Assembly (NCBI GenBank): GCA_964016885.1
Contig: OZ024740.1
Span: forward strand, 143,716,001 to 143,780,000
From: Eledone cirrhosa
Lineage: Eukaryota
Direction: 5' to 3'
Length of the DNA: 64,000 nt
Position numbers and translations under genes: made by a program. Each line of letters starts with the position of its first letter. Position 1 is the first letter of the stretch. A model generated the notes under the pieces. That model did no database searches and had not been told where the DNA came from. It worked only from the letters and a program-made list of their open reading frames with translations. Shown here one piece after another: positions 1 to 64,000 of the stretch.

Positions 1-1290
1 CGGCCTTTATGACACCATCTCATCACAGAATTTCCTAGGTCTTCCTCTTCCAAGGGTTCCTTTGACTTCAGGAGCCCTACATTTCTTTATGCAGCTGTCA
101 TCCTTCATACATATTACATGTTCATACTATCGCAATTTCTTCTCATGAACACTACACATGATGCCTCTTATGCCCAGCTTTACTCTTAGCTCATTGATAT
201 TTCATCGCTCTTATATATTACTATTATACATTCATCGGAGCATGTTCATCTCATTTCTTTCCAATCTTTGTAAGTCCTCCATACACAAAGCCAAAGTCTA
301 ACTACAATGTAGCATTGCTGTTCGTACACAAGCAGCATACAGTCTGCCATTCACTCTGAGGCAGAAACCTTTTGTAGCTAGCAGTGACAGTAGCTCCCTG
401 ACTTAACTTTTTCCAACCAGTCCTTATTCTGGCTACTGTACTTTCAGAACACCCATTCCCACTACGAATTTGATCCTCTAGATAGCAGAAACTATTGACT
501 ATTTCTAGGAAGCCCTCTGAACATTTAATAGGGCGTTTCATGTGTGCTCTTGTTACTTACTGCTTCTGTGCATTGGTTACATACAAAGCCTACATTTTTA
601 ACCTGGTGTAAAACCAAACTGCATCTTGTCTATGTTAATTCTATCCTGAATTAGTTGTGCAATAACTATTTCAGTAACTTTCATGACTTGGTTCATCAAC
701 TTGATGCCTCTTTAGTTTCCTCTGTCTAGTGTGTCTCCTTTGCCCTTGATGCTGCTATGCCAGTCATTAGGTATGACACCATCCTGTATTACTTGATTTA
801 CTATGCACATAGTGTGTGCCCCACTCAACCAGATACTTTTGGCATCTGAGCTACTATCCCTGATGGCCCAGCTGCTTTACTTGTCTTCATATCCTTCATT
901 GCCTTACTTACTACACAGTTGCTAACTTGGCTGACCAGACCCTCTGTTGAATCTGCTTGAGGCAGGCCTTCTTTCTTCTCAGCAACAATGAGGGCAAGTC
1001 AACCACTGTCATTTTGGACACAATTCTCCCCAACAACATCTTGATTTTTCCCTCACATCTTGCAATCCTGAACACCTCATGCCTATGGTCCCCACAGTGC
1101 AGAACATGCACACATTTCTTGTTTTCTGCTTTCCTCCTTCCTAAGTATACCTGTCACTTGGCTTCTCTTCTACCATCTTGATACTGTTCTCTGCTTCCCC
1201 CATTTTGCCAATCTTTCCATGTCTGTTTCTTAATTCTAACTGTCTCATCTACTCTTCTATTCCACCACCATGTCACTCTATGGCATCCAG
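1..1290 (-). mobile_element. Degenerate RTE-clade LINE relic (in intron 4 of the receptor gene; copy B at about 49720-51080)
   Basis: ORF 302-541 EIVNSFCYLEDQIRSGNGCSESTVARIRTGWKK matches the C-terminal part of RTE ORFs elsewhere in the window; many frameshifts. Confidence 0.8.
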
Positions 1291-1866
1291 GGGCCTTGTT
1301 TTGAAGTATATGGGGACAGGGAAGGTTCTGTGGTATGAGTTAATTGGATTTGGTGCCTGGGATGTAGTGAGTTTGCAGTCATATTTCTGAACATGGTGTG
1401 GTACTTCAGCCCCTTTTCTAAAATGATCTACCTCATTTATATCGCTTATCCAGATTGATCAGACAGAAAACTGTTGGTGGTGGAAAGGGGATGGAAGAGA
1501 GGTTTCTGATGAGGTTTAGGGAAGAGGAGGAGAATAGAATTTAGGAAAAGAAAGATGGCAAACATGGATAAAATAGAACAGGACAAGAGAGATCTGAAGA
1601 AGTAAATTTTAGGGAAGAAAGATGAGATAGATTGAAAACAGCAAGCAAAAATAAAATGAAATATTTATGAACAATACAAGAGAGAGAGTGAGAAATGAAT
1701 TGTAGGGAAGGAAGAAAAATGAGAAATATATAATGTATATGGCAGAATTTGCAGAAAAGAGGAGAATAGGATTTAGGAAAAGAGAGATAGCAAACATCAC
1801 TAAAAATAGAATATTCATAAGATATAAGCTTTAAGGAAGAAAGATGAGATAAGAAGAAAATATATA

Positions 1867-2567
1867 CTGTATATACTCAAATATAAGCCACCACCACCCC
1901 TATTTTATGTCTGAGAAATGAGCAAAAATCCAACTGATCAACACATTATGTTTAGATAGAATGGTTTTGAAATTCTCGTGATTATAAAATATAGTTACAA
2001 AGTTTTAATATTTTGATGTTTAAAATATAGTTTTTGTTTCACACCTCCATTGGGTAATGAGTTTCCATTACGCTAAGTTTCAACAAGTTTCTCAAATGTT
2101 TGTTTACTTCTGGCCACTCACATGCTACAAGTACTTTGAAAGCAAGAAATCAACTAAGAAAGTATTGTATTAGAATAGAAGAAGGAGGGGGTGACAGCAA
2201 GTGAGAGATGGCAATAAAATAATATTAGAAGAAAGATTTCAATTTTACAGAACATTGAAAGAAAAAGTATTATTAAGTCAGAGAAAAACATGTATGTGTG
2301 TGCACATGTGCATGTGTAATTCTGTATAAGATATTTATGTATTAAAAAATTCAAATTATAAAACTTTGTTGGAAATATTTTCATGGGAATGCATAAAAAA
2401 CACTAATGATGATGTAAATGAAGCAAAACAGTTTCATTGTAAAATAATCACTCCATATATTTTAACACCTTATTTCTGGTGAAAATCAGCAAAATATAAG
2501 CTGACACCCATTTTACCATTGATTCTTTTTGTCACATATTTATTAGCTTATATTCAAGTATATATGG
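1867..2567. mobile_element. Tc1/mariner-superfamily (pogo/Tc2-type) MITE; copy B at 51660-52357
   Basis: Imperfect TIRs ctgtatatactcaaatataagc and gcttatattcaagtatatatgg, flanked by TA. Confidence 0.65.
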
Positions 2568-3401
2568 TATATGTGACTGTGTTTGAAGGAAAAGGTGAGG
2601 GCTTACAAGAATTAGTCACATAGTGTTATGTATATGCGGATGAAGTACAGAGGATATTATATGTAATATATTCTTGATTTGTGTAATGTTTATATTTTGG
2701 TTTAATGAAATTAAGCTATATCGTCAAGCACTTATTTCAGAATATTTGCAAGCTCTTTTAGTAATGGGGAATGAACTTTGACACGGGATTGGGGATCAAG
2801 TTTCATGTGACAAGGCCTAGTTTCAAAAAGGGATTTATATCATGTTGGTATCCTCTATATAGAAATATGTATAATGAGTGTTCTACCACATTCAGACTAT
2901 AATCACTGTACTATGTCCAGCTCCACCACTTGTTCTGTTACCAATATAACAGAACTTATCAATAATATAGAAGATATCATTGTAAGCCTTGCATGTGTCA
3001 TAGTTGAAATTATGGTAACTTTCCAGATTGTCTCAATAATGTTATACCTTATGACTGTTTGAACAAGCTAAGTAACTTAAATAGAAATAAATTAAGTATT
3101 AAATGTAATAAAGTAAAAGTTTAGTCCTTGAAAATTAGTTACTGGGGAAAAATCATTTGAGCCAGTCAAAATCTCACAAAAACTTTGAAATTCACTTTTA
3201 TCATTTATTTATTGTTGTCAAACTTTTCCTTGCATTGATTATGACCAAGTTACTGACACAGTTTCACTGATAAATATAAAATGAATTTAAGTTTCTTAAG
3301 TCTCAACACAAGCTCAATCAAGTCACATACCAACCAAGTACAACTCTGAAATTAATAATGATTTCTTTAAATATTCTTTTTTATTTTACTTTCTTTCTCA
3401 G

Positions 3402-3567
3402 AAAGATCTGAAACTTACACACGAATCTGAACCTTGTAATAATCGAAGTAGTAAATTAAACCCTCCTGATGTAAAGTTAATACACCAATCAACTACACCT
3501 GGGAAAATCAAATGTGATGTCCATCTTGATAGTCTTTTACTGTTTACTGTAAATAAAGAATTTGAAT
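3402..3567 (+). CDS. Ig-like receptor exon 5, copy A
   Basis: KDLKLTHESEPCNNRSSKLNPPDVKLIHQSTTPGKIKCDVHLDSLLLFTVNKEFE; same splice sites as 53192-53357. Upstream exons would lie left of the window. Confidence 0.85.
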
Positions 3568-4009
3568 GTAAGGGCATGATTTTATCATTTTTATAAATAA
3601 TATTGGAAATTGTTTTCAAATGTTCTTTGTTTAGATATATTCACTTCTTAGAATCTGCTCCCACCATCACTGTACTCCCCCAATTCCACCCCTTCCACTC
3701 ATCACCCTGTCAAACCCCAGCACACCTATCTTATACCCATAACATATTCTCTTCACCTTTTTACTTCCTCACATCACCACTTGAAGCCAGGCATGGAACC
3801 TATCACTCTCCACCTCTTGTCACCTATATCCTTTTTACATCCTTCATCGTCTCTCCCCAAATAAGTTGAGTGATTGCATAAATGCTGCATCATTGGCTCT
3901 AAAGGACTGTAGCATTACTTCTTCACATGAAGGTAACTTAGACAAACTATAACCACTTGATTTCTTGCAGCTATTAAATAAATAACAATATATTGGTTTT
4001 CTTTTGCAG

Positions 4010-4179
4010 GCACTAGCTCTTCAGTGAAGCCTCTTACTACAATGACAGAGGATATTACTACAATGACACCTTTTACAATAGCGTCTATTTCGGGTAATAG
4101 TGCAAAATCATGCATTTCCAGAATTTGGATGGAACTTATTATTGGGATCATCATTACTGTTATCTGTTTAAGATATTAA
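4010..4179 (+). CDS. Ig-like receptor exon 6, copy A
   Basis: CTSSSVKPLTTMTEDITTMTPFTIASISGNSAKSCISRIWMELIIGIIITVICLRY*; 21 nt shorter than copy B. Confidence 0.85.
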
Positions 4180-4589
4180 AAAGTAATAGATAGAGATGGT
4201 ATGTATTATCCACTATTTTTTTGCATGAATTTGATGGGTTTTCACCCTCACAGCTTACTTTCAACTTGCTCCAACAATTTGAGATCAGCATCTCACCACT
4301 TCAGTCAAAGTCTTCCTTAGTCTTCTCTTCCACATCTTTCTTCCTTGGATTCTCTTAGTTCTTCTTGACCCAACGATCATTATGCATCAGCATCACATGT
4401 CCTTACCAGTGCAATCTTCTCTCTTGCACATTTGATTCAACTTATGCCCAGTTTTTCACTCAATTCATTTGTGCTTCATCATTCATGCATACTAACATTA
4501 CACATTCTTAAAGAGCATGTTTGATTTGTTTCTCTGCAGTCTTCACACATTCTCTGTATTCACTGCCCATGTCTTACTACAATGCTGTA

Positions 4590-5095
4590 TCACACTTAAG
4601 AGACGTGCAACCAAGCAAATACCCTCCATCAGGCATCTACCATACTCTGAATGCCTTGCTTCCCTGGGCATGGATACATTGAAGCTCCGACGTCTGGCAA
4701 TTGACTTGGTAAACACCCACAAAATTATTAACCATCTGAGCACCTTTTTGATTTCCATGTGTCTAACACACATGGGCATGCCTACAAAGTCAGAAAACAG
4801 CACAGCTCCCATGACTTTCGGAAAAAATTTTTCATGCTCAGAGTTGCTGAAGCATGGAACAAACTCTGCATCAGTTGTTAGCTGCCGAGACACAACATGC
4901 TTTAAAACCTCCATGCTTCCTGAAATTTGCCAACACTATACTTGATATCCCTCCCCCATACACATGCACACATATATATCATGACTCATACACTGTTCAC
5001 TTTCCTGGCATTTGTACATCATTCTATGTACTATAAATGCACCTTTGATGAATCGTAGTGCACCTGAGCACTGTACACAATAAATTCATTATTAT
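4590..5095 (+). mobile_element. CR1-type LINE 3' end
   Basis: LPYSECLASLGMDTLKLRRLAIDL...HKII, typical of the CR1 ORF2 C-terminus; 3'UTR ends in (att)n. Confidence 0.8.
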
Positions 5096-5105
5096 TATAT
5101 ATATA

Positions 5106-5470
5106 TAATGAAATTATTGTGTGAAGTGCTCAGGTGCACTACAACTCGTCAAAGGTGCATGTATAGTACATAGAATAATACACAAATGTCAGTGAAGTGA
5201 ATAGTGTATGAGTCATGATATACATGTGTGTATGTGTATGGAGGGGGAACATTAGGTGTAGTGTTGGCGAATCTCGGGAAGCATGGAGGCCTTAAAGGAT
5301 GCAGTGTCTCGACAGCTAACAACCGATGCAGGTAGTTTGTTCCATGCTTCAGCAACTCTGAGCGTGAAAAAGTGTTTTCGAAAGTCATGGGAACTGTACA
5401 GTTTTCTGACTTTGTGGGCATGTCCACGTGTGTTAGACACATGGAAATCAAAAAGGTACTCAGGGTTGTT
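5106..5470 (-). mobile_element. CR1-type LINE 3' end, inverted and tail-to-tail with the previous copy
   Basis: ORF 5252-5485 NTRGHAHKVRK...FFTLRVAEAWNKLPASVV. Confidence 0.85.
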
Positions 5471-5616
5471 ATATGCAGGAATCATACAATCTACGCTTCA
5501 GATGTAGAGAAAAACCCTTGTTATCAACAAATATTTCAGTGTTATCTCTTTTCTCACTATTACCTCAGACAAAGAAGAATCCATCTTTAAAAATTTATAA
5601 ATAAATTTTTTTTAAT

Positions 5617-8040
5617 GAAATCATCATCATCATTTTACGTCCGCTTTTCCCTGCTTGCAAGGGTGGGACGGGTCTTATTCAGCACAGCATCTCTCCACTC
5701 GTCACGGTCCCTCGTCATCTCCACAGTGAGCTTCAATGATCTGAGGTCTGTTCTCACCACCTCCGCCCATGTTTTTCGTGGTCTACCTCTACCACGTCTT
5801 CCTTCAACTGGCATTTCCTGGCACTTCTTCACCCATCGGTCATCCTCCATGCGCATCACATGTCCATACCACCTCAGTCTCCTCTCCCGTACACTACATT
5901 CTATCCCTCTCAGACACAGTTTCTCTCTCAACACATTTATGCTGGGTCGTTCACGCACATTTACACTGCACATCCAACGGAGCATGCTTGCCTCATTTCT
6001 CTCCAGCCGTCGCATATCCTCTGCGGTTGCTGCCCATGTCTCACTACCATGCAGCATCGCGCTCCTCACACAGGCATCATACAACCGGCCTTTCGTACGC
6101 AGGGAGAAACCCTTCTTCGTCAACAGAGGAAGCAGCTCCCTAAACTTCTTCCAACCCGTCCTTATTCTAGATACTATGGCCTCGGAACACCCTCCACCCA
6201 TGCTAATCTGATCTCCTAGGTACCGGAAGCTATCCACCACTTCTATAGCGCCCTCTCGCATTTGAAAAATGTGTCTATCAGTGCGACTTCTACTGTCTAA
6301 TTTCGCTATACACCATATATAGCCTGATTGATGATGCGTGCAACCAGTTTAGTGCCTACGTCCCCTGATGCCTTCAGCATCTCAGCAACTATTCCCGATG
6401 GTCCGGCCGCCTTACCATTTTTCATTTCCCTAATCGCCTCTTGGACCCTATATTCGTCAATCTCAATAGCTGGTCCCTCTGTCGGATCTACTAAGGGTAA
6501 TTTCTCTCTCTCCCATTCGTTCTCCACATTCATCAGTCTCTCATAATGACATTTCCAGGCCTCCTTTTTCTGGTCATTCGTGACACTAAGTACACCGGCA
6601 TCATCCCGGACACATTTATCTCCAACAACATCCTGATTTGCATTGACACACTGCCTTGCAATGTGGAACACCGCACGCCTCTGATCTTCCCGTCGCAGAA
6701 CATTGGCAAACCTCCTACTCTCTGCCTCCCTGCGTGCTAAGTACACCTGACGTCTAGCTTCTCTCTTAGTGGCTGTATATTCTTCCCTACTCCCACCCTT
6801 TTTCCAAGCCTTCCATGCTAGTCTTTTGTCTCTAATAGCCTTATCTACTGTGCTGTTCCACCACCAGGACACTCTCTGTCTGGTTGGAGCTCTGCTCCAG
6901 CCACAGGTTTCATCAGTAGCCTGCAGCAAGTTGTCACGTAAGAACTTCCAGTTATTATCTATGTCATACGTCTCTAAATTGTCTTCTTTTTCGTCATATA
7001 CATCTTGAAGGGCTTTCCTAAATTTGTATTTTAGTGAAAGGTCTTTTAGCTTCCAGACCTTTCTTCTCCACACCTTCCTATATGTCTCATTCTATCTCTT
7101 GCTTACTGAGATATCACTAACAGCTAACCTATGCTGTGGGGTACATTCTTCCCCAGGGTATGCCTTGGTATTAGACACTATCTGCCTGTCCCGCTGCCTA
7201 ACTAGCAGGAAGTCAATCTGGCTTATGTGCTCACCAGATTTGTAGGTTATTAGGTGATTGGCAGGTTTCTGGAAGTTTGTGTTGCAAATAGTCAATGTAC
7301 TCGCATCACAAAATTCAAGAAGTCTCACTCCTTCTTCATTTCTTGAACCGTAACCGTGCCCACCATGTACCCCAGTGTAACCATCCTGGAGCTGTCCAAC
7401 ATGACCATTGAAGTCTCCTGCTAGCATAACGATGTCTCCGTCCTCTGTCATTGTGGTTGTTTGCAAAAGTTGCTCATAAAAGCAGTCTTTCTCATCTTTG
7501 CCTAGGCCTGCTTGGGGAGCATAGACCGAGATGATTGTCAGTAGTCTCCTACCTACAACTAATCTAAGCTTAATTATTCGATTACTAACTCGAACTACCT
7601 CTATTGTCTTATTGATCCATTTCTCAGCCAGGAAAATGCCTACTCCCCCTAACTCATCATCATTACCTACCCAGAATAGCTTATAGCTAAGACGCTTGCC
7701 TACAACTAGTCTCGCAGAGGCACCTCTCCATCTCACCTCTTGCACGCAGCACACATCCACCTGCCTTCTCTCCAGCATCTCTGCTATTTCAGCAGATCTA
7801 CCTCTGAGAGTGCCAACATTAAGTGTTGCAACTCTGAGATGCGACGTCTTCATATTTTCCTATGCTGTTTTGTTGCTGTGCTGATAAGCTTTTTGGCATT
7901 GATACACTGGTTGGATGCCCTTCCTAACACCAGCGCCACTTTACAGCATGGACTGGGTGCTTTTATTTGTGCCACCAGCACTAGAGAGGATGTCTTACTA
8001 GACTCAAGGGCCCTCTCTACCCCTCCATTTTACAGCATGG
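5617..8040 (-). mobile_element. RTE-clade LINE with internal deletion of the RT core (copy B about 55440-57590)
   Basis: APE endonuclease ORF 7092-7853 (TLNVGTL, VQEVRW, GDFNGHVG, QIDFLL); in-frame linker ORF 6306-7073; C-terminal ORF 5635-6261 (RRLRWYGHVMRM); (gat)n tail at about 5620-5632. No YADD region. Confidence 0.92.
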
Positions 8041-8106
8041 TCATTAAAAAAAAAAAAAAAAAAAAAAAAAATTATTGACATGACTCACACACCAATACTC
8101 ATGCAT

Positions 8107-8760
8107 TGGCTGCTTCAATTGTGATGACTGAACTTTGGATTCCAGGTTGTACCCATATGCTCATATCTCGTCTCTAGTTATCACAATATTCAGGAACTCA
8201 AAATCCTTGTTAGCAGTATCCAGCAGGTCCAGTGCAACTTCAAGATGAAGTTTTGTTGCTCCCGAGAAAGCAACTTGGGCACAAATTTTGCTGCTATTCT
8301 GCACATGACCAAATCCTTTCTTAAAATTGCATATGCAGAATTTTTACTGATCACAGCCTTCATCACAAATTTCCCACACTGTCAAATGATGATTCTTCAT
8401 TATCAAGTTCTGCACTTTCTCAATAATAACTGCCTTTCGACCTGTTCTACCATTAGTAACCTGCATGTTGAATTTTACAAATTATTTCTGCTTGGATATA
8501 TTTTGGAGAAAAATTTGATACAAGCTCATTGCTGTTCTGTCAGCATGAACAAAATTGAAATGGCTCAACAAAAATCATGCAGCTCCATTTTGCATGCTTT
8601 TGTCTCCCTAACATCACTACTTCTCACAAGAAAAAATAAGTGTGATATGGTTTTGACAAACATTACATATAGTTTCATAATATTCATACAAATTTTGATA
8701 ACTCATTTTGTTATTCATTTTTGTTAATTTCAGGTCACTGCAAAGACATAAGGAATGCTT
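8107..8760 (-). mobile_element. Mariner-type transposase relic (longer in copy B, about 58330-59460)
   Basis: Minus strand gives a ...RIAAKFVPKLL-like motif at about 8270-8310; copy B adds an SPDIAPxDFWCFPK-like motif at about 58480-58520. Confidence 0.6.
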
Positions 8761-8882
8761 AAAGACTTTTTAAATAAAGACTTTTTAAATAACTGTGTTT
8801 TAGTTACTCTCAATTCTTGAATAATCTGGTATGGGTGTCCCGTTTACTTGTTCCAGCCATCCGGCTGAGGCGACCGCAGATT

Positions 8883-8987
8883 ATCTATATCTATATACTA
8901 CTAAAACTCTGTGATTGCTTGCTTGCCTGTAATACATTACAAAAAAGCTGAAGTGAACGTGACCCAACGGTTCACGGGTGGTCTAGT
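8883..8987 (+). mobile_element. Short Helitron/Helentron-like non-autonomous element
   Basis: Starts (a)tctatat..., has a subterminal hairpin-like region cgtgacccaacggttcacg, ends ctagt. Confidence 0.5.
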
Positions 8988-10348
8988 ATAATATAAAAGA
9001 GAGATATTTATTAGTTGGTTGAATCACACAAAAACTACACATACATCTAAAGAAAGAGAGAGATAGGCCATTATACAGTGAGAGATACAAGTGTTAAATA
9101 TTCAGAGAGAGAGAGTGACATCCCACAAAAGTATAGAATCAGCTTAAACTATAGATGCTTTGATCCATAAGAAGGTTTAACAATATTGCATTAGCTTTTA
9201 TAAAGTAGTTTTACAGTCTTTGATTTTACAGAACAAAGAAAAATTGATATTTGAAATTAATCTACCCTCTAGCTTGTATCCATATACTACTTACAGTCTG
9301 TACTAACGGAGCAACACTTCAGAAGCAATGGTGCGTTTCAGATGACGTCCTTTGGAGCTGAAAAAGATCATACTGACTGGTTATTTCACATTTAAAATCC
9401 AAGGCCAATGCTACCATTTAATCAGCAGTTTACTCCTCCATCTAATCCATGCTAGCGTGGAAGAACGGACGTAAAACGGTGATGATGATGATGATCTACA
9501 CAGTTTTGGTTACTAATTATCATCTGCAGTAGCATTTAATATCCACTTTCCATGCTTGTGTTGGTTAGACAGATTGTCACGTTATGAGACAAGACAGGTC
9601 AAGTAACCAGGACTGGATTTAGACCATGGGGGTACCCCCTTCCTTACACAAAATGCAAAAAACTGACCAATAATACATAAATATAATAGAGATACATACA
9701 TAGACATTAAATGGAAATATACATAATATATACACAATAGGTAAATGTTAAATATTATATATAAATGTAGACATATTAGTGTCAGAGCTGGTACAAAGAT
9801 TTTCGCATATATGTACTAGAGGTTTTGGCCAAAGCGTATCAAACCACCATAATGTGGTTAAATGCATCTATCAATGAAAATCTATCGTTGCCTAAACTAA
9901 GTACAGTAAGTTATATCTACATATTCAGAACACTGCTCTCTACATCCTGTAGGGAGAGAGCACTTAGTATTTTGTGGGTCATAATGATTGTCAGTTAAAT
10001 CTTTATGAGTGCTAATTTGCTGAATGATCTCTCTCCTGAACTCTTTACTATCAAATATATCATAAGAACTATATCAACACTTGGAAAGGTATCAGCAAGC
10101 CAATCATAGAGTAACACTGCCTGTTGAGATGGCATGAGACATGACCTGAAAGTTTTAATCAAGGAATTGAATATATTTTAACCATAAACCCTGTAATTTT
10201 GACATGTACTATATTTCTAATCTGAAGAGAATGATGCATTCATCCCACAGAAAGATGAGCCTTTGTAATTTAAACTTGTATAAGGAAGAAAAAAGGGAAT
10301 AAAAAGAAAATTTATTGTATATAAACTTTGTTGCACTTACTGACATTA

Positions 10349-10686
10349 CATCATCATCATCATTTTACGTCCGCTTTTCTCTGCTTGCAAGGGTGGGACA
10401 GGAACTGATTCTGGCTTGATTTCTACAGCTGGATGCCCTTCCTAACACCAACCTCATTTACAGTGAGTGCTGGGTGCTTTATTGCCATGGCACCTCCAAG
10501 ACCACTTTGCAGTGGAATGATATGGACCCCAGTCCCTATCATCTCATTTCTACAGCTGAGTAAACTGGAGCAATGTGAAATAAAGTGTCTTGCTCAAGGA
10601 AACAACACATCACCCAGTCTGTGAATTGAACTCACAACCTTATGATTGCAAGGCCAATGCTCTAACCACTAAGCCATGTGCCTCCA
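10349..10686 (-). mobile_element. tRNA-headed SINE with bipartite RTE-derived body and tail (copy B about 61043-61380)
   Basis: Minus strand has A box TGGCTTAGTGG, B box GAGTTCAATTC and a V-like ccttgagcaagacactt domain. It then matches the RTE 5'UTR (7905-7975) and the RTE 3' end (5620-5670) with a (gat)n tail. Confidence 0.75.
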
Positions 10687-11599
10687 CTACACATGTTTAA
10701 ATTTTAGAATATAGGCCTTGTTTTGAGCAAAGTATGAGATTTCTAAAAAAAAACATCCCTAAACTAATAAAAAATGAAAATCTGCAGTTCAAACACAGCA
10801 TCAAAGTTTCAAATCCTTTTGAGAGATGTCTGGGAGAAATAGAGACAGATTTACCACAGTATTTAAGTAGTTTATTCTCACCTCCACTCTAGAAGAGAGA
10901 TTTTTCAATGTTCTTTATACGTTCATAGCAGACAGTTCTCCATTTTCCAGTCAGCAGCTAGGGCTTCAAACAAAGTAAGATATGTTCCCTGATTTAAAAT
11001 TGTACTTCAGTTTGTCTTTTTATCTGAATAATAGTCTGCTTACATTACTTGCACCATTATGAAGTTGACTGTATAACAGTACCTTGGGTGTGCTGTCGTC
11101 AATCATACATAGAACATGACCAGCCCATATATATATATGTGTATAATCATTGATATATATGTATACTGAACCTTAAGGACATCAAAGCACATGTATATAG
11201 AGTGAGTCTGCAGTGCTGAGACCGGGGAGTCCACTAATCATGAGAGTGTATATATATATATTTATATTTGAAAAAGGAGTAAGGTTCTATACAAAACAGG
11301 TTATAGAGAAAAAGTAGGATTGGAAACAGCACAGGAAATAACGGGAAATAAATTTAAAGAATCTGGGTTTTTTTTACTTCTTTGATCCGTCAATTTGAAA
11401 AATGTACTGTCAATGTACTGTCTTAGCTATAAAGATGTCATAATGTGTATAAATAATAGAATTATGTCCCTCTTTAAGAAAACAAGAATAGTATAAAAGT
11501 AAAAACCCAATTTATATAATAAATATGATTTTCAAAAGAAACAAATCAATAAAAATCAGTCAATGAAAAATAACAGAAAGCACACTTAATGACAAACTA

Positions 11600-11970
11600 C
11601 AACATAAAATGCTGGTATTGCCCTCTAAAAATGTTTGAGGCAAGCCAAGACAGCATTACTGAGAGTGATAGTGAGGCTAAGATGCTGGAATAGCCAAGTG
11701 TCCTTATGAACATCATCTGATAATTAACTGTCAACGGCCCAGCTTCCCTTAACATTCTCAAATGTTACAAGCTAAAAATGTCATTCACTGATAAATCACA
11801 GTATTTCAGTAATTCATTCTGTTTATGAAAAGATATAACAACATTAGAAGATATTTCCTTGTGACTTTTATGAACAGTATAATACTTTTCAAATTGAAAT
11901 GGTTGATATGTTATATTTGAAAACCCAGAGTCGACAGTTACATGTGATATAAAGAAAATTAAAGATTTAA
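11600..11970 (-). mobile_element. Degenerate 3' (restriction-like endonuclease) end of a CRE-type non-LTR element
   Basis: Shares tgctggaatagccaag...cttatga.catca with 49170-49215; ORF tail LKYCDLSVNDIF. Confidence 0.45.
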
Positions 11971-12589
11971 TGAACATAAGTAATTTGAAATTGCTAATCA
12001 ATATTAATTCTATTCTCCACCACAATCTGAAGTCAGTGATTAATCAGATTGTAATAATACATGTCTATGTATTTAGTTTTGTTTTAGATCTTTTATCTAA
12101 AAATATTTTAATATATCGTTTGTAGTAACTTGTGTTTGGGTGACACTTCATCTGTAGTAAGACTATCCAAGCAGTTAAATATTTAATAACTTTTGAGAGA
12201 GAAACACTTTAGAAATGTTTACCAGTATTATTAGACTTCCATTAGCAGAAACTAACTTTTCTATATAATCATACATAATAGTTTAGAGAATGATCTAAAA
12301 TAAGCTTATTGATTTATCTCATTGTTTAATCACTAATTTCAAATTTTGTAGCTTTGGTTAGATGTTCTACATATTAAATGATAATATAATAATTTAAGAG
12401 TAAACCAGATTTATTAAAATTACAGGTTACTAAAATTTATTCTAAAAGAGTGATGCAGTAAAAACTAATGATTCAGAGCCTCACAGCTGAGACGACAAAA
12501 GGTTGAGGAAATGTGGTGATATCATTTAAGACAGATATGTCTAACTAATACTATTGATGTAGTCATTCTTCTGTAGTAATACAGACATG

Positions 12590-13460
<871 letters not shown>

Positions 13461-13974
13461 TAGCACAACATGGATACTTTTTTTGTTTTAATGAAAATAT
13501 TCCTCCTACTGTATTTTCAACAACTGGTTTTTGTTGACATTTGAAGATGGTTACAAAAACTTTTACAAGTTTAATTAGAATGCATAATCATTTTGTATAC
13601 ATTTCCAGACTGTAGAAGGGAAATGTTGCTATTAATCCCTGAGTAGAAAATATTTCATTGTAATTCTACCAGAGATTTATATAAACAGGGCTATATCTTC
13701 CTTTAGTCTTTAAATGATAAATATTGATGATGTATTTCAAATACCAAAAAATTCTGTTATGCCAATATCATCTGAAATTCTGAAATAATAGAAAAACAGA
13801 ATAAGATATAAAAGATACTGAAAGTGAAGATTTAACAGTGAAAATGTTACTACATTTCTCATTTCTATATTAATAAACTGTAGATATAAATCTTTAACTG
13901 AACAATTGAACTTTACTTTTTAATTTATTACAAAAATTACATCATACAATTTTGTTTAGTGTTTACATATTTGT

Positions 13975-14146
13975 AGACTACCGCTACACCTTCAGATAGT
14001 GTAACATTATATGGGTTACGTCCCTTTATGATCTGAGTTCAAATCCCGCCGAGGTTAACTGCCTTTCATCCTTACGGGATCAATAAAATAAAGTACCAGT
14101 AATACACTGGGTAATTGCTGGCCTTGTGCCAAAAGTAGAAACAATT
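13975..14146 (+). mobile_element. tRNA-derived SINE (Nin/Deu-like core)
   Basis: B box gagttcaaatc; core gcctttcatccttacgggatcaataaaataaagtaccag; tail ggccttgtgccaaaagtagaaacaatt. Confidence 0.75.
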
Positions 14147-15532
14147 ATATATATTTCTGAGTGTATCTAATTTAGAACAGGTACACAGTATCTCTGCATG
14201 TCATAAGAGGAAACTAAAGAGAGTTGGCCCCGGGAAGAGCATCCAGACATAAAACATTGCCATAAGTATGAAACCTGTCATGGAGCCCACATAGCTAAAC
14301 TCTGCTCTAGAACATCACCAAATAGGAGTCACATGATCATTGGCAAGCTTGGTGCAGTTTTTTCTTCTTTAAAGATTGTTTTTAGTATTCATTTCCAAAA
14401 CAAACTAGTCTCATGTACTTTAAAAATTTTCATTTGTAAGGCAAGTAGCAAACATGGAGAATTAAGTAGATGTATATCTTCCACTCATTTATTTGAAAAT
14501 CTTTGAATATTTTCCATAATGCTGGCTCTATTCCTAGCTAATTTTGTAGCAACTGAATTTGTTACACTTTGAGAATTTCTTCGCCATCACTACAAATTGT
14601 CCAACCCATACCAGCATGGGAAATGGACATAAAAATTATGATGATATTATAAAATATACTGTTGGTGGGTTATCACACTAATACATCACCTTTTCTGTGT
14701 AAAAATATTTATAGGTATATAAAATATTTCTTTTCATGGAATGAATTTTGACAATACAGCAACACATACTACTTGAATTTTGGTAAATACTAGATATATC
14801 AATGAAAAATGAATTGAACAAAATTATGAATGTAAAACACATGACGTAGTGCTTTTATCTCAACACAGGAGATTATGAATATAGATACTTTCTCATGTAA
14901 GGAATATTTGAAGCAACGTTTTTTGGTTGTTGAAGAGGATGATAAACACGACAAATACAATAATTTGGGTTAGATATATAAAGTTTGATGGTAGCACTCA
15001 CAAATGAATACAGTGTTTAAAAAAGGCTTCTGTGTTGTGCTGGAGAATCTTGTTTAATATGCTACATTGATTGCAAAGTGACAAGTTGTAGTCAGACAGT
15101 ATTAGCATCTGTGTGTTAAGGCCACAGGACAGCCTATTTATAATGATGGCTAGTCATTTTTGATAAATAACAGATAGTTCTAGGATATGTTCTCCTTCAT
15201 AGGAATGGTGCTGTAAAATTTAGCCTCTGGAGAATTTATCTGTTGTCTTCTCTGTGAGGTCGCAGGTCACTTCTTGGTGGCCGTGTCTGTAAGAGATTAC
15301 CAGGGGAAAATATTCCTTTCGCTACATGTTGATAAAATTATTAGATTAGAGCACAGAAAAAGATCAAAATTCATTTAAAAAATTAGATATATCCATGAGA
15401 AAAAAGGAAAGTTTCCTCTAAACAACAAAAATTAAGTATTAAGCTGGCTGTGCTGTATTTGTCACATCCAAGATGTTGGCATTAATACAGTTAGCCTTCT
15501 CTATGTATGCATAAATCTAATTATGTGATTTA

Positions 15533-15960
15533 TATGAGAGAATGATTTACCACAGATGTCAGTGATGTGGCTTCTCTCCTGTATGAATGCATTTGTGAGT
15601 AACAAGAATGATCCCCCACAGATATCAACAATATGGTTCCTCACCTGTATGAATACGCCTACGATTAGTTAAGTGACCAGTTTCAGAGAATGATTCCTTA
15701 CAGATATCACAGTGATATGTATTTCCTCCTGTATGAATACATTTGTGTTATTATTTATTTTAAAGAATGATTTACCACAGATATCACTGATATAATTTCT
15801 CATTTGTATGAATATGTTTGTGTTTAAACAGGTTACTTTTTCAGAGACGTATGTTTTATAAATATAACATTGGCATGATGATTTTCCTATCTCTATCGGT
15901 ATGTCTTCTGAAAAGAAACAATCCTTTAAGTTTCTCATTGAATTAATTTTCATATAATTT
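15533..15960 (-). pseudogene. Second, more decayed C2H2-ZNF pseudogene
   Basis: Fragmented DICGKSF/IHTGE repeats in shifting frames; its upstream region 15970-16250 is paralogous to 13460-13720. Confidence 0.8.
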
Positions 15961-16479
15961 CCTTTTCCTACCACAACATTTGGATGTTTTTCTTGTTTTC
16001 TTTTTTATATATTCCTACAGTGATGGAAATATGTTTATGAATTGTGTTCTTTGTCGGTATCTGAAGATGTTTGCAAACTACTTTGTAAATCTATCACAGT
16101 TCAATTAAAATGCAAAATCATTTTGAACTGTAAGAAAAGAAATGTTGCTTTTAACCTCAGTTTAGAAAAATATTTCACAGTATTTCTACTAGAGATTTAT
16201 ATACCTGTCGTGTATAGCATCTTCTTAAAGTCTTCACAAGATGGTATGTATTAATAATTTCAGAATTTTGAACTTCTCAGAGGAAATGAGCAATGAGTGC
16301 AACAAGTGGTGAGATGTTTTGGAGAGGAGAAACCAAAGCCATGGAAGCATGGAAAAGCAGACTTAAAAATGATGACAATATATACATGATTGGTTCCATT
16401 GTATGGCACCTGGGGGAGGTATTTCCTACTATAACTCCACGATGACCAATGCTTTGAGAGTAAATTTGGTAGATAGAAC

Positions 16480-17565
16480 TGCATGGGAAGAAATTAGTTT
16501 GCCCCAAGTCGACCCAACAGAGAAACCGGCTGTGCAAGTTAACAGTAGTATAGTAAGTAAGGCAATCAAGGATATGAAGACAGGCAAAGCAGCTGGACTT
16601 TCCAGGGTAGTTGCCAATGGGTCACACCATAGTCACCTGTATTATAAACCAGGTACTACAAAACAGTGTCATAACCAATGACTGGCATAGCAGCACCATT
16701 GTCAACTGCTACAAGGGCAAAAGAAATGCTCTAGACAGAGAAAACTATAGAGGCATTAAGTTAGTTGACCAGGTTATGAAGGTCACAGAAAGAGTTATTG
16801 CACAGCTGATTAGGGACTGAATTAACCTAAATGAAATGCAGTTTGGATTTGTAAGGCAACTACAGAAGTACCTAGCTAAAAGCAAACCCATTTACTTAGC
16901 TTTTGTTGACTTGGAGAGAGCCTTTGACAGAGCATTCCGCTCCATTATATGGTGGGCTCTTAGAAAACTTGGTGTTGATGAATGGCTTGTGAGAGCTATA
17001 CAAGCCATGTATAAAGAAAACTAGGAGTAGATGAGTGGCTTGTGAAAGCCATGTATAGAGGGAAAGTCAGCAAGGTTTAGAATTAACAATGAATATTGTG
17101 AAGAATTTAGTGTAAAAGTAGGTGTTCATCAAGGCTACGTCCTTAGCCCCCTCCTGTTTATTATTGCCCTACAGGCTATAACAGAAAAGTTTAAGACTGG
17201 CTGCTCATGGGAACTTCTATATGTAGATAATCTAATTCTCATAGCTGAATCTGTGGCAAAACAAGAGAAGAAATTCCAAACCAAATAAAGTTAACTTGTC
17301 TAGTATGTAGAAAGGAAAATAGGGCCCAGATTCCCTCTGGGAAATAGCCTTGTTCAATACACAGGAAAGGAGTAGGTAGAAATTCCATTCTATGTCCCAA
17401 ATGTAAACTATGGGTACATAAAAGGGGTAATGGGATCACAGGCAGGCTATCAAAGAACAGGTTTATATGCAGCCGATGCACTAGTGCAGTAAGTAGCAAA
17501 TGCCCACAGGATACTATCTCCTTCAACCTCCCAGATGGTTCTATAGAAATAGTGGACAATAGGTG
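16480..17565 (+). mobile_element. RTE LINE internal fragment (RT and Cys/His finger)
   Basis: MKTGKAAG, NYRGIKLVDQVMKVTERV, AFVDLERAFD; close to 39400-40390. Confidence 0.88.
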
Positions 17566-17574
17566 GAGAATGAG

Positions 17575-18820
17575 AGGTCGGAGGCTGACCATTTATCACA
17601 TAGTCGTTCCACCAAGCAGGTCTCTTGGTCGTTCGACGCATGCCACCGCCACCTAGAGTGGACTAGGTTAAAGTGGTGGCAACTTTAGTAATTGGTAATC
17701 GCCGGTGATAGTTCGGTCGAAACATCGGCCACCGGCGGGTTGAACGAATACCTAGGTGGGCTGTGCACGAGGACGAAGTAAGGGGTGAGCAAGGGGAGGG
17801 ATAGAAAGTGGAGAAGGGGTGAGAAGATTATGAGTGCGTGGAGATGAGTGTGGTCATGTGAGAGACAGTTAAATACAGTGGGAGAGAAAGAGCACTGAAC
17901 ATGCAAAGAGAAGGAAAATAAAAAGGCTAGAAATACAAACTCTAAGGCTGTGAGTTTGCGAAATAGTTCGTATGGGTAAATCCGCAGTAAAAACCGAAAT
18001 TGTGAGTTTGTGTAAAAAATAAAAAAATAAAAAAAACACATGGGCAAGACTTCAGTAAAATCAAAACCTGAATGATAGTGACACAAGATGTTTACAATTA
18101 CAGAGTGATTACATTACTGGACCTGAATTCTATCAAGTGGTCAAAGCTTCTAATTCTGTGAAATAGAATGGAAGTCTGGATTGACCTTTCAGTCACACCT
18201 GACTATAAATAGATTCAGGTTATTTGAAGAGGGAGATGGGATGGTGCCATGTGTAATCTCTTCTTGTGAAGCTAGTGGTAGTTCCTCACCATTTATAATT
18301 ATTTATTTTTATTTTATATTTGGGGGGTTTGTATTTGAAAAATTGTAAGTGTATGTTAAGGAGGAATGTATAATTGTGTGATACAATTGCTCCAGGTTGG
18401 TTCCCTGCGTTGTTACCACAACCATTCCTTTAAAATTTTGTTTTTTTCCTCCGAAGATCTGTTGTTCTCTGTCTGAATTTCTGGATTTGTTTTTTTCTTT
18501 CCAGCGTGGTGGGGAAAATAAGGTGTTTCAGATATATACAAGTACAAATTCCAAATATAAAATGACGATAACTTATATATATCAATGTGATTGATTTCTT
18601 GTTTTTGGTGGGTAGTCGCACGTGGCTGTATGTGTTGCTTATGTTGACTTTGTTTGAAAGTAATCAAGAATTTGGAAGGATTTAATTAAACAACCTCTCC
18701 AATATCTAAAAACAGATTTGTTAATTCACATATATATAGTATGTTTAATAATGGAGAGATCCCTGTGGAAATTTCACTAAACTAAAGACTAGTTTTTAAT
18801 GTGGTGCAGCCATAGTGAGG
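17575..18820 (-). mobile_element. Possible decayed Penelope-like relic
   Basis: GVTERSIQT (GIY-YIG-like) remnant near 18170-18215 and an RRTTKRPAWWNDYV motif; heavily degenerate. Confidence 0.3.
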
Positions 18821-18916
18821 GTTTTTTTTTTTCTGTCGTGTATATATTTTTTATGTTGCAGATATATAATCCACATTTTCCAAAATGCAGATTACGATTA
18901 TAATTCTTATATATAT

Positions 18917-19942
18917 AGTGGTAGAACACTGGAAGGTAATATCCATAGTGGTAGAGCACTCAGTCCATGGGTCGAGTTAGGTAGAAGTGGTTACACAACA
19001 GTTAGTTCACTATACCTAGAACAATTGTTTCACCTTAGCGGATCCTCAGCTCGTGATGGACATGGTTATACGGAACAGGAAGACAACCGTACGAACGCGC
19101 ATGTGCAGAAACGATCACTTCACACAGGCAATACTAAAATGCGTGCAAGAAGTGTAAGGGAGATAACTGCGAAAGTCTGAAAAGTTTCTAGTTGATAAGA
19201 AAATTAGGATGTTGTTGTTATTCAATCCGGAGCTTTGGAGTTATGTAAGAGGTGTTTCGAGACATGTGGACAACATGTGAAAAATTCATTTCTTGCGTTT
19301 AGGAAATCTCTATTGCGTAATCTCTTTAGAATATATATTCATTCGTCGATACATAGTCCACACGACGGATTGCCCCTTGCGTATGGCTTGGACTTAGTGA
19401 TGGCTTTTCATTGAATGGAGTAGTCTATACTTGAGTCCTTGAGGGACCACACATGGCTCGCGAGTTTCGTGGATAAACGTCTGTCCGGGCACCTAAAGGT
19501 CGACTGGTGGTTCAGGAAGCGTTCCTTAAATCGGCCCTCCGCCATACCCACATAGGATTTGACCTCCTGTGGTTGATTTGGTCGGTTGGAAGTGACCACA
19601 GCTTCATAAACTACAGCGGGTGTATTGCATTGCTGTTGTAGGGGACAAGCTTCAGGCTTACGGCAAGAGCACCCTGGTGGGGTGTTGCTCTTAGGGCTGT
19701 TGGTGATGTGGGCCTTCATGTTCTTAGCGCAGGAGTATCCTAGTTTTACTTTGTGTCGGTTAAAGATGGGGTGGTATTTATGACCAATGGGAAAGTGTCT
19801 ATCTAAGAGGGCTAAACATATTTTGCCTACATTGGTTTTAACGTTGAGTGAGAAGGGAGGAGAGAACCAGATAGTTTGTCTATTGTTACGCTTTCTTATC
19901 TTATGCTGTTGTTGATAGTGGGTAAGTGATAGGTTGCGAGAA
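18917..19942 (-). mobile_element. Penelope-like element 3' part: GIY-YIG endonuclease plus pseudo-LTR
   Basis: ORF 19408-19977: WFSPPFS, CSC..CPL..C, VVYEA..YVGMAEGRFKERFLNH; continues CGLC..E..LN.RNE...CPH past stops. The pLTR at 18917-19180 is repeated at about 20182-20430. Confidence 0.9.
19015..19055 (-). ncRNA. Minimal type I hammerhead ribozyme motif in the pLTR
   Basis: Minus strand cacgag CTGAGGA tccgctaaggt GAAAC aatt GT T ctagg; palindromic AATT loop 3. Confidence 0.65.
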
Positions 19943-20269
19943 TATATATATATATATATATACACACATACAGACACACTTCTTTGTCAATTTTTCAAAA
20001 AAATTAGATATACTTTCAAAAATTTAAACACAAGTCTAAATATTTCCTGCTTTTTAATTATAGAATTTTTTCATACAGTAATTACCTAAGCCTGACCTAC
20101 GCCTTTATAAGATGCACAGTGATTTTGAGGGGCAAATTTTGAAAAAAAAACAAAATATATATATATAGAGAGAGAGAGAGAGGTGGGTAGAACACTGGTG
20201 GCTTATATCCACAGTAGTAGAGCACTCAGTTCATGGGATGAGTTTGGTAGAAGTAGTGCCACACCATTT

Positions 20270-20310
20270 CTGAGAACAATGTTTCACCTCAAACGGATCA
20301 TCAGCTCGGT
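20270..20310 (-). ncRNA. Minimal type I hammerhead ribozyme motif in the second pLTR copy
   Basis: Minus strand accgag CTGATGA tccgtttgaggt GAAAC att GT T ctcag; stem I gag/ctc. Confidence 0.65.
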
Positions 20311-20450
20311 TTAAATGAGATATACGGAAAAGGAAAACCATGGCACAAATAGACATGTGCAGAAGATATTCTAAAAGGGGAGATAACTCACGTTAGATCG
20401 ATGCATGGAGGTAACTGCAAAAGATCAGAATACAATCATTCATGATACTC

Positions 20451-22530
20451 GGTCTATAGATGTGCTAGAAATAACGGCTACATCAGCTAAGCAGGGGGAA
20501 CATCAGGTCTATATGTGTGCTAGAAATAGCAGCTAAAGGGGGAGGGGGGGTTTATGGTGGTCCGTAGGTGTGCTAAAAATAGCAGCTACATAAGCTAAAT
20601 AGAATGTACCTCATTGTGGACAATAGGTGTGCTACAAATAGCAGCTAAATAGGAGGAACCTTATGGTTGTCCATAGGTGTGCTAGAAATAGCAGCTAAAT
20701 AGGGGGAACCTCATTGTAGTCTATAAGTATGCTAGAAATAGCAGCTAAATAGGGGGAGGGGCGTTATGATGGTCCGTAGGTGTGCTAAAAATAGCAGCTA
20801 CATAAGCTAAATAGAATGAACCTCATGGTGGATGATAGGTGTGCTCCAAATAGCAGCTAAATAGCCTTATGGTTGTCCATAGGTGTGCTCGAAATAGCAG
20901 CTAAGTAGGAGGACCCATATGGTGGTCCATAGGTATGCTAGACATAACAGCTAAAAAAACTTCATGGTGGTCCAAGTGTGTGCTAGAAATAGCAGCTGCA
21001 TCAGCTAAAAAAGGGAATCTAATGGTGGTCTATAGGTGTACTAGAAATAGCAGTTAAATAGGGGGATCATTATAGTGGTATATAGGTGTGCTACAAATAG
21101 CACCTAAATAGGGGAACCTCATGGTGGTCAATAGGTGTGCTAGAAACAGTAGGTAAATAGCGGAACCTCATGGGAGTACATAGGTGTGCTAGAAATAGCA
21201 GCTGCATCAGCTAAACAAGGGAATCTCATGGTTATCCAAAGGTGTACTAGAAATAACAGCTAAATAAAGGGAACTTCATGGTGAACTGTGTCCTAGATAT
21301 ATTAACTAAATACGGGGAACCTCATGGTGTTCCATATGTGTGCTAGAAATAGCAGCTATATAGGGGAACCACATGGTGATCCATAGGTGTGCTAGAAATA
21401 GAAGCTGCATCACGTAAACAGGGGGAATCACGTGGTAGTCCATAGTTGTGCTAGAAATAGCATCTAAGTAAAGGGAACCCATGGTGGTCTATAGGTGTTC
21501 TAGAAATAGCAGCTAAATTAGGGGAACCTCATAGTGGTCCATAGTTGTGCTAGAAATAGTAGCTAAATAGAGGGAACCTTATAGTGGTCTATAGCTGTGA
21601 TAGAAATAGTAGTTAAATAAGAGGAACCTTATGGTGGTTCTTAGGTGTGCTAGAAAGGGCTGTTACATCAGCTAAGCAGGAGGAACCTTATGGTGTATGT
21701 AGGTGTGCTAGAAGGAGTAGCTAAATAAAGAGAACCTCATGGTGATTCATAGGTGTGCTAGAAATAGCAGCAAAATAGGGGGATCCTTATGGTGGCCCAT
21801 ATGTGTGCTAGAAATAGCAGCTAAATACGGCGATCCTCATGTTGGGCCACACGTGTGCTAGAAATGGGAACTACACAGTGGTTCATAGGTGTGTTAGCAA
21901 AAGCATCTAAATTGTTGTAACCCTTTTAGTGGTCGATAGGTGTGCTAGAAATAGCAGCTGCGTCAGGTAAACAGGGGAATATCATGGTGGTCCATAGGCA
22001 TGCTAGAAATAGCATCTAAATTAAGGGAAACCCATGGTGGTCTATAGGTTTCCTAGAAATAGCAACTAAAAAGGGGGAACTTCATGGTGGTCCATAGGTA
22101 TGTTAGAAATAGCAGCTAAATAGGAGGAACCTTATAGTGGACCATAGATGTGCTAGAAATATCATCTACATCAGCTAAACAGGGGCAACGTCATGGTGTC
22201 CATAGCTGTGCTAGAAATAGCAGCTAAATAAGGTCAACCTCATATGTATCCATTTGTTGTGCTAGAAATAGCAGCTAATAGGGGGAACCTCATAGTGGTA
22301 CCTATGTGTGCTACAAATAGTAGCTAAATAGGAGGGACCTTATAGTGGTCCATATCTGTGCTAGAAATAGCAGCTTGATGGAGAGGAACCTGATGATGGT
22401 CCATGGGTGTACTAGAAATAGCAGCTACATCAGCTAAGCAGGTGGAACTTAATGGTTGTCCGTAGGTGTGCTAGAAATAGCGGCAAAATAAAGTGAACCT
22501 CGTGGTGGTCCATAGGTGTCCATAGGTGTC
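20451..22530 (+). repeat. Tandem satellite of about 40 units of 50 or 60 bp with higher-order periodicity
   Basis: Consensus GGTCCATAGGTGTGCTAGAAATAGCAGCTAAATAGGGGAACCTCATGGT; a 10-bp insert (r)catcagcta occurs in roughly every 4th unit. Confidence 0.95.
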
Positions 22531-22619
22531 TCTTCTTTGTCAATTTTGTTATACTATACCATAGGGGAGTAATTAACAAATCAATTTAAGATCTATATAT
22601 CTATAAACAAGTATAGACA

Positions 22620-23990
22620 TATGTTCAAGACCATGCTGACAAAAACCTTCCTAACAATGCTTAGCAGCAAGATGCCTTGGTAACTATTGCAGTCACTTCG
22701 GTCACCTTTGTTCTGATAGAAGGTGACAATGATACAGTCTCTCATGTCTTGCGGGACTGTTCTGTCTTCCCAGCACTAACACAGTAGTTTCAACAAGGGG
22801 CTAATTAGCACTCCCTTTGCACACCTGATGACCTCTTGGAGGATGCCGTCAGATCTTGGTGCCTTCCCAGCAGGTAAACTAATCAATGGCTCTGCACAGT
22901 TCTTCAGCAGTCGACAACACATCTAGCTCCTCCATGACAGCTAGGTGTTTCATGGTGTCTAGCATGTTGTCTGAGATACTTTTTTTCCTTGCCATACAGT
23001 TTGAAGTAATATTCCACCTATCTCTCCAACTGCTCTCTTTTTCCTTTGATGACCTCACCTGTTCTTGATTTGAATGGAGGAGTCTTGCTCTGGGTTGGGC
23101 CAATGGCTTTCTTGATGCCCTCATACATTCCCCAAATGTTACTTGTGTCAAATAACAGCTGGATGCATTTGAATAACTGTAACCAGTAGTCATTTGCACA
23201 GTGACTCGTAATCTTTTATGTCTTGTTCCGAGCTCATCTCAATGCTCATAGTGTTGCTCTGGTGGGTGAGTGTTTATGCTTCAACAGGGAGCATGCTTCT
23301 CCTCCATGGTCGCATTGAACTAGTCATGTGTCATTCTTCGATTCTTCCTGAAGATCTCTTCAATGCAGTGTCATGGATGGTGCCTCTGAGAAAGTTCCAT
23401 CTTTGCTGAACACCACCTTCCAGAGGTTCTGCAAGGAGGATGTCTTCCAGTGACTTGAGGAATACAGGTACTTTGACTGACTGCTGGGTCACAGTAGCCT
23501 TGATATGCTGTATGACAAGAGGCTTAGCATAGTGCATTTTTGGTTGGAGTTTGAGATTGCAGCAAACCAGGGAGTGATCTGTGCCAAAGTCAGCGCTCCA
23601 AAAGGACCAAGTCAAGAGTACATTTCTCAAGTGGTTGTGTCTTATGAGGATCAGATCTAGCTGGTGCCTGTGCCCTGAGCGAGGATAACGCCAGGAAACT
23701 TTGTGTTGAGCTTTGGCCTGGAAGTAGGTGTTGGTGACACATAATCCATGGAGCATACAGAGCTCAAGCAGTTGTTGCCCGTTGTCATTCATGTTACCGA
23801 CCCCATGCTGTCACAGTTACCCTGTCCAGGAGTCGCGGTCGGCTTCCACTCTGGCATTGAAGTCACCAAGTAACACCAGCTGTTCTCCATATGGGATTGC
23901 CTGTATTTTTCTGGAGAACTGATTGTAAAACTTATCCTTGTCATCTTGTGTGTAATAGAGGGTTAGGGCATAAGCACTGACAAGGTTGAC
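22620..23990 (-). mobile_element. RTE-BovB-like LINE fragment (endonuclease to start of RT)
   Basis: GDFNARV, NDNGQQLLELC..LCVTNTYF..KVSWRYPRSGH.HQLDLIL; GKAP near 22870. Confidence 0.85.
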
Positions 23991-24262
23991 AAGACAGGAG
24001 CCTCCCAAAAGTCAGCTTGAAGGTAACACAGAGGAGACTGAGGTTAACTGGACATGCTCAGAGTTGACACTGCACTCAATGGTCCTGTGGGAGCCCCTAC
24101 ATGAACACACTAGAAGAGGGAAACCAAGGATGACATGTATTGATACCCTAAGGACAGACACTGGTCTCTGGGAGACACAGGCCATGGAAGCGATGATGAA
24201 GAACAGAGACCGCTGGAGAGAACTCGTACATGGATCTCGGGAATTTTACTCGCCCTAGATAG
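23990..24262 (+). mobile_element. 3' end of another RTE-type LINE
   Basis: VLWEPLHEHTRRGKPRMTCIDTL..DTGL...MMKNRDRWRELV, ending in a (taga)/(ta) tail. Confidence 0.7.
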
Positions 24263-24320
24263 ATATATATGCATATATATATGTGTGTGTGTGTGTAATT
24301 ATGTGTTTTATATCAAATAA

Positions 24321-24512
24321 TAATTGTTTCTACTTTTGGCACAAGGCCAGCAATTACCTAGTGTATTACTGGTACTTTATTTTATCGACCCCATAAGGAT
24401 GAAAGGCAAAGTTAACCTCGGCGGGATTTGAACTCAGAATGGCAAGGGCCGTAACTCTATGCATCAAAGCATGGCGTCTGACCCTCTACTGATACTGCCA
24501 ATCCACCGCCCT
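24321..24512 (-). mobile_element. tRNA-derived SINE (same family as 13975, 28598-28779 and 35741-35930)
   Basis: A-box-like tggcagtatcag, B box gagttcaaatc, shared core and tail. Confidence 0.85.
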
Positions 24513-24623
24513 ATTATTATCAAATAATAATAATATTCGATTTGTTTGCAAGCAGACAGTCTCATTATGCTATGTTTAGTTTTTGATGGCCATCATCATC
24601 CGTTCAACAGCAGCATTGAAGAA

Positions 24624-24664
24624 CAATCAACAGGTTTCTGGGTTATTGTTCTTCATCAGGACTG
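24624..24664 (-). ncRNA. Degenerate minimal hammerhead ribozyme motif
   Basis: cagtc CTGATGA agaacaataaccca GAAAC ct GT T gattg; stem I cagtc/gattg pairs, stem II eroded. Confidence 0.45.
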
Positions 24665-24959
24665 TACTTCTCTGCTACTCGTTTGAACTGTTGAAAATAT
24701 ATGGTATTTTCTAAACTATACATTGGCTGATTAGCCTCATTTGCATAACAAGTGATTTTACAGCTGGGCTTGCCGAAAAACAAAATTAGAATTTGATTTT
24801 CTGCTCTAACATAGCAGATTACATAAATGTAATTATGGATTTTATATTGAATATTAATAATAAGGTCAGCCGTATAATTGCTTGGTATGCACTATTCTTG
24901 TCATTAACCAACAAACCTAATACAGCTGCTTCACTAGCCCCAATATATTTTTACTTAAT

Positions 24960-25935
24960 ACACAAAGTGTCAGCCTTTTCATCAATGCAGAAAAATGGAA
25001 GATCCAATTCTTTGAGGTTTGGGTTACCAACCATCCACACCATATCCCTTTCTTCATCCTAACTGAGACCCATTTTAACGTCTCCCACTTGGAAACTGAA
25101 GTGAGGGTGAGAAATTTTACAACCATCTGCGTGGATCATGTTGGCAGAAGAAAAAAACAAAACTACCATTTCCTGCATGATTCTTTTATGGCTGATGAAA
25201 ATAACATATTCTCCAATGGTTATTATGAATCAGTTTCTGTGCACAACAAAGCCAATGATTTGATTGTAGCTTGGGCTCTATAAGCCTCCCCAAACACCTC
25301 TACCGTGCTTCAAAGAATGCCTCAACAGCATTAGGTGTTTTATCCAACAGTGTGATTCTGGGGGATTTGATAGGTGACTTCAATCTACCCTGTGTTGATT
25401 GGTCTACAAACAGTTGAAATCAGGTCCTTCTTCCTCAACCCCTAAGTAGTTTTTCCTGTCCTAACTTGTGCTTGCACCAACAAGATATCACAAAAACATT
25501 TTAGATTTAGTATTTAGTAACCACACTAAAACTATCCGCATTATTGCAGTAGTAAAAGCTCTCCTCTCAGACCATGACATGGTACTTTGTAACTTGAGGT
25601 TCCACCAGCCAAAAGTTTAACCTGATGATTCTTTCCAGCCCACTTATGTAATAACATTGATCTTCATAATGTAAACTGGTCTTTCACACACAGCCACCAA
25701 CATCAAAACATGAATGATGACCTTCATCAATAACCAACAGACTGAGTCATTGACAAAATTAAACTCAAATCCAAAATGTTCTTTCCATTTGCCAAAAATC
25801 ACAAGACTGCTGTCACAACCATTGGGCTTCTGTTTGATGAAAATGGCACACTCCAAAAGAATGCTAAAAGCATGGGTGAAATACTGCAGAAAAAATACTG
25901 CTCTGGGCTGTATCAGTGATATTAACCCCCTACAC
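24960..25935 (+). mobile_element. CR1/L2-like LINE endonuclease relic
   Basis: FILTETH, GDFNLPCVDW, PTR..NILDLVFSN motifs across frameshifts. Confidence 0.7.
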
Positions 25936-25939
25936 ACCA

Positions 25940-26415
25940 TTGCCACTGGGGCATAGATTTCTTTATTTGCCCCTTTTTTGTTTGTTTGTTTTTTTGCGAT
26001 TTATTAGCCTTTTGGGGTCACACACACCCCCGTAGAAAGCGTGCGACCTTTCTGCCAGGGAGTACAGAGAGAGGGGGGTACTCTCTTCTTCTCTTACCTG
26101 TACAAGCCGATATAGAGAGATGGCCCACTTACACGGGCCATTATTGCTACTTTCACTCGAAAAAGGCTCTCAGTCCCAGCTAATTCCATGAAAGATGGGT
26201 GAAAGTAGCAATAATGGCCCGTGTAAGTGGGCCATCTCTCTATATCGGCTTGTACAGGTAAGAGAAGAAGAGAGTACCCCCCTCTCTCTGTACTCCCTGG
26301 CAGAAAGGTCGCACACTTTCTACGGGGGTGTGTGTGACCCCAAAAGGCTAATAAATCGCAAAAAAACAAACAAACAAAAAAGGGGCAAATAAAGAAATCT
26401 ATGCCCCAGTGGCAA
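25940..26415. repeat. Near-perfect long inverted repeat (217-bp arms, 42-bp spacer)
   Basis: 25940-26156 is the reverse complement of 26199-26415; one mismatch seen (26040). Confidence 0.95.
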
Positions 26416-27992
26416 ATAAATCGCAAAAAAAAACCCAATAAATAAATCTATATTTCTTTTAACGGCTAAAAAAAGGGGAATGTAAATTTGTTGGAATAGC
26501 CTCATACATTGAAGTAAGCAGCAACTGCAGCAAGTAAGCGGCATTTAGACAGCTAAAATTGGATATCGCCATATTTTCATTTTATACAATTGTGAAGAAA
26601 TATTATACAAAAAGTGAAAATAGGACAGTTAGGCGGAAGTAGTATGAAAGTGTGGGGGAGAGATAGACAAATGATTGCGACGCAAACGAGTAAGTAATCC
26701 AATTCTCTATAAAACTAAATATATATGTTTCTTTATTTATTTATTTATAAACTAAATATATACATACGTAAACATGTCTTATGTCCGTATTTCTTGCAGT
26801 AATGTTGACTTTCGTGCCTCTTGTAACAAGTGAACGGTTTACTTGTGTTGAATCGTATTTTCTTTCGTTTTCTTTTTATATTTTTATATCCTGGATATAT
26901 TTTTTATCCTGGATGCTGCGATTAGGACGAGAGCCATAGCTTCCGCAGCAGAGCGGAGTAAGACCCTCAAATACTCTGATCTGTCGGTCAGCTACATTTT
27001 TCAGCCTGTGGCTTTCGAGACGTTTGGGGGGAGTCGGACCCCTGACTGCGAGGTTCCTCTCTTCACTGGCGGCTCGCCTAATAGAGGTAACTGGCGAATC
27101 TCGCGAGGGCGCTTGACTGTTCCAGCGCATTATCCTCGCCATCATCCAAGGCAACACTGCGAGTGTGCTGACTTGCCTCAAAAAGTCATTAGAGAGGTTG
27201 CCCAGTACTCCTCGCGACGCTGCTGTCTTTTGCTCTGGTGTTGGCTCGGTTGTTCACCCCTTTCTTTACATTTTCTTTAATATTGCAACATTAAAGGAAT
27301 ATATCCTTCTGAAAGAATCGCGAGCAATTTATAATGTTATCTAAGCATTTGTAATGTTATTATACTGTAAATTTAATTATATGCGCTGTTTATATCATAT
27401 GTGTTCGTATGTTCACTCCATATGTCTAAACCGTGTATAATAACACAATAATATAAACTCATTGAACAAAAATAAAGGAAAGAAAAGGAAGGAAAAAAAG
27501 GGGGGGTTCACCACCAAGTGTGATATTCGGCCAGACCTCACACTATATCAATCATGTAATTTTATTTTGTATATAAATATCATTACAAATAATTAAAAAA
27601 GAGAAAGAAAGGGGAAAGTAAAAAAGAAAGAAAAAACACACATACATCTAGGACCACATACAACCAAAGGCAGGCGAACGAGGTGGACACGAAGAAGATT
27701 CAACACAATAAAATAAGGGCAACTAGTTATATTTATGGATTATACCTCTATTTCAAAGAATTAGAAGCCACGGGTAGAATTAATTTTTGAAGCAAGCCAA
27801 CACTCTATTCGTGCTGCCTTCTAGCTTATTCTAAAGTCTATAGAAAACGTTTGCTGGTGTTGGTTTAAACAGAGCTCCTCGCTCCAAAAACTGTTTAAAC
27901 CAAAACAAAAATCGAATAGATATTTCTGACGCTGTTTTATATGAATGCCCTCATTTATTATAATTCTTTAATGTAATTACAATTCAAGAACA

Positions 27993-28035
27993 TGTTTGAT
28001 GACCCTGTGATAAACAAGTGAAACTCAGAGTAACA
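27993..28035 (+). ncRNA. Degenerate hammerhead motif in a probable Penelope pLTR remnant (about 27720-28230)
   Basis: tgt (T)TGATGA ccctgtgataaacaagt GAAAC tcaga GTA aca; stem I tgt/aca; core C3 mutated. Confidence 0.45.
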
Positions 28036-28275
28036 AGACTCCCTATTTAGCCCTAATAAAATTAACATTATAACTCTACTTCGGCATTGAGTACTCCTTT
28101 CTCTTAGTCGTCAACCACATAGGGATATATATATCCCTATGTCACACGAAGTCGTCTTCCTCACTGATTAACTTTTAAGTTAACACTCTAATCGGTTGGG
28201 TTCGAATTTTAATAATTCCACAACTATATATCTATGTATAAATAAATAAATAATTATTTATTTATTTATTTATTA

Positions 28276-28951
28276 TCTATGTATATATATAAAGTTGTAG
28301 TTCCTGTTTGTTTGTTTGTTCACGAACTCCTCATATGGTTTTCGAGATAGACCCCCTTAACCATATATATTCTGAAACTACATTGCCCAGGGTACTTGGA
28401 TAAGTACATTTTAATCAACCCTCGTTGAAATTTTTTTCCTTTCGATTTATATGAGATTTAAACCATAGGTAAATGACAGGATAAGATGCCTATTCACAAA
28501 AGTTTTGAATTGATATTTTGAAAAAAATTATTTACAAGAAAGAAAATAAGAATAAGATTTAATAATGTAATTTTGATTTGATATATTACAAAAAATAATT
28601 GTTTCTACTTTTGGCACAAAGCCAACAATTATTCCAGTGCATTACTGGTACTTTATTTTATCAACCCCGTAAGGATGAAAGGCAAAGTTAACCTGGCCGG
28701 GATTTGAACTCAGAATGGCAAGGGCCGTAATTCTGCGTCAAAGCATGGCGTCCGACCCTCTACCGATACTGCCAATCCGATATTACAAAAAATAATGTTT
28801 TCCAATTTTTCATGCATTACATTTTACATTGAGTAATATTGAAATGCAGAGTTTTTCTCCATAAAATTATATCACTGATTTAAAATCAATCATCATTTTC
28901 TTACAAAAAAAAATGTGTGAAACGCAGCAAGGCGCGGGTAATTCGGCTAGT
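28276..28951 (+). mobile_element. Helitron/Helentron-like non-autonomous element with a nested SINE (28598-28779)
   Basis: 5' tctatgtatatatataaa plus (gttt)n; 3' cgcagcaaggcgcgggtaattcggctagt. Confidence 0.6.
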
Positions 28952-31349
28952 AAATATATATACTTCGTTTTTGTATTTGTTTTTCTAGATTTATTATCTG
29001 AAAACGTGTGTTGAAATAGATATTGTTATACTTTGGGAGGGTCATTCTGCCAATAAAAACATGCACCTCCTGGTTTTCATTTCAATTTATTATATAAACT
29101 TTCAGTCAGTTCATTTAATAACTGGATGGTTGTTTAGGTCTTGAATTTCAAAGCTTTTCCGGCACACATTCTGTAACTTCAGTGACTACCTTTGTTGTTA
29201 TTTTGTGTCCCGCCTTTGTTCTGTCCTACAGAATTTTGTTTTTGTGAGCTGTGTACTTGGGCTGTGCATGTATTATATCTAGGTTTGTGTGTGTGTGTTT
29301 TTTTCTTTATACGTTTATTTACTTGTCACTAGTTGGTTGATTGTTCTATCTGTGTGTGTCAGTCGAGATGTCATCCTCTGTTCAGTTAAGAAGGCCCCTC
29401 AGCTTTACCACTTTGCTTGGCAAGCTTATCAGGAGCCCTCCTACTTCTCCTTCGGTGACCATTTCATCCTATCTGCCACAGGGGTCTGACGGTGACACGC
29501 TCAGACCAGCTGGGTATTGATGACGTCACCAAGATGGGAGTTGACCTGGATTTGAATGTCTGGTATCTGGATGATGCTTGTTTGGGGTGTTCTCCAGATA
29601 AGATTCATGGAACCGCAAAGACGATTGAGGAACTGAGTTGCAGGGGCTTTCATGTCAACAGTTCCAAATGCGAGCTCTGGTCCCTCAACCACCCAGCTTC
29701 ACATCAACAGACTGTTGACCTGTTTACAGAGTCCTTCCCCTCTATCACGGTTCCTCCCTCATCAGCGTGGTGCTCTCTTGGAGCCCTAATTACTGACCAA
29801 ACCTTCGAGTCCATCTTTCACTCTAAGTTGGCTAATCTTGAGCAAATTTTAAAAAATCTCGAAGCTTCACCAAAGTTTTTTTATACTTATGAATTACATC
29901 AATTCCTAAATTGTTGTATTTCATCAGAATTAGCCCCTCTTACAAAATTTCGTCAACTCTCCAATACTTTTATAGTAATGATACTGGTTATATGAATGTA
30001 ACAAAACGAGACAATGTTTGTGTATATAATATTTAATTAACGGTAGATAGAATACTTGACATGTCAAAGATAGATGTTAGAATGAAACAAAGTTAGTAGT
30101 TACCGTTTTGATTGCCAGGCAAACGCGGCTGGCAGAGGGCGCCTGGCCTTAGCCAGGCGCCTGTTGGCCAAATTAATGGCAGAGCCAAATGAGAAGACTC
30201 TTGACCTGGTGCCGAAAAGGCAAAGAGAGAGGAAGGAAGCTTAACGTTGTTAGTTTTATAGGGCTCTGACCGGAAGTTGCAGAAAGGGTTCCACCTCCCG
30301 CCTAGATCCCAATCAAAACAAGGGAGACAACCGCTACATAACCTCCCGCCAGAATTTTGGTGTATAAAAATCGAAATGAAAATATGTAGCAAGTTGGCGA
30401 GAATGTTGTAACAGGCATGAAAATTACGACAAAAGAATGTTTGAAAAAATCAATGATAGATATCAAGGTAGCCAACCGCTCTTGGCCAGAGAACGACTGG
30501 ACATCCATCTATCCATCACCCAAAGATACAATGTAATAAAGTAAAAGTAATAAAAGAGCTCAAAGTTCAAAATATAGTTCACAGGTGTGCAATCACATGA
30601 CAGCAGGAAAGAAAGTGTGTTCCAGAGAATGAATGCAGGTGGTTTCTGTTCTGTGGTACATCGTGAAATTTCCAACCTCCGAATGGATTTTCTCACAGGA
30701 AGAGTGCTGCAAAAATAAATTCTCTGGCTTTGGTGAAGCTGTGTTGATGTATTGCTGTTGCTGCTGCTGTTGTCTCGCTGAGTGAGCGTATTCGGTGTTT
30801 AAATTCACAGTAAAAAAATTTTTTTTTAGAAAAAAATGAGTTGCGCAAAGTGCTAGAAATAGCAGCCGAAGTTGATGGTCGATGTTGAGAATGCGTTGAC
30901 CTGGAAGGGTCAAGAGGCCAGCGACCAGAGAAATAAGCATTCTTAATAAATGCGCGGTTATCAACGGTAAATTTACATTGTAAATTTATAAACCGGCAAA
31001 TAGAAGAATATAGCTTAAGGCTGAAGAATCCCTGGTGATAAATGGCGTGCGGCTGTCTGTGAGTAAGAGACATCTCAGTGAATCGAGAATTTATGCTGCC
31101 TACACGTGCCAATACAAGGTTGAAAAAAAATATTTCTAACGCGCGAGAAAATGATAGTGCAATTTTGAAAGTGACAATGATGAAAAAGAAAGGCTTCAAT
31201 CAGCATAATTATAGGTGTGAACTTTTGGAAAAAAAAAAAAAACTTGAACGATGAAGAAAACGAAGAACAAAAGGCAATGGTTCATCGAAAATAAATGTTC
31301 CTGTTGAAATGTTTTTTAAAGAATATCAAATTTCTTTTTTTTTTTGTGT

Positions 31350-31525
31350 GTGTTTTGAAAGAGTTCGTTGTAAGAAACGAGAAACATATATATATATCGT
31401 GAAATGTTTTTTTTGTTTTGAAAGTGTTCGTTGTAAGAAACGAGAAACATATATATATATCGTGAAATGTTTTTTTTTGTTTTGAAAGTGTTCGTTGTAA
31501 GAAACGAGAAACATATATATATATA
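31350..31525 (+). repeat. About 61-bp tandem repeat (about 3 units) inside the LTR element
   Basis: gttttgaaagtgttcgttgtaagaaacgagaaacatatatatatatcgtgaaatgttttttt repeated. Confidence 0.85.
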
Positions 31526-31720
31526 TTGGTGAAATGCGACAGTTAATTGATGCGTGAGAGAAAAAGTATGTCTGTGCGAATTCCACATGTGCGTGTGTGT
31601 GTGTCCTTGAGTATTTTCATAGTTTGTCGCTAAATTTGCTGTGTATTCGTAATGTTACTCACAAAACCAGATGTGCTATTTTTTTCTTTTTTTGGGGGTG
31701 ACCACTTATAGCGATGAACG

Positions 31721-31751
31721 GCTGCGTGTTCGTATCACGTCAGGGTTACCA
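31721..31751 (-). promoter_or_regulatory. Primer-binding site complementary to the tRNA-Trp 3' end
   Basis: Minus strand TGGTAACCCTGACGTGATACGAACACGCAGC, versus the eukaryotic tRNA-Trp complement TGGTGACCCCGACGTGATTCGAACACGCAAC. Confidence 0.85.
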
Positions 31752-32639
31752 ATATAGTAATGATACTGGTTATATGAATGTAACAAAACGAGACAATGTT
31801 TGTGTATATAATATTTAATTAACGGTAGATAGAATACTTGACATGTCAAAGATAGATGTTAGAATGAAACAAAGTTAGTAGTTACCGTTTTGATTGCCAG
31901 GCAAACGCGGCTGGCAGAGCGCGCCTGGCCTTAGCCAGGCGCCTGTTGGCCAAATTAATGGCAGAGCCAAATGAGAAGACTCTTGACCTGGTGCCGAAAA
32001 GGCAAAGAGAGAGGAAGGAAGCTTAACGTTGTTAGTTTTATAGGGCTCTGACCGGAAGTTGCAGAAAGGGTTCCACCTCCCGCCTAGATCCCAATCAAAA
32101 CAAGGGAGACAACCGCTACACTTTGATGACTTAATATTCAATGAGCTCAAGGGCTTGGTCAATGTCTCTCTCCAGAATCCCACAACCAGGCTCCCTTGCC
32201 TAAACAGTTTGGAGGTCTGAGAATTGCTATCACTTGATCCTTTTCTTACTCATGTCTGCGATGAACATGACTTATATTCCTTTCTGCATATACTGTAATG
32301 AAACAAAAAACGTTTTTCAGCTATGGCTAGCCACAATGTTCATGCAACACACATGAAAGTTGTTTAGATGAAGCAATGCCTGTGCTTGAAGCTTTTTTAA
32401 GAAAGACCTTGCACTGGGCCAATCCCACTCTGAACAACTGTGATAGGTATCCAGAAACAAGAACAGGTCAACATCATTGGCTGCCATTGAGTCACAGGTT
32501 TTACATCAGTTTTCCTTCTAGAATGATGTCCTAACAAGGCCTAAGGGTCTCACACTTCCGGTGGGCTAAACACACACTCAGGCACCAAACCGAGTACTCA
32601 AAGTACCTGCATATATATTATATTATGTATATATAAGAG

Positions 32640-33900
32640 AGTGTTGTAGTTTGGTTGAAGCATTGTCTGTAGTGTTATTTGAAGGCTATGACAATGCAAA
32701 ATGAATGATAAATTTTTAAAATGAAAGCAAAGAAGATTTTTGTGTTACCTGGTAGTTTATTTATCAGTCTTTATATTTCAGGATTAAAAAAACAAACTAG
32801 TTCAGAGCTGTACATTTTGTTTGTTATAGAATCGCCATCTTACTTTCTTTGTTTGGAAACGATGGTTTATTTATAACTGCCAGAAATGGTGGAAGATTGG
32901 CATTATATGTGGACTACTATATGTGTGTACATTTTTATGTCAAATATAGGTTTCCTCGTAGTGAAGGGCTGGAGAGAGCTAACTGTGTATCTAGTTCCTC
33001 CTTGCAGATCACCATGGTTATTTTTTTGCTGAAGTGTAGTAACTCCAGAAAGCAGGTGTTGGAGGAGGTCTTACATTTCCAGCATTTTGGACCCCGAAGA
33101 CGACTTTTGATGAATGTTGGATATTCATTGGTCTCTAGGAAGTGTGCGGTGTAGGAGACCTGGTCCTCTGCCTTGCTGCATTTTTTTCCAGGAATGTGTG
33201 AATTTATTCTTTATGTATCAGGTTTTAGCACCAATGAGCAAACAGGTCTCTGCAATTGGTTTTTCTGTAGAAGTTATGGATGTCACCTTCTGTTATCCTG
33301 AGTTGGTAGTCAAGTAGAGACAGGGATCCAGGGCAGTTATGGTTTTCTACGCTGAACTACATGTTATCATCCTTGTTTATGAACATGGTAGATATTCCAT
33401 TGGCCTCTTCATCAGAGAATGTGAGTAAGAGTACGTCATCTATGTATCTAGTGAAGAAGGTACAGGAGCGACAGGTGTTGAACGTTTGATGTTCTAGCTG
33501 GTCATGTAGGTGATGGCTAATAGGCCTGAAAGATTGGATCCCATGGGTAGACTTGTTGTTTGTTTGTAGGTGTGGTGATGGAAGGTGAAGTATGTGTTTT
33601 CTACAATACTGATAGGAGGTGGTGAGGCCAAAGTTGTATAGGTCGGAAGAAATGATGCAATCAATCACAAGGTTGACCACTGGGTGAGTGGGTACTGATG
33701 TGTAGGAGACAACATTGAGGCTAAAGGTGTATCTGTTAAGTTTAAGTTGACCTGTATTTGTTAGGAAGTTGTCTTTGCCTACAGATATCAGCCTAGACTC
33801 TGTTAATGTGGTCTTCAATTTGGGTTGATGCTGTCTATTATTTCCGAAATAATCCATTGTTGCTGTGGTATTCAAATACCAGCTTGTTGTAGATGTCACA
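32640..33900 (-). mobile_element. Penelope-like reverse transcriptase relic
   Basis: FSLNVVSYTSVP, FFTRYIDDVLLL, SLLDYQL...FYRK motifs in ORF 33357-33965 and downstream. Confidence 0.75.
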
Positions 33901-34179
33901 AGTGACAATGCAAAATTCTTTCCCTTAATACACAAATTAAGGTACAAAGCAACGTATATATACAAAAATTATGTGTCAGTGTATAAACAGAAACTAAGTA
34001 CATTTCATAATTTCTTTGTTTGTTTTTTGTTTTTTTTATTTTCAATATATAGATACAATAGAAAATAACTTTCTTCCTGTTTCCACCATTCATCTATGGT
34101 TCTTGTGATGTTTTGTGTTCTTCAGATTCACTTGTACAAGATATGTAATTCCTGTCATTTTCTCTGCTGAAAGATGGGG

Positions 34180-34900
34180 CAAACAATGCATGCAAAGACA
34201 AGGTGAACTCTCTAACTGTTAGAATATTTTATATGAATAGACTACACAAAGTTGTGACAAAGTTCTTTGACATGTCTACTACTGCTGGTCCTGATTGTGG
34301 CAAAGCAGAAATAATATATTAAAAATTTCAAGATACCATGGGTCAACTGTGTTGGCTTGGGGGTAGACAATTGCTGCATAAACATGGGACAACCTAATTT
34401 AGTCATGTCTAGAATTCACAATATAAACAGTGCTTGATTTTTATTAAGATACCCTTGTCATCTCATACATGACATTGCTTCCTTTCAGTCAAATTTAAAG
34501 ATGTATGTGGTTTTTGACTTTTGCATTGATCTATTTTACTTTTTGGATAAGAGTACAAAATGAAAGGAGGAGTTAGAAGAGTTTTGTTGCTTTTACGATA
34601 GAGAATATAGGGGAATTTTAAAGAATGTCAACAAGGTGGTTAAGCCTAGAAATGGCAATTAATTGGGTTCTACTTTTTGATGCACTGCAGTTTTTTTCAT
34701 ATCCTGTGATAAGCATCTCAACTTTATATGTTTGAAAGCACCCCTTCTAAACTCTCATGTTAAAAATATATTTACTATTCTATCAGGTTGTTCTGCCATC
34801 TTTCACCAATTTTAATAAAGACCTTTCCATTCACCTGCTAGACTGAATTACATTCTTTTTTGGTAGAAACTTTTAAATAAATTTATAAAGTCGAAAGCTA
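34180..34900 (+). mobile_element. hAT-like transposase relic
   Basis: WVNCVGLGVDN..NMG, YPCHLIH, FYFLDKSTK.KEEL..F, RWLS-like motifs with stops and frameshifts. Confidence 0.6.
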
Positions 34901-34901
34901 T

Positions 34902-36075
34902 CTATCTATATATATAAAACTGAGGATGTGTGTGTGTATGTGCATACCCACATAACTTCCACAGTTTGCAACCGACTTTCTTCAAATTTGGAACAAACAT
35001 GCATTATGTTCCCAGGAGTGTTTTGGACTCATAAAATTTCAAGTTTTTGTCTAATGTGGCCCCTAGATAAATATTAGTTGGTTGCATGAAAACTACACAC
35101 ATACATATACATCTAAAGAGAGAGAGAGAGAGTGAGATAGGCCGTTATACAGAGAGAGATAAAGATATTCAGATAGAGAGAGAGAATGGCGACGAACGCT
35201 GGTTTACACACGCACACACATAAAGAGAGAGATATCTGTGCGTTCTTGATTGTTCTTCATTCTGTAGAGAAAGAGAGAGAAAGATAGAGAGGGTATGAGA
35301 AAAAAGAGAGAGAGGGGTTCAGAAAGAAAGAAAGATTGTAGGGGGTTGGGGAGGGAAGAAAATGATAGCAGCGTTCAATAACTTTAACTTTTATTTATTT
35401 ATTTATTCTTTAGAAACTAAAAAAAAGAATCAATCTGTGGACACAGAAGTAAATATTTTTTTAAATGTTACAACCGAAGGAAACCAGGAAGATAATACTT
35501 TCGTTCGTGAAGATGTTCCCTGGCAATAAATGGGAAAAAAGCGAGGATAATTATGTCGTTGTGTGGGGTGATGAGAACAATGTCTTGCAAAGACAAAAAC
35601 ACATTTATGGTTTAAATGGAGATGTTAGACTTATATTCTATTTAGAATAACTGGATGATTCTCGGCTCCGGAGTTTAAGAATAATGTAAATAAAGTTGTT
35701 AAACGGAAATGACAGAGGTTATTAAAATAGTAAAAGTAAATAATTGTTTTTACCTTTTGGCACAAAGCCAGAAATTATTCCAGTGTATACTGGTACTTTA
35801 TTTTATCGACCCCGTAAGGATGAAAGGCAAAGTTAACCTCAGCGGGATTTGAACTCAGACCATAAAGAGCCGTAACCCTTTGCTGCAAAGCATGGCGTCA
35901 GGCTCTTTACCGATACTGCCAATCCTCCGATTTAGGCCAGTGCATAAATATGCGCTGACGCATACATACGCATCATACATATATATATACACACACAAAT
36001 ATACTTATATGAGCAGCCAGTTTGAACAGAAAAAGATGAGAGAATTCTGGTCAGATATGGTTGGTTTATGCTAGT
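34902..36075 (+). mobile_element. Helitron-like non-autonomous element with a nested SINE (35741-35930)
   Basis: 5' tctatatatataaaac plus (gt)n; 3' ...tttatgctagt; internal part similar to 9010-9120. Confidence 0.5.
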
Positions 36076-36111
36076 GTGGAAGATAGACGTTAAACGATGA
36101 TGATGATGATG

Positions 36112-36345
36112 ATATATATATAATATACTTACATATACACACATATATACATGCACACATACACATATACAGATACACACATACATATACCTACATGTAT
36201 AGGCCTAAAAACATATATATATATACACACATACACAAATTCACATATGTACATACATACATATGCATATATACATATAACACATACACATACATATATA
36301 TATATACATGCATATATACACATATTCATATACATACATACACAT
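36112..36345. repeat. (TA)/(CA) low-complexity microsatellite
   Basis: Compound tatacaca tract. Confidence 0.9.
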
Positions 36346-36530
36346 GACTGCTATTTAATACCCTCTGCTAGTTTTAAGTAGAATATCTTGTTTGAAAGAA
36401 GACTATGTAAAAAAATAAAGAAAATCATATGAGCTGTATGGATGTCTTTATTGGAATTATAACTCTCCTAAAACACAGAGTGAGTTTCTAGAGAATGCAT
36501 CTCTTGTTTTCTGACACTTCCATATATATA

Positions 36531-37600
36531 GGTGAGCTATGAGGCCCTCTTACCAGCACTTTCCCTTCCACCCACACACGTCAGCCACCCACCCCTGATG
36601 CCGCTTGGTGCCCCACACCCCATCCCCCATCCCTCCAAGCTGACACCTGCTGCACTTGCAGCACCACTAACAAACGAAAGAGGGGCCGGAACTGTTTGGG
36701 GTGCGGCTGCTTCCACCACCTCACCTGTGTTGGCTTGACTCGTCGAACTTCCAATGCCCTCGCAGCGTGGAGGTGCAGGAGCTGCCCTTCCCCACGACTT
36801 CCCAGCCACGGCCGTCTGGCACACCACCACATGGGACATGGAGCTTGCCTGACGCCCGAGCCTCGCTGGTCAACATCGCTCGGCTCAGGCGGTTCCGGAA
36901 GATCACACTCAGGATCCCGAGAGCGGCACAGGTGCCGATAGCTGATGCCCTCGCTTCCTCAATTGAGAGCGCCCTGGACTCCAATCGAGCCAGTGACTGG
37001 GAGCGGCTGTTCTATTTCACCCCACTTGCCTTCGGCCTCCCCAGCTCTGGCGCTGAATGGGGCGGCCGGTCAACAGCAGCCTTCGTCAAGGCAATATCAA
37101 ACACCCTGGGCCACCCACTGATCTCAGACCCATACCCCCACCCGACTCCCACTTGCTCCTTGTGGCTTCTGATGCAGACATCAGGTCCTTCCCAGCTAGC
37201 AGCTGTGGAAGTGATGATGGTCTCCGACCAGGCCACCTCAAGGAGTTGACATCCCCCCTCTCCGCTGAGGCCGGGTGCCGCCTTCTGAGTGCAATTGTGG
37301 CGCTCACCAATAGGCTCATCCATGGTGCCCTGGACTCTTACGCCCGAGGCCTCTTTTTTGGGGCCAGCCTCACCGCTCTCAGGAAGAAAGAGGGTGGCAT
37401 ACGCCCCATTGCTGTGGGCAATGTCTTCCGGAGGCTGGCTGCCAAGGTGATCTGCAAGTCCGTAACACACAAACTGGGTGTCGGCATGTCCGGTGGCTGT
37501 GAGGGGGCCGCTCATGCAACCAGGCAGTTCTTCAACAGCTGCCGCTTGGAACCGGCATCCAGGGACTCCAGGCACCTCATTGTCAAGCTTGACATGAGGA
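36531..37600 (+). mobile_element. CRE-clade non-LTR element, 5' half (RT domains 0-3)
   Basis: GC-rich; IRSFPASSCGSDDGLRPGHLKEL, FFGASLTALRKKEGGIRPIAVGNVFRRLAAK, LGVGMSGGCEGAAHATR, VKLDM, then truncated. Confidence 0.88.
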
Positions 37601-38549
37601 GAATCTTTGCCGTTGAATGATGATTTTTTGAGTTGTACAGGTTTTACTTGTAAAGTATACTTTGTTTGAAGTTTTACATGATAAAAATATAGGTTGATGC
37701 TGAAGTAGTTGTGTTTTTTGTTGTTTTCTTAATGTTATATATACATATCACAATGTCCACAATAGCTTATACAGCAAACTATTTCTCACATAATCCATAT
37801 CCATGGGTTCACTTCTCTGAAGCACAAGCCTCATCAGGGGGTTTTGTAAAAGACCAGCAGTTACCCATGCATGCAAGTCTACCCTCTATATGATACCAAT
37901 GTTATCAAAGGCAGAGGCTGGTTACAGCTTGACACTAGTGTTGTCATTTTTCCAGCTAAGTTAACTGGGGCAACATAAAATAAAATGCCTTGTTTGAGGA
38001 CACTATGCTGTCTGGTTCAGGAATTGAACTAATCCACATTCTTCACAAGTTTTAGAAGCGTGTGATAACAAGTCAACTAAACACGGCAAATCTTACTGCC
38101 GAATTGTTGATTTGAGAAATGTAATGTATTCAGTTCATTTTCATGTCGTCTCTACATGTTTCTTGGTCCATTTACCTATCAGTATTTAAACTGTTATTAA
38201 TCTGTTATATGTTTGTATCACTTAGAATATAATCTTTTCAATATTATCGATAAATCTGTCGGACCCTCAAAAATAATCTTCTCGCATTTAAACTCCTATT
38301 ATTTGTTATACGCTCGTTTAACTTTTCAATAATAAAGTTGAATCTGTCAGACCTTTATAAAAATAATCTTCTCGTAAACTTTCCCATTTCTCCCCCCCCT
38401 TCTTTGATAATGTCAAAGGTAAAGATAAATTCACCTCCTGTTGTCGGGCGAGAATGCAAGAACTCCTCTTTATTTCAGGCACGGATGGCCAAAATAATCC
38501 CATCTCCCACACCCCTTCCTGTGCCTCCAACCTATCCCTTCCACCCACC

Positions 38550-40848
38550 CAACGAAATCCAAAACTTCAGAGTTGGTACCATGAATGTAGACACTTTGAA
38601 AGTTTGCTCTAACGAGGTTGTAGAGATGCTTGAACGTAAGGAAGTTGATGTTTGTTGTGTTCAAGGACTAGATTCATTGTGGGTAAAAAACGATGCTATA
38701 AACTTTTCTGGGTGGGGTGGGGTGGTGTAGGAATTATGTTAGCAGAAAAATGGGTAGATAAGGTAATGCCGTAAATAGAGTAAACGATAGAATAATTAAA
38801 ATAAGACTAGTTCTAAATAGAACAACTGTGTTGATAATATCTGCTTATGCATCCCAATCTGGCCTACCTGATGTTATAAAAGACAGATTCTATGAGTCGC
38901 TGATGCTCACTACCTCCCAAATAACCGACAGTGACTACATAATTATTGGTGGTGACCTTAATGGTCATGTTGGACAACATTGTGATGGTTATGACGGGAT
39001 CCATGGAGGCTATGGGTTTGGTACTAGGAATGAAGAAGGCTTCAGAATCCTGGAATTCTGTGATGCTAATAACCTAACTATCTGTAACACAAACTTCAAA
39101 AACCGAGACAATCACTTGATCACTTATAGATCAGGGGAACACACCAGTCAGATAGATTATATCCTTACTAGAAGACGTGACAGAGTGTCTGTTGTAAATA
39201 CTAAATCCCTCCCCCGTGAAGAATGCACCTCCCAAGTGCACCGCCTCATAGTTAGCAACCTCATACCCAAGACTAGACATACTCGACAACAGAGGAGAAG
39301 AATATGGAAGTTGAAGGACCCCACAGCCTGTAACAAATTTAAAAGTATATTACTTGATGCTTTTGACAGTAAGAAAGAGCAATTAGAGACGTACAGCATC
39401 TGGAATGGTGGGACACACTATGGTCACCTGGATAGTAAACCAAGTAATACAGAATGGAATCATACCAAATGACTGGCGTAGCAGCATCATCATTAACTGC
39501 CACAAGGGTAAAGGAGATGCTCTAGATAGGGGAAATTATAGAGGCATTAAGTTAGTTGACCAGGTCATGAAGGTCACAGAAAGAGTTATAGTGCAACTAA
39601 TCAGAGAGCGAATTGATCTAGATGAAATGCAGTTTGGGTTTGTGTCAGGTAAAAGTACCACACACTCTTTTCATTGTACGACAACTACAGGAGAAGTACC
39701 TAGATAAAAGTAAACCCCTCTACTTAGCTTTTATTGACTTGGAGAAAGCCTTTGACAGAGTCTCCCCACCCCCCTTCATTATCTGGTGGACTCTTAGAAA
39801 ACTTGGTGTTGATGAATGGCTTGTGATAGCTATACAAGCCATGTATAGAGGAACAGTTAGCAAGGTTAGAATTAACAAAAAATATAGTGAAGAATTTAGC
39901 ATCAAAGTTGGTGTTCATCAAGGCTCTGTCCTTAGCCCCCTCTTATTTATTATTGCCCTTCAAGCTATAACAGAGGAGTTCAAGACCGGCTGCCCATGGG
40001 AACTTCTATATGCAGATGATCTAACTCTCATAGCTGAATCGATGGCTAAACTAGAGAAGAAATTCCAAACATGAAAGCATGGCCTAGAATCAAAAGGCCT
40101 TAAAGTTAACTTGTCTAAGACTAAAGTTCTAGTATGTAGAAAGGAAAATAGGGCACAGGTGCCCTCTGGGAAATGGCCATGCTCAGTGTGTAGGAAAGGA
40201 GAAGGCAGAAATTCCATTTTATGTCCCAAATGCAAACTATGGGTACATAAAAGATGTAGTGGGATCACAGGTAAATTATCTAAGAACGTAGATTTTATAT
40301 GTGGTCGATGCTCAGGTTCAATAAGTAGCAAGTGCCCACAGGATACTAGCTCCTTCTATTGCCCAGATGGTTCTATAGAAATAGTGGACACTTTCCGTTG
40401 CCTGGGTGACAAAATCAGCAGTGGTGGAGGGTGCTCTGAAAGTACAGTAGCCAGAGTCAGAACGGGATGGAAAAAGTTCAGAGAGCTTATACCATTATTG
40501 GCCACTAAAGGTTTCTCTCTAAAAATGAAAGGTAGATTGTAAGATGCCTGTATGCAAACAGCAATGTCTAATAGTAATATACGCGAATGGCAAAAGATAA
40601 ATGAACTAAGTGAGAAATTAGGAATAAGAGGGATCAGATGCTGTTTACTTCAGAGAAGACTATGTTGGTATGGTCACGTGATGCACATGAAAGACGACAG
40701 CTGTATTAAAAAGTGCAGGGCGATCAAAATTGATGGAAGTTACAGAGTAGGTAGACCCAGAAAAACCTGGGATGATTTGATAAATTCCGACCTTACACAC
40801 TTACACCTCTCTAAGACAATGTTACTGGACCGAGATCTTTGTGCATAG
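38550..40848 (+). mobile_element. RTE LINE (APE, RT with YADD, PHD-like finger, C-terminus), with the linker deleted near 39400
   Basis: GDLNGHVG, QIDYIL, FIDLEKAFDRV, GVHQGSVLSPLLF, LLYADDL, CSVCRKGEGRNSILCPKCKLWVHKRCSG...FICGRC. Confidence 0.92.
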
Positions 40849-41054
40849 TGAAACCTTCAGTCAGTAGGCACCGCTTAACCAACGCCTTGCCTATGTGCAT
40901 AGTGAAACCTACAGTCAGTAGGCACCGCTTAACCAAATATACACCCTATCATACTATCCCCTACTCCACCCTCCCACTCCCGCCAACACCACCCTTTCTC
41001 TGTAAAGTTATGTTGGTACCACAACATCCACTCCAAAATAAATGAGGTTGTGTA

Positions 41055-41270
41055 GGTCTCATGATAAAAAAACACAGTCCACGCTGTAATGTGGCCGTGT
41101 AGGTAACACAGTAAAAAGCTCCCAGTCCACACTGTAAATGTGGTTGGTGTTAGGAAGGGCATCCAGCCGTAGCAAACCTGCCAGCCAGTCCTATACGAGC
41201 AAGACACGGTCACTCGACCGTCTAAACCCATGCTAGCATGGAAGATAGACATTAAACAATGATGATGATG
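41055..41270 (+). mobile_element. RTE-related short non-autonomous element
   Basis: Reverse-complement match to 12847-13076; (gat)n tail. Confidence 0.8.
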
Positions 41271-41667
41271 ACATTTCTTGTATTCAAAGACAAACAGAAG
41301 AGTAAAGACTTCTGGTTATGAACATCAGAAAGAGTAAAGAACTTGGAGAAATTAATGGATGTTCATTGATTTCATCTGTCCAGTAAAATCGGCTGCAATA
41401 ATATACAAACGGTGTAAAATATAAACTTCAGGTATCAACATTTACATATGACTCATTTTTATTTGAGTATTGACAATAAATCATCATCATCATTTAATGT
41501 CTATTTTCCATGCTAACATGGGTTAGACGAGTTGTCCCATTTGAAGCAAGTCAGATAAGATGTTACAGTGTTTCTCTCATTGATAATTCGACAATCACAA
41601 AAATAATGTTTAAAAAAAAATCTTGTATTTTGAACTAAAATATTTTGCTTTTTCATTTTTTCAGATA

Positions 41668-41707
41668 ATGAAGATTCTACCACTACTCTATTTGCTGGCA
41701 ATGACTT
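41668..41707 (+). CDS. Ig-like receptor coding exon 1 (signal peptide MKILPLLYLLAMT)
   Basis: Acceptor ttcattttttcag ends 41664, ATG at 41668, donor gtaagt at 41708, phase 1. Confidence 0.8.
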
Positions 41708-44700
41708 GTAAGTGATTTATCACCATCACCATCAACATCATCATCACCGTTTTACATCTGCTTTTCTATGCTTGCATGGGTTGGAAGTGTCTTTTCTAGC
41801 ACAACCTCCTTCTACTCATTGTGGTACTTCGTCATCTCTGGTACCTTCAGCAATTTCAGATGAGCACTCAAAACCTCTGCCCTGATCTGCCTTGGACGCT
41901 TAATGCAGCTTTCTTCCACTGGCATTTGTGCATCCAAACGGAAGACGGGTAAATTCGTATATTCGGCCACAGGCTTCGAATGCAGTCAACTTAAAGTCGG
42001 AAGATTTGATGGGTATTTGGTGATAAGCTGCCTTTAGATCTATTTTCGAGAAATATTTGTGTTTTGAAATTTTGTTGAGTAGGTCTTCGATTATGGCTTT
42101 AGGGTATGAATCTAATGGTGTGTAACGATTTATAGTGCCTGAGTAGTCTATGACAAGCCTTTTTTTGTTTTCTTGATCTATTACGAAACACTGCGCTCTC
42201 CATGGGCTTCTGCTCTGTTGAATTATTCCAGCTTTAAGCATTCTGTCGATTTCCGTTTTAATGAATTGCTGATCTTTATTGTATTTTCGAGGAGGTATAG
42301 ATAATGGTTTTAATTTTGTAGTATCGATTCCAGGCATTAAATCATATTCTTCACAATTCAGAGTTTGCATTGACATACATATCGTGACTGCTCTCATGTC
42401 CCCTGCATATTTTATTGTTAAAGACTTATGCCTTTTAAGTATATCAAGAGCCATAACTACTGGAGCAAAGAGTTTGTCAACCACCATTAGATCGATGTGG
42501 TATTCTCGGCCCTCCCATTCTAATGTTGTTTCAAATGTACCTCGTATTATGAGTTTACTGTTGTCGGCTAAAATTACACTCTTATTCTTAGTTTTCTTGA
42601 ATTTACTTCGACAAGTGGTTCATGTCAATGAAAGACTTGTCTGAGCCTGTGTCAAGTAAACCTTCTGTTTTATGTGAATTGACATAAATTGTTAAAAAGT
42701 TTGTATTATGATTCACGGAAGCAAGTTTATAGCAGGCAGCAAGATTACTGCCATCATTGGAGCCCTCGTTATTATTCAAGACTGCTGCGTGTTTTATCTT
42801 CTTTACTACCTTCTTATTTTCAACAAAACATACTGTTGCCCAGTGGCCTTTCTTGTGGCAGAAATTGCAAGTTGAATTTTTTGCAGGGCACTCTGATTTT
42901 TGGTGACATGTACCACCACACCAGAAACATTTTAATGAAGAAGCAGCGAATACGGGTTGTGACGGCGGTTGTATTGTTGTTGTTGACAGATTTTGTGCGT
43001 CTTCTATTGCCAGTTCTAATGTGAGAGCGGTTTGGAATGTTTTATCTAGATTTTTGAAACTCCTACCTGTATCTTGAATACATCACTAAACTCATTACCT
43101 GCTCTCATTTTACTGACAGCACCTTTGTACATAGCTTGCATGGCTCTCATAACCCACTCATCTACACCCAGCTTCCTTAAGGACCACCAGATAACAGATC
43201 AATGTATAATTCTCTCTACAAGTATTAAATGTGTTATTATTCTAACAAAAGTAGAAATCCAGTTTTTCTTATCTGTAATTCAGCAACAAGCCTTTTAAGA
43301 CCATTTTCCTTGCTATATTAAGGGTTATCCCTTCATGGCATCCTTTTTGAGGCAATATTTTACAGCCACATTCCCTTCCTGTTGAAACCTCTTTTAGTCA
43401 CCTCTTACAACACACATGGTTATGTAAAATCTGAAAATATATTTTCATCTTTTATAGATATATCAATGGTCAATGCAAAGCTTAACATTGAAGCAAATGG
43501 TAATTGTATTATAAAAATCTTTGATTTTAAAACCAGATGCTATCTTTTCTACTCTGCTTTCTGCTTCTTTCTCATAGTTAATAATCTTTAGTCACTAAAT
43601 ATATTTCCTCCTTTGAATGGGCAAAATTTCATCTTCAGAGCCCAAAAGACAATAATGATTATAAATATGATTGTGATTATAATATTGATTGTAGTAATAC
43701 AAACTGTTATCTTAAAATATCAATTTGACAAAACTGTAGAAAGTAACTAAAGACTATTTAGTAAAAACAAATGTATATATATATATATATATATATCAGC
43801 AGCAGCAGCAGCACTTAACATCTATTTTCCCTACTTTTGAGGATTGAATAGGTCGTTATAGAATAAGTCAGTACTTAATTGAAGCCAATAGCCTCTCAAC
43901 AAGTCAGGTATCACATCTCACTTACATACATTCCTGAAATGTACATGTAACAGATGCATTTTATCATGGCACCAGCTCTAGAGGGGTTTTTGTACCCTTG
44001 ATAAAACTGAAGAGGCCTCACAACTCTTTGTTGGCCCAGTTTTCTATGACTGAATACCCTTCCTATCACCAACCACCTTATAGAATGTACTGGCTGGTTT
44101 TCTCATGTTGCCAACACTAGAGAGGTTTTCATGCCCTTAACACAACTGAAGCGTCCTCTTGACCCTTTTTTGGTGTGGTTTTTCCAGCTGGACACCTCTC
44201 CTATCACTAACCACCTTACAAAGTGTACTGACTGCATCTTTTGTGGCACCAGCACTAGGGCAGTAGTCACAGTGTAGTCCTACAGATGGAAGCTCTTCCT
44301 AACACTAACCACTTTGATGGGGGAGGTAAGAAGGATGATGTATATATGTGCACACACATACATATTACATATATGAATACATGTTCAGAATTCTGTACAT
44401 TTTTGGAGACACTTGTGATCTGTACATAAGTTGGTATAACATGTGAGTAATGTAGCATGTCATCAGGGTCATGGTCCTTGAAAGACTTTCAGTTGTCTCC
44501 AATGGTAACATGACACAAGATGATTAAAACTTAAGGATCTGCTGCAATATCTTCCGTCTTCTTCATCATTATGTGAGTTAATTTAACACCTGCTTTATCA
44601 CTATTGAAGATTGAAGACAATGAAACGCATTTAGTCTGAATCCTCACCCTCAACTTTGCAATCTTTAAAGACCCTACTAGGAGGACAAACCTTCTGATGA

Positions 44701-47332
44701 CATCACTGTCAAGGTCTGATGAACATGCAAGCTTCTCCACCACATCATAGTAGATCTCTCATTCAATTTCTCATTAGTTCTGATAATCTTTATTATATAT
44801 TTTTACTTTTAATTTCCATTATAAATATATCAAAGCTGATAAAAACTTAAACTTAAATCAATAAATTTAATATATCTATTTCAGGAACAATTTGGTTAGG
44901 GGAAGAAATAACTCTTAAAACTCCAATCAGTGCTAATACTTCGGCTATTACATGGAAAAGTGAAGGAAGGAATTTAGTATGTGACAAAAGTTGCGGTGGG
45001 AATGAAGACTACAAAATTACTAGGGGAAATGGTTTATCTACCCTTTGGATAAGAAATGTTTCTTGGCAATATCGTACATGGACAGTTATTGAAAATGATT
45101 TGGAAACTGATGACTTCACTATGGATATAAATGGTAAGGAAATAATTTCTGATGATAATAATCATGGAGCAAGTATTTTATGGTGTTAAATCAAAGTCAA
45201 CATTTGTATTTTAATGATTTATTTTCTATCTTGAATTGTAATATTTCTGTAATATATAATAATGTGGGATAGTTAACTAAATGAACTGGTTAGATTAACC
45301 CCTATGTCCTTGTTCTAATATCTTGACCACATTTCCAATAATTAGGTGTCTATATTACCACTTAATTGTTATATGGTTGACAATCTTTCGGTATCTTCTA
45401 ATATCTTAATCACATTCCCAGTGGTCACTTATCTAATGTTATATAACCCCTATAAAATAAGCTAATTTGTCAGACTGCCATATTTGTGTTAAAAATGTTT
45501 GTTTTTTGAAATTCAGATGTTATGTTGATTTTATTTTTTTTTTTTTTTTTATATAGAATTTTAAATAATAACATTCTTATTCCTTTTCTATCTCTAAGAA
45601 TGATTCCACATTCCTTAGTACAGATGTATTGGAAGGTTTTATCTCTGAATGGTTTAGAAATCATATAAACACAAATTTAGCAGTATGTCTTATTTTATAT
45701 AGTTTTCACAGAATTTTTAATCTCATAACTTGTTTGGTTTTAATATTGCAGTGAACTTTGTATATTTTCTGTTAGCCATGTGATGTTATAGACTATTTCC
45801 AACTCTCCTTATTTTCTGATAACTTTTTCTTGGAGTTGAAAACTGTGAAAACAACCACACATTAAGAAGACCCGCTTAACATTTGCAGAGATAGGAGAAA
45901 TCAATCTAAATATACCTACAGACTAACAAAGAACAGTCTGTCTGAGGAACAATTTGTCCTCTATATATGATTATATACACTTACAGACTGATGAGGATTC
46001 TTTGTTACTAAAATATACATAAAACAACTTTATACTGATATTATTCTTGTTTTTTTTCTTTCCTTTTTTCAATTCTTGAAATGACAAAGAAATTGGTCTT
46101 ATTTTTCATTGATCAGAACCTTTTTCCAAATTCTCACTGCAAACAAATCTATTGTAACCAAATCTTGACAATACAGTGTGGGAATAAAGAATCTGTAAAT
46201 TAAAAAAATAGCTTGTGGTAGCAATAATAATAAAGGCTTACCTTGCTTCCAGAATTCACTTAGAGGAATTTTTAATAGCAGCTCTTTCATGCTAAACAGC
46301 TTAAAACACCACACTTTTCTGTGAGTCTCACACTCACATACACACGCAACCATACTTTGAAAAAAATTCTATGTTGAAAGAGGATTGGAGTTCTGTTCCT
46401 TCACTAACCTGGCACTATTTCCCTCTCATACTTCTGGCTCTTAACCCACAATACTACATACATTTTAAAAGACGGTATCATAGAAGCAACTAATTCATTA
46501 TCGCTGGCAGGGCCTATGAGAGGGGGTCCAACTAGTACTTTGTTCCGGGGGCCCAAGACCTAAGAAGGCCCCACAGCAACCATGCAACATCCATTTTGAG
46601 AATTTGCCTGCTTCAGAGCAAAATTTCTCCTGGAAGCCCTGATCGCAGGCACAGTTTTTTCTTTGGCAATTTCAGTATTGAAAAGTCTTCTAGTAGATGT
46701 TTCTCAAATGAGATGGAGGTGGGTGCAAATATTCTAAAATGCTGCTATTCGCACCAGAAATCAACATTCTCTGTTAACTGTTCTCTCTCATTTTCTGCAT
46801 CATCATCATTGAACAGCCATTCTCCCTGGTAGCAAGTGTTGGACAGGTTATTACAGAATGAGTCAGTGCTCAAGTAGAGCTACTGACCTCTCAGATGGGT
46901 CAGAGGCCCACATCGTGCTTACATATATTTCCATACTCTATAGAGTGCACTTTATTGTGGCGCCAACATTAGAAAGGTTGTCATGACTTTGACACTGCTG
47001 AAGAAGCCTCTCAACCCTTTATTTGACCAGTTTTCTATGACTGAATACCTTTCCTATCACCAACCACCTTTCAAAATGTACTGAGTTTGTTTAATTAAGT
47101 CACCAACACTAGAGAGGTTGTACCTTTGACGTAACGGAAGAATTCTTTTGACTCTTTTTAACACGGTTTCTATGACAGGATTCTCTTCCTATTGCCAACC
47201 AAGTCACAGGTTGTACTGGGCGCATTTTTTGTAGCACCAACATTAAGGAGGTTATTGGTAATTGAGTTAACTGAAGATCCCTCTCTACTCTATGGGAGGG
47301 GATGTTAAAAAGGATGGTAAGTATAATGCATG

Positions 47333-47363
<31 letters not shown>

Positions 47364-50300
47364 TTGTATGTATAATATGTACACATGATATATTTTGCAG
47401 TGAAGCCAACGATTCATTTTGAAATCAAACCAAATTGTGACTACAAAATAAAAACGACTTGTTCTAAACCCAAGGCAGTTATAAAATGTCTCTACGGTGT
47501 AAGTAAATGGAATTGGGTTTTTACCTGTTTCTCTTCCTATCATTAACCTATTCAATTATGTGCTAGGGAGTGGATTGCTTAATTTTATTTAAGGTAACTG
47601 GAGTGAGTAGGGTGTATCTTGCTTAGAGACACAACACAATTACTCTAGTACAGTATTTGTAATTCTAAGTCGGGACATATCAGTTCAAAATGAGATTAAC
47701 AAAAAAAGATTTGACTATGGTATTTTAAGAAATGAACTGAGCATCAAATAACATTGTGACATTTACAATGTGGAACTTGCTTGATTAAAAGTTTTTTATC
47801 AGTCCAGTAATGAAGCAAAAGAATCATCATCCATCATATGTAATATTTTCCAGTATTTTCATGTGTAAGTACAACAGTGGCACTGATCCATGATCATAAC
47901 AATCTATGAGCTGACTGAGAGCAATGTTAGACACTTTTGTCTATGTTGATCAATGTTCACTTGATGCCTAAAAAAACACATTTTTGAAGCTGTGCACTCC
48001 ATCAGATTTTAAAAATGGAATAATTCCATAGAAAATGAGATTTACAATTGTGATTCATAAAGAGCGGGTTTTCCATTTTGTTTACAATATCATATAAGAC
48101 ATGGGAGGACTTTCGGGTTAAGTTAGAACCTGACATTTGATCAGTAAATGAAATATTTTGGCAAACTATCTCCTGACTTCATTATAAGAAGTCCTCCTCT
48201 ACACCTGCTTTCAAGAACTTGTCTGGGGTTCTTGTTTCTGAAGAGAGGTGCATCCTCATAAGCTAGAGAGAGTACTTTGCTGATCCTGGGTCACAATAGT
48301 TAATGTACATGAGTAGTGTCTAACCTTGCGAAGGCTGTGGTCACCAGAGCAATTAAAGTGCTCAAATGTGGCAAGGCCTCTGAGGAAGATGAAATTGGGC
48401 CTGAGGTTTAAAACCTTAAATAGAAAAGGTATGTTCTGGCTGACTCATGTGTTAGGTGGCCTGAATCTCTGTGAAGGCACCAAAGCACTAGCAGCAGGGA
48501 GTGATACAATTTTAGAAGAAGTGAGATTGCTCTAATTATTTGTTGTTAACACAATATAAACTATAATAAAGTAAGAAGCGCGGGATTGCTTAGTAAAATA
48601 AGTTGGTTTACTTTGAATAAATAATGAATGAATGTTACATAATTTATCTACTAAATTTCGTGGCTGTTCATTAAATATATTTTATTATTTATTTAAAGAT
48701 TCGCTTCTTTAAAATTTTCAAATGTAAACACTTCCGATCGCTTAAATAAATACTCATATATTTCCTTCACTAATTTTCTCCTAATGCAGTTTATATATAG
48801 TATCGTCTTTTTTAATGTATCATGGATTACATTACTGATTAAATAAGACAGTGTAACACAGTCTTCGTTCAATTTCTGTGTATATTGTCAATTACGATTT
48901 TATTTGATGTATCATATCTACATGCATATATACTTGCGTAAAATATCAATATACACACTAAACATACTAGCAGAAAACCACCCGAAGGGTGGTTTTTCTG
49001 CTAGTTTATTTAATGAATATGATTTACAGAATAAACAAATCAATAGAAATTAATTAGAGAAAGAAAAAACAAAAAAACAAGAGAAGATGGGTACACTCAA
49101 TTGCATGCTACAACAGGGAATGTTCGTATTTCCCTAAAACATTTTGAGGTAATCAAGACACTCATGACATTGCTGCTGGAATAGCCAAGCACTCTTATGA
49201 GCATCACCTGATACTTCAGTAAGATGAGCTGCCAACAATGACAAGAACCTTATTGTCAGCAACCCTGCTACCACCAAATATTTTGAATGCTTCAGGCTGA
49301 AACATGGATTACCAATAATTCACTGTATTTCAGAATTTTATTTCGTTTGGCTATGGTTGCAGTGACCCCCATTTTTTCTGCAGCATCTAATATATGAGGA
49401 GCAAAAGCATCACTGACTGTGGTGCCCCATAAGACGCATCTACTTTTAGCCTGAGGGCAAAGAGTAAGACGAATGAGCCTCTTTCCATTAACCCTGGACA
49501 ATCCATTTCTAACAGAATTTGGAATTTCAAAATATTTTCCACTTACTATAGCTAATCTTCCAGCTCTAATCATATCATCTAGATAGAAAAATATATTTAC
49601 TATTATCGATGGGGGATGGGGCTGGAGTGTTGTAACACTTTTCTGCTTGTTCGAGTTTAGGGTGGGGGGAGGTAGTGGATTAGCTAACCTGCTTCTGCTG
49701 CATGCATTCCACTTGCATGAGAGGCGAGTTCTTCATATTACAGAATTTTTCTGTCCTGGATCATCTCCTTTATGGGATTTAACTGCATGAGGTCGGCCTT
49801 TATGACACCATCTCATCACAGAATTTCCTAGGTCTTCCTCTTCCAAGGGTTCCTTTGACTTCAGGAGCCCTACATTTCTTTATGCAGCTGTCATCCTTCA
49901 TACATATTACATGTTCATACTATTGCAATTTCTTCTCATGAACACTACACATGATGCCTCTTATGCCCAGCTTTACTCTTAGCTCATTGATATTTCATCG
50001 CTCTTATATATTACTATTATACATTCATCGGAGCATGCTCATCTCATTTCTTTCCAATCTTTGTAAGTCCTCCATACACAAAGCCAAAGTCTAACTACAA
50101 TGTAGCATTGCTGTTCGTACACAAGCAGCATACAGTCTGCCATTCACTCTGAGGCAGAAACCTTTTGTAGCTAGCAGTGACAGTAGCTCCCTGACTTAAC
50201 TTTTTCCAACCAGTCCTTATTCTGGCTACTGTACTTTCAGAACACCCATTCCCACTACGAATTTGATCCTCTAGATAGCAGAAACTATTGACTATTTCTA

Positions 50301-53300
50301 GGAAGCCCTCTGAACATTTAATAGGGCGTTTCATGTGTGCTCTTGTTACTTACTGCTTCTGTGCATTGGTTACATACAAAGCCTACATTTTTAACCTGGT
50401 GTAAAACCAAACTGCATCTTGTCTATGTTAATTCTATCCTGAATTAGTTGTGCAATAACTATTTCAGTAACTTTCATGACTTGGTTCATCAACTTGATGC
50501 CTCTTTAGTTTCCTCTGTCTAGTGTGTCTCCTTTGCCCTTGATGCTGCTATGCCAGTCATTAGGTATGACACCATCCTGTATTACTTGATTTACTATGCA
50601 CATAGTGTGTGCCCCACTCAACCAGATACTTTTGGCATCTGAGCTACTATCCCTGATGGCCCAGCTGCTTTACTTGTCTTCATATCCTTCATTGCCTTAC
50701 TTACTACACAGTTGCTAACTTGGCTGACCAGACCCTCTGTTGAATCTGCTTGAGGCAGGCCTTCTTTCTTCTCAGCAACAATGAGGGCAAGTCAACCACT
50801 GTCATTTTGGACACAATTCTCCCCAACAACATCTTGATTTTTCCCTCACATCTTGCAATCCTGAACACCTCATGCCTATGGTCCCCACAGTGCAGAACAT
50901 GCACACATTTCTTGTTTTCTGCTTTCCTCCTTCCTAAGTATACCTGTCACTTGGCTTCTCTTCTACCATCTTGATACTGTTCTCTGCTTCCCCCATTTTG
51001 CCAATCTTTCCATGTCTGTTTCTTAATTCTAACTGTCTCATCTACTCTTCTATTCCACCACCATGTCACTCTATGGCATCCAGGGGCCTTGTTTTGAAGT
51101 ATATGGGGACAGGGAAGGTTCTGTGGTATGAGTTAATTGGATTTGGTGCCTGGGATGTAGTGAGTTTGCAGTCATATTTCTGAACATGGTGTGGTACTTC
51201 AGCCCCTTTTCTAAAATGATCTACCTCATTTATATCGCTTATCCAGATTGATCAGACAGAAAACTGTTGGTGGTGGAAAGGGGATGGAAGAGAGGTTTCT
51301 GATGAGGTTTAGGGAAGAGGAGGAGAATAGAATTTAGGAAAAGAAAGATGGCAAACATGGATAAAATAGAACAGGACAAGAGAGATCTGAAGAAGTAAAT
51401 TTTAGGGAAGAAAGATGAGATAGATTGAAAACAGCAAGCAAAAATAAAATGAAATATTTATGAACAATACAAGAGAGAGAGTGAGAAATGAATTGTAGGG
51501 AAGGAAGAAAAATGAGAAATATATAATGTATATGGCAGAATTTGCAGAAAAGAGGAGAATAGGATTTAGGAAAAGAGAGATAGCAAACATCACTAAAAAT
51601 AGAATATTCATAAGATATAAGCTTTAAGGAAGAAAGATGAGATAAGAAGAAAATATATACTGTATATACTCAAATATAAGCCACCACCCCTATTTTATGT
51701 CTGAGAAATGAGCAAAAATCCAACTGATCAACACATTATGTTTAGATAGAATGGTTTTGAAATTCTCGTGATTATAAAATATAGTTACAAAGTTTTAATA
51801 TTTTGATGTTTAAAATATAGTTTTTGTTTCACACCTCCATTGGGTAATGAGTTTCCATTACGCTAAGTTTCAACAAGTTTCTCAAATGTTTGTTTACTTC
51901 TGGCCACTCACATGCTACAAGTACTTTGAAAGCAAGAAATCAACTAAGAAAGCATTGTATTAGAATAGAAGAAGGAGGGGGTGACAGCAAGTGAGAGATG
52001 GCAATAAAATAATATTAGAAGAAAGATTTCAATTTTACAGAACATTGAAAGAAAAAGTATTATTAAGTCAGAGAAAAACATGTATGTGTGTGCACATGTG
52101 CATGTGTAATTCTGTATAAGATATTTATGTATTAAACAATTCAAATTATAAAACTTTGTTGGAAATATTTTCATGGGAATGCATAAAAAACACTAATGAT
52201 GATGTAAATGAAGCAAAACAGTTTCATTGTAAAATAATCACTCCATATATTTTAACACCTTATTTCTGGTGAAAATCAGCAAAATATAAGCTGACACCCA
52301 TTTTACCATTGATTCTTTTTGTCACATATTTATTAGCTTATATTCAAGTATATATGGTATATGTGACTGTGTTTGAAGGAAAAGGTGAGGGCTTACAAGA
52401 ATTAGTCACATAGTGTTATGTATATGCGGATGAAGTACAGAGGATATTATATGTAATATATTCTTGATTTGTGTAATGTTTATATTTTGGTTTAATGAAA
52501 TTAAGCTATATCGTCAAGCACTTATTTCAGAATATTTGCAAGCTCTTTTAGTAATGGGGAATGAACTTTGACACGGGATTGGGGATCAAGTTTCATGTGA
52601 CAAGGCCTAGTTTCAAAAAGGGATTTATATCATGTTGGTATCCTCTATATAGAAATATGTATAATGAGTGTTCTACCACATTCAGACTATAATCACTGTA
52701 CTATGTCCAGCTCCACCACTTGTTCTGTTACCAATATAACAGAACTTATCAATAATATAGAAGATATCATTGTAAGCCTTGCATGTGTCATAGTTGAAAT
52801 TATGGTAACTTTCCAGATTGTCTCAATAATGTTATACCTTATGACTGTTTGAACAAGCTAAGTAACTTAAATAGAAATAAATTAAGTATTAAATGTAATA
52901 AAGTAAAAGTTTAGTCCTTGAAAATTAGTTACTGGGGAAAAATCATTTGAGCCAGTCAAAATCTCACAAAAACTTTGAAATTCACTTTTATCATTTATTT
53001 ATTGTTGTCAAACTTTTCCTTGCATTGATTATGACCAAGTTACTGACACAGTTTCACTGATAAATATAAAATGAATTTAAGTTTCTTAAGTCTCAACACA
53101 AGCTCAATCAAGTCACATACCAACCAAGTACAACTCTGAAATTAATAATGATTTCTTTAAATATTCTTTTTTATTTTACTTTCTTTCTCAGAAAGATCTG
53201 AAACTTACACACGAATCTGAACCTTGTAATAATCGAAGTATTAAATTAAACCCTCCTGGTGTAAATTTAATGCAGCAATCAACTACACCTGGGAAAATCA

Positions 53301-54002
53301 AATGTGATGTCCAACTTGATAGTCTTTTACACTTTACTGTAAATAAAGAATTTGAATGTAAGGGCATGATTTTATCATTTTTATAAATAATATTGGAAAT
53401 TGTTTTCAAATGTTCTTTGTTTAGATATATTCACTTCTTAGAATCTGCTCCCACCATCACTGTACTCCCCCAATTCCACCCCTTCCACTCATCACCCTGT
53501 CAAACCCCAGCACACCTATCTTATACCCATAACATATTCTCTTCACCTTTTTACTTCCTCACATCACCACTTGAAGCCAGGCATGGAACCTGTCACTCTC
53601 CACCTCTTGTCACCTATGATATACCTAATATCCTTTTTACATCCTTCATCGTCTCTCCCCAAATAAGTTGAGTGATTGCATAAATGCTGCATCATTGGCT
53701 CTAAAGGACTGTAGCATTACTTCTTCACATGAAGGTAACTTAGACAAACTATAACCACTTGATTTCTTGCAGCTATTAAATAAATAACAATATATTGGTT
53801 TTCTTTTGCAGGCACTAGCTCTTCAGTGAAGCCTCTTACTACAATGACAGAGGATATTACTACAATGACAGAGGATATTACTACAATGACACCTTTTACA
53901 ATAGCGTCTATTTCAGGTAATAGTGCAAAATCATGCATTTCCAGAATTTGGATGGAACTTATTATTGGGATCATCATTACTGTTATCTGTTTAAGATATT
54001 AA
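41668..54002 (+). CDS. Spliced gene with 6 coding exons (786 nt, 261 aa): putative GPI-anchored two-Ig-like-domain cell-surface protein
   Basis: Exons 41668-41707, 43458-43499, 44885-45133, 47401-47498, 53192-53357, 53812-54002; all GT-AG with polypyrimidine tracts, phases 1,1,1,0,1 join without stops. Protein: MKILPLLYLLAMTYISMVNA-KLNIEANGTIWLGEEITLKTPISANTSAITWKSEGRNLVCDKSCGGNEDYKITRGNGLSTLWIRNVSWQYRTWTVIENDLETDDFTMDIN-VKPTIHFEIKPNCDYKIKTTCSKPKAVIKCLYGKDLKLTHESEPCNNRSIKLNPPGVNLMQQSTTPGKIKCDVQLDSLLHFTVNKEFEC-TSSSVKPLTTMTEDITTMTEDITTMTPFTIASISGNSAKSCISRIWMELIIGIIITVICLRY*. Confidence 0.85.
41921..43060 (-). mobile_element. Gypsy (Mag-like) gag-protease-RT fragment without LTRs
   Basis: Double knuckle CFWCGGTCHQKSECPAKNSTCNFCHKKGHWATVC; protease LLDTGSDKSFI; RT SPWRAQ..RLVIDYS..FSKIDLKAAYHQI..RLPFG. 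Confidence 0.9.
43458..43499 (+). CDS. Ig-like receptor coding exon 2 (42-nt mini-exon YISMVNAKLNIEAN)
   Basis: Acceptor ttcatcttttatag, donor gtaatt; phase 1-1. Supplies the VNA signal-cleavage site and avoids the TGA that direct exon 1-3 joining would create. Confidence 0.75.
44885..45133 (+). CDS. Ig-like receptor exon 3 (V-like Ig domain lacking the canonical B-F cysteines)
   Basis: Acceptor ctatttcag, donor gtaagg; 249 nt open, phase 1-1; motifs GEEITL, ITW, STLWIRNV. Confidence 0.88.
47401..47498 (+). CDS. Ig-like receptor exon 4 (first half of domain 2)
   Basis: Acceptor tattttgcag, donor gtaagt; phase 1-0; VKPTIHFEIKPNCDYKIKTTCSKPKAVIKCLYG. Confidence 0.85.
49130..49580 (-). mobile_element. 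CRE-type restriction-like endonuclease 3' relic
   Basis: ORF 49292-49573 GLSRVNGKRLIRLTL.P.AKSRCVLWGTTVSDAFAPH....KY resembles the G.RPDG.TL.PW..G...WD.TV.D RLE motif. Confidence 0.65.
53192..53357 (+). CDS. Ig-like receptor exon 5, copy B (second half of domain 2)
   Basis: Acceptor ttctttctcag, donor gtaagg; phase 0-1; contains GKIKCDV, an F-strand-like motif. Confidence 0.88.
53812..54002 (+). CDS. Ig-like receptor exon 6, copy B (Thr-rich stalk plus GPI-signal-like tail)
   Basis: Acceptor ttttcttttgcag, phase 1; stop TAA at 54000-54002; small-residue SGNSA followed by a terminal hydrophobic stretch. Confidence 0.85.
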
Positions 54003-57000
54003 AAAGTAATAGATAGAGATGGTATGTATTATCCACTATTTTTTTGCATGAATTTGATGGGTTTTCACCCTCACAGCTTACTTTCAACTTGCTCCAACAA
54101 TTTGAGATCAGCATCTCACCACTTCAGTCAAAGTCTTCCTTAGTCTTCTCTTCCACATCTTTCTTCCTTGGATTCTCTTAGTTCTTCTTGACCCAACGAT
54201 CATTATGCATCAGCATCACATGTCCTTACCAGTGCAATCTTCTCTCTTGCACATTTGATTCAACTTATGCCCAGTTTTTCACTTAATTCATTTGTGCTTC
54301 ATCATTCATGCATACTAACATTACACATTCTTAAAGAGCATGTTTGATTTGTTTCTCTGCAGTCTTCACACATTCTCTGTATTCACTGCCCATGTCTTAC
54401 TACAATGCTGTATCACACTTAAGAGACGTGCAACCAAGCAAATATTCTCCATCAGGCATCTACCATACTCTGAATGCCTTGCTTCCCTGGGCATGGATAC
54501 ATTGAAGCTCCGACGTCTGGCAATTGACTTGGTAAACACCCACAAAATTATTAACCATCTGAGCACCTTTTTGATTTCCATGTGTCTAACACACATGGGC
54601 ATGCCTACAAAGTCAGAAAATAGCACAGCTCCCATGACTTTCGGAAAAATTTTTTCATGCTCAGAGTTGCTGAAGCATGGAACAAACTCTGCATCAGTTG
54701 TTAGCTGCCGAGACACAACATGCTTTAAAACCTCCATGCTTCCTGAAATTTGCCAACACTATACTTGATATCCCTCCTCCATACACATGCACACATATAT
54801 ATCATGACTCATACACTGTTCACTTTCCTGGCATTTGTACATCATTCTATGTACTATAAATGCACCTTTGATGAATCATAGTGCACCTGAGCACTGTACA
54901 CAATAAATTCATTATTATTATATATATATAATGAAATTATTGTGTGAAGTGCTCAGGTGCACTACAACTCGTCAAAGGTGCATGTATAGTACATAGAATA
55001 ATACACAAATGTCAGTGAAGTGAATAGTGTATGAGTCATGATATACATGTGTGTATTTGTATGGAGGGGGAACATTAGGTGTAGTGTTGGTGAATCTCGG
55101 GAAGCATGGAGGCCTTAAAGGATGCAGTGTCTCGACAGCTAACAACCGATGCAGGTAGTTTGTTCCATGCTTCAGCAACTCTGAGCGTGAAAAAATGTTT
55201 TCGAAAGTCATGGGAACTGTACAGTTTTCTGACTTTGTGGGCATGTCCACGTGTGTTAGACACATGGAAATCAAAAAGGTACTCAGGGTTGTTATATGCA
55301 GGAATCATACAATCTACGCTTCAGATGTAGAGAAAAACCCTTGTTATCAACAAATATTTCAGTGTTACCTCTTTTCTCACTATTACCTCAGACAAAGAAG
55401 AATCCATCTTTAAAAATTTATAAATAAATTTTTTTTAATGAAATCATCATCATCATTTTACGTCCGCTTTTCCCTGCTTGCAAGGGTGGGACGGGTCTTA
55501 TTCAGCACAGCATCTCTCCACTCGTCACGGTCCCTCATCATCTCCACAGTGAGCTTCAATGATCTGAGGTTTGTTCTCACCACCTCCGCCCATATTTTTC
55601 GTGGTCTACCTCTACCACGTCTTCCTTCAACTGGCATTTCCTGGCACTTCTTCACCCATCGGTCATCCTCCATGCGCATCACATGTCCATACCACCTCAG
55701 TCTCCTCTCCCGTACACTACATTCTATCCCTCTCAGACACAGTTTCTCTCTCAACACATTTATGCTGGGTCGTTCACGCACATTTACACTGCACATCCAA
55801 CGGAGCATGCTTGCCTCATTTCTCTCCAGCCGTCGCATATCCTCTGCGGTTGCTGCCCATGTCTCACTACCATGCAGCATCGCGCTCCTCACACAGGCAT
55901 CATACAACCAGCCTTTCGTACGCAGGGAGAAACCCTTCTTCGTCAACAGAGGATGGTCCGGCCGCCTTACCATTTTTCATTTCCCTAATCGCCTCTTGGA
56001 CCCTATATTCGTCAATCTCAATAGCTGGTCCCTCTGTCGGATCTACCAAGGGTAATTTCTCTCTCTCCCATTCGTTCTCCACATTCATCAGTCTCTCATA
56101 ATGACATTTCCAGGCCTCCTTTTTCTGGTCATTCGTGACACTAAGTACACCGGCATCATCCCGGACACATTTATCTCCAACAACATCCTGATTTGCATTG
56201 ACACACTGCCTTGCAATGTGGAACACCGCACGCCTCTGATCTTCCCGTCGCAGAACATTGGCAAACCTCCTACTCTCTGCCTCCCTGCGTGCTAAGTACA
56301 CCTGACGTCTAGCTTCTCTCTTAGTGGCTGTATATTCTTCCCTACTCCCACCCTTTTTCCAAGCCTTCCATGCTAGTCTTTTGTCTCTAATAGCCTTATC
56401 TACTGTGCTGTTCCACCACCAGGTCACTCTCTGTCTGGTTGGAGCTCTGCTCCAGCCACAGGTTTCATCAGTAGCCTGCAGCAAGTTGTCACGTAAGAAC
56501 TTCCAGTTATTATCTATGTCATACGTCTCTAAATTGTCTTCTTTTTCGTCATATACATCTTGAAGGGCTTTCCTAAATTTGTATTTTAGTGAAAGGTCTT
56601 TTAGCTTCCAGACCTTTCTTCTCCACACCTTTCTATATGTCTCATTCTATCTCTTGCTTACTGAGATATCACTAACCTATGCTGTGGGGTACATTCTTCC
56701 CCAGGGTATGCCTTGGTATTAGACACTATCTGCCTATCCCGCTGCCTAACTAGCAGGAAGTCAATCTGGCTTATGTGCTCACCAGATTTGTAGGTTATTA
56801 GGTGATTGGCAGGTTTCTGGAAGTTTGTGTTGCAAATAGTCAATGTACTCGCATCACAAAATTCAAGAAGTCTCACTCCTTCTTCATTTCTTGAACCGTA
56901 ACCGTGCCCACCATGTACCCCAGTGTAACCATCCTGGAGCTGTCCAACTTGACCATTGAAGTCTCCTGCTAGCATAACGATGTCTCCGTCCTCTGTCATT

Positions 57001-60000
57001 GTGGTTGTTTGCAAAAGTTGCTCATAAAAGCAGTCTTTCTCATCTTTGCCTAGGCCTGCTTGGGGAGCATAGACCGAGATGGTTGTCAGTAGTCTCCTAC
57101 CTACAACTAATCTGAGCTTAATTATTCGATTACTAACTCGAACTACCTCTATTGTCTTATTGATCCATTTCTCAGCCAGGAAAATGCCTACTCCCTCTAA
57201 CTCATCATCATTACCTACCCAGAATAGCTTATAGCTAAGACGCTTGCCTACAACTAGTCTCGCAGAGGCACCTCTCCATCTCACCTCTTGCACGCAGCAC
57301 ACATCCACCTGCCTTCTCTCCAGCATCTCTGCTATTTCAGCAGATCTACCTCTGAGAGTGCCAACATTAAGTGTTGCAACTCTGAGATGCGACGTCTTCA
57401 TATTTTCCTATGCTGTTTTGTTGCTGTGCTGATAAGCTTTTTGGCATTGATACACTGGTTGGATGCCCTTCCTAACACCAGCACCACTTTACAGCATGGA
57501 CTGGGTGCTTTTATTTGTGCCACCAGCACTAGAGAGGATGTCTTACTAGACTCAAGGGCCCTCTCTACCCCTCCATTTTACAGCATGGTCATTATAAAAA
57601 AAAAAAAAAAAAAAAAAAAATCTTATTGACACGACTCACACACCAATACTCATGCATACAAACCACAACCACACATACCAACACTCATTCATGCATACAA
57701 TCACACACACCACTCTCAAACTCTCATATATATATACATATATTACCGACAGTACTGATACAAATACTGAAATAACTATTTAAAAGATCTTTTGTTTACT
57801 CTACGTTAACAGGGCAGAGATCAAGGAATTTCAGTAATTCTTTGTTTGCAAATAATCCAAAAGAAACTGTTCTCAAAATAAAACAATGCCAAGGGTGAGA
57901 TAAAACATGTCTGGTTGACTAAAAAAAATAAGATCATTATCATCATCATTTTATGTCTGCTTTTCACGCTGGCGTGGATTAGGCAGGTTGTCGTAGTCTG
58001 AGACCAGATGGGTCAGAACAATCAATCTTGCTTATTACATTCCATATTTGGTTTGGTTTCTACAGTTTGATGCTCTTCCCCTTACATGGTGTACTGGGTG
58101 CATTTTATCATGGCACCAGTGCTGTCCTCTCAAACCTTATCTTTGTCTCTGTTCAATTGCCAAACACTTTTAGTGTCGCAGTACTTGTGCTGGTGAACAA
58201 CTCTTTTGTATTATAGCATATCTCCAGTCAGCTTGGTTGTTCATTATCTCCTTAGTGGAGAGTTTTCCTTGGTCTCCTTCTTCAAGCCCTTGGCACTTTT
58301 TCATACAATTCTCCTTTTCCTTGTTCATTGCATTCATCACATGATGCTTAGCCTAGTGACCTTTACGTTGTTTGAAGCACATCTAGAATGCTTCTTCCAA
58401 AATGGCTCTCAGCTTCACCGTTGTAGTTTGCATGATATCCTCTCAGCTTTCTAAGCAAGAGCTTTTAAGTAGCATTTTTATTTTGGGAAACACCAGAAGT
58501 CATAAGGAGCTATATCTAGAGAGTAGGGAGCATGATAAATGAGCGAAATGCTTTTCTTGGCCAAGAAACCTCAAATCAGCTGTAATTAATTTATCAAGAT
58601 GTTGTCATGATGCAGTTGCCAGTTTTGTGAAACCTGTAGATCAAAGTGTCTTGCTCCAAACTGCATTATTAACATGTCAGAGGACTTCCTGATACAACTC
58701 CTTTGTAACTGTTTGTCCTAGTATGTATTCATGATGTACACTGCCCCAGTAGCCAAAGAAAATAGTCAGCATCACTTAATTTTGCTTCACACCTGATATG
58801 CTTTTTTGGGCCTTGGCAACATTGGCTGCTTCAATTGTGATGACTGAACTTTGGATTCCAGGTTGTACCCATATGCTCATATCTCGTCTCTAGTTATCAC
58901 AATATTCAGGAACTCAAAATCCTTGTTAGCAGTATCCAGCAGGTCCAGTGCAACTTCAAGATGAAGTTTTGTTGCTCCCGAGAAAGCAACTTGGGCACAA
59001 ATTTTGCTGCTATTCTGCACATGACCAAATCCTTTCTTAAAATTGCATATGCAGAATTTTTACTGATCACAGCCTTCATCACAAATTTCCCACACTGTCA
59101 AATGATGATTCTTCATTATCAAGTTCTGCACTTTCTCAATAATAACTGCCTTTCGACCTGTTCTACCATTAGTAACCTGCATGTTGAATTTTACAAATTA
59201 TTTCTGCTTGGATATATTTTGGAGAAAAATTTGATACAAGCTCATTGCTGTTCTGTCAGCATGAACAAAATTGAAATGGCTCAACAAAAATCATGCAGCT
59301 CCATTTTGCATGCTTTTGTCTCCCTAACATCACTACTTCTCACAAGAAAAAATAAGTGTGATATGGTTTTGACAAACATTACATATAGTTTCATAATATT
59401 CATACAAATTTTGTTATTCATTTTTGTTAATTTCAGGTCACTGCAAAGACATAAGGAATGCTTAAAGACTTTTTAAATAAAGACTTTTTAAATAACTGTG
59501 TTTTAGTTACTCTCAATTCTTGAATAATCTGGTATGGGTGTCCCGTTTACTTGTTCCAGCCATCCGGCTGAGGCGACCGCAGATTATCTATATCTATATA
59601 CTACTAAAACTCTGTGATTGCTTGCTTGCCTGTAATACATTACAAAAAAGCTGAAGTGAACGTGACCCAACGGTTCACGGGTGGTCTAGTATAATATAAA
59701 AGAGAGATATTTATTAGTTGGTTGAATCACACAAAAACTACACATACATCTAAAGAAAGAGAGAGATAGGCCATTATACAGTGAGAGATACAAGTGTTAA
59801 ATATTCAGAGAGAGAGAGTGACATCCCACAAAAGTATAGAATCGGCTTAAACTATAGATGCTTTGATCCATAAGAAGGTTTAACAATATTGCATTAGCTT
59901 TTATAAAGTAGTTTTACAGTCTTTGATTTTACAGAACAAAGAAAAATTGATATTTGAAATTAATCTACCCTCCAGCTTGTATCCATATACTACTTACAGT

Positions 60001-63000
60001 CTGTACTAACGGAGCAACACTTCAGAAGCAATGGTGCGTTTCAGATGACGTCCTTTGGAGCTGAAAAAGATCATACTGACTGGTTATTTCACATTTAAAA
60101 TCCAAGGCCAATGCTACCATTTAATCAGCAGTTTACTCCTCCATCTAATCCATGCTAGCGTGGAAGAACGGACGTAAAACGGTGATGATGATGATGATCT
60201 ACACAGTTTTGGTTACTAATTATCATCTGCAGTAGCATTTAATATCCACTTTCCATGCTTGTGTTGGTTAGACAGATTGTCACGTTATGAGACAAGACAG
60301 GTCAAGTAACCAGGACTGGATTTAGACCATGGGGGTCTAACACAAAATGCAAAAAACTGACCAATAATACATAAATATAATAGAGATACATACATAGACA
60401 TTAAATGGAAATATACATAATATATACACAATAGGTAAATGTTAAATATTATATATAAATGTAGACATATTAGTGTCAGAGCTGGTACAAAGATTTTCGC
60501 ATATATGTACTAGAGGTTTTGGCCAAAGCGTATCAAACCACCATAATGTGGTTAAATGCATCTATCAATGAAAATCTATCGTTGCCTAAACTAAGTACAG
60601 TAAGTTATATCTACATATTCAGAACACTGCTCTCTACATCCTGTAGGGAGAGAGCACTTAGTATTTTGTGGGTCATAATGATTGTCAGTTAAATCTTTAT
60701 GAGTGCTAATTTGCTGAATGATCTCTCTCCTGAACTCTTTACTATCAAATATATCATAAGAACTATATCAACACTTGGAAAGGTATCAGCAAGCCAATCA
60801 TAGAGTAACACTGCCTGTTGAGATGGCATGAGACATGACCTGAAAGTTTTAATCAAGGAATTGAATATATTTTAACCATAAACCCTGTAATTTTGACATG
60901 TACTATATTTCTAATCTGAAGAGAATGATGCATTCATCCCACAGAAAGATGAGCCTTTGTAATTTAAACTTGTATAAGGAAGAAAAAAGGGAATAAAAAG
61001 AAAATTTATTGTATATAAACTTTGTTGCACTTACTGACATTACATCATCATCATCATTTTACGTCCGCTTTTCTCTGCTTGCAAGGGTGGGACAGGAACT
61101 GATTCTGGCTTGATTTCTACAGCTGGATGCCCTTCCTAACACCAACATCATTTACAGTGAGTGCTGGGTGCTTTATTGCCATGGCACCTCCAAGACCACT
61201 TTGCAGTGGAATGATATGGACCCCAGTCCCTATCATCTCATTTCTACAGCTGAGTAAACTGGAGCAATGTGAAATAAAGTGTCTTGCTCAAGGAAACAAC
61301 ACATCACCCAGTCTGAGAATTGAACTCACAACCTTATGATTGCAAGGCCAATGCTCTAACCACTAAGCCATGTGCCTCCATTACACATGTTTAAATTTTA
61401 GAATATAGGCCTTGTTTTGAGCAAAGTATGAGATTTCTAAAAAAAAACATCCCTAAACTAATAAAAAATGAAAATCTGCAGTTCAAACACAGCATCAAAG
61501 TTTCAAATCCTTTTGAGAGATGTCTGGGAGAAATAGAGACAGATTTACCACAGTATTTAAGTAGTTTATTCTCACCTCCACTCTAGAAGAGAGATTTTTC
61601 AATGTTCTTTATACGTTCATAGCAGACAGTTCTCCATTTTCCAGTCAGCAGCTAGGGCTTCAAACGAAGTAAGATATGTTCCCTGATTTAAAATTGTACT
61701 TCAGTTTGTCTTTTTATCTGAATAATAGTCTGCTTACATTACTTGCACCATTATGAAGTTGACTGTATAACAGTACCTTGGGTGTGCTGTCGTCAATCAT
61801 ACATAGAACATGACCAGCCCATATATATATATGTGTATAATCATTGATATATATGTATACTGAACCTTAAGGACATCAAAGCACATGTATATAGAGTGAG
61901 TCTGCAGTGCTGAGACCGGGGAGTCCACTAATCATGAGAGTGTATATATATATATTTATATTTGAAAAAGGAGTAAGGTTCTATACAAAACAGGTTATAG
62001 AGAAAAAGTAGGATTGGAAACAGCACAGGAAATAACGGGAAATAAATTTAAAGAATCTGGGTTTTTTTTACTTCTTTGATCCGTCAATTTGAAAAATGTA
62101 CTGTCAATGTACTGTCTTAGCTATAAAGATGTCATAATGTGTATAAATAATAGAATTATGTCCCTCTTTAAGAAAACAAGAATAGTATAAAAGTAAAAAC
62201 CCAATTTATATAATAAATATGATTTTCAAAAGAAACAAATCAATAAAAATCAGTCAATGAAAAATAACAGAAAGCACACTTAATGACAAACTACAACATA
62301 AAATGCTGGTATTGCCCTCTAAAAATGTTTGAGGCAAGCCAAGACAGCATTACTGAGAGTGATAGTGAGGCTAAGATGCTGGAATAGCCAAGTGTCCTTA
62401 TGAACATCATCTGATAATTAACTGTCAACGGCCCAGCTTCCCTTAACATTCTCAAATGTTACAAGCTAAAAATGTCATTCACTGATAAATCACAGTATTT
62501 CAGTAATTCATTCTGTTTATGAAAAGATATAACAACATTAGAAGATATTTCCTTGTGACTTTTATGAACAGTATAATACTTTTCAAATTGAAATGGTTGA
62601 TATGTTATATTTGAAAACCCAGAGTCGACAGTTACATGTGATATAAAGAAAATTAAAGATTTAATGAACATAAGTAATTTGAAATTGCTAATCAATATTA
62701 ATTCTATTCTCCACCACAATCTGAAGTCAGTGATTAATCAGATTGTAATAATACATGTCTATGTATTTAGTTTTGTTTTAGATCTTTTATCTAAAAATAT
62801 TTTAATATATCGTTTGTAGTAACTTGTGTTTGGGTGACACTTCATCTGTAGTAAGACTATCCAAGCAGTTAAATATTTAATAACTTTTGAGAGAGAAACA
62901 CTTTAGAAATGTTTACCAGTATTATTAGGCTTCCATTAGCAGAAACTAACTTTTCTATATAATCATACATAATAGTTTAGAGAATGATCTAAAATAAGCT

Positions 63001-63288
63001 TATTGATTTATCTCATTGTTTAATCACTAATTTCAAATTTTGTAGCTTTGGTTAGATGTTCTACATATTAAATGATAATATAATAATTTAAGAGTAAACC
63101 AGATTTATTAAAATTACAGGTTACTAAAATTTATTCTAAAAGAGTGATGCAGTAAAAATTAATGATTCAGAGCCTCACAGCTGAGATGACAAAAGGTTGA
63201 GGAAATGTGGTGATATCATTTAAGACAGATATGTCTAACTAATACTATTGATGTAGTCATTCTTCTGTAGTAATACAGACATGTGTAG

Positions 63289-63850
<562 letters not shown>

Positions 63851-64000
63851 ATGGATACTTTTTTTGTTTTCTTTCTTATATATTATTGTGTTAATGAAAA
63901 TATTCCTCCTACTGTATTTTCAACAACTGGTTTTTGTTGACATTTGAAGATGGTTACAAAAACTTTTACAAGTTTAATTAGAATGCATAATCATTTTGTA

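What the first reader, a model, noticed from the sequence alone, without database searches (positions are those of the whole stretch)
3402..3567. Hypervariable exon: 8 substitutions, 7 amino-acid changes, none silent, in otherwise near-identical duplicates
Comparing 3402-3567 with 53192-53357 gives differences at 3451, 3469, 3476, 3482, 3485, 3524, 3541 and 3542. These produce S>I, D>G, K>N, I>M, H>Q, H>Q and L>H. Several are third-position changes yet still non-synonymous. All fall within 92 bp, while I see only about 4-5 substitutions in the preceding 3.4 kb, and the cysteines are untouched. This pattern fits diversifying or balancing selection on a ligand-binding face, or exon-limited gene conversion from a diverged paralog. 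It holds whether the two copies are paralogs or alleles.
Basis: partly seen in the sequence, partly recalled or inferred. Interest (0 to 1): 0.9.

Follow-up and report, generated by a model that had tools for sequence, protein, structure and literature searches.

The report
Fast-evolving octopod Ig surface-protein array
The flagged exon belongs to an uncharacterised gene, likely from an octopus-like animal, that sits in nine near-identical tandem copies and is predicted to encode a two-immunoglobulin-domain cell-surface protein; the copies differ almost only by amino-acid changes in the predicted outer part, likely because selection, probably from a pathogen, keeps the variants different.

Summary
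Observation confirmed: 8 substitutions and 7 amino-acid changes, against 4 substitutions in the preceding 3.4 kb. "None silent" is not significant by itself. The density is (scan p 3e-4).

The exon is coding exon 5 of a six-exon gene present in nine intact tandem copies. Four intact intronless paralogues and two broken ones lie on another contig. The product has a signal peptide, two predicted Ig-like domains, a Ser/Thr stalk and a GPI-like tail; named relatives are uncharacterised cephalopod proteins.

Across nine copies, 30 of 555 ectodomain sites vary against 91 of 10,819 intron sites, and 24 of 25 variable codons change the residue. Exon 5 is not significantly more variable than exons 2-4. 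Between the two arrays omega is 2.25 in the ectodomain and 0.08 in signal plus tail. Exon 5 has moved between sibling copies; no diverged donor was found.

One class of copies gained three N-glycan sequons and lacks an alternative splice acceptor that drops the stalk. Positive selection with exon-scale conversion is well supported. The driver is unknown: pathogen about 45%, gamete about 30%. Stacked haplotypes in the assembly are not excluded.

The parts
3402..3567 (+). Coding exon 5 of array copy 8 (copy A, high-glycan class): second half of the membrane-proximal Ig-like domain; the flagged exon
   Evidence: AG/GT ends, phase 0 to 1, open frame; aligns to the intronless paralogue
4010..4179 (+). 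Coding exon 6 of copy 8: Ser/Thr stalk, GPI-like or membrane tail, stop; G at 4092, so no internal AG acceptor
41668..41707 (+). Coding exon 1 of copy 9: start codon and first part of the signal peptide
43458..43499 (+). Coding exon 2 of copy 9: end of signal peptide and first strand of domain 1
   Evidence: GT..AG joint to exon 3 in run X2
44885..45133 (+). Coding exon 3 of copy 9: N-terminal Ig-like domain; 11 variable sites of 249 across nine copies; four changes in 10 nt found only in copy 9
   Evidence: joints on both sides, and the copy-9 letters, in run X2
47401..47498 (+). Coding exon 4 of copy 9: first half of domain 2; 6 variable sites of 98
   Evidence: joint from exon 3, and exon-4 letters as the loose end before 53192, in run X2
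53192..53357 (+). Coding exon 5 of copy 9 (copy B); identical to exon 5 of copies 5 and 7
   Evidence: joints to 53812 and 53917 in run X2
53812..54002 (+). Coding exon 6 of copy 9: stalk with one more 21-nt repeat unit than copy 8, tail, stop
53915..53916 (+). Alternative AG acceptor that depends on the synonymous A at 53915; its use removes the 105-nt stalk in frame
   Evidence: joint 53357>53917 in run X2; present in copies 1, 4, 5, 7, 9, absent in 2, 3, 6, 8
35074..35200 (+). Tentative untranslated first exon
   Evidence: similar to the sequence just upstream of the start codon in the intronless paralogue; low-complexity, weak donor, no joint seen: unverified
1..13597 (+). Part of the tandem unit shared inside the window with 49794-64000 (about 99% identical)
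   Evidence: unit map of the array

Best explanation
The exon is part of a spliced six-exon gene in nine tandem copies whose predicted two-Ig-domain, likely GPI-anchored surface protein is likely under positive selection across its whole outer part, with variant exons likely moved between sibling copies by gene conversion, and the selecting partner is most likely a pathogen or parasite adhesin. Steps: (1) shown: nine intact copies, near-identical introns, ectodomain differences almost all amino-acid changing, signal peptide and tail conserved. (2) Predicted: two Ig-like beta-sandwich domains (model of a paralogue). (3) Inferred: unequal crossing-over and conversion keep the units about 99.5% alike, while selection favours and preserves distinct ectodomain classes, so one animal displays several surface variants. 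(4) Inferred: variants also change glycan cover (3-4 against 6 sequons) and height above the membrane (repeat number in the stalk, stalk-less splice form), as expected of escape from a binder. (5) Untested: the binder. Odds: steps 1-3 about 0.85; pathogen as driver about 0.45.
For: Array and intact frames. Splicing at the predicted GT..AG junctions in run X2 and not in X1 or X3. Variable sites 30 of 555 in exons 2-5 against 91 of 10,819 in introns, p 7e-14 treating sites as independent; piN/piS 3.3-4.5 in the ectodomain, 0 in the signal peptide, 0.2-0.3 in the tail. 24 of 25 variable ectodomain codons change the residue. The copy 2/3/6/8 partition is marked by 7 ectodomain sites and 4 intron sites; the copy 5/7/9 partition by 4 exon-5 sites and no intron site. 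Codon ML (own GY94 code): copies 1, 9 and one intronless paralogue, ectodomain omega 2.25 (p 0.01), signal plus C-terminus 0.08 (p 0.001); intronless array domain 1 omega 5.0 (p 0.018). Conversion: copies 1 and 5 differ at 4 of 10,819 intron sites and 0 of 389 in exons 2-4 but at 7 of 166 in exon 5; copy 9 shares exon 5 with copies 5 and 7 despite 35 and 28 intron differences; Rm 16 over 71 informative sites. Three sequons gained in one class, polarised by the intronless paralogues; P 1.5e-4 as gains, 0.015 as losses, both post hoc. Fold: pLDDT 83; best matches butyrophilin Z 11.7 (rmsd 4.9, 180 aligned), CD58 Z 11.2 (5.3, 161), CD48 Z 10.7 (5.3, 159), tied within 1; Foldseek E 8e-8.
Against: Coding-only tests inside the nine-copy array are borderline: omega 2.9, p 0.077 (7 of 9 copies; 3 and 6 dropped as near-identical to 8); exon 5 alone p 0.07; binomial P for 2-4 silent changes in 32 runs from 0.004 to 0.17. 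Silent-site density may also be above the intron level (p 0.02-0.34). Domain 2 of the intronless array shows no excess (omega 1.7, p 0.48). An intronic 166-nt stretch holds 8 variable sites, so clusters also arise outside exons. Recombination breaks the single-tree assumption of the codon tests. No GPI predictor was available. The model is of a paralogue 41-50% identical over the two exons compared, not of the window's protein. Nothing identifies the tissue or the ligand; three intronless loci point to germline transcription, which favours the gamete rival. The array order resembles a-b-c-d then a-b-a-c-d, so two haplotypes stacked by the assembler are not excluded; depth was not calibrated.
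Confidence: 0.6

Rival explanations
1. Same selection and conversion, but the protein is a gamete or reproductive-tract surface protein, and sperm competition or sexual conflict drives the change.
For: Three separate intronless loci imply germline transcription, since retrocopies must arise there (established knowledge). Omega above 2 over the whole ectodomain and a near-identical tandem array are typical of reproductive genes (recalled). A Juno-like gene has dN/dS above 1 between two octopus species (PMC13669787, passage).
Against: Broadly expressed genes also retropose. Several classes are kept side by side rather than one sweeping. No listing of relatives in one O. sinensis gonad supplement, which is weak since that file may not use these identifiers.
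Confidence: 0.3
2. It is a self or individual identity marker that binds like to like, as Hydractinia Alr proteins do; the set of variants gives each animal a surface signature.
For: Alr genes are clustered, atypical Ig proteins with positively selected domains and exons shuffled by conversion; one to a few substitutions change specificity (PMC9546547 opening part; PMC8282982 passages). The classes here differ by 13-15 ectodomain residues.
Against: No cytoplasmic tail and no Fn3-like spacer. Many variants on one chromosome suit breadth better than a private identity. Polymorphism between individuals is untested.
Confidence: 0.12
3. No selection for diversity: the exons were overwritten from a diverged donor (a paralogue or a cDNA), or are local mutation hotspots in redundant, relaxed copies.
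For: The gene does retropose. Multi-base changes occur (codons 58, 190; intron 45442-45444). One intronic cluster of 8 sites.
Against: A donor would bring silent changes too; none was found in the assembly. Relaxation gives omega near 1, not dN 0.34-0.44 against dS 0.14-0.22 between the arrays. All 9 frames and coding-exon splice sites are intact, and signal and tail are conserved. The intronless array shows the same excess in domain 1.
Confidence: 0.08
4. Assembly artefact: consensus errors, or two haplotypes stacked in tandem so that some 'paralogues' are alleles.
For: Unit pairs 1/5, 2/6, 3/8, 4/9 are each other's nearest or near-nearest matches, 0.8-3.8 mismatches per kb.
Against: No gaps in 664 kb; units 1, 5 and 7 are all alike, so at least some duplication is real; both exon states and the copy-9-only letters occur in run X2. 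Stacking would change the copy number, not the amino-acid excess.
Confidence: 0.05

Closest known systems
Uncharacterised cephalopod proteins (e.g. O. bimaculoides LOC106876057, LOC106876058, LOC106868859; O. sinensis LOC115225115, LOC115210431; Argonauta GAB1602944.1; a distant Sepia protein)
   Same: Sequence relatives, 26-38% identical, E down to 5e-31; same Trp and Cys pattern; signal peptide, Ig-like domains, hydrophobic tail
   Different: Domain number varies from one to four and several have cytoplasmic tails or more than one membrane segment; none has a described function in the searches made
CD2/SLAM family, especially CD58 and CD48; butyrophilin/B7 ectodomains
   Same: Two-domain Ig fold match, Z about 11; GPI-linked forms of CD48 and CD58 are recalled
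   Different: 7-18% identity; only a weak, out-of-register profile hit to CD2 (E 0.04-0.19); a shared fold, not shown orthology
Vertebrate CEACAM/PSG cluster
   Same: Tandem Ig surface genes, copy-number variation, excess of non-synonymous variation, pathogen and reproductive roles (PMC3628338 abstract)
   Different: CEACAMs are absent from lamprey and invertebrate chordates by that abstract; no sequence link found here
Hydractinia Alr1/Alr2 family
   Same: Clustered atypical Ig genes, positive selection, exon shuffling by conversion (PMC9546547, PMC8282982)
   Different: Alr proteins are transmembrane with three Ig domains, an Fn3-like spacer and a tail; homophilic binding is shown for them and untested here
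Biomphalaria polymorphic transmembrane clusters (PTC)
   Same: Molluscan clusters of polymorphic surface genes tied to parasite resistance (PMC7494358, title and start of abstract only)
   Different: No homology tested; a functional analogy only

Membership tests
Immunoglobulin superfamily | Ig-like beta-sandwich fold | tested here: met
   Model of the intronless paralogue, pLDDT 83, two all-beta domains; the listed VIA and Foldseek matches are dominated by Ig-domain proteins
Immunoglobulin superfamily | Canonical B-F disulfide and Tyr-x-Cys motif in domain 1 (motif recalled) | tested here: not met
   Domain 1 has an invariant Trp and a Cys-x3-Cys pair but no Cys in the predicted B or F strand; atypical IgSF members lack such motifs (PMC9546547)
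Immunoglobulin superfamily | Match to a curated Ig profile | tested here: inconclusive
   Exon 3 against I-set E 0.063; best relative 23.6 bits against a cut-off of 23.7; Atlas neighbours at 0.89-0.93 include Ig clusters
GPI-anchored protein | Signal peptide plus small-residue site, polar spacer and hydrophobic end without cytoplasmic tail | tested here: inconclusive
   Pattern present in the sequence and hydropathy; no predictor; two polar residues end the chain, so a tail-less membrane anchor is possible
CD2/SLAM family | Sequence homology to CD2, CD58, CD48 | tested here: inconclusive
   Only E 0.04-0.19, out of register; fold match tied with butyrophilins, PD-L1 and Neph1
Alr allorecognition family | Transmembrane protein with Fn3-like spacer and cytoplasmic tail | tested here: not met
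   Two domains, Ser/Thr stalk, no tail
Alr allorecognition family | Variant-specific homophilic binding | not testable with these tools
   needs cell aggregation assays
CEACAM/PSG family | Vertebrate lineage and sequence homology | tested here: not met
   18 of 20 profile hits are cephalopod-type family members by name or alignment; the other 2 (a shrimp repeat protein, a MAM-repeat protein) look spurious; none is a CEACAM
Positively selected tandem gene family | dN above the neutral rate in the ectodomain with conserved remainder | tested here: met
   borderline for coding-only tests inside the nine-copy array
Positively selected tandem gene family | Balanced or trans-species polymorphism | not testable with these tools
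   no population or sister-species coverage of the locus

The most novel reading that the evidence does not exclude
Octopods have their own germline-encoded variable surface-receptor system: a tandem array of Ig-fold proteins diversified by exon-scale gene conversion, in which linked switches set binding surface, glycan shield and stalk length together (a silent base toggling a stalk-less splice form). It would be a candidate for cephalopod immune specificity or individual recognition.
Probability: 0.2. Interest if true: 0.85.

Novelty: new variant of a known kind. Interest (0 to 1): 0.62.

Why it matters
Fast-evolving Ig surface arrays mark biological conflicts (pathogen receptors, allorecognition, fertilisation) in vertebrates, cnidarians and snails. 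My searches found none described in cephalopods, whose immune and gamete recognition molecules are largely unknown. This family gives a concrete candidate with natural variant classes, relatives in laboratory octopus species and simple first tests (tissue expression, binding by class). It also shows a synonymous change that controls a domain-spacing splice form.

Tried and rejected
Diverged-paralogue donor: none in the assembly. Word-based homologue search with the single protein found nothing; the full HMMER scan did. Single-sequence fold failed, pLDDT 37. Homodimer prediction gave no answer. No RNA holder listed among public runs; X2 was recognised as spliced only by laying it. A closer read-level look at exon 5 was not obtained, so per-allele read support stays open. 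One search was circular (the target was in the alignment) and is ignored. The intronless-array table had an indexing error and is replaced. CEACAM, Alr and Dscam ectodomains were not top fold matches, which does not exclude them. Gene identifiers of six relatives occur in no main text; four to six identifiers were not found in the readable supplements of PMC9712504 (one file unreadable), PMC11202624 and PMC13230822; the supplement of PMC13174406 could not be read and bioRxiv supplements are closed, so expression data on relatives may exist unseen. Literature searches found no description of the family. Three look-ups of earlier scan findings were empty.

Full report
1. Observation. The alignment of 3300-3700 with 53090-53490 shows exactly the 8 stated differences and no others in 401 columns. 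The window holds two copies of one unit, 1-13.6 kb matching 49.8-64 kb at about 99%. Bases 1-3401 carry 4 substitutions and one 3-nt indel. Of 52 substitutions in 12.8 kb, no other 166-nt stretch has more than 3; the scan P is 3e-4. The lack of silent changes is not significant alone (P 0.07-0.48).

2. The gene. A search of the own genome with the exon gave 10 matches: nine on contig C1 at 96-100% identity, 48-61 kb apart, and one on C2 at 71%. The C2 match lies in an uninterrupted frame encoding a 251-residue protein, which located the other exons. Copy 9 lies whole in the window: coding exons at 41668-41707, 43458-43499, 44885-45133, 47401-47498, 53192-53357, 53812-54002. The 664 kb around the window has no gap. 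All nine copies have all six exons, open frames and GT/AG ends at the coding introns. The product is a signal peptide, two domains, a Ser/Thr stalk with a 7-residue unit of varying copy number, and a hydrophobic end with no cytoplasmic tail. On C2 there are four intact intronless copies in tandem and two broken intronless loci; three protein searches found no further members (counts are lower bounds). I call them retrocopies because they lack introns; poly(A) tails and target duplications were not shown.

3. Expression. Run X2 is not labelled RNA, but its contigs skip introns 2, 3 and 5 at GT..AG, end in exon-4 letters before exon 5, and have depth about 500-1180 on exons against about 5-15 on intron pieces; X1 and X3 show none of these joints. 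X2 has both states at 53259, 53266, 53275 (one contig of depth 352 in 1178) and the four letters found only in copy 9's exon 3. The tissue is unknown, and contig depth is no measure of expression. A second joint, 53357 to 53917 (depth 480 against 559), uses an AG whose A is the synonymous difference at 4092/53915; it removes the stalk in frame. Copies 1, 4, 5, 7, 9 have this acceptor, copies 2, 3, 6, 8 do not.

4. Relatives and fold. HMMER over 1.84 billion representatives gave 20 hits. I looked up 19 of them plus one further hit: named ones are uncharacterised proteins of Octopus, Argonauta and, distantly, Sepia; two are unnamed; one is a shrimp repeat protein; the hit not looked up is a MAM-repeat protein. 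The organism is therefore likely an octopod (inference). A model of the intronless paralogue's ectodomain, from a 23-row alignment, has pLDDT 83 and two all-beta domains. It matches two-domain Ig ectodomains: butyrophilin Z 11.7, CD58 11.2, PD-L1 11.1, CD48 10.7, all tied, rmsd 4-5 over 159-180 residues; domain 1 alone aligns at rmsd 2.2-3.1. Foldseek agrees (E 8e-8). Exon 5 covers the second half of domain 2. By strand alternation the residues at 3469, 3476 and 3524 would face outward; this is inference without coordinates.

5. Selection. Across nine copies, variable sites per kb are 24, 44, 61 and 72 in exons 2-5 and 7-12 in introns (30 of 555 against 91 of 10,819). Of 25 variable ectodomain codons 24 change the residue; in exon 5 all 10 do. 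piN/piS is 3.3-4.5 in the ectodomain and 0.3 or less in signal and tail. Codon likelihood tests with my own GY94 code: nine-copy array omega 2.9, p 0.077 (7 of 9 copies); exon 5 p 0.07; signal plus tail 0.15, p 0.01; intronless array domain 1 omega 5.0, p 0.018, domain 2 1.7, p 0.48; between arrays 2.25, p 0.01, against 0.08 for signal plus C-terminus. Between arrays dN is 0.34-0.44 and dS 0.14-0.22, while the 3' flank is 88% identical. So the excess recurs in two arrays and at two time depths. Against: the within-array coding tests are borderline, sites are not independent, recombination affects the tree-based tests, and one intronic stretch (51032-51164) holds 8 variable sites in 166 nt.

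6. Conversion. Of 2,485 pairs of informative sites 708 fail the four-gamete test, Rm is 16, and neighbouring sites are more compatible than shuffled ones (p 4e-4). Copies 1 and 5 differ at 4 intron sites and none in exons 2-4, but at 7 in exon 5. Copy 9 has the exon 5 of copies 5 and 7, while sites at 52851 and 53799 group it apart from them, which bounds a tract under 950 nt. The copy-B residues do not match the intronless paralogues. Conversion thus shuffles variants among siblings; it does not import them from a distant donor found in this assembly.

7. Classes. Copies 2, 3, 6, 8 form one class: ectodomain exons within 2 differences of each other, 6 N-glycan sequons against 3-4, no stalk-less form. 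Their three extra sequons are derived relative to the intronless paralogues, and one needs two changes. Chance is 1.5e-4 as gains and 0.015 as losses; over all variable sites P(4 or more toggled sequons) is 0.04. These tests were made after seeing the pattern.

8. How it likely works. Unequal crossing-over and conversion keep the units alike; selection on the exposed ectodomain favours new residues and keeps classes distinct; one genome then displays several variants differing in surface, glycan cover and height. Glycan gain and coexistence of classes fit escape from, or broad capture of, a foreign binder, so I put a pathogen or parasite first (about 0.45). Retroposition and whole-ectodomain omega above 2 fit a gamete protein (0.3). 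Like-to-like identity marking is third (0.12). No call identifies tissue or ligand.

9. Caveat on the assembly. Intergenic parts pair up as 1/5/7, 2/6, 3/8, 4/9 at 0.8-3.8 mismatches per kb. This fits a block duplication, or two haplotypes stacked. Depth was not calibrated. Under stacking, some contrasts are between alleles, and the amino-acid excess stands.

10. Comparison and novelty. It works like the CEACAM/PSG cluster (PMC3628338, abstract), Hydractinia Alr genes (PMC9546547, first 10,000 characters; PMC8282982, passages) and snail PTC clusters (PMC7494358, listing only). It is a member of none by the features tested; it is an atypical Ig-fold family so far seen only in cephalopods. Searches found no description; PMC13669787 (passages) treats single-copy orthologues and showed no mention in the passages seen. 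GPI forms of CD48 and CD58, and typical omega of reproductive genes, are recalled, not looked up. Verdict: real, selected, an undescribed variant of a known kind of system; interest 0.62.

Noticed in passing
window 53915 / 4092: A synonymous A/G difference decides whether an in-frame alternative acceptor exists that drops the whole stalk; it is fully linked to the high-glycan class across nine copies.
   Followed up: partly
window 53836-53891: 21-nt stalk repeat; copy 9 has one and copy 4 two more units than the other seven copies.
   Followed up: yes
window 44969-44978: Four substitutions in 10 nt (three residues) found only in copy 9 and present in the X2 contig; no donor seen among paralogues.
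   Followed up: partly
L071-L074 (G000:C2:173.85-173.87 Mb): Four intact intronless paralogues in 7.5-kb tandem units, with selection concentrated in domain 1 (omega 5) and gain or loss of cysteines near the Cys-x3-Cys pair; expression not checked.
   Followed up: partly
L084/L086 and L085: Two broken intronless copies, about 70% identical to both arrays, possibly from another parent gene.
   Followed up: partly
window 51032-51164: Intronic cluster of 8 variable sites in 166 nt across the nine copies, half of them shared by copies 2 and 6; unexplained.
   Followed up: no
window 12567-13374, 15518-16013, 63261-63755 (minus strand): Short, partly broken C2H2 zinc-finger repeat arrays carried in the tandem unit.
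   Followed up: no
window 5591-7859 and 55414-57407 (minus strand): LINE-like element with endonuclease and reverse-transcriptase-like frames downstream of the gene, broken differently in the two copies and absent from some units.
   Followed up: no
window 20440-22519: About 2-kb degenerate tandem repeat with a 50-nt unit.
   Followed up: no
window 4736-5463: Two copies of a repeat element in inverted orientation just 3' of the gene (86% match to the other copy's reverse strand).
   Followed up: no
P0001, P0006, P0011, P0013 (Octopus relatives): Relatives carry two to four tandem copies of domain 1 and many annotated isoforms, suggesting domain-number variation across the family.
   Followed up: no
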